Source: Blastocladiella emersonii ATCC 22665
Taxonomy: Eukaryota; Fungi; Blastocladiomycota
Assembly: GCA_025594325.1 (NCBI GenBank)
Contig: JANHCV010000002.1
Location: 2,480,001 to 2,544,000 of the forward strand
Length of the DNA stretch: 64,000 nt
Direction of reading: 5' to 3'
Below are positions 1 to 64,000 of the stretch, in pieces. The first letter of the stretch is position 1. Each line of letters begins with the position of its first letter. The notes beneath the pieces were generated by a model. It searched no databases. It had not been told where the DNA came from and saw only the letters and a list, made by a program, of their open reading frames with translations. The translations under genes were made by a program, and so were the position numbers.

Positions 1-2759
1 GCGCGGCAAAGTCGACAGCCCCAACACCCGCCTCGTCGACGGCGCGGCGGTAGAGGACCTGCATGACGGCCGACTGCTCGGCGCGCGGGAGCGCGTCCCA
101 GCGGTTCGCGACCTGGTCGAGGGCGAGGTTGCGGACGGCCTCGTCGACGTCGGCAATCGAGCCAGCGACGGGCGCCGCGATCATGGCGAGGGGCTCGGGG
201 ATCGTGGTGATGCGGAGGCCGGCGAGCTTGGCGGCAACGAGCGCGGCGAACGCGTCGTCCGTGTTGTGGATCTTCTTGAGCGCCGACTTGCGGATCGCCA
301 CCACACCGCCAAACTGCGACGCGCCGTCGGCCGCCATGAGCGGGAGCGCGACCGAGTCGACGGGCTGGAGCTTGCGGCGGTGGGCGCCGTCAGCGACCTC
401 GACGGCGGCAGCGGCGATCACCTCGGCGTCGGGGTTGATGGCGGCCGCGCGGGCGAGGAGCTTGGGCATGAACTTCTTGGGGCGGGTCGTCGACGGGATC
501 GTCATGACAAAGTCACCCGTGACGAGCTCCGCCGCCTCGCGCGCGAGCTTGCCGCGGACGGCCTTGGCGTCGGCGCCCTTGGTGAACGGCACCGTGACGA
601 CGCCCCAGCCGCGGTTGGCCCAGCGCGCGTCGATGGCGCGGAGCGTCTCGGTGGCGACATCGTTGATGGCCTTGTTCTCGGCGAGCGCCGCGACAATGAG
701 CACCTCGAGCTCGCGGCCCGTGGCGGGCTCGGCCTCGACGGCCTCGACGAGGGGCATGAGGTCCTCGACCGAGTGGCGGGCGAGGTCGTGCACGATGACG
801 AGCGAGAGCTTGGCGTCGTGCACGGCGCGGCCGCACGTGGGCTGGAACTTGTCAATGTCGGCGACGAACCCAGCGTTGTCGGCGTGGCGCTTGGCGAGGG
901 CCGAGGCGAGGCGGACGGGCGCGCGGGCGCCCTGGCGGGTGGCCGCCATGAGGGCGAACGAGAGCTCGTACTGGTCCTTGGCGTCGAACGTCACGAGGTC
1001 GTCGTCGTGCGCGTCCTCGATGTTGAGGTGCGCCGCGGCCGCCGACTCGGACGACATAATGAGCGGGGTGCCGGACATGGCGATCTCGTTGACGAGCGCC
1101 GCCGACGTGTCGGGGGACGCGACCACGGCAACACGACCAGTGTCGGGCATGGTGAGGTAGCTGACGACCTGCTTGGCGTTGAGGGGCGATGCGCGCACGT
1201 CGAGGGCAAAGTGGGTCCACTTGGCGCCGCGCTGGGCGAGGTAGTCCATGGTCGACGACGCGGCCTCGTCGCCGTCCTTGGCCGACGCGACGGGGCCCAT
1301 GAACGTGATGCGGAGCTTCTCGGAGACGGGCTTCTTGTTGAGCACGTCCTCGACCGTCATCTGGTGCAGGTTGTCGAGCGCGTCGCAGAAGGCGGCGAGG
1401 CGGTTCCCGGCGGCGAGGTCGCCGACGTACACGAGCTCCTGGGGCAGGCGCGCGATACGCTCGCCGTCCTCGGACGCGCGCGAGAACGGGTGGCGCAGGG
1501 TGCGGTGGATGCCGGACACGACCACGGGGATGGTGCGAGCCTTGGCCGAGGGCTTGATGCGCTTGGCCTCGGCGCGGCGCAGGTGGTCGGCCGAGAAGAC
1601 GAGCTCGTCGGCGAGCCCGAGCGTGGCGCGGCGGAGGTAGTCCTGGGCGAGCGCCGTGTCGGGCTTGACGTTGGCGGCCGCCTTCTTGTTGGGGGTGTCG
1701 AGGGGCGACGCCGACGAGACGCCGACCACGACGCGCGCCTTGTCGCAGCGCGTGCCGAGGTGCTTGTTGGCTAGGTAGTTGTACCCGGCGTTCGAGTTGG
1801 CGTCAAAGTAGACCACGTCAAAGTCGGCGTCGGCGAGGTGCTCGGCGGTCGCGCGGCTCGCGTCGAGGAGCGCGCCGGCGGCCGTGGCCGAGTGCCGCGC
1901 GGGCGGCGCCGAGACGCGCACGTTGGGCGCGCCCTTGAGCAGGTCCGCGGCGCGCGCCGACGACGAGTACACGGTCACGTCGGCGCCCTGGTACGCCACC
2001 TCGCGCGCGAGGCCGGCGCCGAACTCGGGGTCGATGGCGCCCGACGCCGTGTACGCGTCGATGAACATGGCCACCTTGGTCGCTATGGGTTTGGTGAGGT
2101 GTCAGCGTGTGAACGAGGTGCGGCGACGACGGCCAAAAAGCGTACCAGCATTGGACGGCTTGGGCGCGAGCTTGACGTGGCCGTCAATGTCGACGGTCGT
2201 GGCGCACCGCGGGCCGGCGAACCCGACGTCGCAGTAGCACGCGTTGTTGATGAGCAGGCCGCGGCCGCTGCACTCGCGCGACAGCGGCACGGCGGCGCGG
2301 TCGGGTGATGGGCTCGCGGGAGTCTGAGTGATCGAGGAGGAGGGGAGGAGAGGAAACGCGACGCGGGTCAGCCACCACCACGTGTTCATGTCTCGCACCC
2401 CCGCGACGCGCGTTCCCACGGTCTCGCGTCAGCGGCAACGGAGACGCGCGGCAACGCGACACGACGACGAGAAAGAAACGACGTACCGTGCGAATGCTCT
2501 TGGACCCGCTGAGCGAGAGGTAGAGGGCCGTGCATGCCACGAGCGGGAGCGCAAAGTAGGCGAGCAGCTGCACCTTGGTCGTCGCCTATTCACGTCGAGG
2601 AGGAGTGAGTGGCCAGCACCGATAAGCCAAGGGAAGCCAGTGACGTACGTTGCCCGACTTGGCCGCGTCGTCGCGGGCAGCTGCGCCCGCGTCCTCGTCG
2701 CGCAGCAGCGGCTGCTTCTCTGGCGGCGATCGGCCGGGTGGGGCCGGGGAGGGCGCCAT
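1..2759 (-). CDS. Type II membrane protein: TM anchor, EGF-like module, degenerate GT4-like and GT2-like glycosyltransferase domains (3' end runs off the window start)
   Basis: Hand-spliced exons 2759-2649, 2585-2487, 2323-2146, 2082-<1, with GTACG..YAG introns. Reads MAPSPAPP...VQLLAYFALPLVACTALYLSL (TM), CSGRGLLINNACYCDVGFAGPRC (EGF-like), GT4-like YVGDLAAGNRLAAFCDALD and GT2-like KLSLVIVH...VTGDFVM. Strong C/G third-position bias on the minus strand. Confidence 0.7.
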
Positions 2760-3440
2760 GGTGGTGTGGGAGGGGGCTGAGATGGGAGAGGGAGGGGGAG
2801 GGCTGACCGAAGAAGGTCGAGGGCGAGGGTCGATCAGCGTGCGTTGCGTGGGGGAGGTGAGAGGGCCGAGGGACTGGCTGAGCGCGTAGCGTGGGGGCGG
2901 CAGCGGGCAGCGAGCAAAGCGAGCGCGGGAGGGCCGCGTCGCGCGCCGGTCTTTATGGCGAGAGTGCAGGCGGGGCGGGCAGGCGGGCGGACGCGCGGGC
3001 GGGCGCGGCCGGGCTGGACCTGCTTTGCCGCGCAACAAGCACCACGCGGGAATCGGTGCGCACGGGCGTCCCCCCTGAGCACGGGCGCGCGCCGAGACGC
3101 GGGACGCGGGAGACCCCACGTGCCTTTGCGTCGACGCGAGACGCGTCGCGCGCGCCGCTCGCCTGACCACCACGCGCCGTTCGGGGGACACTTTTGTCTC
3201 CCCGCTTTTCGCTGCTCTCGCAAGCTCGGTCACCTCATCGCAGCGTTCCTCGACCAACACCCTCGCCGCGGTGCCGATCAGCGAGCCAAGCGACCCGCGA
3301 GACCAAAATCTCGCCTAGCAATGGACCACGTGATTCCCCACGCACTCGGCCGGCGCCACACGCTCACCCTCGTCGTCGCGGCCACGGCGATCCGCGTTGA
3401 CCGTGACGCACGACCGTGAACCTGCAACGCATCAACGACC

Positions 3441-3962
3441 ATGAGCAACGAAACCGCCAACGTGTCCGGCCTCGTCTTCTGCCCGGACTGCGGCAACCTG
3501 CTGGATTTCGGGTCGACGGGGTCCGACGTCAAGTGCGACCTGTGCCACCGCCGCGCGCCCGCGTCCGGTTAGTTGTCTGCTTGATTGTGCATGCACCAGG
3601 AGGGGGATCCCTAACGGCCGGCCGACCCGCCGTCTAGCGTTCGAGAACGTCGAGGTGGTGACGCGGTCGCGGCCCGACGCCTTTGCCAACGCCAACCGCG
3701 AGATCTCGCTGTGGAAGTCGCAGATGGGCGTGCGCGCCGAGCAGGCCGCGACGGTACGACGCTGTCGCCGCGCTCTCTGCCCCCTGGACCGTGATGCTGA
3801 CCCCGCCCCCGCCCGGCCCTCGCGCAGATCAACGAAAAGTGCCCGCAGTGCGGCAACCCGGAGATGGAGTTCCACACGATGCAGCTGCGGTCGGCCGACG
3901 AGGGGCAGACCGTCTTCTACACGTGCAAGCAGTGCGGCTACAAGGCCAAGCTCAACTCGTAA
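3441..3962 (+). CDS. RPA12: RNA polymerase I subunit A12.2
   Basis: Three exons. N-terminal zinc ribbon FCPDCGNLL...CDLC and C-terminal TFIIS-like ribbon CPQCGNPEMEFHTMQLRSADEGQTVFYTCKQC. Confidence 0.95.
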
Positions 3963-4059
3963 TCGCCGAAACCCTGTCCAAATACATCTAGCTTTCATGA
4001 CAACCCGGCCCCGGCATTCCTGTGTGTTTGAGACCTGTATGTATGTATACTACTGCTGG

Positions 4060-5088
4060 CTACTGTAGTGACGACGCGCCGCCGGCTTCGCGCCCATTGG
4101 ACGCGGCGACCGCTGCCGCGAGCGACGCGGCCGCCATCGACGCCGCCGCGCCCGTGCGGAGCGCCGCGACCGCGCCCGCCGCGCTATTCCCGGACGGCCT
4201 CGCTGCCGCCGCCGCTCCATTACTCTGCGCCGGCGTCGACGACGAGTAATCGAGCCGCGGCCCACGTCCTGCATTCACCTCGCGCACCGCGTCCGCGGCC
4301 GCCTCGCACGGGAGCCGGAGCGAGCGCCCGCGGTTATGCCGGACCGCGTACATGAAGTAGAGCAGGGTATCCGCTTCTGCCGCGCTTGCCGCCGCCGATG
4401 CCGCGGCGCGTGCGGAGGATGGCGCAGGGGCCGACGCGTGGTAGTGCTTGGTGACGGCCTCGACGAGGTCGGCGCGGACGGCGGCGCGCGCGGGCGAGGG
4501 CGTGGGGCCGTGGACCGAGATGAGCGGCGGTGGTGGTGCGCACGGGTCGTCGGAGATGGTGGGGCCGGAGGGCGGGAGGATCAGGGTCGGGCGGGAGGCG
4601 GGGAGTTTGAAGGTGCGCCGGTACTTGAGCAGCGACGACATGGGCCATTGGTTGAAGTCGACTTTCTACTCGGCGATTGCGGCGGGTCAGCATGAGCGAG
4701 ACGATGATGGGGTGGATGGAGTGCATACCAGCGCAGCGTCCGACAGCGACCCAGCCTTCCCATCGCCCGCCGCGTCCTTGCCGCCCTTACCCGACGGCGG
4801 CGGTGTTGGCGACGGCGTGGCGGCCGCGCGGCCCGTCGTCGTGCTCGTGGCGGGCCCCGATGACACCGCCGCAGCGGCAGCAGCGGCCGCCTGAGCTGCG
4901 AGCCGCGATGCCGCCGACGCCGCAGCCTGGCGGGCGGGACGTCCCGCGGCGCCCGTGGTCTTGCGTCCGGCCGCGGTCGACTTGCCCGCGGCAGCGCCCG
5001 ACGAGCGCTGCGTCGCGGCGAGCGATTTCGCGGTGGCGGCGGAGCCGGTCGCGGTCCCGCCGTTGGACGATGTGGCGGTCCGAGTCAT
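4060..5088 (-). CDS. SAP30: Sin3/HDAC complex subunit SAP30-like
   Basis: Exons 5088-4729 and 4665-4060 (intron GTATGC..TAG). KVDFNQWPMSSLLKYRRTFKL...LVEAVTKHY...EADTLLYFMYAVRH matches the SAP30 Sin3-binding pattern. Confidence 0.8.
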
Positions 5089-5584
5089 GGCGTAGTGCGT
5101 GTATCGGTGGTGTGGTTGGATCGTGCTCAGGGATGCATGGATGTGCGAGCGCGGGTGCGGCTCGCGGTGATCACGGTTCGTTCGTTCGATGAGGAGCAGG
5201 AGGGCGAAGCGATGAAGCGGACTCAGGCGAGCCGGCCGCCCCGGGCGCCGCGGCGGAGAGGTGGAGACAGCGGCTGCACGGCACGTGATTCCCCGTCACG
5301 CGGGCTGGCCGGGCCACGCCGCAAGACGCGCGCCTCGCACCGAGCGCGTCGCGACGCGTCGTCGGTCAGTCACCGTCAGTCACTGCCCTCCTCCATGGAG
5401 TTCGTGTTCGTGTTGTGCAATCATTTATGTGGGGACACTAATAACGGATGGGGGTAGTAGCTGTGGTGGGGGAGGGGAGAAAAATACACTGCGCGAAGCC
5501 GGGAGGAGGGGAATCCGATGATGCGAGAGAGCGAGCCAGCGCTCCCCGTCGACGAGCCGCCCGACTGCTGCTGCTGCTGCTCGT

Positions 5585-6771
5585 CTAGTTGACCACGAGC
5601 GGCGCGACAGGCACCGCGACCACCGGTGCCGCGACCGTCACCGACGTGACGCGCCGCCGCTTGTTCGCGTTGCCGACAACCGCCGCGGGATCGTTCGGGT
5701 GCGCGTGCGCGAGGTGGTACCGGAGCCCGCTGGCCGAGAGGTACCGCTTGGTGCAGGTCGGCACGGGGCACTTGGTCGGGACACGCGGTGCCGCGTTCGC
5801 CGCGGCCGGCGCCGCGGGCGCGCCGACGGACCGTCGCGGGGACATGGGCGGCGTGGGTCCGCGCGGCACCGCCGAGTCGACCGAGTCGCCGTCGACATCG
5901 ACCTCCTCGGTCTCGGACTCGGTCCCCGCGAGACTCTCGAGGTCGTCCTCGTCGGCCGAGTGCTCGGGCGTCAGCAGGCGCGCGCCGGCGGCCAGCGCGA
6001 ACCGGGCCGCGTCATCGTGGTTGAGCGCGCGTTTCCGCGGCGACGTGAGCGTGAGGGGCGCGACAAAGTCGGGGCGCGGGACCGCGGGGAACCGGCCCGT
6101 GGGTGGCGGCGGCGAGGACCCCGTGCCCGACGCGAGGTAGACGGCGCCGTGGTTGCGGATCAGCGGGGTCGCCACAGGCGAGGGCAGCTGGTGGTGCTGG
6201 TGGGCGTCGGCCATGGCGGCCGAGGGCATGACAAGCGCGGGCGGCGACGACGGGACCGCGATAGCCGCCACGCGCTGCTGCTGGTTCTGCTGCTGTTCCT
6301 GCTGTTGCGCGAGGTAGTGCTGCTGGAGCGGTCCGGTGAGCGCGGCCGCGGAGACGCCGGCGTTACCGGCACCGATGGGCTGGAGCTGCGGCGACCGCAG
6401 CGAGCTCAGGGACCCGCCGAGTGACGACGAGGCCGATGAGGGGGAGGGCGCCTGGTGCGACGACTCGTAGTGTTCGAGCAGCTCAAACAGGTTGCGCAGC
6501 TGCACGCCGCAGCAGCAGTAGTCGCGGCAGAAGGCCACCTCGAGGCGGTGCCGCCGGTCAAACTCGTCGTCGGCGGTCGAGATGCTGGGCGTCGGGGATG
6601 TGGTAGCCGCGGACTTGGGGGGATCGAGCAGGTGCCACGCGGCCGGGGTCGCGGTGGTCGCGGAAGCAGAGGAGAACATGGTGGTGGGCCTAGACGTGGA
6701 GAATTGCTGGTCAGCGCGGCGTCCGAGGACAGGTCGGGTCGTGAGCGACAGACGTACATGGACAGGGTCAT
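5585..6771 (-). CDS. SFP1: Sfp1-like C2H2 zinc-finger transcription factor
   Basis: A 14-nt first exon (6771-6758) and intron 6757-6690 give MTLSM|PTTMFSS. Contains the Sfp1-type N-terminal finger LEVAFCRDYCCCGVQLRNLFELLEHYESSH and the C2H2 finger KCPVPTCTKRYLSASGLRYHLAHAH. Confidence 0.8.
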
Positions 6772-8269
6772 GGTGATACTGGATGTGTGGTGGTGATGAC
6801 ACGGGGTGATGGGTAACTGGTCGGTCGTGGTCGGTGGTCGGTGGCCGGCGGTCGTTGAGGTCGACGATGGCGGGCGAGCGAGCGGGTATGCGTCGAGAAG
6901 ATGATGCGTGCAGCTGGGTGGTGGTGATCCAGGACAAGGGGGGGGGGTCAGCCGAGGAAGGATATAGCGGAATCACAGCGGGTAGGGATGGGGGGTGGGA
7001 GAGGAGAGGAAGGCCGGGCGGGAGAGGGTGGGCCGAAGGCAGGCCGGGTTATATAGGCACGGGAGAGGGAGGGCGGAGGGCTGCGGACCGGGCGCGCACA
7101 CACACGGACGGATGGGCGCACGCACTCATAACGATGGAGGAGTGGGGGGTGGGTGGGCCGTGTGGGCGGCGCGGCGCGGCGGCGCCCGTGAAAGCCGCGA
7201 GGAAAAGGAAAGCGGCGCGGCTGGTGGTGGAGGGACGCGGCGGCGCGCGCGCGCGTTTTGTTCACGGCTCGGCTTTCCGCCGGCGTGGCGCTGCCAGCGC
7301 ACCAATCCCGAGCCACTCCCGCTGCACTGCTGCGAGCCGCGTCACGGCGCGTCGCGGCGCGACGAGTGGTGACACGACCGTCGTGAGAGTTTGGGTCACG
7401 GCCGGCGTGAGAAGCCAGCGCACCCGCCCGCCCGCGAGTCGACGAGGACCCGGACCGGGCGATCGCCGGCGGCGGAAGGGTGGCGCCCGCGCATGAACGC
7501 CGCCGCCGCCGCACTGCCGCCGCGCCGCGCGCCGTGTTCGCGGCCAAGCGAGCAAGTGGGCCCACGCGGCGCCGCGCGCATGCACGATCGCGGTGCAAAC
7601 GTGCGTCGGCCTGCAGCTGCCGCGGCCGGCACCAGCTTCGGACCCGCGAGGCCACGATTGCGACGCGCGGTGACGACGACGCGCGATCACGGCGCGACGC
7701 GCGCCGATGAAGGTGGTCGGTCAGTTGGTCGCGCGCGGCGACCGGGGTGGCTCAGCACTACCACCACCTTCAGGGGAACGAATGAACCACCACCACCGCC
7801 ACCGACGCGAGGACCCCTGGCCCTCGATGCAGCCGCCGCTGCCGAGATTGATGAGCGGCGCGTGCGCGCGCGTGCGTGCGGGCGAGGGGCGACGTGACCC
7901 GTCCGGGTCCACGCGCGCGCGTGCAATCGAGGTCACGAACGGGCGCGCGAGATGCGTGGGACCGGCGTGCCGTGGGAACCCGGCCATGAATTGCTTGCCC
8001 GGCGGCGCGGCGCAGCGGTGGACGGGCAGGGCAGGTCGGCGGGCGGCCATGTGGGTGCGCGCGGGCGCGAGGAACGCGTCCCTTCTCCCGCTGGTCGCCG
8101 TGGATGGAGGAGGAATGGGATGGGGGCGAGAGGAAGAGGGATGAACATGAAGACAAGCGTACCGAGTAAGGTCGTCTACAGATGGCGTTCTTGATGGATG
8201 GACACACGGAGAGCGCGGTCGACGCGGACCGGGCGCTCGTCTTGAGGGAGCGAGCGGGGGCGCGGCCGT

Positions 8270-8288
8270 GGGGGGGGGGGGGGGGGGG
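8270..8288. repeat. Poly-G homopolymer (about 19 nt) in the long upstream region of the SFP1-like gene
   Basis: Directly visible G run. Confidence 0.9.
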
Positions 8289-8956
8289 CGCACGGACACC
8301 GACGCGGTGGGGCGGGGCAGACGGGAGCAGGGTGCCAAGTTGCGGAAGCCGTGGTCGACCTGAAGCAGCCCTCGGACGAGGAGGCTCAGCGTTCGAGGAT
8401 ATTTCGGGCCACGCGACGGCTTTCAGCGGCGCTCGTGCTGCTTGGACAGGGTGGCACCGACGGAGGGAAACGTGTAGCCCGCCGGAATGAAATCACGACG
8501 CGACTGAGATGGATGGGGAGAAGGCCGCCGTCGTCGAACGAAGGCCGCAGATCAGGAACCAGGAGGAAGAGTCGACGACGACGGCTGACCGAGCAACGCT
8601 TCTTCATCGTCGTCTTCGCCGAACCCCCCGGCCTGCCGTCGCCGTGCCTCCCCCGCCCTCCCGGCTCGGTGGTCGCGGACGGCTGGCGGCTGCTGCGGAC
8701 ACGCGACGCGCGCACGCGCAGATCTTGGGCCACAGAACTGAGCCGCGCGCGCTGATTGGTCGCCGTCATCAAACTGCATCGGCGGGCCGCAAGCAAACCT
8801 GTTTCAGGGACGCGTGAGCGGCGTGACGCGTCGCAGCTGAGGTGGCAACCCGTGCGGGTGTCGCCGCTGCTGCTGCGCCTCTCATGAACGGGCCTCTTCA
8901 ATGGTCGCTGCGGCGGGAGGAATCAAGTGTATAGCCACCACACCCCACAAGCGCTT

Positions 8957-9835
8957 CTATGAGGGCCGCGCTGAACCACTCCCGGTGATGTCAAAGGTAA
9001 GCGGCGCCCCTGCCCCCCGCGGCGCGGACCCGGCGTCGAGTGGTCGCTGCGGCGGTGGCGCGAGCATGGACCATGGATTGGCGCTCCCGGCCTCATGGTC
9101 GTCGCGGAGGAAGGCAAACGCGTCCGCGGTACCCCCGCTAGCGCCAAAGAACTCGTTGGACAGCTCGTCGAGGAAGTTGTCGCCGAACCCGTCGTCGTTG
9201 AGCGACATGAAGAGCGAGTCGAGGTCGTCGAGACCGCCAACGGATTCAGGTGGTGGTAGTGGCGGTGCCGCGGCTTCGAGCGGTTGTTGGGGTGCGGCGG
9301 GTTGGGGTGCGGCGGGTTGTGAAGCGGCGGGTTGCCCGCCAACGGGCGACGAACTGGTACTCGGGAGCGAAGCGCTCGACGGCCTCACCTTGGCGTCGCG
9401 TTCCCGCGCGGCGTGCGCTTCGGCGAACCGCACCACGGTCGGGTCCGTCCACAGCGGGTCGTCGATCCCGAGCGTCGCCCACAGTTGGTCGGCGTGGCGC
9501 AGCCTACCCTGCTCGAGCTACAGACAGGAGCGCTTGTCAGCTATGCCCGCGAAGGTGCGTAAAGCGCAACGCACCATCAGCCGACTCAACTCACTGGCGA
9601 CCATGTCGGCAATCGACGTGAGCGTCTCCTCCTCGCGATCGAGCTCGTCGAGCACACACGCGCGCAGCAACTTGGCCTGCGTGACGGCTAGCGGCTCCTC
9701 GACGGGCCTGTCGCGGGTGCGCCGAGTGGTTGCGGTCGGGACGCCGCGCGAGGTCGGGTCCGCCGTCGTGCGGCGGCGCTTGGTGACCGGTCGGGCCGCG
9801 GGCGCCGCATTCGATGCTGGTAGTTGATCTGCCAT
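8957..9835 (-). CDS. Small coiled-coil protein with an acidic low-complexity tail; SNAPC5/SNAP19-like
   Basis: Exons 9835-9575 and 9517-8957 (intron GTGCGT..TAG). Spliced segment VLDELDREEETLTSIADMVASELSRLMLEQGRLR resembles the SNAPC5 helix LQELRKEEETLLRLKAALHDQLNRLKVEELAL as recalled. Confidence 0.6.
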
Positions 9836-10032
9836 GGCTCGTTACATGAAGGGTGCTGCTTCTGTCTCGCGAGAGACGGGACGTGAGACGCGTCGTCCGA
9901 TCGACCCGCCTCGACACGGCCCACGTGATTCGAGCGCAAAGCGCGCGCGATGGCGCGACCGAGCCGCCGCCGCCGCGCCCATCAACAACATCCGCCTCCC
10001 TCTCTACGCGCACAGTAGCACGAAACACAACC

Positions 10033-11508
10033 ATGGACATCCCGAAGCTCACGCCGCGCCAGCTCGTGGCCGGCACCGCTCTCCTCTCGTCGGCGGCGAC
10101 CGCGGCCGTCATGCTCGCGACGACGGCGCACCGGCGGCAGCGTCGCCGCGCGCGCCTCCGCTCCGCGCTCGAGGACGAGTGGGACGCACACGCCTCGGAC
10201 GTGGCCCGCACTGCAACCGCCTCCGCCGTCGCCACGCCGATCGCCATCGACGAGTCGCTGGTCCGCGAGCAGCTGGCGCGCCACTACGCGTTCCTGGGCG
10301 ACGCGGGCATGGCCAAGGTGCGCCGCGCGCGCGTCGTGGTCGTGGGCGTCGGCGGCGTTGGCAGCCACGCCGCGCACATGCTCGCGCGCGCGGGCATCGA
10401 CACGATCCGCGTCATCGACTTCGACCAGGTGACGCTGTCGTCGCTCAACCGGCACGCGGTCGCAACGGCGGCCGACGTCGGCACGCCCAAGGTGGCGACC
10501 ATGGCGCGGCGGCTCACGGCGGTCGCGCCGCACGTGCGCATCGACGCCGTGAACCGCCTGTTCGAGGCGGCGGCTGCCGAGGAGCTGCTCCTGTTCCACG
10601 ACGCGGCGACGGGCGAGGTGTCGCACCCCGACTACGTGCTCGACTGCATCGACCACCTGCCGACCAAGGCCGCGCTCATCGCCTTCTGCGTGCAGCGCAA
10701 CATCCCCGTGATCGCCAGCATGGGGTCCGGTGCCAAGGCCGATCCGTCGCGTGTCTTTGTCGCCGATATCGCCGAAACGTCCGAGGACCCGCTCGCGCGC
10801 GCCGTGCGCGGCCTGCTGCGCCGCCAGTACCGCATCGAGTCGGGCGTGTCTGTCGTGTACTCGACGGAGCGCGCGACGCCCGGCCTCGGCCTCATCCAGC
10901 CGGGGATTGGGGGAGCCAACGCCGGGTCCGCCGAAGCCGCCGCCGCTGCCCCCGCCGATGACGCGGCCGAGTTTGCCCCGCTCCCGACGTTCCGCGCATC
11001 GATCCTGCCCGTCCTCGGCCCGCTGCCGGCCCTCTTCGGCAACGCCCTCGCCGCGCACGTCCTGACGCACGTCGCCGGGTGGCCCACGACCCCGCTGCCG
11101 TCGACGCGGCCCAAGTCGCGCGACTACGCCAAGCTCGCGCGCGAGCTCGCCAAGGACCTCGAGACGCACGGCGTCGCGCCCGCCGGCCACGGCGCCGCCC
11201 AGACCCTACTTCACTCCATGGACGTGGCGACTGCCGTCGAGGACGTGTGGGCCATGCGCTCGCCCATCTCGCGCCGCGTCGATAAGCTCGTCCTCGTGCC
11301 GTGGCGCCCCGACCAGCCCGCCGATCTCGCCAACACGGTCGCGGTCACCAAGGAGGAGGCGACGGCGCACTGGCGCGCGTTCGCGGCGGCCCGCGACGCG
11401 GGGACCGTGGCGGGCGGGAAGTGGATCGAGCAGGCGTACCCCGACGCCGAGGTGCGCAAGCGCGTCGAGGCTGGACTCGCGCGGGCTCGTGCGTGGTCGG
11501 CTCTGTGA
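10033..11508 (+). CDS. TCD1: tRNA threonylcarbamoyladenosine dehydratase (ThiF/E1-like, Tcd1/Tcd2 family)
   Basis: Single exon with an N-terminal hydrophobic anchor. Motifs EQLARHYAFLG, VVVVGVGGVGSHAA, DFDQVTLSSLNRH, YVLDCID, SMGSGAKADP, EDPLARAVR and ILPVLGPLPALFG. Confidence 0.92.
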   Translation: MDIPKLTPRQLVAGTALLSSAATAAVMLATTAHRRQRRRARLRSALEDEWDAHASDVARTATASAVATPIAIDESLVREQLARHYAFLGDAGMAKVRRARVVVVGVGGVGSHAAHMLARAGIDTIRVIDFDQVTLSSLNRHAVATAADVGTPKVATMARRLTAVAPHVRIDAVNRLFEAAAAEELLLFHDAATGEVSHPDYVLDCIDHLPTKAALIAFCVQRNIPVIASMGSGAKADPSRVFVADIAETSEDPLARAVRGLLRRQYRIESGVSVVYSTERATPGLGLIQPGIGGANAGSAEAAAAAPADDAAEFAPLPTFRASILPVLGPLPALFGNALAAHVLTHVAGWPTTPLPSTRPKSRDYAKLARELAKDLETHGVAPAGHGAAQTLLHSMDVATAVEDVWAMRSPISRRVDKLVLVPWRPDQPADLANTVAVTKEEATAHWRAFAAARDAGTVAGGKWIEQAYPDAEVRKRVEAGLARARAWSAL

Positions 11509-12059
11509 GCGGTGTGATGTGGTGCATAGAGTATGCTTAGTCTTCCCCCGACGTGATGGTTGAGCGTGATGCCGAGAGGATGGGGTTCTTGGGCGCCGTG
11601 AGGACCCGGATTGAAGCTGATCCAGCATCGCGGCCGCCCCGCGAAAGCGGAAGACGACAGAGGCGGTGGCCATGGCGAGGTCGGCGGCCTGGTCGGCGGC
11701 ATAGGTCACGCAGGCCGAGTGATGCGGAGGTGAAGCTGAGACGGGCCGGAGGTTGAGGCGGTCGCCCGCCCTGTCGCCCGCCCCGCCCCGGCCAACACCC
11801 AACAAGGTCGCCCCGCTCCTCGCCTCCTCTCTCTCTCGACTGCTCAGTTGCGCCTGCGCTGGTACGAACCCGTCGTCCTGACTCGCCGCAACTTGCCCAT
11901 TCCTGCTGCCATGGACTCCTGCATGCATTTGTCGCCTCCCCGCCGCCGTCGCCATGTGGGTGTGGCGTAGGCCGCTGACGAGGATTGCTGTCGGCCCTTC
12001 CTGAGATGCAACCCACCGGCCGTGCATGTCGGCTCCGCTGTCCACGAGTACCGCACGGC

Positions 12060-12060
<1 letters not shown>

Positions 12061-12096
<36 letters not shown>
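12061..12096. repeat. (GCA)12 microsatellite about 100 nt upstream of the aminopeptidase start
   Basis: Directly visible. Confidence 0.95.
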
Positions 12097-12097
<1 letters not shown>

Positions 12098-12192
12098 GAC
12101 ATGGCAGCGGGCGAGGTGCTCGAATCCGCCACCCAGCGACGATCGCTAACCCGACCACCCTCGCACGCAACGTACAGAATAGACCTGCAACC

Positions 12193-15100
12193 ATGACCGC
12201 GACCACCACGACCGGCGCCGCCGCCGGCGGCAACCGCCGCATCGAGCTGCCCAAGAATGTGATCCCGAGCCACTACAACCTGACCATGTACCCGAACATG
12301 ACCGACTTCACCTTTATCGGCCACGTCGACATCACGGTCCGCGTGGTCGAGGAGACGTCGACCATTGTCCTCAACACCCTCGACGTGGCCATCACCAAGG
12401 CCACGGTCACGGCGCGCGGCCACACGTACACCTCGGCGCCCGCGACCTACGACGCCACCGAGCAGACGGCCACGCTCGCCTTCGACGCCACGCTCGGCGC
12501 CGGCCTCGAGGACGTGCACCTCGCCATCGACTTCACCGGCACCATCAACGACCAGATGGCCGGCTTCTACCGCTCGTCGTACGACGAGAACGGCACCACC
12601 AAGTTCATGGCCGTCACCCAGGTTCGTTTCCTTTCTGCATATTCGCTCGCTCGTGCGCAAGTCCGTTAACTGACTAACCGGAACTGGACGCAGTTCGAGG
12701 CCACGGACGCGCGCCGCGCCCTGCCGTGCTTTGACGAGCCCAAGCTCAAGGCCACGTTTGACGTGACCCTCGTCGTCGACGCGCACCTGACGGCGCTCTC
12801 CAACTGCGACGTCGTGTCGGACGAGCCCGTCGAGGACGGCGCCAAGCGCAAGGTCACCTTCGCCACCACGCCCATCATGTCGACGTACCTCCTCGCCTTC
12901 GCCATTGGCGAGTTCGAGTGGATCGAGTCGTACACGCGCCCGACCGAGCACCTCCCGAACCGCGTCCGCGTCCGCACCTACACGACCAAGGGCCTCATCA
13001 ATCAGGGCCGCTTCGCCCTCGCCGTCGCCGTCAAGACCCTCGAGTACTTCTCCGAGGTGTTCGGCGTCCCCTACCCGCTTACCAAGCTCGACCAGATCGC
13101 CTGCCACGACTTCTCGGCCGGTACGTTTTTCCTCGCTGTGCTACTCCTTGTCGCTGCCTCCTCTCCCTCTCCTCTGCCCTGCCTTGCTCGCGACGCTGCC
13201 CTGCACGACGCTCGACCGGGCCAGGCCCGCGGCCCTGGTGACGTCACTCCGCGAGGCGTGAGTCACGAACTCGTCCCACCTCCGACCTGCTGCGCCACCA
13301 CTCCTCCACCTCGACTGCTCCTCCACCGCACTCCCCATTGCTTCCTCGCTCCTTTCTCATCGTTGCCCGCACGAAATGACTGTTACTGACGTCGAAAACC
13401 GCCCTGTAGGTGCAATGGAGAACTGGGGTACTTCGAATCGTCCCGTGGTGGCCGGGACGACTTTTGCTGACCGAAAACCGCCCCGTTACTTGAAAAACTA
13501 GGTCTGGTCACGTACCGCAACGTCGCGCTGCTCGTTGACGAGAATTCCTCGGCGTCCGCGAAGAAGTGGGTGGCCACAACGGTCACCCACGAGCTGGCGC
13601 ACCAGTGGTTCGGCAACCTGGTCACTTTTACCGAGTGGGACGAGCTCTGGCTCAACGAGGGCTTCGCCACCTGGGTCGGCACCTACGGCGCGGGCCACCT
13701 GTTCCCCGAGTGGGACATCTGGACGCAGTTCCTCTCGGACGACCAGTCGTACGCCCTGGTCGTCGACGGCCTCCGCTCGTCGCACCCGATCCAGGTCGAG
13801 GTGCTCGACCCGGCCGAGATCGGCGAGATTTTTGACGCCGTGTCCTACTCTAAGGGCGCGTCGGTCATCCACATGCTCACCAACTGGCTCGGCATCGACG
13901 TCTTCTTCAAGGGCATCCGCGCCTACGTCAAGAAGTTCGCGTACAAGAACGCCACCACCAACGACCTGTGGGCCGCGCTCTCCGAGGCGTCGGGCCTCGA
14001 CGTCGGCGCCTTCATGGGCGTCTGGACCTCCAAGGTCGGCTACCCGGTCCTCAACGTCGAGGAGCAGGCCCTGCCCTCGGGCGCCGACGGCGTGCGCCTC
14101 CACCTCACCCAGCGCCGCTACCTGCGCACCGGCGACGTGGCCGAGGCCGACGACACCACCGTGTGGTCCCTGCCCCTCAATGTGGCGGCGATCCCCGCCG
14201 GCGCGGCCGCCGGCAAGGCGCCCCGCGTCATCTCGCACGAGGTCATGCAGTCCAAGTCGCTCGACCTCGACCTGGTCCTGCCCGCCGGCACCAAGGCCTC
14301 GCCCGTGTTCCTGCTCAACCAGGACCGCGCCGGCCTGTACCGCGTCGCGTACTCGGCCGCGCAGCTCAAGCGCATCACCAAGGCCATCAACGCCGGCACC
14401 GTCCCGACGCGCGACCGCCTCGGCCTCATGGACGACGCCTTCTCGCTCGCCGCCTCGGGCGACGCGCCCACGGCGCAGTTCCTGTCGCTCGTCGCCAACG
14501 TGATCCCCGCCGAGCGCGAGTACGTTGTCCTCGCCGACGCCGCGGCCTCCATCAACAAGATCCGGTTCCTCCTGTCGGGCGAGTCGCAGGCCGTCCAGGA
14601 CCGCGTCGAGCTGCTCCGCCGCACCATCTTCGCGCCGCACGCGCATCGTCTCGGGTTCGAGGCGGCCGCCGGCGAGTCGCCGCTCATCAAGCTGCTGCGC
14701 CCGATCATGATTAACATTGCCGGGCACGCCGGCGACGAGAAGACGATCGCCGAGTGCCGCGCGCGCTTCGCGTGGTTCTCGGCCGGCGAGACGGACGCGA
14801 TCCTGTCGGACATCAACAACGCGGTGCTCAGCACCGTGGTCGCGTACGGCGGCGAGGCCGAGTGGGAGGCTATGCTCAACCTGTACAAGACCACGTCCGA
14901 GATCGACCGCAAGTACGCGGCGCTCCAGGCGCTCGGCGCCACCAAGGTGCCGGCCCTCATCCAGCGCACGCTCGACCTCGCCCTCGACACGGAGATCGTC
15001 CGCCCGCAGGACATCCACCACGTGTTCGGCCCGCTCGGCGGCAACGCCAAGGCGCGCAAGGCGCTGTGGAACTTCCTCAAGGCGAAGTGGGAGGTGCTGG

Positions 15101-15348
15101 CGTCGCGCTACGGGTCGCAGTTCTCGATGCTCGGCCAGAGCGTTGCCCAGGCGACCCAGGTCACCACCACGGCCGAGCTCGACAACATCAAGGCCTTCTT
15201 CGCCGACAAGGACACCAAGATCTTCGACCGCAAGCTCGCCGAGGTGTACGACCGCGCCAACGCCACCATCGCCTGGCTCGCCCGCGACCGCGACGGCATC
15301 GTCGAGTGGTTCGAGGACTGGGAGCTCCAGGCCAAGTACGGCTACTGA
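12193..15348 (+). CDS. APE2: M1 family zinc aminopeptidase (Ape2/puromycin-sensitive aminopeptidase-like)
   Basis: Exons 12193-12621, 12693-13120, 13410-13427, 13502-15348. Motifs TQFEATDARRALPCFDEP, SAGAMENWGLVTYR, HELAHQWFGNLVT...LWLNEGFA (HEXXH-18-E) and YSKGASVIHML. Confidence 0.95.
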
Positions 15349-15441
15349 GCAACCCGCTCATCGATGTCGACCCGTCTGGTCGGCGCCCATGTTTCCCTTC
15401 CCTTTCCTCACCCTACACGGTGGTCGGCGCGCGTCTGCCCG

Positions 15442-15468
15442 ACCACCACCACCACCACCACCACCACC
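15442..15468. repeat. (ACC)9 microsatellite in the APE2 3' region
   Basis: Directly visible. Confidence 0.9.
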
Positions 15469-15612
15469 TCGTCTCCCTCGCTTCCGTTTTGATCTGTACT
15501 AGTAAAGCAACGAATGAAATCAAGATTACAGTCGCTACCCACCCCACCCATCGATATCCAGTGTGCAAGTGAAGATGTATGAAAGTGAAATGGCTCCCGC
15601 CCCATCGCGGCC

Positions 15613-17708
15613 TTACAGCTGGCGCATCTTGCACACGTAGCGGTGCTTGATCATGCCCGAGAAGACGAGCGAGCGCGACTCGGGCGGCGGCACCGACTTG
15701 AACCGGCGGCACGTCCGCGCCTTGACGTCGAGCTCCCACACGCGGCACTCGGCGTCGGTCGTGCACCGCGCGCGGCAGTCGGCCAGCGACTTGACGCCCG
15801 CGTCCACGGCCAGCGGCGTGTTGTCGCCCTCGGCGCGGCCCGAGTCCTTGAGCGTGTCGGGCACCGGGTGCGCCGCCGACTCCATGAACGCCTGCCACAC
15901 GTCCGACATGTGCACCGGCGCGTAGTACGCCGAGTCGAGTGCCACGAGCTTGCCCGACCCCGACGAGAACAGGTGCGGGTAGTCGGTCCGTGACACGCGC
16001 GCCAGCGCCGTCCGGTGCGCGACCATCTTGTCGCGGACCTCGGTCTCGACGGCGTGCACGGCGCGCACGGCGGCCGCGTCGAGCGCGTGGAACGACACGG
16101 GCCGCGAGCACGGGTTCGCCGGGTAGTGGAACGCGGTCCAGTGCGGGGCCTTGGCGTGGAACAGCGGCGTGGCCGGGCTGTCGATGGTCAGCGCCACGCC
16201 CGCGTCGCGCAGGCACAGCGCGAGCCGCACGTCGCCGAGCCAGCACCCCTGGTACTTGACGATGCACGCGTCCGCGACGGGCAGCATGGCCTCGACGGCG
16301 CCGCGCGACAGCACGATCCCCGCGCCCGTCCGCGCAAACATCGGGCCTTTCGCCACGCCCTTGACGCGCGCGTCGCACCCCTGGAACCCTGTCGGCATCC
16401 CGAGGTAGTGCGGCTGCTTGGGGTCCAGGTGCACCAGCACCCGGTGCAGGTTCTCGAGCAGTAGGTACGAGTCGTCGTCCGCCAGCACGTACCAGTCGGC
16501 CGTCGGGAACGCCGTGTACAGCGCGCGCACGCCCGGAATCAGCTTGTTCGCATCGCGCTCCCACGACTCGGTCGTCGCGTCGCCGTCGGGCTCCAAAGCC
16601 GTCACGGGGACCGCGGCCGGCAGCGGCGCGGGGATCGTGGGCGGCAGGGGCGCGGGGATGGCGGGCGCCGCGGGCGGGACGACGCCGCGAGGCGAGAAGC
16701 GCGGTGCGCGCATCGGGCGGTCCTTGGCCGGCGCGGACGGCGAGTGTGAACCGGTCGCGCTCGTTGAGTCGGCCGTCGCGGCAGCGGAGGCACTCGTGTC
16801 CGTGGTCGCCGACTCGGCGTCGCCCTCGGCGTCTTCTGCGGCCACGGCGGCGGCCTGCTTGTCGACCTTCTCCTTGGCCTTGGCCTCGGCCGCCTTGGTC
16901 GTCTCCTGGATGAACTTGGACAGCGCCGCGGCGGGCAGCGAGCCGTCGCCCGTCGGCAGGCTAGCCGGGTTGGCACCGACCTTTTGCGGCTTGCCCGCAG
17001 CGGGGGCTACACGTACACGCGAGGAGGATCAGCTGGTGCCGAGAGCAGGATCGCGTGAGAAGGCATACCCTTGCCCGCCATCCCGGCAGCCACGACCAGC
17101 GGCGACTTGCTTCCCGTAACCGCGCTCGTGCGGCCCGCCGCGCTGGTACTCTCGGCGGCCTTGTCGGCGATCGCGTTGAGCTCCTCCTCGGTCCCGACGA
17201 CCGCGACCGCAGCCTCGTACACGCCCGTACACGCGTCCACCATCGCGCGGCCGGTGCCCGCGAGGTCGGGCACGTGCGCGTCGCCGATGAACAGCACGTT
17301 GCGCAGGCCGCGCAGGTACGTCTCGGCGAGCACGGGCACGCGCGCACCGGCAATCTCCTGGCCCGTCTTGATCCCGACCGCGTACTTGTCCCAGCGCACG
17401 TCGGGGCCCGCCGGCGCCGCGAACGTCAGGTTGTTGGTGGCGGGGTGCGACGAGCGCGACGGCGGCGGGTAGACGCGCACGCGGTCGGCGGTCGTCGAGT
17501 CGGAGTCGGTGGGCGGGGTCGGGAGCGTCGAGGTCGTCTGGTCGACGGCGAGCAGCTTGAGCAGGACCACGAGCGCCGCGCAGCACGCGACGAGGCGGAA
17601 CGCCGGGCGCGACGTGAGCGACGCGTGCGCCGGCTGCACGTTCGTCACATACACCTTCTGGTGGTGGAAGTAGCGGTTGGGTGCAGGGCGGTTGGGCGGT
17701 GGCGGCAT
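15613..17708 (-). CDS. GT31/Fringe-like beta-1,3-glycosyltransferase with a C-terminal PAN/Apple-like module
   Basis: Two exons (intron about 17068-17000) and an N-terminal TM anchor. Motifs YAVGIKTG...ARVPVLAETYL, WERDANK, ADWYVLADDDSYL (intact DxD), FARTGAGIVLSRGA, GDVRLALCL, and a Cys-rich end CRARCTTDAECRVWE...CRRF. Confidence 0.85.
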
Positions 17709-18224
17709 CGTGGCGTGTTCTCTATGCAGTCTAGCTGGGGCGAGTGTGTGTTGGTGAAGTCGGGGTATCCGTTCAGGCTTGGCATGTGTTTGAGGGGAGA
17801 AGAGAGGGGAGAGAGGGAGAGCGGACCTCGGTTCGGGGGCCGGCGGACAGCGGGCAGATCGCCGACGCGAGGCGGAGACGCGCTGCAGGGCGGCGGTGGC
17901 GAGTGGCGCGACGCGTCACGAAAGTGGGGAGACATTTGCGCGTCTCGCACCCGCGTGATGTCACGCCGTTTCCCGACGCGTCTCGCATCGCTGTGAGACG
18001 ATCGCCCTGGCCCGCGTGGACGATCAGCTTCTCCTCGGCTACCGCTGGAGTGGTCGCGTCAACAAAACCCCCCGATCACGTCCACTAGGGACATCGCCGA
18101 GTGGGCGCTCAACTACCTGCTTTTGCGCTTGCTCCGCGACGGCGGATTCTTCGGAACAGCGGTTGGAAAGAGTATCAGATCTACGGGTCAAAACGAGAAT
18201 ACAAATAAGGAAGTGGTGCGCGCA

Positions 18225-20321
18225 CTACGACTGCGCTCCTGCTCCGGCCTGCTCGCGGATCGCCTTGATCTGGTCCGAGACGGGGATCTTGGCCATGTCC
18301 TCGATGATCGTGTGCGCTACACAAACCGCAACGGTTAGTGATCTCGCCCAAACAAAAAAATCCCGAAAGAGTAACGTACTGCGCTGGGGACACGCGAGAC
18401 TCGCGGTATCCGAGACGAGGACCTGGCGGTACACGCCGCGGAACACGTACGTGACGAGGAGGTGCTTGTCCTCCCACGGGCACGGGTCGAAGAAGCCGAG
18501 CATGCCGGCCTTGGACGCGCCGGCCTCGATGCGCAGCGCCGAGTTGGCGACCAGCGACATGACGGGGATCGTCACGTCGATCACGCCCGCGGCCTCGTCG
18601 GGCGTCAGCACCAGGATCTCGGCCGAGCTCCCAGCACCGCCGCCCAACCGCTGCCCGCGGTTCTGCTTGGCCGCGAGCTCGCGCACCTTGCCGTACAGGG
18701 CCTGCAGGACGATGAGCCCGCCGCCGTTGCCGCCGGCCGAGTCGCGCTCGCGCTGGAACTTGGTGACGACGGTCGGCAGCTGCGCCTGGACCGCGGCGAG
18801 CGCCTCGTCGCGGCGCAGAGCAAACGTCTCAGCGGACCGGGCGCGGGCCTCGGCGATGCGCTGCGCGAGGCGGCGCTTGCGGCGCGGCTCGAGGACGGCG
18901 ACCCAGACGGCGGCGGACGCGGCGAGCGGGAGCGCGGTGGCGGCGGCGCACAGGACGAGGTTGGGTTCCGGGAACAGCGAGATGGGCAGAGCGAGCCGCT
19001 GGCCGAGGTACCCGATCTCGGCGGTCAGGAGCACGCCAACGGCGCTCCCAAAATTGACGCCGAGACCGAGCTTGAGGTGCTCGCCGACCTTGTGTGTGAG
19101 CTTCCACGCGGCGCCGAGCGCGCCCTGGCGCGTGTCGAGGTGCGCCTGCAGGTCGAGCGAGGGGCCCGCGGCGGCGTGGCCGGGGAGCTTGATCTTGCGG
19201 ACGTGGCGCACCACGACCATCTGCTCGAACAGCGACGTGTTGACAGTCGCCGTGTTCATGGTGGTGCCGCGGTTCCACTGCACGCCGACCTGGAAGCTGG
19301 TGACGGCGTCCTTGGACACCTGCAGCGCGGTGCGGTTCTCGGCGGCGCGCGCGATCTGGGTCGCGAGATCGCCCTTGCCCCACGACCCGATGCGGTAGTG
19401 GCCCGAGTAGAAGCGCACGATCCCGAAGATGGCGTGGTTCTTGACGAGGCGCCGCGTCAGCGTCACGGACGCCGTCGGCGGCTGCGTCGTGACGCGCGCC
19501 CAGTTGATGTCGGCCTCGACCGTGGTGTCGGTGGGCTCGTGCAGCGTGTGGCGGATCTTGGTCGAGACCTGGTGCGGCGCGAGCAGGTTGGCCGAGATCT
19601 CGGCGTGTGTCAGCCGCGACACGGTTTTGCGCGCGGTGGCGCGCAGCGACCCGTTGCCGCGGCCGTTTTGCGTGGACATGCGGCCCGACAAGCCCAGAAC
19701 GAGGGTGTCGTCGATGGGCGTGTCGGTCGAGTACTTGAGCTGCAGCATGCGCACGGCGGGCGACTGGCGCGACTCGGACGGCGGGTCGCACGCGCCGGGG
19801 AAGAGCAGCGGCAGGGCGTCGATGTGGACGGTCACCTCGCCGCGCTGGCGGATCAGCTGCTCGAGCTTGTTGAGGTTGTCGCGGCGGATGCGGTCCTCGT
19901 ACTCTGCGCGGATCTCGTCGGGCGTCTTGAGCAGCGGGCCGACCTCGCGGCCGGTCGGCGCACCGTCGCCGGCCGAAGCAGCCGCGGCAGCGAGCTCGGG
20001 GCAGTCGGGCCCGTACAGGTCGTAGAGCGTGCGCTTGGTCGGGTCCGACAGCACGTCGTGGGCGCGCTGCAGCACGACGAACTGGCGCGCGGCCGCGTCC
20101 TTGGTCGCCGGGTCAACGTGCTTGTCCGGGTGGTAGATGCGGCACAACGCCTTGTACGCGTCCTTGATCTCGTCGGGGGTCGCGGTGCGCGGCACGTTGA
20201 GCACGGCGTAGTAGTCGGCCGACGCCGGCACCGCCTCGAGCCGCGCCAGCTGCTCCTCGGCGTCGACGCCCGAGTCGAGCAGCACGTCCATGGCGGCGTC
20301 GGGGAAGCTCGTGGGATCCAT
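18225..20321 (-). CDS. DNAJC11: DNAJC11-like J-domain co-chaperone (J domain plus C-terminal DUF3395-type domain)
   Basis: J domain DYYAVLNV...YHPDKH...AHDVLSDPTKRTLYDLYG, and C-terminal GLIVLQALYG...IDVTIPV...GFFDPCPWEDKHLLVTYVFRG. One 63-nt intron at 18379-18317. Confidence 0.9.
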   Translation of the reverse strand: MDPTSFPDAAMDVLLDSGVDAEEQLARLEAVPASADYYAVLNVPRTATPDEIKDAYKALCRIYHPDKHVDPATKDAAARQFVVLQRAHDVLSDPTKRTLYDLYGPDCPELAAAAASAGDGAPTGREVGPLLKTPDEIRAEYEDRIRRDNLNKLEQLIRQRGEVTVHIDALPLLFPGACDPPSESRQSPAVRMLQLKYSTDTPIDDTLVLGLSGRMSTQNGRGNGSLRATARKTVSRLTHAEISANLLAPHQVSTKIRHTLHEPTDTTVEADINWARVTTQPPTASVTLTRRLVKNHAIFGIVRFYSGHYRIGSWGKGDLATQIARAAENRTALQVSKDAVTSFQVGVQWNRGTTMNTATVNTSLFEQMVVVRHVRKIKLPGHAAAGPSLDLQAHLDTRQGALGAAWKLTHKVGEHLKLGLGVNFGSAVGVLLTAEIGYLGQRLALPISLFPEPNLVLCAAATALPLAASAAVWVAVLEPRRKRRLAQRIAEARARSAETFALRRDEALAAVQAQLPTVVTKFQRERDSAGGNGGGLIVLQALYGKVRELAAKQNRGQRLGGGAGSSAEILVLTPDEAAGVIDVTIPVMSLVANSALRIEAGASKAGMLGFFDPCPWEDKHLLVTYVFRGVYRQVLVSDTASLACPQRSTLLFRDFFVWARSLTVAVCVAHTIIEDMAKIPVSDQIKAIREQAGAGAQS

Positions 20322-20539
20322 GGCAGTTGCAGGGGGTCGCGCGCGGTGGCGGACTGGGGTTTGGTGGAGTTTGAGGGAGGAGGGAGGACAGAGTGTGTTG
20401 ATCGCGGCGGCGGCGGGTCGCTCTGCGGGTCGGTCGCCTTCTGCCGCGCGTGACTGGCGCGCCGCTCATCGCTTCTCCCTCTCTCTCTCAGGTGAGGTAG
20501 ACGCCCACTTTACTGACCGTGGATCGAATGCGATATTCT

Positions 20540-22604
20540 ATGCAAGCTCGGAACCGAGCCCTCGTCGCCGTGGTTGCTGTGGCCGCGGTGGTAGCGCTCG
20601 CCCTCGCATCCACCGCGACCGCCGCCCCGAGCGAGCGGTACCGCGAGCACCTCGACATTGAGCCGCTGGCCGACGGCAAGGTCCTGTTCTCGTTCGAGTT
20701 TGTTGCCGCGCGACCCGCTCCGCCCGTTCGGGGTTCCGCCGCCGCCGTCGAGGCGTTCGGCCTGTTCCCGCGCACGCTGGGCCAGATTCTCGCGCAGTCG
20801 GACGTGGCCGAGCTCGACCTGGCGTGGACGCAGGGCCGGTGGCGCACCGACCGGTGGGGGTACGCGGCGAACGGGACTGCGGCACCGCCGGGCGCCGACC
20901 TCAAGGCGTGGTTCCGCTCTGGCGGAAACGACGTCGATGCGCGGTGGACCGCGCTTACCAACAGCCTCGCGGGCCTGTTCTGCGGGTCGCTCAACTTCCT
21001 CGACTCGGGCGTGCTGACGGCGCACCCGGTGCTGACGTACGGCGGCGGGGATGCGGCGGCCCGAGGGCTCGAGCTGCGCCATGCGAGTCTCGCGCGCGAG
21101 GCCGTGTGCACCGAGAACCTGACGCCGTGGACCAAGCTGCTGCCGTGCCACGGCGCGCGCGGGCTCGCGGCCGCGCTCAACGGGTACCGCCTGTTCGACG
21201 CCGACTACGTGTCGATCCAGACGCGCGTCGCGCACGTGGCCGGAGAGCAGGAAATGACCCAGCGGATCATCGCGGTGCTCGACCCGCTGCGCCAGGTCGA
21301 CAACCGCCCCGACTGGTCGCTCGTCGGGCTCCTCGACCGCGTCCCCGATACCGTGTGCCCCATGGCGACGGCGCCGACCACGGTGCACGTCGCCATGCCG
21401 CGCGGGGTCCCCGAGGACGAGTTTGACCTGCTCCCCGAGCAGTTTGAGATGATGGAGGAGGGTGGGCGCCGGTTCGCCGCGTACGATCTGGCTCATATTG
21501 GTGCGTTTTCTCCGCGTGCGTGCGATGGCTGGGGTTCACTGACGCGCCCGACTCTCACAGGCAAGCTCGATCTTCGCATGGTCTACTCTGACCCCGAGAC
21601 TATCAGTCGCATGTGTACGCCATCCCCTCGCTGCTCTCGCTGGCGACGCTCCCACTCACGAGCCAATGAGACACAGACCGCCGCGTAGTCGACTCGCCGA
21701 CGGCGGCGCACGTCCCGGTGCACGTCACGCGTTACACGACTGGATCAGCTCAGGACCGCGGCGTCCTCGCCGTTGACCTGCGTCACGCCGCCCCCGTCAC
21801 CTCCGCGCCCGTGGGCGTGGTGTACTACGACGTGCTGCCGTGGTTCATGCGCGTGTACCTGCACACGCTGGTGGTGCGGTGCGGCCCGCTCGACGCGCCG
21901 GCCGACTCGTGGACCTCGGTGACGCCGAACGCGACGTGGGCGCAGCACGCGCGCGACCGGGTGCGGCCGACGGTGGTCGAGCTCGCGTGGTCGATGCCCG
22001 CGGGCCACGGGTGCGGGGTGCGCGCCGACTTTGACAAGGCGTTCCTGCACTACACGGAGCACCGGCCCGACGCCAACCGCGGGTTCGAGGTTGGGTACGT
22101 TGCCGCCCCTGGGCGTCCATGACCTGTCCACTTGTTGCGTGCGCCACCCTAACCGCTTTGCGGGATCTGTGTAGCGCGGCCGTGATCACGCTGACGCTCC
22201 CCACCGACACCCCCGCGACCGTGGTCCCCGCGGCGCACGCGGCGCCGGCGACGAGCCCGCGCGTCGTGCGCGTGCCGACCGAGCTCCTCCAGATCCAGCT
22301 GCCGACGCCCGACTTCAGCATGCCGTACAACGTCATCACGTTCACGTGCACGGTGCTCGCCTTCTTCTTCGGCACGCTGTTCGCCATGACCGTCAAGCGC
22401 ACCTACTCGTACCGCCTCGTCGACGGCGGCGAGGCGGCGGAGAAGGAGAAGACGCGCAAGTGCGGCCGGCTCCTCGCGCGGTTCCGCGGCGGCGGCAAGG
22501 CCGGCCCGACGCCCGCCGTCGTCACAATCGAGCACCGGATCCGCGCCGTGCTCGCGGCCGAGAAGGCGGCGGCGGAAGACGCGACGGGTCGCGCGAGCCG
22601 CTGA
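20540..22604 (+). CDS. GPI16: GPI transamidase subunit Gpi16/PIG-T
   Basis: Four exons (introns 21501-21560, 21615-21688, 22095-22174) with a signal peptide. Motifs NSLAGLFCGSLN, REAVCTENLTPWTKLLPC, FLHYTEHRPDANRGFEV and LPTPDFSMPYNVITFTCTV followed by a TM segment. Confidence 0.93.
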
Positions 22605-22879
22605 TGATCCTCGTGGGCGCGCTCTCCTCAATACACAGAGTACGCGTTTTTTGGATCCAGCGCGGCGCTCGGCGCAGCACCATCACGTCGGGACTCACAC
22701 CCATGGCCCGCTGGCGTTTCGCTCGTGCGCAGCAGCAGCAGGCAGGAATGATCGACGCGGCGTATATGTTGGTTAGCTCCTCCCGCACACGCCCCCGCTC
22801 TCCCCCCGCCCTCCTCGCCGCCGACACCGATCGCCCCCACGTATCACCGCCCGGCACTGCCCGCAAACACTCCGCCACC

Positions 22880-25800
22880 ATGTCTATGACCTCGTTCACG
22901 CTGGGCCCGGCGCCCTTCTCGACGCGCACCTTCGTGCGGCGGCCGGGCGTCGGCAAGGTCGGCACGCCCGTCAAGGTGCTGGCCAACCACTACGCGCTGT
23001 CGCTCATCGACAACATCACCGTGTTCCACTACGACGTGGTCGTGACGCCCGAGCCGACCAAGTCGCTCGCGCGCAAGGTGTGGGCCGAGTGGGAGACGCA
23101 GCACGGCGCCAAGCTCGGCATCACGGCCGCGTACGACGGCGTCAAGAACGTCTTCGTGCCCAAGCAGCTGCCGCAGGACACCATGACCTTCACGGTCGCG
23201 CTGCCCGCCACGGCCGAGGGCAAGCGCGCCAAGGAGTTCAAGATGACGCTCAAGCTCGCGTCGTCCATCAACCGTGCGTTTCGCGATTTCGCCGTGAGTG
23301 CATGCGCGCGCTGATCACCGCTCACATCACACACTAGTCTCGGAGCTCTCCTCGTTCCTCGACAAGCGCACCTCGCTCTCCAACAACGTCCTGACCTCGA
23401 TCATGGCCCTCGACGTCGTGTTCCGCCAGACCCCGCTGCAGCGCATGCTGGTACGCGTTCCCGCGCCCGCGTTCGCGCGGTCTCGCCTCATCCATCATCC
23501 ACGCGTGTCTCACCCACCCCTCCCCGTCTAGCCCGCCGGCCGCTCCTTCTTCGACCCCAAGTCGCGCCCCTTCGACCTCGGCGGCGGCCTCAACCTGCTG
23601 TCGGGCCTGTTCATGTCGGTGCGCCCGGGCGTCGGCACCATGACCCTCAACACGGACACGGCCTACACGGCCTTCTACAAGCCGATCCGCATGGTCGATT
23701 TCGCCCGCGAACTCCTCGGCCGCGCCTTCCCGCCCGCCAGCCAGGAGCTCTCGCCGCGCGACCTCGTCCGCCTCGAGAAGATGGTCCGCCTGCTCGTCGT
23801 CACGGCCACCCACCGCGGCGCCCTCAACCCGCGGTTCCGCGTCCTCAAGCTCACCCGCACCTCGGCCAACAACACCAAGTTCACCCTGTCGCCCAACGCA
23901 CCGCCGCCCGAGCCCGAGGGCATCGAGCACGAGGAGGGCACCGTGCCCGCCAAGGGCAGCGCCAAGGGTGCGGGCAAGGGCGGCGCCAAGGGTGGGGCCC
24001 CCGCCAAGGGCGCCGCTGGTGCTGGTGCTGGTGCTGCCGCCGCCCCGCCGCAGTCGGCCGGCGGCAAGAAGGGCGCCAAGGGTGCCGGTGCTGCAGCCGG
24101 CGGCGGCGTCGGCGCGGCCGCGGCGGGCATCGCGCGCATGACGGTCGGCGGCAAGCCGCGCGAGGTGACCGTGTTGGCGTACATGAGCGAGACGTACCAG
24201 ATCAAGCTGCAGTTCCCGAACCTGCCGTGCCTCGTGGTCGGCACGCCGCAGCGGCAGACGTACCTGCCCATGGAGCTGGCCATCATCGACGACGGGCAAA
24301 AGTACCGCGGCAAGCTGACCGAGGACCAGACGTCCAACGTGATCAAGGTCGCGGCCAAGAAGCCGCTCGAGCGCATGGCGCAGCTCAAGCAGCTCATCGC
24401 GACCACGGCCAACATGGGCGGCGACCCGTACCTCAAGGCGTTCGGCGTCAAGGTGTGGCCCGACCTCATGGCGATCCAGGGCCGGTTCCTGTCGACGCCC
24501 AAGCTGCAGATTGGCGGCAACAAGACGACGGTGCCGCGCGACGGCGCGTGGAACTTCACCAACGCGCGCGTCACGCAGGGCGCGCGCATCTCGGCCGTGG
24601 GCGTGGTCAGCTTCGCCGACCCGCGGTACCTGCCCGAGGACCGCGTCGAGGAGAAGATGGACGAGCTGTTCGACATGTGCGAGTCCATGGGCCTCGCCTT
24701 CAACCCGAACAAGAAGACCAAGACCCAGTACCCGATCCGCACCGCGCGGGCCGGCCGCGGCGGGTTCGGGCCCGAGGCCATCAAGGCCGCCATGGACGAG
24801 ATCTACCGCGAGACCGAGGCCACGTTCGGCCAGCGGCCCGACCTCATCGTCGTGATCCTGCCGCGCAAGGAGACCCCGCTGTACGCCGAGGTCAAGCGCG
24901 TCGGCGACATTGAGCTCGGGTGCCCGACCCAGTGCCTCGTCCAGGCCAAGATCGACCGCGCCAACGGCCAGTACTGGGCCAACGTGGTCCTCAAGATCAA
25001 CGTCAAGGTGCTCGGCACGGGCGCCGCCGCCCCGAACACGACCAACTTTGCCCTAGCCCAGTCCAAGTATTTCGGCACCGATTCGGTGATGCTCATCGGC
25101 GCCGACGTGTCGCACCCGGCGCCCGGCGCCGGCCACGCGTCGCTCGCGTCCATGGTCGCCTCCATGGACCCCAAGTGCGCGGGCCGGTACTCGGCCGAGG
25201 TGCGGGCGCAGCCGTCGCGCCAGGAGGAGATTGCCGACGTGCGCGGCATGTTCGCGGCGCTGCTGCGGCGGTACCACACGGCCAACAACAAGACGTTCCC
25301 CAAGAAGATAGTCTTCTACCGCGACGGCGTGTCCGAGGGCCAGTTCGACATTGTGCTCAAGGGCGAGCTCGAGGGCATCCGGTCGGTGCTCAAGAAGGCG
25401 GGCGCCTACGACCAGACGCGCATCACCTTCGTCACGGTGCAGAAGCGCCACCACACGCGCTTCTTCGCCACCAACCCGAGCGACAACGACCGGTCGGGCA
25501 ACCTCAAGGCCGGGCTCGTCGTCGACACGGGCGTCACGCACCCGACCGACTTTGACTTTTTCCTGCAGTCGCAGGCCGGGCTCCAGGGCACGTCGCGCCC
25601 GACGCGCTACGTGGTCCTGCATGACGAGAACATCTGGACCGCCGACGACCTGCAGCTCTTCACGTACCACCTGTGCTACACATACGCCCGGTGCACGCGG
25701 TCCGTCAGCGTCGCGCCGCCCGCCTACTACGCGCACCTCGTCTCGTTCCGCTCCCGCCACCACCTCCTGTCGACCGAGACCGGGTCCGACACGGCGTCCG

Positions 25801-25892
25801 TGTCCACGTCGCGCTCCGGCGAAAAGGACTCGCCCGCCGCCGAGCTCGCCAAGGTCCACGCTAACCTCACCGCGTCCATGTACTACATGTGA
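22880..25892 (+). CDS. AGO: Eukaryotic Argonaute (N-L1-PAZ-L2-MID-PIWI) with an intact DEDH tetrad
   Basis: Three exons (introns about 23274-23337 and 23451-23531). Motifs KVLANHY, YLPMEL, KRVGDIELGCPTQC, KINVK, IGADVSHP (D), RQEEI (E), FYRDGVSEGQF (D), VQKRHHTRFF, GTSRPTRY, RCTRSVSVAPPAYYAHLVS (H) and C-terminal MYYM. Confidence 0.97.
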
Positions 25893-26365
25893 GGCGTCGG
25901 GTCGGGGTGCGAGCGGGTGGTGTGGTGGTGATTGTTGTTGTGATGGCGGCACGCGGTGGCCGCTGAGTCTCGAGTGTGTGGCTGTGAATGTATCGATCTA
26001 TTCCTTGTCTTGACTCGATGCCCTTTGATTGAGTCGGCGAGTTGTTGGTGGTGGGCCGTTCAGTTGAACGATCGGCAAGCCGCAGAGCGGAGACGCGTCG
26101 CTCATCTGCACGTGAAGGATACTCCCACGCACCGCCGCGCTCCCACGGCAGCGTCCAGGCTGGCATCACCCTTCCTCGATCGCACTGGTACAGGCAACGC
26201 AGAACAAGGTCAGGGGGGTTTCTGACCAGGTGCGCACTGAGTGCCGTGTGGCCCAGTGCGGCGCCTGCGGGCTGATCGGAGGGCCTTGTGCTCCCCGTCT
26301 CGGTCAAGTCGTGCGCCTCGGGCAACTGACGAACTACGTTATCGACACAACACTCCCTCTATGCA

Positions 26366-29300
26366 ATGCACTCTTGGCAGACTACGCGCTCAACAACGTC
26401 CACGCCGCACGCCGGATCCTCGCTCGTCGGTCACGGGCCGCAGCGACGTGTTCGAGCGGCCGTGGCGGGAGTGACGAGCGACGATGCGCCGAGCCACGCG
26501 ACGCGTGCTGCATCGGCGCCCGTCGTACACGGCGTGGTCCCCTTCGTCACGCGTTTCGTCGTCGATCCGCGGCTCAGCCACGGCGGACCGGCTGCTTCGT
26601 CCGATGGTCATCAACCGCGCGAGCAGTCTTCGCGGCAAAGCACGCGCGGCGGCGGCGGCGGCGACCTCGAACAGTTCGCGGTCTCGCGCCTGTACCCCCT
26701 GTGGCGCCTTCGTCGCGTCATCGTGGCCATGACAGCCGGGTTCGTCGTCCTACTGCTCGGCGTGGGTGCGTGTTCCTGCGGGCCCGCATCGGGCATGGAA
26801 CTGACGCTTTGCCGCGACCGACCAGCGCTTGGCACCGTCCTCTTCGTATGGTTCCGCAGCGTGGAGCACAACTACGCCCACGCCGAGGTCCAGCGACGGT
26901 GCGGGTCGCTGGCCGACGCGCTCAAGCTCGACTTTGACACGAACCTCAACACCTACGTACTGTCGAAACTTTCGCTTGGTCGCGCCGACGGTACATGCTC
27001 TGACCATCGTTTGTGCGTAGCTCATTGACTTTGCAGGGTACATGGCCACGGCCGGCGCGATGACGAATGGTGCGTGTGATTCGGCTCCTGCTTTCGTTCC
27101 TTTCGACTGACGCGAATCGCCTCGGATATGCAGCGACCATGGACACGTTCGCGCGCAACGCGTCCAGCCAGTCGGATCGACTCTTCGCCGTGCAGCTCGG
27201 CCCGCTCGTGCCGGCTCCCGACTCGGACGCTTACCGTCGTCGCTTCCACCTTCCGATCGTGCAGCCTCCACCTTCCGCGCTCATGCTCACTTCGATCCCC
27301 ATCACCTTGCGGCTCGGGTACGTTCTCACTCGTAAGGTGCCACCTCCCGTTGCACTGACGTAATCGATTCTCCAGCATCGACGCATCCCGCCCCTTCTTC
27401 TTCCCGGCCGGCTTCGATCTACAAGCTCCAAGCGAGTTCTCGCGTGCGGTTCTCGACGCTCTCAGTTCGACACACGCTGTGCTTGCTTTCCAGGATCTGC
27501 CCGACTCGCTGGTCCCGGACCCGCGCGAGCGGATCTACATCTTCGCGGGCATCCGGAACGCCGTCGACCCGGACTTCAGCATGTGGGTCCTCGTGGCCTC
27601 GGTCAAATCACAGTCCATCTTTGCCAGCGATTTCTCCCGCGTCACGGTCGGCGAGCTGACCGTCGAGCTGCACGACCAGGACACGGCGCTGCTTCTCTAC
27701 TCGGTCGTCAACGCGAGCCCGACGCTGGGCGACCCGGTGCGCGTCGCCATACACATTGTCGACCGCACCTGGGTCGTGTCGTGCACCAGCACCGCGGCGC
27801 ACCGCGCGTCGTTTGCGACGCCGTGGCCGGTCGTGCTTCTCGTTCTCGTTCTCGCGATCGCATCGGTGGCCGCCGAGCTCGTGCGCCGCGGCCTCCTTCG
27901 CCTGCTCACAGCGCGCAGCGTCGAGCACCACGTCCAGCAGCAGGCCGCGCTTGTCCGGGCCATACGCCACTACTCGACCGGGATCCTGCGCGCCGTCCGC
28001 GACCCGCTGATCGCACTCGACGGCCACGGGTACATTGTCGGTCTCAACGACGCTGCATTCGAAAAGCTCGGGCTCGCGGGCGAGCCTGGGCTTGGCCGCG
28101 CCCATGTCCGTGGCGTCGTTCATACTGTGGCCTCGCCGTTGACGACCCTCGCGCCCGGGACCTACGAGGTTGGCCCGGTCGGCCATCCCGACCGCTCGTT
28201 CTTTGCCGAGGTGACCGCGTCCGAGGTCACCAGCAGCAAGCGCGACGAGCTCGCGCAGGTCCTGATCCTGCACGACGTGTCCGAGCGGATCTGGCTGCTC
28301 GACGAGAACCAGGACACCGAGGCCGCGGCCAACCGCGCAAGCGGGATCAAGGAGCATCTGCTTCATGGTGTCGCTCACGACCTCGCTGCAACGGCCCAGC
28401 TTGTCACTCAGCTTTTTGCACGCTTCTCGCTTGTCGATCCGCCGCCTCCAGGCGCTGCTCGCGCCCGAACCTCGTCCCACTTGCTGTCAACCTTTGCCGC
28501 GTTTGTTGACGAGCTCCTCGCCGAGGGCCAGCCCGAATGCAGCAACGCAGACCGCTTGACTTGTCCTGCCGACCTACACGCGATGCTCGACAGCTCGATT
28601 GAGTTGTGCCGCGACCGCATTGACTCGCTCGGCCTTCGTGTGCAAGCGTGGATTCATGGCGGCGCCCACGACTTTGACGGGTGCAGCTGCACCCTTCGCC
28701 GCGCTGTCAACATCGCCACCTTCGTTGCCGTCTACGGCGCTCGACCTGGCTCGGCCATCGATCTCGAACTCGGATTCGCCGCGTCGACGGCCACGGCCGC
28801 GTCCACGGTGTGGTTTTGCGCGCGCGGCTCGAGCAGCATCCCGTTCCCGCGCTCCGAACTCTTCACTCATCCTGAACCCCCTCGTGATCGATACGCCGAC
28901 CCTGATGCGCGCCTCGCTCGGTTCCTCGCGGACACGCTGAGCCTCGCCCTCACCACCCTCGGCGCGCTCTTGCAGTCGTCGGGCGGGAGTATCCTCCAGT
29001 TTGACCATCCGGACCGAAGGGGGATCAACTTCGTGCTGCCTCTCCAGCGCCGGCCCGGGTGCGATCGAACACGGCCTCCTCGTGGCCTTGGCGCAGATGT
29101 GCCTGACGGCGAGTCAGTCAGCTCGAGCAGGCCAAAGTGCCGCCGCAGTCGGACAACAACGAGCACGCCGCCACCGCCACCGCCAGCAGGTGTACGCGAC
29201 TACCCCGCTGCTCCTGCCGCTGAGGGCAACCATCCCTCAGTGCGCCTCGGCCAGTTCGGTGATAGTGGTACCGGTGCGCGGTCCAGTCTCGACGAGCGCA

Positions 29301-29467
29301 TCGCGTCCGGGTCCCAGCACGCCGGCGCTGCTGATGCCGACCTGAACGGCAATGCGCCACCCGGCGAGCGCGAACGGTGTGTCGAGGCCGGGCTCAACAC
29401 GTCCCTGGCCAAACCGCTCGAAAGGCCCGTGCTTTGTGAAGTGCGCGTCGAGATGGGGTCGCTTTGA
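26366..29467 (+). CDS. CHASE-PAS hybrid histidine-kinase-like membrane receptor with degenerate HisKA/HATPase/receiver domains
   Basis: Several short introns in 26766-27375; internal exon junctions are approximate. TM1, then CHASE-like TMDTFAR...VQLGPLV...AGFDL...RAVLDA...IVDRTWVVSC, then TM2 and PAS (GILRAVRDPLIALDGHGYIVGLNDAA...ILHDVSER). HisKA-like KEHLLHGVAHDL and a receiver remnant LNGNA...ERERCVEAGLNTSLAKP follow. Confidence 0.72.
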
Positions 29468-29709
29468 TGAAGGGCGGAGAAAACCGCGAATGTATGCCGT
29501 AACTTGTTTTCGTCTCCCTTCTGCAAGGCCGCCGTGGTTGTGGACCGCGAGGCCGTGGACCTCGCCCGCGCGTTCGTGGCCGGGCAGTCTCGCAAGCTTT
29601 AAATTCGAGGTTGGCGAGTGACTGTGGCACACGCGAGCGATTGGATCGCCGACGAACGCGAAAAATGTGGCCGCCGCGTGTGCGTGCGCGTGTGTGCGTG
29701 CCTGACACA

Positions 29710-29724
29710 CTGAAACGCGACGCG
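29710..29724 (+). promoter_or_regulatory. Shared 15-mer CTGAAACGCGACGCG, copy 1
   Basis: Exact copy, about 530 nt upstream of the 30257 ATG. Function is inferred only. Confidence 0.45.
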
Positions 29725-30256
29725 TCCCGGCACGATTGGCGGCGCCTCGCTCTCGACGGCAACTACTCTCCTGCGACGAAAAGTGCAAGAGCTCCGAGTC
29801 TCGGCAGTCGCTATTTCCTTTAGGGTCGAGCAGCGAGCGAACTGACCGTGGTTCGCGCATCGGCGAGTCTGATGGCCAGGTCGCGGCGGCGGCAGTGCCA
29901 TACCACGCAGTTTCCGACTGCGAATCGAGGGGGCGAAATCTCGCCTATATGACGCGAATGGCACATGGCGTGATGGGGTGTGTGATGCCGAGGCTGTTGA
30001 GTGTGTGTCACGTGTGTTTTTGATACAGGATCGAATTTGAGCCGTTCTCTCGGAACGTTCTCACGCGCGGTGCTCGCTTGGGGTCACTCCCTGGATTGAG
30101 GCCCGGTCCCTGGGCGTGCGCGTGCGTCTGTGAGCCTGCATCGGGCGCATCGCATCGCATTGAGGATCAGGGGACGCGCTCTCAAAAGCCGGTCCCGCCC
30201 CCCTGTGTTCCGTTCCCTCGCTCTCAACCCAACACTTCGACGAAACACTAGCAACT

Positions 30257-31090
30257 ATGTTCAACCCTGACGTGCCGCCACCCGCGATCGACGACCCGAC
30301 CGGCCTCACGCTCCCAACCTACAACGAGACCGAGGGCGTCGCCGTGGTCGTATCGCTGTCGGGGAGCGACCAACTGTGCATCACGGGGCTCGACGGCAAG
30401 CACGACGTCGAGGCCGTCGAGTCGGTGCTCCGGACCGTCTGGACGCGCGGCATCTACCGGTTCAAGCGCGCGAGCCGGCCGCTGACGTCCGACGCGGTGA
30501 GCGGCCTGACGACGCTCGACTGCACGTACACGCTGCGCGGCAACCCGTGGTCGGGGACGGGCGAGGAGGCCGTCGAGTCGCGCGCGCTGGTCGCGGCCCT
30601 GTTCCGCGTGCTGCTCGAGCGTGGGTGGCGCTTGTACCTGGCGACGGATGTGAGCAGCGGGCCGCGCGACAAGGACAGCTGGATCTTCCTGCGCGCGCGG
30701 CCCATCGTGTTCGCGGACCCGAGCGACGTGTTCGTGGTCTCGTTCAACAAGGCCGACCGGATCCGCCTGATCGGCGCGCCCGCGGGCGTCGCGGCGATCG
30801 TCGCGGGCGCGGTGCCCGAGTACTGGCGCAAGGGCGTCGAGGGCGTCCGCGACGCAAAGGGCGGGCGCGCCGTCGAGGTCAAACTCGGCGGACATCCGTG
30901 GTACGCGCGCGCCACGGGCGACGTCATGACTTCCAACATGATGCTCGCGCACCTCCTCGCGCGGCTGCGGAACCACGGGTTCACCGTGTACGCAGCGCTC
31001 GACATGTCCCACAACGTCGAGGGCCGCGGCGAGTGCGACAGCTGGGTCGTCGTGCGCGGGCTGCCCGACGGGTACCGGCTCGGCGCCTAG
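30257..31090 (+). CDS. Uncharacterised protein made of two tandem copies of an alpha/beta repeat
   Basis: Intronless and strongly codon-biased. Unit 1 is SLSGSDQLC...VW.RGI...LRGNPW...GWRL...DVS...DKDSWIF; unit 2 is SFNKADRIR...YW.KGV...LGGHPW...GFTV...DMS...ECDSWVV. Confidence 0.85.
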   Translation: MFNPDVPPPAIDDPTGLTLPTYNETEGVAVVVSLSGSDQLCITGLDGKHDVEAVESVLRTVWTRGIYRFKRASRPLTSDAVSGLTTLDCTYTLRGNPWSGTGEEAVESRALVAALFRVLLERGWRLYLATDVSSGPRDKDSWIFLRARPIVFADPSDVFVVSFNKADRIRLIGAPAGVAAIVAGAVPEYWRKGVEGVRDAKGGRAVEVKLGGHPWYARATGDVMTSNMMLAHLLARLRNHGFTVYAALDMSHNVEGRGECDSWVVVRGLPDGYRLGA

Positions 31091-31925
31091 CGGAAGCGGA
31101 TTCCACGACTGAGGACCAGCTGTGCTTACTCCGGCGGGATTAAGTCGGTTGAGAGCCTACTGAGCTCGTTGCATAAAGTTGCAAGAAGAAATACATTTTA
31201 TTCGTCACGACGGCGAGCGCGAGGGCGAAAACGCGGGTGGTTCTCGGCCACGTGTTATCCCGACGCGTCTCGCACGGCGAGCCGCGACGCCACGAAGCCA
31301 GCGCACGCGTTGCAACCACGTCAGTTTGCGATCTGGTATCGCTTTCCTGCTTGTCCCCTCCGTCAGCGATGCCGGCTGGGCCAGAACATGCGATCGTGGC
31401 CGCCGCGGAAAGTCTCGAGTCCGTTGGGGGCGCGCGGCTGGGAGACACGTCCTTGATCCCGCACCGTTGCTGCGCCGCCGTCCATATTCATGAATGTTCG
31501 CCTCCAACGGCAAGTTGACTGACATTGTAAGCGTTTTGAGACGCGGGTTTCATTCATCCACGAGCGCGGAGAAGGGTGGTTCGCGGCCAAGAAGCCCTGA
31601 TCAAGAGAGCGCGTGGTGGTCAGGGCCACGGTCCTGGCCATCAACCGACCAGCCTGTGAACCGACCAGTGGGTCGCCGAGGGAGGCAATCAGGCGGAAAG
31701 GAGACTGCTGGAAGGAAACAAGCGGCGCGGGTTCCGCAGCTCGCGGGATGGGAGACAAAAAGTCCGTCGATGGCGATGGCGCGCCCTTCTTCGCGCTGCT
31801 CCGGCCCTCAAACCGCGTTCGTCCCCAGACTGGTCATCCGGCGATCCACGATACATTATCGCTCCCCCTAGTCCTACTCCAGCCTCCCGTGCATCGATCC
31901 ACGCTTTTGCAACGCAAACAACATC

Positions 31926-33063
31926 ATGGGACTGACGGAGGTTGTTCTTGCGACTTGTCCGCCGCCGATGCACGAGACTCACATCTACTCCACACGCAAC
32001 AGGAGGTGTTTCTGTGGAGCCCGGCAAGCTTTCTTGCGGGCATGTCGTTTCTCGTCTACGGGCTCGCCCTGTACACGAGCAGCTCGCTGTTTGTGCGGAC
32101 CCGCACCAAGTACTATGCGGTGCTGTCCGGGCTGGCCATTGGCCGCATCTTCATCGCCGCCTGCCTGCTGGCCTCCCTCGCGTCGCCTGGAGGGGTCCCG
32201 ATCGAGCTCACGCGCTTCTCGAGTGTTGTCGAGGGGACGTACGGCGTCACGTTTATCTCCCTCAACGCGCTCCGGATGTACCGAACGTGCTACTTGAAGC
32301 ACAAACGCCCGGTGCAGGTACTCCTCACGCTCACGGGTATCACGCTGACGATGCAAGTCATCGCGACCATCTGGTTCCTTGTCGCCACGTGGAACACCTA
32401 CGACATGTACGACGGACCGGCGATTGACTTCTACCTGGGTGCGACCGCATGATTCTGATGTTCGACGGACGGTGACTGACGCGCCCATCGCTCCGAACCG
32501 TCTAGCCTGGAGCATTACCGACGCGGCGGTCAACTCGGTCATCTCCCTCTTCTTCGTCTACTTCCTGCGTCAACTCGCTGTTGCCCCGACCGGCATCGCG
32601 TCGATGCGCAGCGAAATGGTCGATTTGATTCGGCACATCCAGGTCATCCTGGTCGGCGAGGTGTCGCTGGCCCTCTTCGCGTCGATCGGGCGGCTGGCGG
32701 ACCCGAAATTTGATCCGAGCTGGTACAGCGTTATTCTGGCGGACGCGGTCCGCCTGCGCACTTTCAGCAGGTACGACCCAACCTTCTTCCGATCATTGTG
32801 CCCCCTATGCTGACCTGCGCGGCGAATGTAGCTTCCTGAGCGGCCTCAACCGCGTCATGAAGCGTGAGGTTCGAGGCAACGTGCGGGCCAGCACGACCGG
32901 TTCCATTGCTTCGGGTACCGGCTCACGCCTGTCAAAGACTACGACAAACCGGTCGTCCCCGCTTCGGGCTCAAAGGTCATTGCGTCGCGCCCTGTCGAGA
33001 GCTCGCACTGCGGCAACTCGTAGCGCGCGGAGATCTCGCCTGACTGCTTCGCTGATTGAATGA
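31926..33063 (+). CDS. Orphan seven-transmembrane (GPCR-like) protein, copy 1
   Basis: Introns 32439-32505 and 32771-32831 join seven hydrophobic segments (VFLWSPASFLAG... through DPSWYSVILADAVRL) and a basic Ser/Thr-rich tail. The start codon and first exon are uncertain. Confidence 0.7.
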
Positions 33064-33140
33064 TATGCCACAGTGGAGCTGGTTTGTGCATCAATATCGG
33101 TATAGATGCCGCTTTCAATGGTTGTTCGGATGAGCTGAAC

Positions 33141-33155
33141 CTGAAACGCGACGCG
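33141..33155 (+). promoter_or_regulatory. Shared 15-mer CTGAAACGCGACGCG, copy 2
   Basis: Exact copy, upstream of the F-box-like fragment and 7TM copy 2. Confidence 0.45.
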
Positions 33156-33391
33156 CCTCTCAATTCCGCGTGACTGGCATCATAATAAGTACCCCAGTTC
33201 ACGATCAAACGCGTTCATCCATCACCGCACGCCTCGGGGATCAGTGTATGCAAGCCCTGTGTGGCAATGAGACTCACCTGAGCTGCATCCATACGTGCGG
33301 TGCAGGTGTATGCCCACCCCGCGTTTGCTCTTCCTTTCTTCCGCCTGCCGCCGCTCTCAACAATGCAGCGTCGTGTACCCATGTTACTACC

Positions 33392-33799
33392 ATGAAGCTT
33401 CCACGTTTACCGATTGAGCTTGTCGAGGCAAGACTTGTCCTCGCTTACCGTGATGCAACCCGTGATGCCCGCCCCATCCACTTCTACTGTCATTGTCTCT
33501 TGATTTTGCAGCCTTGTGGCAGATTTTCTGTCGCTGACGTCCAAAGTTACGTTGCCTCATGCTGCACCAAGCTCGCGCACCGCATGGACGCCGTTGCCGA
33601 GCTGCGCGAGTACCTGAACGTTATACCCGGACTTGATCGCATTCGCCGATTGCTGTTCAACGAACTGCCCGGAGCGTCACTCATGCACGCCTTCGTCGAC
33701 GATCGCGTGGTCATGTCGGGCCTTACGACTTCGCCTTGCTACTTTGATGAGCGAGCGCTACTCAGCAACTATTTCAATGGAGCCCCGCAAGCTTCTTGA
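33392..33799 (+). pseudogene. Possible F-box-like gene fragment overlapping the start of 7TM copy 2 in another frame
   Basis: MKLPRLPIELVEARLVLAY resembles an F-box start (LP.EL). The ORF is short and weakly codon-biased. Confidence 0.22.
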
Positions 33800-34557
33800 C
33801 GGGCATCATCGGCGTCATCTACTTTCTTGCGCTATACACGAGCGTCAACCTCTTTGTCCGGACGCGCTCGATCTACTACGCGGTGCCGGCGAGTGTCGCC
33901 GCTGGGCGCATGTTCATTCTCGGATGCACCGTCGTCTTTCAGACTTTTCCGATTTCGGGTAAAGACTTCCCGGCTGAGCTCAGCCGCTTCATCAGCTGTG
34001 TTGAGCTGGCGTGCGGCGTGACATTCATCGCGCTCAACGCGCGGCGACTGTATAAGACATGCTACTCGCGGTACAAGCGACTCGTCCAGGTTCTCGTCGC
34101 AGGCGCTGTCGTCGCCGCGGCACTCCAGGTGCTGAGTTCGGGCTGGTTTCTCGCTGCGACGTGGAACGGCTTCATGGAATCCGATCTTGCAGTCGCCAAC
34201 ACGCTCTATTTCGGTCCGTCGCTCTCGTTTCTCGCCGGTTCGAGGCCTCAACTCATCACGTGTACTCGTTCTGTAGCGTGGAGCTGCGTCGACGCAGTGG
34301 TGAATAGCGGAATCTCGATCACCTTCGTCGAGTTCCTGCGCGACCTGAGCATCGCGCCGGCGGGCGGCATGACGATGCGCGGCGAGATGGCCGGGCTGAT
34401 CCAGCGTGTCCAAGCGCTTCTCGTCGCGTAAACGGTACTGATCCTGTCAGCCTCCGTCTTCCACCTCGTCGAGTCAACCCTGGACCCGTTGTGGTACAGC
34501 GTCCGCTTTGCGGACGCGTTCCGGCTCCGCGTCTTCTCATCGCTCACACCGGGGTAA
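33766..34557 (+). pseudogene. Orphan 7TM protein, copy 2, with an in-frame premature TAA
   Basis: Collinear with copy 1 (LFQWSPASFLTG...LALYTS..LFVRTR..YYAV) and shares its intron position (34214-34276). TAA at 34429-34431 aligns with a Glu of copy 1, and homology continues in frame past it (LDPLWYSVRFADAFRLRVFS). No in-frame ATG lies directly upstream. Confidence 0.7.
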
Positions 34558-34845
34558 CATCGGAAGGTAGTGTCGCTTCGTGTCTTCGGCCTGCGGAAAT
34601 GCTAAGCACTGCATGTGAACATACTGGACATTTGTTCAACGAACGACGGAGGAGCGATGTAGTCCAGATCGGTAAACGCATCTAAGCGCCAAGGATCGCG
34701 CGACGTGGGTGGACACGAAGCGGGCCGTGTCTGCTCACACGATTCTCGAATAGACTTTGAAGATATGCGCGATTAAGCACGCGGTTCCACTTCGCACGAG
34801 AGCAGAACGCAACCGAGGCGGTCAAGGGCCTGTCTTCGACGGCAC

Positions 34846-34860
34846 CTGAAACGCGACGCG
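34846..34860 (+). promoter_or_regulatory. Shared 15-mer CTGAAACGCGACGCG, copy 3
   Basis: Exact copy, about 620 nt upstream of the Ssk1-like copy A start. Confidence 0.45.
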
Positions 34861-35481
34861 TCCGACTCGCCACGGCAGCGGGCGCGACTCCTGCGCCACT
34901 TCGACCAGGGGTGCCTCGACTAGACGGATCCATGCTCCAGCTCGAAAATGTTGCGCCCACGACGCGTCGCGATATCATGTGAGCGGCGCGTGAGACGCGA
35001 GACGCGGGTTCCCGGCACTCTCAGTTACCCGAACCGGCAAGCCCGGCCACGAGGGCGAAAAAGCAACGCGTAGGCAGCCGCCGCCAATCGCTCCCACCAC
35101 CCCGCGCAGCGCGTTCGCCGCGAGCCACGTCACGCAACATGGAGCAACGAAACGCGAAACGCAAGAGTCGATGGTGCTAGCGCCCGGCGCAGCAGCAGGG
35201 CACATGACGCGCGGTCCCCATCGTGGCCAGCTTGAGTGACGCGACCGATGGGCATCACCGGCGCCCCTGGCCACGCGCATCCGGTGTACGCGCGTGGGTC
35301 TGCCGGGTGGGAACTGCTGCCCGGGAGACAGCGCACGGGAGGGCGTTGCTGCGCGAAGCGGCGCCGGTTCCGAGCAAGCGAGGGAATGGCAATCACGGCC
35401 GCCGCCGCCGCCGCTCTCGCAGACCAACCGGCCCACGCGCACCGCCTTCGCCGTCCTGACCGCAACGTACATACCGCCCGA

Positions 35482-38400
35482 ATGAAGAACCCGCCCGAGC
35501 CGCCGCGCGCGACCGCAATCCCTCCCGCGCCTGCCGCCACTGCCAGCGCGCCCGAGCCATCGCCCACTGCGATCCACAGTGTGGCCGGCGCGGCGCTCGA
35601 TCGCCTCGAGTCGCTCCTGACCGCAGTGCACAGCGCCCCGCCTGCGCCGCACGCGTGGCCCGCGCTGCACCTGCTGCTGCTCGAGCACACGGCCACGGCG
35701 CGCGCCGCGCTTGCCCTGCTGGGCGCGCCCGAGCCCGACCCCGAACCCAGGTCGCCGCCGCACGTCCCCGGATCAGGCGCGGAATCCGCCGAGCTGTTCG
35801 ACCTGGTCGCCGTCCTCGACACGACCGCGCACCTCGCCGCCGAAGTGGCGCGCGCGCGCAGCATCGCCGTGCACGTCGACACCCCCGCGCACGCCGTCGC
35901 CATGCACGTCCGCGGCCCGCGCGACACGGCGACGTGGGGCCTGCTCGACGCCCTGCTGCGGTGCGTTGCCGCCGTCGGCGCGGGCGGCCGCGTCGACATG
36001 TCGTGCTCGTGCATGCCCGGCCGCCCGCACGCACACCCGAGGCTGCACCTCGACTGCTGCCCGACGGTCCGCTTCGTCGCGTCGCCCGTCGACCCGGCCC
36101 AGCTCGGGCCCGACTGCCTCGTCCTGCCGCGTTGTACGACGTTCCTGCAGACTCACCCGATCCCGGACTGCGTCGCGACCCGCGCGGCGCACACGCACAT
36201 GCTGCAGCTCGACGTTGTTCTAGACGTCGTGCCCACGGCCGCCGCACGAGACCCCGCGTGCGCGCTCGTGTCCCCACCGCCCTCGCCGTGGGCCGCCGAG
36301 CTCGACCGGTTCGCGCAACGCCTCGAGGGGTTCCCCGTCGGCGTCGTCGCGCGGTCCGACGACGTGGACCTGCGCCGCCAGCTCGCCATCCTCGGACCGG
36401 ACCTCGTCCCGCTCGACGACCTGCACCGGTTCCCGCGCCTCGTCGTCGTCGCGCTCCCGCCCGCGGCGCTCGGCCTGCTCCTCGCTGCCGTCGATCAGCT
36501 GCCGCATCACCAGCCCGTCGGGATCCTCGCCATCACCACGTCGCCGGCCGAGACCCGCGAGGTGCTGGCGCTCCTTCACGGCCGCGACCGCGTCACCTCG
36601 CCCGAGCCCGCCGTTGTCGCCGTGCACCTCGCCGAGCGCCCGCTCGGCTCCCGCTCGCTGCTCGGCCACCTGCACCACCTCGTCACCATCCTCCACTCGG
36701 CTCCCGCCGCGACCCCCGACTCGCTGTCGGTCTCGAGCTCTCGCGTCGACTACTCGGCGACGCCAGCGCGCCCGGGCATTCCGCAGAGCGGCGGCGGCCG
36801 GCCGTCCTCGCCGCGCCCGCCGCCGCTCGCGTTCGTGCCGGGCCAGCTGCCGCTCGCGTTCCCGTACAGCCTCGAGCTCGAGTGGCCGCGCTTCATCTGC
36901 TGGATCGAGGCCAAGGCCACCGACGGGTCGCTGCTCGACGTCGACTTTTCCGACGGCCAGACCCCGCTGTTCACCGCGACCTCGCACAACAACCCGCCGT
37001 TTCGCGCGTTCGTCGCTGACCTCGCCGCCGCGGCCCAGGCGTACGTGTCGGCGTCGGACCCGCTGGTCGAAGTCGAGCCCGCCGCCGAGCTGTTGCTTCC
37101 CGATCCAGCGATGGTCGTCCTCGACGTGCCCACGACCGCGGAACCGGTCACGTCGGCGTCCCTCGGCTCGGCGCGCTGCCCGCGGTCGCTCTCGGCCGAC
37201 ACGCTGCTGTTCGTCAATGCGCCGCAGCGGCCGCCGATGCGCCCGCGGGCGGGGAGCGACAAGGCGGCGGCGGTCGCGGCGGCGTGTCTCGCCGCGCAGG
37301 CCGGGTGCCGCCCGCTGCCCAAGTGGCAGCCGATCATGAAGAACCTGTGTGTTCTCGTTATTGACGGTACGCTTACTCGCGTATTCTACCCCGCGGTTCA
37401 CGGCACTCACACCTTATTTTGCACCCGTAGACGATGCCAGTTCCTCATCGAGCCTGACCGCCTTCCTGACCGAATGCGGCGTCGCGTGGGATCTCGCGGC
37501 CAACGCCGAGGACGCCTACGCCATGGTGACGCAACAGGCCGCCGCCGCGACCACCTCGTCCTCGCGCCCCGCAGACTCGCCGCCGTACCACCTCATCTTC
37601 GTGAGCCTCGACCTCGGGTTCGGCAGCCGCGCCCATGCGCGCACCCGCACCGCCCCGTCGCCGCTCGACCTGATCCGGTGGATCCGCGCCGACGAGTACC
37701 GCCGCCGCACGTCGACGCTCGCGCGGTCGCGGTCGTCGGCGATCGGCGCCGCTGCCGCCGCCGGCGCGGCGGAGGTGAGTGCCGCGGTCTTCACGGACGT
37801 CTGGCTCCGCGACCGCGGTCGCGCTGGCGTCGGCAACCCGCGCGCGGGCGACGCACACGCCGACGCCGGCATGTTCCACGCGCTGACCGCGTCGCAGCTG
37901 GCGCACCACGGCACGCCCGCGCTGATCGTCGGCATGGCGGCCGACGTCCCCGCGCCGGTCCCTGCCTCCGCCGCCGGAGGTGACGGCGAGCTGCCAGCAC
38001 CCGGTTCTGCGGGCGACGAGCCCGTCCCACCGTACCAGGCCGCGCTGACCGCCGGATGTAACGCGGTCGCGCCGCGGCCCGTCCCGCGCGCGTGGGCCGA
38101 GACCAAGCTCGCCGAGACGTGCGCGATCCTGACGCTGCTCGATCTCGCGCACGTCGCTCCCGCGGCGGCGGCCGAGAGTGGTGGTGCTAGCGCGGCCGCG
38201 TCGATGCGGTTCTCGGACACGGTGGCCACCGCGGCGCAGCCGATCGCGGTCCCGATGCCGCCGACGCTCGTCGGCCGCGACGGCGTACCCGAGGCTCACG
38301 GCGCGGCGGCGATCGTGGTTGCGGGGATGGAGGACGGGAAGGTGGGTTACAACGGACATCACCGCGGCGAGGTCCGTGACAGCAGCAGTGGCAAGGCGCC

Positions 38401-38491
38401 CGTGCGTGAGCGGCTGGACCGCTCGCGGCCTGCGCGCGCGCCGCGCAGCCGGTCGCTGTCGCCGACGGCGCTCGTGGCTCGTGTCGTTTGA
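35482..38491 (+). CDS. Ssk1/Mcs4-like response regulator, copy A, with a pseudo-receiver (Asp to Ser)
   Basis: Intron 37367-37430. Kinase-remnant N-terminus (FDLVAVLD...ARSIAVHV, FPYSLE), then receiver KNLCVLVIDDDA...YHLIFVSLDL...IRWIR...ALIVGMAA...AGCNAVAPRPV. The tail WAETKLAETCAILTLLDL resembles Ssk1 WLEKKI.EWGCMQALID. The start codon is inferred. Confidence 0.72.
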
Positions 38492-38826
38492 GATTTCTGC
38501 TGTGTCCAGATATTGAGTGAGCGGGGCATGAGTTCCAATATACCATGCGAGATTCCTGATCCAGCGGTGTTTGTTGGAGAGGGACGGCACGGCGGCGAAA
38601 GGTGGGTTCCTCGAAGTACCCACGAAGTTGCTTTGATCGATTTCACAGATGTTTTTCCAAGTGAGAAGCCCAAGCGGGATCAAGTCGACCACGCGGGGGA
38701 CCGGTCCCGATCACGTGCGGATGATCGCCGCGTCGCGCGGCACGCGGTGCAAGCGCGGGACGATTTCGCGGCCACCGATTTCAGACTCTCGAAGTGACTG
38801 CAGCGAATCAGAATGGGCAATCTATA

Positions 38827-39483
38827 TCACTCTTGCGGCGGAACCATCACTGCCGAATCACGCCGCTGCTGGGCGACCTCCTTGGCGCGCTGCTGGTAGT
38901 GGGCGCGGACCTCGTCCGACTCCTGGCGCCACTGCTCGGAGATGACCTTGGTGAGCTCGCGGCGCTTCGGGAGCGTGTGTTTGAGCGCCTCCTGGCGGTC
39001 CTTCATGTAGAGGAAGAAGGAGTTGGGCGGGCGCCGCGGCGCGCCGGGTGTTGCGACAGCTGATGCGGGGTCGGCGAGCGGGTCGACCGGCCATGAAGCC
39101 GCGGCGGGACCCAACACGTCATGGCCGCTTCGGCGGGACCGGTTGCCGGCGCGCTTCTTCGGCGGCCGCTGGTTCAGCAGCTGCCTCTGTTGCTGCTCCT
39201 GCTCGAGGAGGAGCGCGTGGCCCGCGTCGAGGTCGCAGGTGAGGGCGGGCGCGAGCTGGAGGTGCACGTTCTGGACCGGGGTGTCCATTGGGTACGGCGA
39301 GGTCGGCGGAAGCAAGAGGCCGGCGGCGTCCATGTCGGCGGGCTCCGGGACGTGCAGGAAGTGGCTGAAGTGGACCGCGCTCGGGTCCGTGATCGGGATC
39401 ACGGCATACATGTGCCCGTTCGAGTCGACGATGAGCTCGGGCGGCGGGAAGGACGGGATCAGGGTGTCGTTTGCGTGGGACAT
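38827..39483 (-). CDS. Single HMG-box (MATA/SOX-type) transcription factor
   Basis: PRRPPNSFFLYMKDRQ...ELTKVISEQWRQESDEVRAHYQQRA at the C-terminus of a Pro/Gln-rich protein. Confidence 0.85.
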   Translation of the reverse strand: MSHANDTLIPSFPPPELIVDSNGHMYAVIPITDPSAVHFSHFLHVPEPADMDAAGLLLPPTSPYPMDTPVQNVHLQLAPALTCDLDAGHALLLEQEQQQRQLLNQRPPKKRAGNRSRRSGHDVLGPAAASWPVDPLADPASAVATPGAPRRPPNSFFLYMKDRQEALKHTLPKRRELTKVISEQWRQESDEVRAHYQQRAKEVAQQRRDSAVMVPPQE

Positions 39484-40399
39484 GGTTCTGACTTGGCGAG
39501 TGATGGCGAGGGCGGCCAAAGTCCGTGGACCGTCAGCGAACCGTTTTGGTCGGCGTCATGGTCGCCGTCGTCCTCGTCGACGCATCGTTGCAGCGAATTC
39601 GAGTCCATCGGCAGCGGTAGTCAAGGGCGTCGAGTGTCAAAGGGCGACGTCAAAGAGCTGCAAATCGGAGCAGGTTCAGGAGAAAGGGCCCAGGAGAACG
39701 ATCGGCGCGCGGTGTGTGGCGCCGTCACGTGCGGATAAGCGGCGCCACAGCCACGCGGTGCGGCGCAGCTCGGGGAAGCAGGCCAGCCCAAGTGCTCCAT
39801 CCGGGCGCGCGGAGCACGCGGTGCGGGACCGTGGGAATCAGGGGGCGAGCAACCGCGCGTGGGCGACACGTCACCGGCGCGTCATGCCACGCCACGCGTT
39901 GCGGCGGCGGGCGGCAGCCGGTGGCCCGCAGGCGCGCCCGCCCGCGATAGCAATCTATGCACGCTGACGCGTTCGCCGCTACGCCGCTACGCCGCCCACC
40001 GGGCACCCATGGAGCACGCGCAAACGCGCACGCACGGCGCAGCCGCCTGGCCGGGGGCGCAGCGGCGGAATGACGCGGCCGTGACGCGCGCTGAGCTGCC
40101 GCGACGCGCGCCGATTCAACCGGCCCGCGAGCATTCAGGGCGCCCCCAAGCAGGCAGCCTGGCGGTAGAGGCCCAAGGGGCCGTTGGGGCGGTGGCGGCG
40201 GCGGCAGGCGGGGCGCGCAGCTAAAGGCGGCCGAGACACGGCGGCGGGACGGAGCAGGGCATCTGAGACCGCGGCGCCCGCGACCCCCGCTCCCGCGTCG
40301 CACTGCAACCGGCCCCGGCTCGGACAAGCGTCACCGTCATCCTCGGCCCCGTCGCCTCCGCCATCGCCACGCTCGTCGCGCGCCCATCGTACGCCCGCA

Positions 40400-43300
40400 A
40401 TGCTCCACCCTCCTCGCCCGGCCCCCGCCGCCGCCATGCCGCGCGTCGCCGGATCACCGCCACCAACAACAGCGGCCGCCGCCGCCGTCGCCGTGCCTTC
40501 CGCAGCGAGCACGAGCGCTGCCGCCGCCACCATGCCGCCCGGCTGCAGCACTCTGCGCAGCGTGGCACTCGCGGCGCTCGGCCGCCTCGAGTCGCTCCTC
40601 GCCGCGGTGCACCGGACGCCGCCCGCGCCGCACGCGTGGTCGGCACTGCACCTGGTGCTGCTCGAGCACGCCGCCACGGCGCGCGTCGCCCTCGCCCTGC
40701 TGCGCGCACCCGAACCCGGGCCCGTGTCGCCGCCATCCGGGGCCACCATGGCCGCGGCCACCGACGGCGCCCGGTCTCACGACCACGAGACCAACGAGCC
40801 GTTCGACCTGGCGGATGCCATCGAGACGGCCGCGCACCTCGCATCCTCGGCGGCCCACGCCCGCGCCGTCGCCGTCCACGTCAACACGCCGTCGCACGCG
40901 ACGCCCGCCGCCGTCTACGGGTCGCGCGCCGCAGCGACGCGGTGTCTCGCCGACGCCCTCGTGCGGTGCGTGGCCGCCGTCGCGCCGGGCGGCCGCGTCG
41001 ACATGTCGTGCTCGTGCGCGGCCCCGGACCACCACGGCCCGGCCTCGGCCCCGACCGTCATAAGACTCGTCGCGTCGCCCGTGGACCCCGCGGCCCTCGA
41101 TCCCGCAACCTTTGCCCTGTCCGACGCCCGGTCTCACCACCTCCTGACCCACCCGGTCGCGCACGGGCACCCCGCCGCGGACGGCGTCCGCCACACGCAC
41201 ATGCTGCAGCTCGACGTGACGCTCGCCGTCGCGCCGACGTGCGCCAACGGGCCCGCCCCGGTGTCCGCGACCTGGACCCTCGAGGTCGCCGCGTTCGCGC
41301 CGCTGCTGCGCGAGTTCCCGCTCGGCGTGCTTGCGCGGTCCGACGATGCGGACCTGCGCCGCCAGCTCGCGGCCCTCGGCCCGGCGCTCGTCCCGCTCGA
41401 CGACCTCGGCAGCTTCCCGCGCCTGATCGCCGTCGCGCTCCCGCCCACGGCCCTGAAGCTGTTCCTCGCGGCCGTCGACCGCCTGCACCACCGCGTCCCC
41501 GTCGGCGTCCTCGCCATCACCGCGTCGCCCGCCGAGACGCGCGAGGCTGTCGCCGTTGTGCACGGGCGCACGCGGTCCGCGTCTCCCGATCTCGCGCTGC
41601 CGTCGCTCGTGGTGGTGCATCTCGCGGAGCGCCCGCTCGGCCCACGGTCGCTGCTCGCGCACCTGGTCCACCTCGTCGCGACGCTGCGCGGCGCCGCGGC
41701 CCCGCCTTCCCCATCGCCATCGTCGCCGACCTCGTTCTCGACAACCCCCGCGGCCTCGGAGCCCGCCAACCCGCTCGACCGCACCTCGTCCGTGTCGTCG
41801 CTGCCGCCCGCGCTCCTGTTCCCGCACCAGCAGCTGTCCCCGCCGGTGCCCACGCTGCCGTCGTCGCCCGCCGCTTCGAACGGCGCCGCCGACTACTTTC
41901 TGCCGGGCGTGTGGGTCGGCGACCTCGCCACGGCCGCGCGCCCGGGGGTCCCGCAGGGTGGCGGCGGCCGGCCGTCGAGTCCGCGCCCGCCCCCGCTCTC
42001 GTTTGTCCCCGGCCAGCTCCCGCTCGCGTTCCCGTACAGCCTCGAGCTCGAGTGGCCGCGGCTCGTGCACTGGCTCGAGGCCAGGGCGGCCGACGAGTCG
42101 CTCGATTTCGAGGAGGTCGTCGACGAGGATGAGGAGGACGCGCGGCTTCTCGCGCTCACGGCCCACGACACGCCGCCGTTCCGCGCGTTCGTCGCCGACC
42201 TCGCGGCGGCGGCGGCGGCGCAGCGGGACGCGAACGACGCGCTCGTCGAGGACGAGCTCGATTCTTCGATTTCACCACCGCCCGCTGGCGCGGTGCTCGA
42301 CCCGGCCCTTGTCGCCCTCGACGCGTCTTCGGCCTGCACCATGCCGGCCGCGGCCGCCCCGCTGGCGCTCATCGGGTCGCCGCGGTGCCCGCTGTCGCTC
42401 CTGTCCGACCCGCAGGTCGTGGACTCCGTGCAGCAGCAGCGGTCGCCCCCGCGCTCGCGGTCGGGTAGCGCCAAAGCGGCCGCGGCGCTCGCTGCTGCCG
42501 GCGTCACGGCGGCCATCGCGTGCCCCTCGCTCCAGGCGCGGTGCCGCCCGCTGCCCAAGTGGCAGCCGATTATGAAGAACCTGTGTGTGCTCGTCGTTGA
42601 CGGTACGGTCTCTCGTTCTTACCTCGTCGACGGACCAGAGACTCACGTTGTATGCGCGCGCTTAGACGACCCCGTCACCTCATCGAGCCTGACGGCGCTG
42701 CTGTCCGAGTGGGGCGTCGCGTGGGACCTGGCGACCAACGCCGACGACGCCTTCGCCATGGCCACGCAGTCGACCTCGTCCTCGCGCCCCGCCGACTCGC
42801 CGTACCACCTCATCTTCATGAGCCTCGACCTCGGCCTCGGCTCCCGCGCCGCCGCGGCCGCCGTGTCCCCGCTCGACCTGATCCGGTGGATCCGGTCCGA
42901 CGAGTACCGCCGCCGCACGTCGACGCTGATGCGCACGCGGTCGTCGACCATCTCGGCCGCCGCCGCCGCGGCCGCAGCCGCAGCGGCCATCATGGACGCG
43001 CGCCTGCGCGACGGCCACAGCGACCGCGGCGCGTCGGCCGACTCGAGCGACGACGACTCCGCGGGGGTCCCGCCAGCGGCGCCCGCGACGTACCTCGCGC
43101 GCCACGGCACGCCGACGCTGATCATTGGCATGTCGTCGCGCGCGCCCGCCGCCACACCGTCGTCGGGCAAATCCACCACCACACCACGCGGCAGCGACCA
43201 CATCGACCCGCCGTGCCCCGCGGCGCTCAACGCCGGGTGCAACGCCGTGTGCCCGCGGCCCGTCCCGCGCGCGTGGGCCGAGGACAAGTTGAGCGAGACG

Positions 43301-43738
43301 TGTGCGATCCTCGCGCTGCTCAACCTCGCGCACGGGCCCGTCGCCACCGCCTCTGCCAACATGTCCGCGTCGATGCGGTTCTCGGACACGATCGCGCCCG
43401 CGACGGTCCCGACCCCCGTCCCGCTGCCGCCGACGCTCGTGGGCCGCGACGGCGTGCCCGAAGCCCACGGGGCGGCCGCGCTCGTCGTCGCGGCGATGGC
43501 GGGCGAGCCGGCGGCGGCCGACGGCGCGAGCAAGTCGGGCCGCGGGCCGCACGCGCGCTCGCACCATGTGCACGTCCAGTCGAACCCGGCAGCGGCGGAC
43601 GACGAGGTGGGCGACGTGCGGCGGCGGCAACACGCGCGCAGGCGGTGGTTCGCGCCACGGCAGCAGCAGCAGAAGCGGCGGTCGGCGCGGCGAACGCGGT
43701 CGCTCTCCCCGTCGGCGCTGGTCGCGCGCGCGATCTGA
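40400..43738 (+). CDS. Ssk1/Mcs4-like response regulator, copy B, with a pseudo-receiver (Asp to Ser)
   Basis: Paralog of copy A with the same intron position (42603-42665). Reads KNLCVLVVDDDPV...YHLIFMSLDL...TLIIGMSS...AGCNAVCPRPV...WAEDKLSETCAILALLNL. Confidence 0.75.
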   Translation: MLHPPRPAPAAAMPRVAGSPPPTTAAAAAVAVPSAASTSAAAATMPPGCSTLRSVALAALGRLESLLAAVHRTPPAPHAWSALHLVLLEHAATARVALALLRAPEPGPVSPPSGATMAAATDGARSHDHETNEPFDLADAIETAAHLASSAAHARAVAVHVNTPSHATPAAVYGSRAAATRCLADALVRCVAAVAPGGRVDMSCSCAAPDHHGPASAPTVIRLVASPVDPAALDPATFALSDARSHHLLTHPVAHGHPAADGVRHTHMLQLDVTLAVAPTCANGPAPVSATWTLEVAAFAPLLREFPLGVLARSDDADLRRQLAALGPALVPLDDLGSFPRLIAVALPPTALKLFLAAVDRLHHRVPVGVLAITASPAETREAVAVVHGRTRSASPDLALPSLVVVHLAERPLGPRSLLAHLVHLVATLRGAAAPPSPSPSSPTSFSTTPAASEPANPLDRTSSVSSLPPALLFPHQQLSPPVPTLPSSPAASNGAADYFLPGVWVGDLATAARPGVPQGGGGRPSSPRPPPLSFVPGQLPLAFPYSLELEWPRLVHWLEARAADESLDFEEVVDEDEEDARLLALTAHDTPPFRAFVADLAAAAAAQRDANDALVEDELDSSISPPPAGAVLDPALVALDASSACTMPAAAAPLALIGSPRCPLSLLSDPQVVDSVQQQRSPPRSRSGSAKAAAALAAAGVTAAIACPSLQARCRPLPKWQPIMKNLCVLVVDGTVSRSYLVDGPETHVVCARLDDPVTSSSLTALLSEWGVAWDLATNADDAFAMATQSTSSSRPADSPYHLIFMSLDLGLGSRAAAAAVSPLDLIRWIRSDEYRRRTSTLMRTRSSTISAAAAAAAAAAAIMDARLRDGHSDRGASADSSDDDSAGVPPAAPATYLARHGTPTLIIGMSSRAPAATPSSGKSTTTPRGSDHIDPPCPAALNAGCNAVCPRPVPRAWAEDKLSETCAILALLNLAHGPVATASANMSASMRFSDTIAPATVPTPVPLPPTLVGRDGVPEAHGAAALVVAAMAGEPAAADGASKSGRGPHARSHHVHVQSNPAAADDEVGDVRRRQHARRRWFAPRQQQQKRRSARRTRSLSPSALVARAI

Positions 43739-43868
43739 AGGCGGGTGGGTGCTGCTCGGTGTGTGGGCGGGCAAGAGAGACTAGTCTTATCACCATAGCG
43801 GACAGAGAATAAAGCGAGATCCATTCATTCAAACCATCGCAAACGAGCAACCCCGAGCGGCTTACTAC

Positions 43869-45303
43869 TTACTTCTTGACCGTCTTCTGGATCGAGCCGA
43901 TCTGCCAGTAGATGATATCGCCGTCCTGGACCACGTACGTCTTGCCCTCCTGGCGGTACTTGCCGGCGGCCTTGATGGGGGCCATGGACTTGTTGCCGTT
44001 GCACAGGGCCTTGAAGTCCTCCCACGCGACCACCTCGCCCTTGATGAAGGCCTTCTCGAAGTCGGTGTGGATGACGCCGGCGGCCTGCGGGGCGAGGGCG
44101 CCGCGGCGGCACGTCCACGCGCGCACCTCCTTCTCACCGGCGGTGAAGTAGTAGATGAGGTCGAGCGCCGAGTAGCCCGTCTTGATGATCTTGGGGAGCA
44201 CCGAGGTGGCGCCCACCTCCTTGTAGAAGGCCTCGACGGCGGCCGGGTCGGCGCGCTTGTCCCACACGGCCTGCTCGAACTCGACCGAGAAGGGGATCAT
44301 GGTGCCGCCGCCGTGCGACATGACCCACTGGTGGATCTTGGCCAGCCACTTGTTCTTCTTGCGGGCGAAATCCTTGAGGGTCAGGTTGATGAGGTAGATG
44401 ACGGGCTTGGTGGTGATGAGGTTCAGCTTCTCGTTGATGAGCTCCACCTCGCCCGTCGTCCACTCGCCGTTGCGCACGGGCTTGTTCTCGGACAGCATGG
44501 TCTTAAGCTTGGCCATGGTGTCGTTGAACAGCGGCGACAGCTTGAACTTGCCCGCGGTGCGCCGCGTCGCCAGCTCCTCGGCCGCGATCGCCTTCTCGAC
44601 AAACTCGAGGTCCTTCTTGCACAGCTCGCCCTGGATCGTCTCCAGGTCGCGCACCGGGTCGACCGAGTCGTCGACGTGCACGACGTCGTCGTTCTCAAAG
44701 GCACTACGTGGCACCCGTGGGTTAGCAGAGATCGCCTAGCGAACACCGACTGCGAAGAGAAGAGAAAGCGTACCGGACAACGTGGTAGATACCGTCGACC
44801 GCCTGGATGTGCGACAGGAACGCGTTGCCGAGACCCTGGCCCTCGGACGCGCCCTTGATGAGGCCGGCAATGTCGGTCACCATCAGGTAGGCGGGCTGCG
44901 TCGACGGCGGCTTCCACAGCGAGCACAGGTACTCGTAGCGGTCGTCGGGGACGGCGCAGCGGGCCCTAGTAGTCGTTGCGCGAGAGCGGGAGTGAGCGCG
45001 CTGAACCGAACGACGCAGGAGGATCACGGGATGCCGTACTCGTTGGGCTCGATGGTGCAGAACGGGTAGTTCTCGGCGGCCGCGGCCTGCTCGGTGAGCA
45101 GGTTGAAGAGCGACGACTTGCTACAGACCACACGCGTGCACCGGTTAGCCTCGCCGACTGGTGGCATTCGCGCACCCACAAAACACGCACCCAACGTTCG
45201 GGAGACCGACAACACCCATCTTCAGGTTGTTGCGGACGCGGCCGAAGCGCGCCGCGTTGGCGACCTCGTTGTTGGCGGCGGGGGCGGCGGCCTTGGGGGG
45301 CAT
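43869..45303 (-). CDS. OLA1: Obg-like ATPase 1 (YchF/Ola1)
   Basis: Multi-exon. Motifs [49 protein letters not shown] and [14 protein letters not shown]...[17 protein letters not shown]...YVVQDGDII. Confidence 0.96.
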
Positions 45304-45601
45304 CTTGGGCGGGTTGGACTGCGAGGGACGAGGATCGGCGTCAGTGCCGGAAGCTACATGGCGGCCACAGGTGGCGGACGCACCTCGAGTGCGCGCGGGT
45401 CGAGGAGCAGAGACGAGGTCGCGCGCGCGAGATGGTCAATCAAGCAGACTTCGGCGAGCGGAGAGCAGATGCGCCGCAACAGCGGGCGATCGTCACGCTC
45501 AAGTCACCTGCCACGTTGCAGTGGCGGAGCACGCCCCTCGCCTCTTCCTTCGCGCTCCCCCACCCTCTGCCCTCCCTCACACAACGCCGCCCATACCCGC
45601 A

Positions 45602-46791
45602 ATGGACTTCTTTAGCGCCCTGAGCCCGGCGCAGGCCAGCAAACCGTCGGTCTTCGAGCTGCTGGCCGCGGGCAAGCTGCAGGAAGCCCTGTCGCCCGCG
45701 CTGCGCTACGTGCTCGCGAGCTACGCGATCCGGTACCCGCGGTACCTCCTGCGCGTACTCCAGTACCACGACGAGCTGTTCGTGTTCCTCATGCTCGTCG
45801 TGCAGCGCCACTACTTGAGGGTCAACAAGGGCGCGTTCGCCGAGTCGTTCTACGGGCTCAAGCGCGCAAGGACCACGAAGCATAACCGGTCTGCGGATCT
45901 GGCGCCGCGGGATGTCCGGTGGTCTATGGCCGCGCTCGTCGTGTTGCCGTATGTCAAGGGGAAGCTCGACGAGGCGTTCCGCGAGATCAAGGTCGAGTCG
46001 GGCGCGGGGCTGTTTGACGAGGAGGACAGCGACAGCGAGTCGGACGATGGCCTCGACGGATCCGCACCGGTACGCTGCTTGCTTTTAGCGCTTGGTTAGC
46101 CGATCTAACGCAGCTGGGGGTGTAGGTGTCCGCGACCGAGCGTCGGAAACTCGTCGCGCGCAAGTGGTTTCTCAAGCTCTACCCGTGGATCAACGCGGCG
46201 TACGGCTCCGCGCACGTCGTGTACCAGATCCTGTACATGTTCGACCTGACGCGGTACTACACGCCGGTCCTGCACCTGCTGGGCGTCGAGGTGACGCGCC
46301 TCACGCCCGCCGACATGGTGCGTTCCCCGTCGTCGTCGCCACGCCTGCGACCCCCACGCTAACGACCAAGTACATTGTAGCGCGCGATACAGCGCGAATC
46401 GCAGCGCCCACGCAACTCCGCGGTCGCGCAAACGGCGCACGTGGCGCTCGAGGTCCTCAAAGTCGCGCTCCCGACAGCCGTCTTCTTCACCAAGTTCGTC
46501 GACTGGTTCTTCACCACGGACCTGGCGAAACGCGCCGACCGGGACGCGGCCCCGCCATTGCCGCGTGCGCCGCCGCGCCTCGCGCCGCACCCGGACGGCG
46601 TGGCGCTCCCGCCATCGCGCAGGACGTGTCCGCTGTGCCGGCGCGCCGTCGTCAACCCGACCGCGACGCCCACGGGCTACGTGTTCTGCTACGCGTGCGT
46701 GCACCGCGCCGTCGAGGAGCGCGGCGAGTGTCCCGTCACGAAGCGCGCGGTGCGGGTGGATGAGCTCCGGCGGATGTTCATGGCGAAATAG
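45602..46791 (+). CDS. PEX12: Peroxisome import RING-type peroxin Pex12
   Basis: Three exons. Motifs KPSVFELLA...PALRYVL, FAESFYGLKR, LEVLKVALPTAVFFTKFVDWF, and the RING CPLCRRAVVNPTATPTGYVFCYAC...CPVT. Confidence 0.93.
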
Positions 46792-46970
46792 AGGCGGTGG
46801 AGGTCGATGTGTGCAGTATTAGTATGTATAGGGGGGAGGGGTGAAACGATGACAAGGGAGAGAGAGATAGATAGGGCAGTAACAGGCGGAGATAGGGGAG
46901 GTAGACGATGACGAGGTTCCCGTTCCGAGGACACGGCGACGCCGACAGTGAGGGCAGGGAGCACGACGAC

Positions 46971-47557
46971 TTACTCCTTGAGGACCAGGTTGTCGTACTT
47001 CTCCTTCTCGGCGACCTCGGTCTCGACCATCTTGATGTAGGGCGAGAGGTAGGGCTTGTCCTACAGACCGCGATGGCAAGTGAGCGACGCGCACGCACAC
47101 GCCAACCGAGACGAATAAACGGACCTCCTCGGCCTTGGTCCACTCGGCCTGGGGCAGGATGCTGTGGGTCAGCGTCAGCTGGAAGGCGCGGCGGTGGCGG
47201 TAGTTGCGCTCGGCGAGGGCCTCGCGCGGCAGGCGGCGCAGCGCCTCCTGGACAATGGGGGACTCCTCCATGATGATGTCGTCGTAGCGGAGGCCTTTCG
47301 GGGGCGAAAATACATGGTTGTCGATGCATGGTGGTGGTCGGTCGGTAATTCATTCATGAGGATACACGCGATGGCGCGGGTCAGCGATCGGCGACACACG
47401 CGAGCGTCGCTCCCAACTAGAGCAAAAACCCACCGAGCTTGCGGTAGCCAGCAGCGTTGGCGTTCCAGCGGGCAATGGGCATCAGCACGGCCGACAGGAC
47501 GCGCGACGACTTGACCGTGTTGGCGAGGGCCTCGTAGGTGGCGTGCGGGAGGGCCAT
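46971..47557 (-). CDS. QCR7: Cytochrome bc1 complex subunit 7
   Basis: Three exons reading NAAGYRKL|GLRYDDIIMEESPIVQEALRRLP...RNYRHRRAFQL...LPQAEWTK|DKPYLSPYI. Confidence 0.93.
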
Positions 47558-47859
47558 TTTCGGTGGGACGGGATTGCAGCGAGTCGTGGGCGGGTGCGCG
47601 AGTCGTGGGGCAGGCGTGCAATGGGCCGTGGTCGTTGACGAGGTCGGTGGCCGCTTGAGTTGGCCGGCCCGGCGTAGCCGCTCTGGCACCTGCCGCACCC
47701 ATCACGGCGCACACGCCACACTCGCGATCCGCGCCGCGACACGCCGATGTTGATGGGTCACGCCGCATCACGCCACCCGTCGCGCACTTTCAAAGCTGTC
47801 TCGCACCGCTCACATGATTCTATTGCGCGTCTCCACCATCCCCCAAATCCGCGACGCAA

Positions 47860-49891
47860 CTACTCTGCACCCGCACCGCGCCACCCGCACCGCCCTCGTC
47901 GAACACGGCCAGCGGGAAGATCCCCGACACGCGCGTCAGCCAGTTGTACCCGTGCGCCCACCCGTCCTCGTACTCCTCGAGCACCAGCAGCACGTCCGAC
48001 ACCTCGATGTTGAGCTCGTCCGACTTGTCCGACACGTACGCCATGCGCGCGCGCCGCGTGCTCGGCCCGCGCTCCATGGTGGCCGCGACCGAGGGTGGTG
48101 CCGCGGCGGTGGCGGGCGCCGGGGGAGGGGGCAGGGTCCCGCCAAAGTCGGGCTGCAGCCACACGGGTACACCCTCCGCGTCGTCGTGGATCTGCGTCGT
48201 GTCGAGCAGATCGTCGCCGAGCAGCGGGACGAACGCGACCGGTTCCGCTCCGACGGGTGGTGGCGGGAACGACGCGGCGGGCGGGTACCACTGCGCCCCC
48301 GGGCACGCCACCGGCTCGCCGTCGCGCGGCAGCGTCTTGGGCACGGGCGCCGTCGGCGTCGGGAGGCTCGGCAGGACGAGCGGCCCGGCCGGCGACCCGG
48401 CCACGGGCGCGATCGAGATGGGCGGTGGCCGCCGCTGTCGCCGGCCCGAGAACTTGCGCACGGGCTCGCGCTCGATGCTCGTGTTGGGCCGCGACGGGTC
48501 CGCGATCACGGCGACCGCGGCGGACTCGGGCGGCGGGACGAGGAGGCGCCGCTGCGACGTTTCGCGGACGAGCTGTAACTGCGACGGGGGAAGCGCGGGG
48601 AGCGGGTGCGCGTCGCCTTGCTCGGCCGCCGCCGACCCCGCGGCCTGGCGCCGCGCTTTGGCGTGCTGACGGTGCAGGACGCACGCGATGAGCCCGGCCG
48701 AGACGAGGAACGCGGCCCCGGCGATCGCGACGTACGCGGCGGTGCGTGCCGTCGTCGAGAGGCCCGCGGGGAACAGCTCGGCGGACGCTGTCGTCGTCGT
48801 CCCGGCCGCGCGGGACCGCGTGGTCCGCGTCGTGGCCGTCTTCGGGCACTCCTCCGTCGCGCACCCGTTGGCGCACGCCGCGTCGAGCGTCAGGTACCCG
48901 CAGAACGGTTCGGCGGCGCCCGTGTTGCACTGGACCGTCATGTTGCGTCCGCTGAGCATGCGCAGGCCGCAGAACCACGCCGGGTCGAGCGCGATGGTCG
49001 CGTCGCCCGCGAGTTTCGCGGTGGACTCGGCCGGGATCACAGCTAGGCTGCCGCTCCCGCTGCTCGCGATCGTCGAGTTGCGCGACGCCGCGTCCGTCGC
49101 GTTGGTCCCCGTCGCGGCGAGCGCGGACCGGACCGAGGAGGGGGTGCAGTAGCTCGGGTCGTTGATCATGGACTGCATGCTGCTCGTGTACGCCGAGCAC
49201 GTCTCGGTGCCTACACGTTCGGGCGTCAGCGATCGCGGGATGGCGAGGGGAACGTGAACGCCGTCGTACACAGCGGCTGGTCGAGCGCCGTCAGGTCAAT
49301 GCACCCGGGCGAGTAGGCGATCAGCACCGCGCACCAGTACGACGTCATGTACCGCACGGGCTGCCCGTCGAGGTCGCACCCGAGCAGCGACGAGTAGTAC
49401 TTTTTGCGGTACTCTTCGGCGAGGAAGATGTTCTACACACACGAGGCTTCGCGGTCAGATCGCGTCAGCCGAGGAAGTGCGACGGTCGTGCCTCCATGAT
49501 CTGCGTGTCGAACGCCTCGGTCGTGTTGACGATGGGCACCGACGCGACGCCGTGGCCCGGGTTGGACATGAAGTAGTTTCTACACATCGCTCACGCGGTT
49601 GAGCATGCTGGCCACGGTCGGCGCGAGGCTGAAGCCGTACCGCAGGTTGCCCGAGATGTGCGACCCGCCCCACTGCGAGCAGTACCGCGACTCGGCCAGG
49701 CTAATGCACGGCGGCCCGCCCGGGATCCCCGCGCGGCTGACCACCATCTGCTGCTGCGCGCCCGTGTCGGACAGCGCGTGGGTTGCGGTGGTGGCGATGG
49801 TGAGGATGAGAGCGAAGAGGACGAGGAGAGCGACATGGCGGGCGAATGAACGGGATGATGGTGGCCTCAGCGACGAGCAGGCGAGCAGCAT
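47860..49891 (-). CDS. Type I membrane protein: signal peptide, Cys-rich ectodomain, one TM, Pro-rich linker, C-terminal SH3
   Basis: Four exons. Ectodomain CISLAESRYC...LLGC...RYMTSYWC...LCTETC...FCG; TM AYVAIAGAAFLVSAGLIACVL; SH3 AYVSDKSDELNIEVSDVLLVLEEYEDGWAHG...SGIFP. Confidence 0.85.
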
Positions 49892-50466
49892 GGTTGGCGG
49901 AACGGGTGCATGAGGTGATGAGATGGTGGTGGTGGATAGTTATGCGGCAATGACCATTCCCTTGTGACGACAACGAGGGATGGTGGGAGAGGGTGGAATG
50001 TGCAAGTGTGCAATGAGGGGGGGGGGAACGGGATACAGATGGGCGTGTGAGAGTCGGTCGTGTTGAGGATCGCAGGCTGGCCGGGTCGGGTTCGAGCGCG
50101 CGTGTAGTGTGGTGGTGTGTATCTCTATGCCAGAGGCACTGGAACTGCGCCAAGTGACCTCAGATTTGTGAAGTGCAGGGGGTGAAATCGCGACAGGTTG
50201 CGGTCGGGCGCCTTCCCAAACAGGCGCGAGGGTCGGGTCGGGTCGCGAGCACACAGGGAGGGGGCGCAGCTCAGCTCAGCTCAGCGGCGTGCGCGCGAAG
50301 AACAACAACAAGGGCGCATATGCAAGAAGTTGCGGGCCGAGGGCGCGCGCGTGCGTGCATGACGAGAGGTGGGAGAGCGGATCGGCGGCGCGCGCGCTCT
50401 TTCTTCTTCGCGTCGCGCCGCTCACGTGTGCGGGGCGAGACACTTTCTTTCGCTTCCCTTCAGCAA

Positions 50467-52840
50467 TCAAGAGTCCATCATGTAGAACAACAGGTACCCG
50501 GTGCGCTCGCGCTGGTGGACCAGATCGACCACGTCGCGCACGTCCGTGACCATGGCGTCGTCGTGCGTCTGCCACTGGCCGCGCGGCCCGCGCACGTCGC
50601 AGATGTAGTGGCCGCGGTCCAGGTTCGTCCCGAGGTGGTTGACGATCGCGTACAGCCGGTACACCTTGGACGACGCCGCCGCCGCGGGTTTCGGCGCCGC
50701 GGGCGGCTTCTTGGCTTCTTCTTCGCTTGCCGCCTCGGAATCGGCAGCGGCGGAGGCCGCCGCCGTCTCGGGCTCGGGCTCGGTCAGGAACGGGCTCACG
50801 TCGACCGACAGCGCGATCTTGACGGGGTCCTGGCGCTTCCGCGCGCGCAGCGTGATAGGGTCGACGGCGAACCGCTTGAAGTGGATGACGAGGACGTGCG
50901 GCGGGGCCGCGAGCCGCGTCGCGACCGTGGCCTGCGTGTGGTTGCACTTTTCGCACTTGTACTCGATCCCCTCGGTCGCGAAGTGGCGCTCGAGCAGGGT
51001 GCGGATCGCCATCGGCTCCGAAGGCGTCGGCGACACGACGTCGAGCGACCACCCGCGGTGCTCCTCGTTGATGGTCACGACGGCCGCGCACGCCGCGCAC
51101 GTCAGCGTACGCCGGTCCTGCCCCTGGAACACGCGCACCAGGTCGCGGCCGAACGGCGGCACCTCGTGCTCGATCCGCGACAGGCACTCGGTCAGCAGCT
51201 CCTGCGCGTCCTCCTGCCGCCCGTTCGCGAACGTGCTCCCCGCGCGGCCCACGATCCCCTGGTGGAACGCCAACGGGTTCAGGACTGTCCCCGGCCGCTC
51301 GGTGCGCTGCGCGAGGAGACCCGCCAGGATCTCGGTCAGGACCGCGGGCGGGCCCGCCGGCGTGTCGGCAGCAGCGGCCGCAGCCGCGGAACGCGTCATG
51401 CGGAGCGGCCGCTTCGGCTCGTCAGCATCGGCCGCCAGCCCGTCCCCCACTGCTGCTGCAGTCGTCGCGAAATCCCTGTTCGCAGCTGTTGGCGGCACTG
51501 CGGGCGCCGGCGGCGGGACCTGGCGCAGGATCTGGGTCACGGGCGGCAGCGCGAGGAGCGCGGCGAGGACCGCGTTCTGGTAGCACGAGTTGCCAACGTT
51601 GGCCATCCCCTCGAGCCGCGCGCCGCGCCGCGCGGTCGGCGACGGCGGCGCCGAGGCCGACGATGCGAACGCGAACGGGTCGCTGAGCGGCGACGCGCCG
51701 TGCGCGTGCAGCGTGCCGCGCGAGCCCCGGGAGAACCCGAACGGCGACGACCCGTACGGCCCCGATCGCCGGGGAAACACGGGCGAGTTCCCCGATTTGA
51801 GGACCACGGCTTCGGTCAGCGGGCGCGCCATGGATGTGGATGTGGATGCGGACGGCGACGCGCGGGTGGTGGTGGAGGGTGGGCCGTCGTCGCTGTCGAG
51901 CTCCATGGTCTCGTGCGAGATCTGGTACTTGCTCGGGGTCGCCGCCGCGTTGTACCGCGGGCGTTTCGCGGACGGCGGCTCGTCGGCGAGGCCCAGCTTC
52001 GAGTACGACCGCGTCGTGGGCGGCGGCGGCGGGCGCACGGGCGGGCCGATCGGGCGGCCCTTGGGCGGCTTGACGATGGGTTTGAACTTGGACGAGATGT
52101 TGTCGTGCTGTTTGACAGGCGGTGAGGGCGCCGTCGACGCGCCGTTCCGCGTGCGCGTGACGACGACGAGCGGCGCGGCGGGTGGCGGCGCACTGGGAGC
52201 AGCGCTGCTGGTGGGTGCGGGATCATCGTGGACGGTTTCTGGGTCGATGCCGACGACTAGCGAGCGCGTTCACACACAGCGTCAGAACGAGGCCATAGGC
52301 GGTCGGAATGGCGGGCGACGCGTACCCTTCTTCTCACGGATGCTCGTGAAGAAGGTGCGCACGCGCAGGGCGAGCGGGTCGGAGCGGAAGTAGAGGCTGA
52401 TCTTGACCAGCTTTGACCCGCGTATCGAGACCGTGACGAGCTTGTTGGCCGACGCGTCGCTGGCGGCCGCGGTCTGGCTGTCGAAGACGAGGAAGACGAA
52501 CCCGGGCTCGAGCTACATGGATGGTGCGTGTCGATGAGCGCGCGTGGTCGGTGTGGACTCGTGTATGTCCACAAAAGCGTACAGGAAGACTCTTCCGGTC
52601 GGGCGGCGGGAAGCAGTCATGGCTCGCGGTCAGGATGAACGAGCGACCCGGCAGCCCTGTACGATGAAGCACGTCAGTGTCCCATCCACCAACCATGCGG
52701 ACAAGAAGGAAACACCCACCGCTGCCCTCGGAGACGCGGAACGTGACGTTGGAGAACGGGAAGATCTTCTTGCTGTTGCCCGTGAGCGACGACTCGACGA
52801 CCGAGGCCGTGAACTCGGCGGGGATCGTCGGGGCGACCAT
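50467..52840 (-). CDS. Ubiquitin-specific protease (USP; USP37-like layout with a divergent N-terminal domain)
   Basis: Four exons inferred. Cys box GMANVGNSCYQNAVL, QEDAQELL, zinc-finger cysteines, VIHFKRF, and His box IVNHLGTNLDRGHYICDV...WQTHDD. Confidence 0.88.
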
Positions 52841-52942
52841 GGTACAGTGTGCTCGCCCTCGGCTCAGCTAGAATGCATGGGGTGGGTGGTGCAGCGTGCA
52901 AGGCGGCGGTCGCCGGTGGGGAAGCTGAGAGCGCGAAGCCGG

Positions 52943-52994
52943 CGCGGGCGGGGGGACTCGAACCCGCGCTCGCCGCCCCGAACCGATTTCAAGT
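52943..52994 (-). tRNA. tRNA-Ser(TGA)-like 3' fragment/relic with a perfect B-box (not a complete tRNA)
   Basis: Minus strand reads ACTTGAAATC-(15 nt)-GCGCGGGTTCGAGTCCCCC-CGCCCGC-G. No D-arm or 5' acceptor strand is found, and the anticodon stem does not pair. Confidence 0.3.
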
Positions 52995-53062
52995 TTAGGG
53001 CGGATTTCCGTGAGTCCTCGCTTCTCCCTTGAACATGCAGCACATGCAATAAACGCACCATC

Positions 53063-53447
53063 ATGAATCGCTCCGTCTCGTCGCTCAGCGCGCTCTCCGA
53101 GAACCTGCTCGAGCGGCTCTCGGACGCGGGCTTCCGGCGCGTCCGCGACCTGCAGGGCCTCGACCCCGCCGTGCTCGTCGACGGCACGTCCCGTCACGCT
53201 CCTAGACGATCGACCCCTGCTCACGCCAGCAGTAACGTGCTCTAGAGGTCAAGCTGTCGAGTGACGAAGCCGCCCAGGTCCTCGCCGCCGTCGACGAGGC
53301 CGCCGGGGGTACGCCGTCGTCGCTCGCTCGGACCCGTGTCGCTGCCGACCCCAGAGTCTCACCTCGACGCGACTAGCCGTCCAGTTGCGGGCTCCGTGCC
53401 TCTGAGCGGCCGTCCAGAAGCTGTTCTGCTGACCCCGTCGTCGGCCA

Positions 53448-53478
<31 letters not shown>

Positions 53479-54260
53479 GCCCGAGTTCCTCCCGCCACCG
53501 CTCCTTTCGACGGGCTGCACCGAGATCGACGCGCTGCTCGGGTCGCCCGACGCGCCGGGACTCGCGCCTGGCCGGATCTACGAGCTGTCAGGCGTGCCGG
53601 CCATCGGGACGACCGAGATCTGGTACGCTCGCCCGCTCCGCCTTCGCGTGTCCGCAGCTCACGCCTCGCCTCGCCCGGGATAGCCTCCAGCTCGCCCTCC
53701 GCGTGCAACTCGCGCCATCGCTCGGCGGCCTGCACGGCCGCGCGCTGTGGCTCGACACCGAGTCGAGCTTCCTCCCCTCGCGCGCCGCCGAGATCGCTGC
53801 ACACCTCTCCCCGGCGCTCGCGGACCCGGCCCTGCTCCTCGCCAACATCGCCGTGTACCGGCTCCACGACTTGCTCGAACTGATCGCGCTCATGGACCTG
53901 CTCCCGTCGATCCTGACCGCGAACCCGGGCGTCCGCCTCGTCGTCCTCGACAGTCTGTCGTTCCTGCTCGACGCAACGGGCGCCGCTGGGCGCGAGACCC
54001 ACGTCCTGTCTGCGCTCCGCGCGGCGGCGACGCACGCGGGCGTCGTGGTCGTCGTCACGAGCAAGATGGAGGTCGAGGGTGACGCCGTTGTAGGGGTCGG
54101 GGGAGTGGGGCAGGTCGCCGAGGCGGAACGCGCGCTCGGGTACGTCTCGCCCATGGGCGCCGGAAGGTGGACGGGGCTCGTCGATGTGCAGGCGGTCGCG
54201 TGCTGGGATCTCGACACGCGGTACGTGCGCGTTGTGGCGACCGAGGGAGGGCTGGGCTGA
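53063..54260 (+). CDS. RAD51C: RAD51 paralog (RAD51C-like) with a degenerate Walker A motif
   Basis: Four exons (introns 53184-53245 GC-AG, 53309-53384, 53623-53683). Motifs LSTGCTEIDALLG, IYELSGVPAIGTTEI|CLQLALRVQL, ALWLDTESSFLPSRA and VRLVVLDS. Confidence 0.75.
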
Positions 54261-54489
54261 CGCGCGAGAGGGTGTAGGGTCATGTTCACGCAGCGCGGCG
54301 GCCAGCGGAACCGGTTCGCGAGGTTCCGCATAACGGTACGCGCGCCTTGCCGCGGCGAGCGGCGTACTCAAGGACTGACGCAGTACGTGCGTGATGTAGG
54401 ATGCAGGCGTCGTCACACACGAGTGAGGGAGACCAAGCAATATAAGCGAAAGTGAACTATGCAATCTATTCATCCCGACCAATCCCTCC

Positions 54490-57217
54490 TTAGACGACAA
54501 TCGACTTGTGCACGGCGTCGACGGCAAACACCTGCGTGTTGTTACCAAAGTGCGTGAGCGCGCGGCGGAGCAGGTAGTTGCGGGCGCCCATGTACTTGGT
54601 CATGGCGGCGGCGTGGATCGTGACGGGGGTCGCGTCGGCGGTCGTGAACGAGAAGTCGCACGCGGACGCCGGGTACGTCTCCTTGTCAGCGAGCTCGGCG
54701 TCGGTCCACGCGACGGCGCCGTGGCCGGCCGACGACTGGCGGATCAGGTACTGGCCGGACCGCGCGTGGCGGGCCATGGGCGCCGACGACGCCACCACGT
54801 CGGCGTCGAACCGGAACACGGTGGCGAGGTTGTGGGTGTTCATCTCGCACGGGATGGTGATGGTGCGGGACCCGTTAGTGTGGGTCACGGTCTTGATGCC
54901 GCGGACGCGCGGCGCGTACGCCTCGCCGAACTTGGCGCCCGAGACCACCGTCTCGTCGTCCTCGTGCACCCAGTACTTGCCGTCGAGGTGCGTCGTGTTC
55001 CAGTGCAGCGAGTGGGTGAGCTCCGAGATCGGGTACAGCGACTGGTGCGCCTCGAACAGCTCGGCGCGCGTCATGGCCTCCTCCTCGCGGACCGGGAACC
55101 CGCCGGCGAGCGCCGAGATGCCCTGCACCACGTCGCGCGGGTACGGCGCCGAGTCTCCCTTGATCAGGTGCAGGTTCGACGTCTGCGTGTCCATGTCGAA
55201 CGAGTGCAGCAGGACCATGCGCTTGGGCGCCGCCACCGTGTACCGCGGCGACGTGGCCGCGAAGTTGGCCCACATGACCATGCCGATCACGGCGAACACG
55301 CGGCCCCACCGGCGCACCGCCTTGTGCGAGAGCGCGTGGAACGTCGGCAGCAGCGGGAGCAGGATCAGCGTCGTGGCGAGCCACACGATACCGGCGACGA
55401 TCAGCTCGGCGGGGATGTACGGCCCCATGCGGCCGGCGAGCGGGACGAAGGTGTTGATGGTGCCGATCATCATGGGCTGGACGACGAGGATCGGGAGCGT
55501 CATGGCGACGTGGTAGAAGAGCGTCGACGGCGCGAACAGCGCGGCCAGGTAGCTGATCACGTAGATGGCGAACACGAACGACGTCTGCAGGCCGAGCGCC
55601 ATGGACGCGACCATGAGCAGCGTGGTGAAGGCGAGGTACCCCTTGCGCGCGATCGACTGGCGGTCCGACGCCGCCGCGGCCGCGGCAGCCTTGTTGGCAT
55701 CGACCTCGTCGTCGTCCTCGGCCGCGGCCAGCTCGGCGGCCGTCGGCTCGGGCCCCTTGCCCATGAGGTGGCCCTGGATCAGGCCGTACACGGCGGGCGC
55801 GCCGTACAGCACGCTGGCGAACGACGGCTCGGCGAACCACAGCATCTTGTAGTCGGTGGTCATGATGGACAGCGCCACGCCGATCGGGAAGAAGGCGCCG
55901 ACGCCGATGGTGCGCAGCACGTCGACGAGGCCTGAGACCACGGTGCGCGCCGCCGTGGTGCGGTACAGGTACGCGATGGCGGCGATGGCGATCAGGATCT
56001 GGGCGTTGGTGGCGACCTTGGCGGGGAGGAGCACGAAGAAGAGCCCGTTGAAGTCGAAATAGGTGTGGTCGCCATCGTCCTCGACGTTGTCCAGGTTTGC
56101 CGAGAACGCGATGTGGGCGATAATATCAAGCGAATTCGCCCCCATGTGCTGAATCACGCCGGCGGGGATGACGTCCTCGCGGTCGAGCTTGGTGTGGTAG
56201 AGGTACGAGTGCTGGTAGATGGCCATGTCGAGGCCGCCCTTGAGCTTGCCGTGGTCCATGAACTGCTTGTAGTCGGTGTCGGAGATGAGCAGGCCCGACT
56301 TGAACAGGTCGTTGGCCATGGAGGACCCGTGCGGGTGCGAGACGTGCGAGTAGGCCTCGGTCATGAGGGCCGACTTGGACTGGAATAGGATCGACTTACC
56401 ACTAACGCCCGCCGCTTCGAGGTTGACGACGGCCACCACGTCCTTGAACCACGGGTGCGTGGTCATGAACAGGTGCGACGCGTCCTGGAACGTCTCCTCG
56501 GCGCCGTTGAACAGGAACACGACCGAGTTGCGCAGCGGGCGCGTCGCCGTCGACAGCATGCGGATCGCGTCGATCATGATGGCCACGGGCGTCGCCGCGT
56601 CGGCGGCACCGTTGGACCCGAGCATCGTGTCGAAGTGCGTGTTGACGAGCAGCGCCTTGTCCGACGCGCACTCGTCCGTGCAGGTGAAGCGGACGGCGAT
56701 GTTGGTCACGTTGTGGTACGTTTTCACGATAGGCACGTTGATTATCTCGAAGAGATGCTGGCCTGACCCGCTTTTCGTCGAAATCTCGAACGGGTGCGAC
56801 ACCTTGGGAGCGTCGCGCAGCTTCTCGAGCTCGGCCGTGATGTAGTGGATCGAGCGGTCCTCGCCGAGGGTGCCGACCTCGCCTACGGTTCGGACGAAGC
56901 GTCAGCGATCAGCGGCGTGCCGGACAGCCCAACAGAGAGCAGAAACACGTACGCTGGCCAATGTCCTGCGACAGCACGCGGATGTGCTGGCGGGCGCGGG
57001 CCTCGGAGAAGCGGTTGACGTTGTAGGCGGGGACCGGGTCGGGCAGGGCGTAGTAGCGCGACGTGACGAAAGTGGTGATGGCGAAGAACCACACGACGAG
57101 CGACACGCCGACCTTGAGCGGCGACCACTTGCTCGGGTACAGCGAGTTGAGCGTGTCCTTGACCTCGCGCTTGGTGTCGCGCCAGTCCTCATCGAGGGAC
57201 TTCCATTGCAAGTTCAT
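54490..57217 (-). CDS. M28 family multi-pass membrane metallopeptidase (ERMP1/Pff1-like)
   Basis: Two exons. Motifs FSEARARQH, LLVNTHFDT, GAADA, FLFNGAEE, VVNLEAAG, ISDTDY and YLYHTKLD, followed by several TM helices. Confidence 0.9.
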
Positions 57218-57815
57218 GGTGGGCGGCAGCGACTCGGGGAGGTTCGTTGGTGGATGTATGCAGAGGGAAGGGCTGGTTGGGGAGAGCGAGCAGCGTGCGG
57301 GGGGCGGGAGCTACTTGTACGCTTGCTGCTCGGGATTTGGGCGCAGTGGGCGCAGTGGGCGGCGGGCGCACAAGGGAACGCCCTGCCGCAGGTGGCAGGT
57401 GGCCCGCGTGGGTCAGCAGGGCCGCAGATCACACACGCCCGGTCATGCGTTTTGCGGCCGAACCGCCGGCGCCACAAGCCCGCGACGCCCAATCGCGTGC
57501 TTCCACGTGGCGGGCGCGGCGCGTCTCGCACGCTGTCTCGCACCTCGCCGTGGCCGCGGTTTCAAGGCCCTCATCACCACGTCGGCCTTGCTGCGCTGGC
57601 GCACCGACACCGACGCGCCGCTTCGTGCTTTCAACGCTGGAGCGGCTTCCACCTTGCGCTTCGCTGAAACGGGCCACGCCACGCTGGTGTCAGGCGGCGT
57701 AGTCCAGGGCCGACTGAAGGATCGAGGGGAGAGGCTTCAAGGTAAACCAGGCGTAGACTTAGGCTTGGACTAAGACGGATAGATGAAAGCAAAGTCTATG
57801 TATTCTATCAAACGA

Positions 57816-60190
57816 TCAGGTACGAGCCCGCTTCGCGGGGCGAGATTCGAGCGTGACGCCGTGCAGAGCCACATTCTGCTGCACACCCTGCACCTCGGGC
57901 ATGCCAGCAAGGTTGCCTAGCTCAGCGAGACCTTGCGCGCCAGCCTGGACTGCGAGCTGATGAGACAGCCGATCCCTGGCGCAAGACAACAGCGCGCGGC
58001 ACTGGACCTCGGCCTGCTTGAGCAGCGCCGTGCACTCCTCGACGTGGCCGCGCTCCTTGTCGACAAACGCCGCATCGATCACGACGTTGACGGCCGCCCA
58101 GTCCCCGCGAATCGCGCTCGCGCCGGGCACCTTGCCCTGCTCGATCAGCCGGAGCATCTGCGCGGCCGACTTCCGGACCGCCAACATGAGCGCCTGGAGC
58201 GGCTCGGACAGCGGGAACCGCCGGATCGGCGTGCCGGGCTCGACGCCGGCCCAGCGCGCGAACGACGCGTCGGGGACGACCTCGGGGCTGATGGACTCGG
58301 CCAGGCGAGCGGTCAGCCGCTTGTTGTCCGCCATGTAGCGCGCGGCATCGCGCTCCTTTGCGCAGAATTCGGCCCGCGCCTGCTCCAGGTCCTTGCGAAT
58401 GGCATCGCGGATCGCGACGATGTCCGAAAGCTTCTTGCCCTGCAAACGAAACTCCTCGCGCACCTGGCAGAGCTCGCCGTGCAGGTCCTCGATGCGTGTG
58501 TCCCGAGCGAGGGCGGCCGATTTGGCGTCCTTGAGCTGCTCGGCGAGGTCGGCCGTTGACCGTTCAGCAGCAACTGCGCGAGAAGTGAGCTCGTCGATCC
58601 GCACTCCAAACTTGGCGGCCTGCGCGGCGAGGGCCGCCTCGTGCGCTTCGTTAGCGGTGGCGAGCTCGGCGGCATGGGCGGCGGTTGCGCGTTCAGTCGC
58701 AGCAGCGGCACGAGAAGTGTGGTCGTCGATCTGCGTTTCGAAAACCGCGGCCTGGGCGGCAAGCGCCGCATCGTGCGACTCCTTGGCGGCGGCAAGCTCG
58801 GTGGTGAGGTCGGCCGTCGCGCGTTCAGCAGCAGCAGCCGCGCGGGAAGTAAGGTCGTTGATCCGCGCTCCGAAATCCGTGGCCTGGGCAGCAAGCGCCG
58901 CGTCGTGGGTCTCCTTCGCGGCAGAAAGCTGGGCGGTGAGGTCGGCCGTCGTGCTCTCCGCAGCCACTGCGCGGGACGAGAGGTCGTCGATCTGCGCCCC
59001 GAGGTCAGCGGCTTGGGCAGCGAGCGCCGCGTCGTGCGCCGTGGCGGCGGCAGCAAGTTCGGCAGCAGCCGCAGCGGCCCGGGACTCGGCCGAAGCAAGC
59101 TGCTCCTGCGTTTCGCGGTGGGTTGCGTGCAGCGTGGTAAGCGTCGACCGGGTCTCCTCGAGTGCGGCATCGGCGAAAGCATGGCCCGTCATGCTCTCCT
59201 TGAGCTTTTGGGAGAGAATGGTGTTGCGCTCAAGTGCCTCGTTGAGCTGCGCGGTGAGGTTGGCGTTGCTGGCCTTGGAATCGGTAAGCTCGGCGGAAAG
59301 ACGGGGGCGGTCCTCGCGAGGCTCTTCGAGGGCAAGCCGAGTAGTGTCGTGAGCTGTGCGCTCCTGGGTGAGTGCCGATTCGGATTCGGCAAGCTTGACG
59401 TTGACGGAAGCGAGTTCATCCTTGGTCGAACTGAGCTGCTGCGAGAGCCGAGCTACCTCAGCGCGGGCCTCCGTGAGCTGCGTGTGGAGCGACGCGTTGC
59501 TGGCTTCGGATGCGGAGAGGAGTTTGGAACCTTGGTTGTGGTCAGCGTGGACCTGCTCAAGAGCGCGTCGAGCCGTGCCAAGGCAGTCCTCGGCCGTGGC
59601 CAGCTTGTCCCTGGTTTCGGCGAGCTCACGCTCAAGCGAGATACCGGCGGCATCAGCGGTCTCGAGCTGGCCCTGAGCCTTGTTGAGATCCGCCATGAGC
59701 TGTGCGACGCGGGCCTCGGACGCCTCGCGGAAGTTGACGGCGTCCGTGTGTTGGGTGTATGCAGCCCGCTCAAGCTCCTGCACCCGCTGCTGCTCGCTGG
59801 TCAGTTGGCACGAAGCAGGTCGCGCTCAGCACAAGCTTTGCGCAATTCGCGCCCCTGATGTGCGCTAAGCTCGCGAAGGTCGGCGACTACGAGGCTCAGT
59901 TCCTGCAAGCTGGGCGTCGGCCGACGGCCCGCATCCGAAAGGGGCTGCAGCGGTGCGGGCGGCCGCGCGTGGACAGAAGGCGAGACGGCGACCGCGTTAT
60001 AGACGACGTAGGGCCGGAGATGCGTGCCAACATTGAGAACTGGATGAAGGAATGCGGGGGAGCCGCTTGGGTGCTGAGCTTCGCCGTCATGGCCAAGCGT
60101 GGTTGCTGCGGCCCGGATTTCGGGAAGATGAGGCGCTGCAGCGGCCTCAAGTACGGGCCGCTGCAGCAAGTTGCCGGCGGGTGCATCCAT
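57816..60190 (-). CDS. Long Ala/Glu-rich coiled-coil protein with internal repeats and a C-terminal NLS-like motif; apparent 1-nt frameshift near 59803
   Basis: The main ORF 59783-57816 is a heptad-rich coil ending RPAKRART. The upstream ORF ends ...ERDLLRAN-TGA and joins LTSEQQRVQELE if one C is restored. The true start is unknown. Confidence 0.55.
58521..59036 (-). repeat. Four tandem coding repeats of 43-44 aa (about 129-132 nt)
   Basis: Four units of the form H[DE]AALAAQA..[FL]...I.[DE].[ST]SRA...E..TA....[EQ]L. Confidence 0.9.
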
Positions 60191-60556
60191 TCGCTTCGTT
60201 GCTCGAGGGTCGGGCGGAGGGAGAGCAAAGTGTCAGGCCACGGCTAGTCTCGGGACCAGACGCTATGGCGCCGCCGTGTGGCGTGCCGCGTTTCACTAGG
60301 GCCGTTGCGGAATTCGGCCGTGGTCCGAAATTCGCGGCACGTGTCGCTAGCTGGCGCGTCCACGAGACGTGCGGCGCCGCTGACTTGCTGCAACGGCGGC
60401 GGCCTGCCGTCACACCCCGCTCATTTCAGCCGCGACCGCAACACGAGGCCTGGAAGTTCGGGCCTGGGGTTGTGCTGTCGCCCGGATCGCGCGAGCAGCG
60501 AGAAGGGTGGCAGGCCGCGGGCAAGCCCTCAAGCTGGCGGCGGCGACGCGTCGCGT

Positions 60557-60577
60557 CAGGGGTTCTTAGAACCCCTG
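60557..60577. repeat. Perfect 10-bp inverted repeat with a 1-nt spacer (CAGGGGTTCT-T-AGAACCCCTG)
   Basis: Directly visible in the intergenic region. Confidence 0.8.
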
Positions 60578-60863
60578 GCGGCTGGCCCCGAGACTAGGCC
60601 AAGGGTGGGGTTCTGCCATGGTAGCAGTAGCAGGGGTTTCCGCGATGGTAGACAATGGACTAAGGAGGCGGCGGCGCCACTCACGCGATGACTGATGGGC
60701 GACCTGATCTTCGCGTCGGGCCGCGTCTCAGGTTGCGTCATAGAGCATCCTTGCACCTCGCCTGACTTCCACTCATCCGCCATGAAAGTCTGATACAAAA
60801 ACTCTCCGCTTCGGACTGAAAACTGGGCACCTGAGAGAAAAGAGAGTGCATTCGCCCGCGCAA

Positions 60864-62630
60864 TCAGTTGAACGAGTCCATTTCCGCCGTCGCGCCGAGG
60901 AACGACCCGTGGAACCCGATGGGGACCGCGCTTGGGACCTCGGCGCGTGCCACCTCGGTAAACAACCGCGCGTCGAGCACCAGCAAGAAGCTCGTCCCGC
61001 GCTGCGTATCAAGGACGACGCTGAGCACAACACCGTCGTCCTCGTCCGTCGCGCCTGGCCGCGGCACGAACACGGGCTCGCCTGGATGCATACCCAGCGC
61101 GCTCCACTCGACCTGCTCGCACGCCACCGTGTCGACCTTGGCGAGCCCGACCATCCACCCTGCCGCCTTGCTCGACTGCAGCGCGTTGAGGAGCCCGTAC
61201 ACGAACCGTGTCGGCAGGCCCGCGCGGCCCGAGTGAAACCGCGGCAGCTCGAGCCCGCGCGCCGGCCCAATCTGCGTGTACCGTACGCCCGCCGAGGCAT
61301 CCTCGTCGCGCAGCGGGATCAAGTACCGGCGCAGCGTCGCGAGATCGCTCAGCGCGACTCGCCCGGCCTCGGCGGCGCTCACCGCGCTCGTCTCGCGCAG
61401 CGTCGGGCACATGGCGTCGACCATCATCCGGCGCACGATGCCTGGGTGGTCGTACCCGCACACCTCGAGCTCGATGGCTTCGGGCTCGTCGGCGTACCGC
61501 GACTCGACGTCCCATGCGTTGATCGTGTGGAACGCAAACAGCGGGTCCGCCGCGGGGAGCTGCCGCACGACGGCGCCGCTCGCGCGATCGATGACGAGGA
61601 ACGTGGCGCGGCGCTTCGGGTCCCACTCGAGGGCGTCGAAGAGACTCGGCGCGAGCAGCGCCTTGGCGCCGAACCACCCGAGGTAGTACGGCTGCACGAT
61701 GAACACGAGGTGCCGCTTCGTCATGGAGAACGAGTGCATGTAGCTCGCGTATTCGAGCGGGACCGTCGCGAGCACGCGCCCGCCCATCGGGAGGTCGGGC
61801 CGCAAGTGGAACACGCACAGCGTCGGCGCCGTGCCCGCCGGGTCGACGAGAAACTGGTACACGTCGCCCGTCACGGGGTCCTCCTGGTGGTGCGCCGCCG
61901 ACAGCTCGCCGCGCAGACCCGGGTGCAGGTCCGTGTAGCTGAAGCGCGACGCGGGCATGGCCGCCGGCCTGCCGTCGTCGGCCGTGACGGGGTCGAGGGT
62001 GACAGGATCGAGCAGCTGCAGCACGCGGTAGTCGGTCTTGGCCGCGAGGTACGGCCGGTCAGGGCGGAACCCGCCCGGCTGCCCGTGGGACGGTGGGAGC
62101 GCTGCAGTCGGCGGAACGAGCGTGCGCGTCGGGGTCACCGTCACGTTGACGACCGTGTCCGTCGTCGGCAGAAGCTCGGCGCCGTACGCGGCGACGGGGA
62201 GGAACGTCGACGTGATGCGCTTGAACAGCGACTTGCACGGATCCGCCGGGCCTACTCGCTTTCTATCAGCATTTGCACCCATCATAGGAAATGAAAGAAT
62301 AAGTAGCATACCAAAGCCGGAGAACGAGCCCTGAGCGGCAACCTTGGCCTCAATGTCGCTCGACGTGCGGCGGTTGCGGTACCACACCTTCCCGTCGGCC
62401 GTGATCTCGAAGCGGTGCACCATGCTGAACCCGTCAAACCAATGTCGGATCTGCACGTCGCCCGCGTCGAATGTGACGGGACCCATGCGGTACAGCGCGC
62501 CGGCGAGCCATGACGGGAGGCCTGTCGTGCCCGACTTTGCGGCGACGGGGAGCTTAATGGGCTCGCGCTGCTCGGGAACCGAGACGAACCCGGCGCGCAG
62601 GCCAGTCGTTGGTGCTACTTTCGTTGGCAT
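60864..62630 (-). CDS. Carotenoid cleavage oxygenase (RPE65/BCO/CCD superfamily)
   Basis: One 60-nt intron (62311-62252). Motifs LPSWLAGALYRMGP, RHWFDGFSMVHRF and FG.ADPCKSLF. The four Fe-ligand His are in SAAHH, YMHSF, FHTINAW and IGFHGSF; also LELPRF and PGEPVFVPRPGATDEDDGVVLSVV. Confidence 0.93.
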   Translation of the reverse strand: MPTKVAPTTGLRAGFVSVPEQREPIKLPVAAKSGTTGLPSWLAGALYRMGPVTFDAGDVQIRHWFDGFSMVHRFEITADGKVWYRNRRTSSDIEAKVAAQGSFSGFGMLLILSFPMMGANADRKRVGPADPCKSLFKRITSTFLPVAAYGAELLPTTDTVVNVTVTPTRTLVPPTAALPPSHGQPGGFRPDRPYLAAKTDYRVLQLLDPVTLDPVTADDGRPAAMPASRFSYTDLHPGLRGELSAAHHQEDPVTGDVYQFLVDPAGTAPTLCVFHLRPDLPMGGRVLATVPLEYASYMHSFSMTKRHLVFIVQPYYLGWFGAKALLAPSLFDALEWDPKRRATFLVIDRASGAVVRQLPAADPLFAFHTINAWDVESRYADEPEAIELEVCGYDHPGIVRRMMVDAMCPTLRETSAVSAAEAGRVALSDLATLRRYLIPLRDEDASAGVRYTQIGPARGLELPRFHSGRAGLPTRFVYGLLNALQSSKAAGWMVGLAKVDTVACEQVEWSALGMHPGEPVFVPRPGATDEDDGVVLSVVLDTQRGTSFLLVLDARLFTEVARAEVPSAVPIGFHGSFLGATAEMDSFN

Positions 62631-64000
62631 TGTGATCTGACCCAAGTCGCTCAGATTGCGGCGTTGGTGCGTGGCAAGGGAGATGCGACGGATCCAGGCA
62701 GTTGATATCGTTCCCAGGAGCCAATTCATTGCATCAAGTGCGAGAGCTGGGCATCGAGCTCCGCGTTGTCCCCGCGGTCTCGCCCAGGGAGCGCGCCAGG
62801 AGTGCTCCACGACGCGTCGCGCCACACTCGCTGGCCAGCGAGCGGGCTGGAGATCACCCGCGCCGGTTAACGGTGGAATGGATTTCTCGTTTTTGGCACC
62901 ACGTCGGGTCAGCGGTGGACGCGAGGTTTATCACCGCGTGAGGCGCCGCCCGCTTTCCCACTGCCGACCACCACGAAGCGAATGGAAGCACAGTCTAGAC
63001 CACGACGTACAACTTGATGCAACGGGTGTTTACCGCTGATTTGAACGAGCCTTGGGCGCCACGAGTGAGTCTTCGAGTACGCGACGCCACTGCAGTCAAC
63101 CGTACGCCGCCGCGGGGTTGCTTACGGCCGCCTCCACCTCGCAGGAAGCGGATCGGTTGCCTGAATCCTAAACGAAAGATGCAGGTTGAGCCGGATGACT
63201 TTGATAAATACGAGGCGTGCCGAGCGACGCTGTGGGCCGATCGGGAGAGCCTCGCGTTTTTCAACCGTTGACGCTGCTGTATGTGCTCCTCCGCTTCAAC
63301 TGTCCGAGTGACAGGAGACGCTGATGACCCACGCGTTTGGCGGGTAGGACCCGAGCGGCTCACACGATGTGCACGGCAAGCAAAGCCACACAGGATGCGA
63401 CAGGCAACCGAACAGCTTTCGATTGCCTGCATGTTCTCCTGTCGCCCTCGCTGATGTCGACCTGATCTGTACACCGCGTATGCGGCTTTACGCCCGTCCT
63501 GTTAACGAGCTTTCCTAGTGGAGGGTCTCCGCGTCGCACAAGACAAGCAACAATGTGCGTGTGCTCGTGGGTTTCTGCGCGACACAGAGTGTTACACAAT
63601 TGCGTTACCGAGAAGAAACGCTTTGGCTGCAGCTCAACTCTCACCCACCTTCCTGCACCGCGCTGTGTAGGCCGCACTCGCTCGGGCGCCGTGAAATGAC
63701 CGCGTCGCCCGCGCGAGTGCGGCCCTCTGTACAATCTCATGGTCGCAGCGCGGTGCACGCTGGTTGCGGTGGGAGCTTTGGGCGCGGGGCGGCGTTTGTC
63801 GATTGCGTGCTCCTACCATGATTTGGAATATAGAAAGCAGGGTACTCGGAGCGGTACTCGAGGAGATCGGTGCGCGCGTCTGCAGCAGCAGCCAAAGACG
63901 CGTCGCGCCACTCACGTTCTGCTTCCTCGCACGAATTTCGAGAAACTCGCCGCGAAAACAACTCAACAACTCACTACATAAGGTTCAAAACTACATCTCA

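Follow-up and report, generated by a model that had tools for sequence, protein, structure and literature searches.

A probable island of duplicated signalling-type genes in Blastocladiella emersonii that includes Ssk1 paralogues without the acceptor aspartate

A block of ~17 kb in the genome of Blastocladiella emersonii ATCC 22665, spanning 26366..43738 of the window (the whole stretch of 64,000 nucleotides that was analysed), is probably a lineage-specific island of duplicated signalling-type families, and not one demonstrated system. It includes two Asp-less paralogues of the response regulator Ssk1, genes E and G (~1000 amino acids each), which are selectively kept and which bracket gene F. 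Housekeeping genes flank the block on both sides, an Argonaute gene upstream and a YchF gene downstream, and the genes between them are designated A to G (Table 1). The block is enriched in signalling-type genes, with four such families inside 17 kb. The original prediction counted six of the seven genes as receptors, two-component proteins or a transcription factor; this parts list is largely right, and when each set of tandem duplicates counts as one, the six genes represent four independent families. All families tested (A, C/D, E/G and F) have further copies elsewhere in the genome, mostly in tandem arrays, and diversification of sensory families through tandem duplication has been described for B. 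emersonii in its genome paper (PMC9730499). Members of several expanded families have probably arrived in the block by duplication and are now at differing stages of fate, with B and F as ordinary single genes. Homology searches were run with single exons or database protein identifiers, exons being joined for dN/dS only, and word-based searches with G, A and D returned only proteins of B. emersonii itself.

Table 1. Genes and 15-mer copies of the block (positions in the window)
Feature	Position	Strand	Description
Gene A	26366..29467	+	NCBI H9P43_002747; TM, CHASE-like ectodomain (several exons), TM, PAS, DHp-like, CA-like, receiver remnant
15-mer CTGAAACGCGACGCG, copy 1	29710..29724	+	243 nt past gene A stop, 547 nt before gene B ATG
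Gene B	30257..31090	+	Intronless; conserved hypothetical protein of 277 aa
Gene C	32006..33063	+	Multi-pass membrane protein; exons 32006-32438, 32506-32770, 32832-33063; TGA at 33061
15-mer, copy 2	33141..33155	+	Between C and D
Gene D	33769..34536	+	Tandem paralogue of C, 51% aa identity; in-frame TAA 34429-34431; 3' end differs
15-mer, copy 3	34846..34860	+	636 nt before gene E ATG
Gene E	35482..38491	+	H9P43_002750, 981 aa; exons 35482-37366, 37431-38491; 64-nt intron; Ssk1-type pseudo-response regulator
Gene F	38827..39483	-	HMG-box protein of 218 aa; convergent with E, divergent from G
Gene G	40532..43738	+	H9P43_002752, 1047 aa; exons 40532-42602, 42666-43738; 63-nt in-frame intron; Ssk1-type pseudo-response regulator

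Sequence profiles and a predicted fold indicate that E and G are true Ssk1 relatives. The gene models made here equal the NCBI proteins exactly, and the two paralogues share 61-66% amino acid identity and have one conserved intron each. When 1.84 billion representatives were searched with a profile, five proteins came back: E and G themselves, another B. emersonii fragment (the third copy), one protein from Blastocladiella britannica, and a fragment of Ssk1 from Kickxella (4.8e-5). The last of these, the sole match outside Blastocladiella, itself matches yeast Ssk1 (5kbx_B) at 1.4e-36 and other receivers at ~1e-11. Aligned with canonical Ssk1s by hhalign, the E/G-type receiver scores 1.2e-18 over its N-terminal half and 1.9e-8 over its C-terminal half plus tail. 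AlphaFold2 modelling of residues 672-915 of G predicts a (beta-alpha)5 receiver with canonical strand and helix order and a core pLDDT of 80-89. Foldseek searches with this model place yeast Ssk1 (5kbx_B) as the top match, with 147 PDB receiver matches at E<=0.001. Pfam matches of the E and G receivers are marginal (E 0.001-0.26), with REC scores below the gathering threshold. A degenerate DHp, CA and pseudo-receiver arrangement was also considered for the N-terminus of E and G and is unsupported: residues 1-400 have a mean AlphaFold2 pLDDT of 47, Foldseek and Pfam searches of the N-terminus give no match, and hhalign against canonical Ssk1 N-termini gives 0.039.

Accounts of two-component signalling in fungi usually name three response regulators (Ssk1, Skn7 and Rim15) that need an acceptor aspartate or a close variant. 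After the conserved intron is spliced out, the E/G receiver opens with VLVVDDD, and the acidic metal-binding pair is kept (VDDD / IDDD). The acceptor aspartate at the end of strand 3 is replaced by serine in G (FMSLDL), E (FVSLDL) and the third copy (FMSLDL), whereas both canonical B. emersonii Ssk1s have LMDLQL. In addition, the conserved lysine after strand 5 is an arginine in E and G (PRPV versus SKPV), and the threonine position at the end of strand 4 is occupied by serine in G and alanine in E. These substitutions, together with the kinship to Ssk1 by profile, hhalign and Foldseek, bear out the predicted pair of non-phosphorylatable Ssk1-like regulators. The canonical genes were located elsewhere in the genome, as had been proposed: two Ssk1 genes with Asp, Thr and Lys, and a multi-exon Ypd1/Hpt candidate on contig 15. 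This sole Hpt candidate adjoins a CHASE/HisKA/REC array, contrary to the premise that phosphorelay genes are normally unlinked. A search of the accessible literature found no description of an Ssk1-derived pseudo-receiver in fungi.

Comparison of the two coding sequences shows E and G to be under purifying selection. Their NG86 omega of 0.52 (bootstrap 0.44-0.62) is inflated; the maximum-likelihood estimate is 0.11, with dS near saturation at a GC3 of ~0.93. By region, constraint is uneven: omega is 0.35-0.42 for the folded domains and rises to 0.96 within the receiver insert. Identity is 80-93% in the exons but 51-62%, close to random, in the introns and flanks next to them; the intron has kept its position and its splice sites, with its sequence randomised. 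Both frames are open after splicing, as predicted, and fully conserved linear motifs are present. An alternative is that all two-component-derived genes of the block, E and G among them, are relics without function, their frames remaining open for no other reason than the scarcity of stops at 68% GC. Such general decay would be in keeping with the state of A and D described below, with the scarce recognition of the E and G receivers by Pfam, and with the long spurious ORFs that are frequent across the B. emersonii genome. It is nevertheless very unlikely, given an omega far lower than 1, with different values for domains and loops, the maintained GC3, the conserved splice sites within randomised introns, the conserved motifs, and a B. 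britannica homologue that retains the same domains. Accumulation of decaying duplicates, which the original prediction offered as its own alternative, thus applies to A and D and does not hold for E or G.

Both the middle domain and the receiver of this family are present in the B. britannica homologue, which has an asparagine at the acceptor position (LLNLRL) and retains both Thr and Lys. Its receiver is nearer to canonical Ssk1 than to the receivers of E and G, and the middle domain alone groups with E/G. Judging from these alignments, loss of the aspartate in E/G and in the B. britannica homologue is likely to be due to common descent. The suggested microsynteny check comes down to one 7.9-kb B. 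britannica contig, in which the homologue lies at the edge with one side visible; its neighbours, a phosphoglucomutase and an M17 peptidase gene, are not shared with the block. Paralogues of B, C and F are absent from this contig and, in the B. emersonii genome, from the surroundings of the canonical Ssk1 loci and of the third Ssk1-type copy. Origin of the block by segmental duplication of a canonical Ssk1 locus was rejected on the latter grounds.

Gene A is probably a further-eroded member of a kinase-dead CHASE/PAS receptor family. Its NCBI model, H9P43_002747, is probably mis-spliced. Pfam searches of gene A identify a PAS domain (4e-5) and no CHASE, HisKA or HATPase_c domain, and PF03924 (CHASE) has no Pfam match in gene A or its three closest paralogues. 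The ectodomain of this subfamily is linked indirectly to CHASE, through an hhalign match to Pfam-CHASE-positive B. emersonii paralogues (E 8.4e-5, probability 60%). Of the predicted "CHASE pseudo-kinase", the PAS domain and the dead transmitter therefore stand, while the ectodomain is better called CHASE-like. The DHp-like region is diverged and has a histidine at the H-box position, aligned with the H-box His of a contig 15 paralogue; the CA-like region lacks G-boxes, and the receiver is reduced to its final ~35 residues (remnant versus 7c1j, E 0.024). Gene A thus lacks the combination of HisKA phospho-His, HATPase_c N/G boxes and complete receiver that defines a hybrid histidine kinase. The claim that every two-component protein has lost its phosphotransfer residues is correct for the acceptor of E and G, but not strictly so for gene A, which by alignment keeps this histidine. 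Three close paralogues (46-49% identity) keep a full receiver. GC3 in gene A is 0.86-0.90 and drops to 0.66-0.78 in the 3' half, whereas the paralogues hold 0.86-0.99. This pattern indicates that the 3' half is under relaxed constraint and that gene A is decaying. More broadly, no ATP-binding domain is recognisable in most CHASE-type "kinases" of B. emersonii, a model zoosporic fungus.

Gene B has the highest GC3 of the block (0.92-1.0) and no Pfam match. Its language-model features resemble those of unnamed fungal clusters of ~280-297 amino acids (0.92), which serves as a lead only. Gene C, which has a probable additional 5' exon, belongs to a family with at least 15 paralogous loci in the B. 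emersonii genome; its introns have GT..AG boundaries at positions common to gene D. C and D had been described as orphan 7TM receptors. They are indeed multi-pass membrane paralogues, but their hydrophobic segments number five strong and two weak ones, and searches returned no Pfam family and no GPCR family match. Gene D, in turn, would be a tandem copy of gene C that was recently disabled, and is probably a recent pseudogene or truncated copy. Its in-frame stop is an exception to the statement that frames in the block stay open after splicing. Gene D also has a lower GC3. Estimates of dN/dS, proposed as a check, fall well below 1 rather than near it for E and G; for gene D, the NG86 omega is 0.32 before the stop and 0.39 after it, with no change across the stop. 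The NCBI model H9P43_002749 merges C and D into one gene, and two NCBI gene models within the block need revision.

Gene F encodes the predicted HMG factor, with an HMG box recognised by Pfam as PF00505 (2.6e-11) and PF09011 (2.4e-11) and best PDB matches to HMGB1, an SRY chimera and TFAM. By eye, its RPPNSFFLY signature resembles sequence-specific MATA/SOX boxes. One full-length paralogue is present, on contig 16. The position of F suggests a smaller unit within the block, in which the Asp-less Ssk1 pair and the HMG gene act together, for example in a developmental switch that pairs a MAPK-linked regulator with its transcription factor. In favour of this, the two paralogues flank F, a divergent intergenic region of ~1 kb is common to F and G, all three genes have high GC3 and open frames, and the signature of F would suit a sequence-specific factor. 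However, the contig 16 paralogue adjoins no Ssk1-type gene, and the 5.4 kb that follow the B. britannica homologue contain no HMG gene. Such a three-gene unit is therefore considered unlikely.

The original prediction went further and proposed that the genes form one co-regulated "pseudo-phosphorelay" module. In this reading, A and C/D would sense a signal, E and G would transmit it by conformation, and F would provide the output. A shared 15-mer upstream of three genes was part of this proposal, and the three copies are exact, lie inside 5.2 kb and are all in gene orientation. The repeat is not specific to the block, with 84 exact copies genome-wide, or about one per ~390 kb on average; within the block it precedes B, D and E, and the other four genes (A, C, F and G) have no copy upstream. 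As a genome-wide element, it is no sign of block-specific co-regulation. Two further explanations of the 15-mer were rejected: the flanks of its copies are unrelated, which argues against a mobile-element end or part of a longer repeat, and 40 sampled sites show neither a preferred orientation nor a set distance relative to high-GC3 ORFs, either of which a promoter element at a fixed distance from strongly coding genes would have. The single-module reading draws on the 15-mer cluster, on the physical clustering of four signalling-type families and on GC and GC3 that are lower block-wide than in the flanks, setting the block apart. Against it, one of the three 15-mer "targets" is the disrupted gene D, gene A retains little of its receiver and has a relaxed 3' half, and C and D are only putative receptors. 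Moreover, all four families have paralogues elsewhere, and no neighbour is common to the other Ssk1-type loci or to the visible side of the B. britannica contig. A single co-regulated module is accordingly quite improbable, and an island of duplicated families is preferred.

Within such an island, E and G would be full-length, selectively maintained Ssk1 paralogues whose receiver is unable to take phosphate on the canonical aspartate. Ssk1 activates Ssk2 when unphosphorylated and, independently of two-component signalling, also works as a scaffold (PMC11706498). Because unphosphorylated Ssk1 binds and activates Ssk2-type MAPKKKs, we infer that the most likely role of E and G is to mimic Ssk1 independently of the phosphorelay. 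One possibility is a constitutive activator or scaffold for a Hog1-type cascade; another is a decoy titrating out Ypd1, Ssk2 or the canonical Ssk1. Control would then be exerted through abundance or other modifications, without His-Asp transfer. A more far-reaching proposal, and a long shot, is that Asp-less Ssk1 paralogues provide a genus-wide phosphorelay-independent input to a stress or developmental MAPK cascade of Blastocladiella. With the HMG gene F and perhaps the membrane proteins, they would make up a circuit of their own that serves a change of life stage, for example germination of zoospores or sporulation; this would be a reduced form of the originally predicted module. A duplicated Ssk1 with a copy under selection despite loss of the aspartate represents a natural experiment on the long-known activity of Ssk1 in its unphosphorylated form, and E and G could reveal how the output of a phosphorelay is converted into a regulator that works without phosphorylation.

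Several known systems resemble parts of the block. Gene A has the ectodomain, TM and PAS in common with kinase-dead CHASE-PAS hybrid-HK-like receptors of B. emersonii, namely a tandem pair on contig 4 and a copy on contig 15, and like them carries a CA-like region that Pfam does not match to HATPase_c. These paralogues have a complete receiver (Asp, Thr and Lys) and a long linker, both of which are lost from gene A, and unlike them gene A has a transmitter half with decayed codon bias. Gene C has language-model feature similarity of 0.90-0.92 to fungal DUF7703 multi-pass membrane proteins, a lead only, and without a Pfam match. Pseudo-response regulators and atypical receivers such as plant PRR/TOC1, which has a glutamate at the acceptor position, FrzS, HP1043 and ChxR also keep the receiver fold after loss of canonical phosphorylation and presumably signal by protein interaction; they belong to lineages and outputs unrelated to E and G. 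By profile, profile-profile comparison and fold, the closest relatives of E and G are Ssk1, Mcs4 and SskA of the fungal HOG phosphorelay (5KBX), with which they share a long insert after receiver helix 3, an extended last helix (W-x-E-x-K-[IL]-x-E...AL) and the acidic pocket. The long N-terminal region of E and G has weakly collinear similarity to that of the canonical Blastocladiella Ssk1s, and unlike Ssk1, Mcs4 and SskA, the E/G family has a middle domain of its own.

E and G, the two Asp-less Ssk1-type paralogues of the block (window 26366-43738), each contain a single intron at the same codon (64 nt in E, 63 nt in G), with the 5' splice site GTACG and the branch site CTCAC. The spliced models are identical to the NCBI proteins P0002 (E, 981 aa) and P0001 (G, 1047 aa), and splicing forms the receiver start, VLV(V/I)DDD. 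Because the Pfam match to this receiver is weak (E 0.001-0.26), the predicted Ssk1 likeness was tested in four other ways, all of which bear it out. When 1.84 billion representatives were searched exhaustively with a profile, only five proteins matched. Besides E and G themselves, these are a third B. emersonii sequence, the contig 18 fragment P0004 (H9P43_005807), then P0005 from B. britannica (1.5e-10) and P0006, a fragment named "response regulator" from Kickxella alabastrina (4.8e-5). P0006 in turn scores 1.4e-36 against the receiver of yeast Ssk1 (5kbx_B) and ~1e-11 against other receivers. Profile-profile comparison of E, G and P0005 with the two canonical B. emersonii Ssk1s and Kickxella Ssk1 gives 1.2e-18 for the N-terminal half of the receiver and 1.9e-8 for the C-terminal half, including the Ssk1-type last helix. 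Modelled by AF2, the receiver of G shows strands and helices in canonical (beta-alpha)5 order (core pLDDT 80-89), and 5kbx_B is its top Foldseek match.

The original prediction held that phosphotransfer residues are lost from every two-component protein of the block. By alignment, this applies to E and G, in which the acceptor Asp is replaced by Ser, but not to the H-box His of A, the CHASE-like/PAS protein. The acceptor segment reads LMDLQL in canonical B. emersonii Ssk1, FVSLDL in E, FMSLDL in G and the third copy, and LLNLRL, with Asn, in B. britannica. On strand 4, the canonical Thr (ALTAS) is Ser in G (GMSS) and Ala in E (GMAA), and on strand 5, the canonical Lys (SKPV) is Arg in both (PRPV); the B. 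britannica protein keeps Thr and Lys. All of these proteins retain the acidic pocket. The B. britannica protein is 39% identical to E over 104 aa of the family-specific middle domain (7e-12), and its receiver is closer to canonical Ssk1 than to those of E and G. From these sequences, we infer that E, G and the B. britannica protein form one clade in which the Asp was lost before the species split, with receiver decay probably quicker in B. emersonii than in B. britannica. The order would have been Asp to Asn to Ser, two single-base steps.

E and G are under selection. The proposed dN/dS check, computed on exons joined locally (homology searches used single exons or database protein ids), places omega below 1, at 0.52 overall by NG86 (bootstrap 0.44-0.62) and 0.11 by codon-frequency ML. 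By segment, it is 0.35-0.42 in folded or motif-rich regions and 0.96 in the receiver insert. DNA identity is near-random in the intron and flanks (51-62%) and 80-93% in adjoining exons, and GC3 is held at about 0.93. Several linear motifs are perfectly conserved between E and G amid variable regions (GGGRPSSPRPPPL-FVPGQLPLAFPYSLELEWPR, PPTLVGRDGVPEAHGAAA and SLSP-ALVAR; alignment positions 33 and 470-560 of protein G), and these may represent docking sites.

As anticipated, canonical phosphorelay components are present elsewhere in the genome, with two Asp-bearing Ssk1 genes and one Ypd1 candidate. The two Ssk1s are about 67% identical and have a long, conserved N-terminal region. In the third copy, H9P43_005807, the acceptor is Ser, as in E and G; its six-frame match contains one TGA, and ABC-transporter genes lie on both sides. 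The Ypd1-like candidate (GHFLKGS) is the single Pfam Hpt match in the genome. No more than 0.5 kb separates it from a hybrid-kinase-like gene whose receiver is canonical, and it sits on the margin of an array of CHASE/HisKA/REC genes spanning ~27 kb, so phosphorelay parts are physically linked on contig 15, contrary to the premise that such genes are normally unlinked. Their clustering in B. emersonii arises by tandem duplication, which has been reported for the surveyed sensory families of GPCRs, ion transporters and nucleotide cyclases (PMC9730499). Genome-wide, no CHASE-type kinase-like gene matched Pfam HATPase_c at E<=0.1, and HisKA, HATPase_c and REC occur together at four loci only; CHASE receptors of B. 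emersonii seem to be kinase-dead as a rule.

Conserved linkage of the block is not supported. Searches with tblastn for paralogues of B, C and F gave no match next to the two canonical Ssk1 genes, next to the third copy or anywhere on the contig from B. britannica. Because that contig is short, linkage there was judged on the downstream side alone, where the homologue neighbors phosphoglucomutase and M17 peptidase genes. The 15-mer shared by three genes also fails as a block-specific regulon mark: it has 84 exact copies genome-wide (reversed control, 0), and within the block it is found upstream of B, of the disrupted D and of E, and is absent upstream of A, C, F and G. Sequences flanking the copies are unrelated to each other, often with CACGTG ~10 nt upstream or more ACGCG repeats downstream, and their placement relative to strongly coding ORFs follows no fixed pattern across the genome.

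Coordinates of block genes and related features (C, contig; L, extracted locus)
Feature	Location	Strand	Remarks
Argonaute	window 23613-25892	+	adjoins block
A	window 26366..29467	+	NCBI model H9P43_002747 (P0003)
B	window 30257..31090	+	
C	window 32006..33063	+	
D	window 33769..34536	+	
NCBI model H9P43_002749	window 31926-34557		
E	window 35482..38491	+	
F	window 38827..39483	-	
G	window 40532..43738	+	
15-mer, exact	window 29710, 33141, 34846	+ (all)	
Canonical Ssk1	C11:2463505-2466834 (L007:3505-6834)	-	~40 kb upstream of block, same contig
Canonical Ssk1	contig 19 (L008:3619-7776)	-	
Third, partial Ssk1-like copy	C18:1456420-1457564 (L001:6420-7564)		270 aa in NCBI model
Hpt candidate	C15:2572873-2573007		
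CHASE/HisKA/REC array	C15:2573363-2599212 (L051)		
C/D-family large tandem arrays	C16:2251887-2337006; C16:1723860-1738144		
F paralogue, full-length	C16:90611-91050	+	60-69% identical in N-terminal region and box alike

The B. emersonii genome (32.65 Mb, ~68% GC) comprises 21 contigs, as does the published assembly (PMC9730499), and the window corresponds to C11:2480001-2544000. Coding frames in the window are sharply marked by third-codon GC (0.85-1.0); GC and GC3 of the 26.4-43.7 kb block are below those of its surroundings. Housekeeping genes lie upstream (ThiF-type E1, M1 aminopeptidase, DNAJC11, Gpi16, Argonaute) and downstream (YchF, SH3 protein, UCH peptidase, M28 peptidase). The Argonaute has Piwi, PAZ, Mid and linker domains. 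Word searches place NCBI locus tags H9P43_002747 to 002752 within the block.

The long ORF of A (27479-29467) encodes a transmembrane segment and a PAS fold, and its last ~35 residues resemble the part of hybrid-kinase receivers that runs from strand 4 to helix 5 (7c1j, E 0.024). A is 46-49% identical to three close paralogues, a contig 4 tandem pair and one contig 15 copy. All three have a long linker and a complete receiver, its Asp, Thr and Lys included, whereas A has lost both. GC3 in A falls from 0.86-0.90 in the sensor and PAS regions to 0.66-0.78 in the DHp-like, CA-like and tail regions (paralogues, 0.86-0.99 throughout), and DHp-like identity to the paralogues is 25-27%, versus 49% among themselves. 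The earlier account of a preserved sensor with an eroded transmitter and receiver is therefore right. Neither A nor the three paralogues match Pfam HATPase_c; the H-box His is Arg in both contig 4 copies and kept in the contig 15 copy. The CHASE assignment is less certain: A and its closest paralogues lack a Pfam CHASE match, and hhalign links the subfamily to Pfam-CHASE-positive B. emersonii genes at E 8.4e-5. The NCBI model of A omits the conserved sensor segment FPAGFDLQ and the H-box region, so it is probably mis-spliced and in need of revision.

The multi-pass membrane genes C and D share two intron positions and 51% identity, and belong to a family of at least 15 loci, mainly in contig 16 tandem arrays; no result supports their proposed role as receptors. 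The frame of C runs unbroken to TGA at 33061, through a tail rich in Ser, Thr and Arg. Reading frames were noted to stay open after splicing, which holds for E and G but not for D, with an in-frame TAA at 34429 and a 3' end unlike that of C. Since omega is equal on both sides of this stop (0.32 before, 0.39 after), the break is recent. H9P43_002749 joins C to the 3' part of D and probably needs revision. B, which has no intron, encodes a conserved hypothetical protein and shows the strongest codon bias in the block, and F is an HMG-box protein of 218 aa.

In yeast and Candida, unphosphorylated Ssk1 binds the Ssk2 autoinhibitory domain and thereby activates Ssk2, and Ssk1 also acts as a phosphorelay-independent scaffold for Ssk2-Pbs2 (PMC11706498). 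Given these roles, the Asp-less Ssk1s E and G would most simply be relay-independent mimics or decoys in the Ssk1-Ssk2 pathway.
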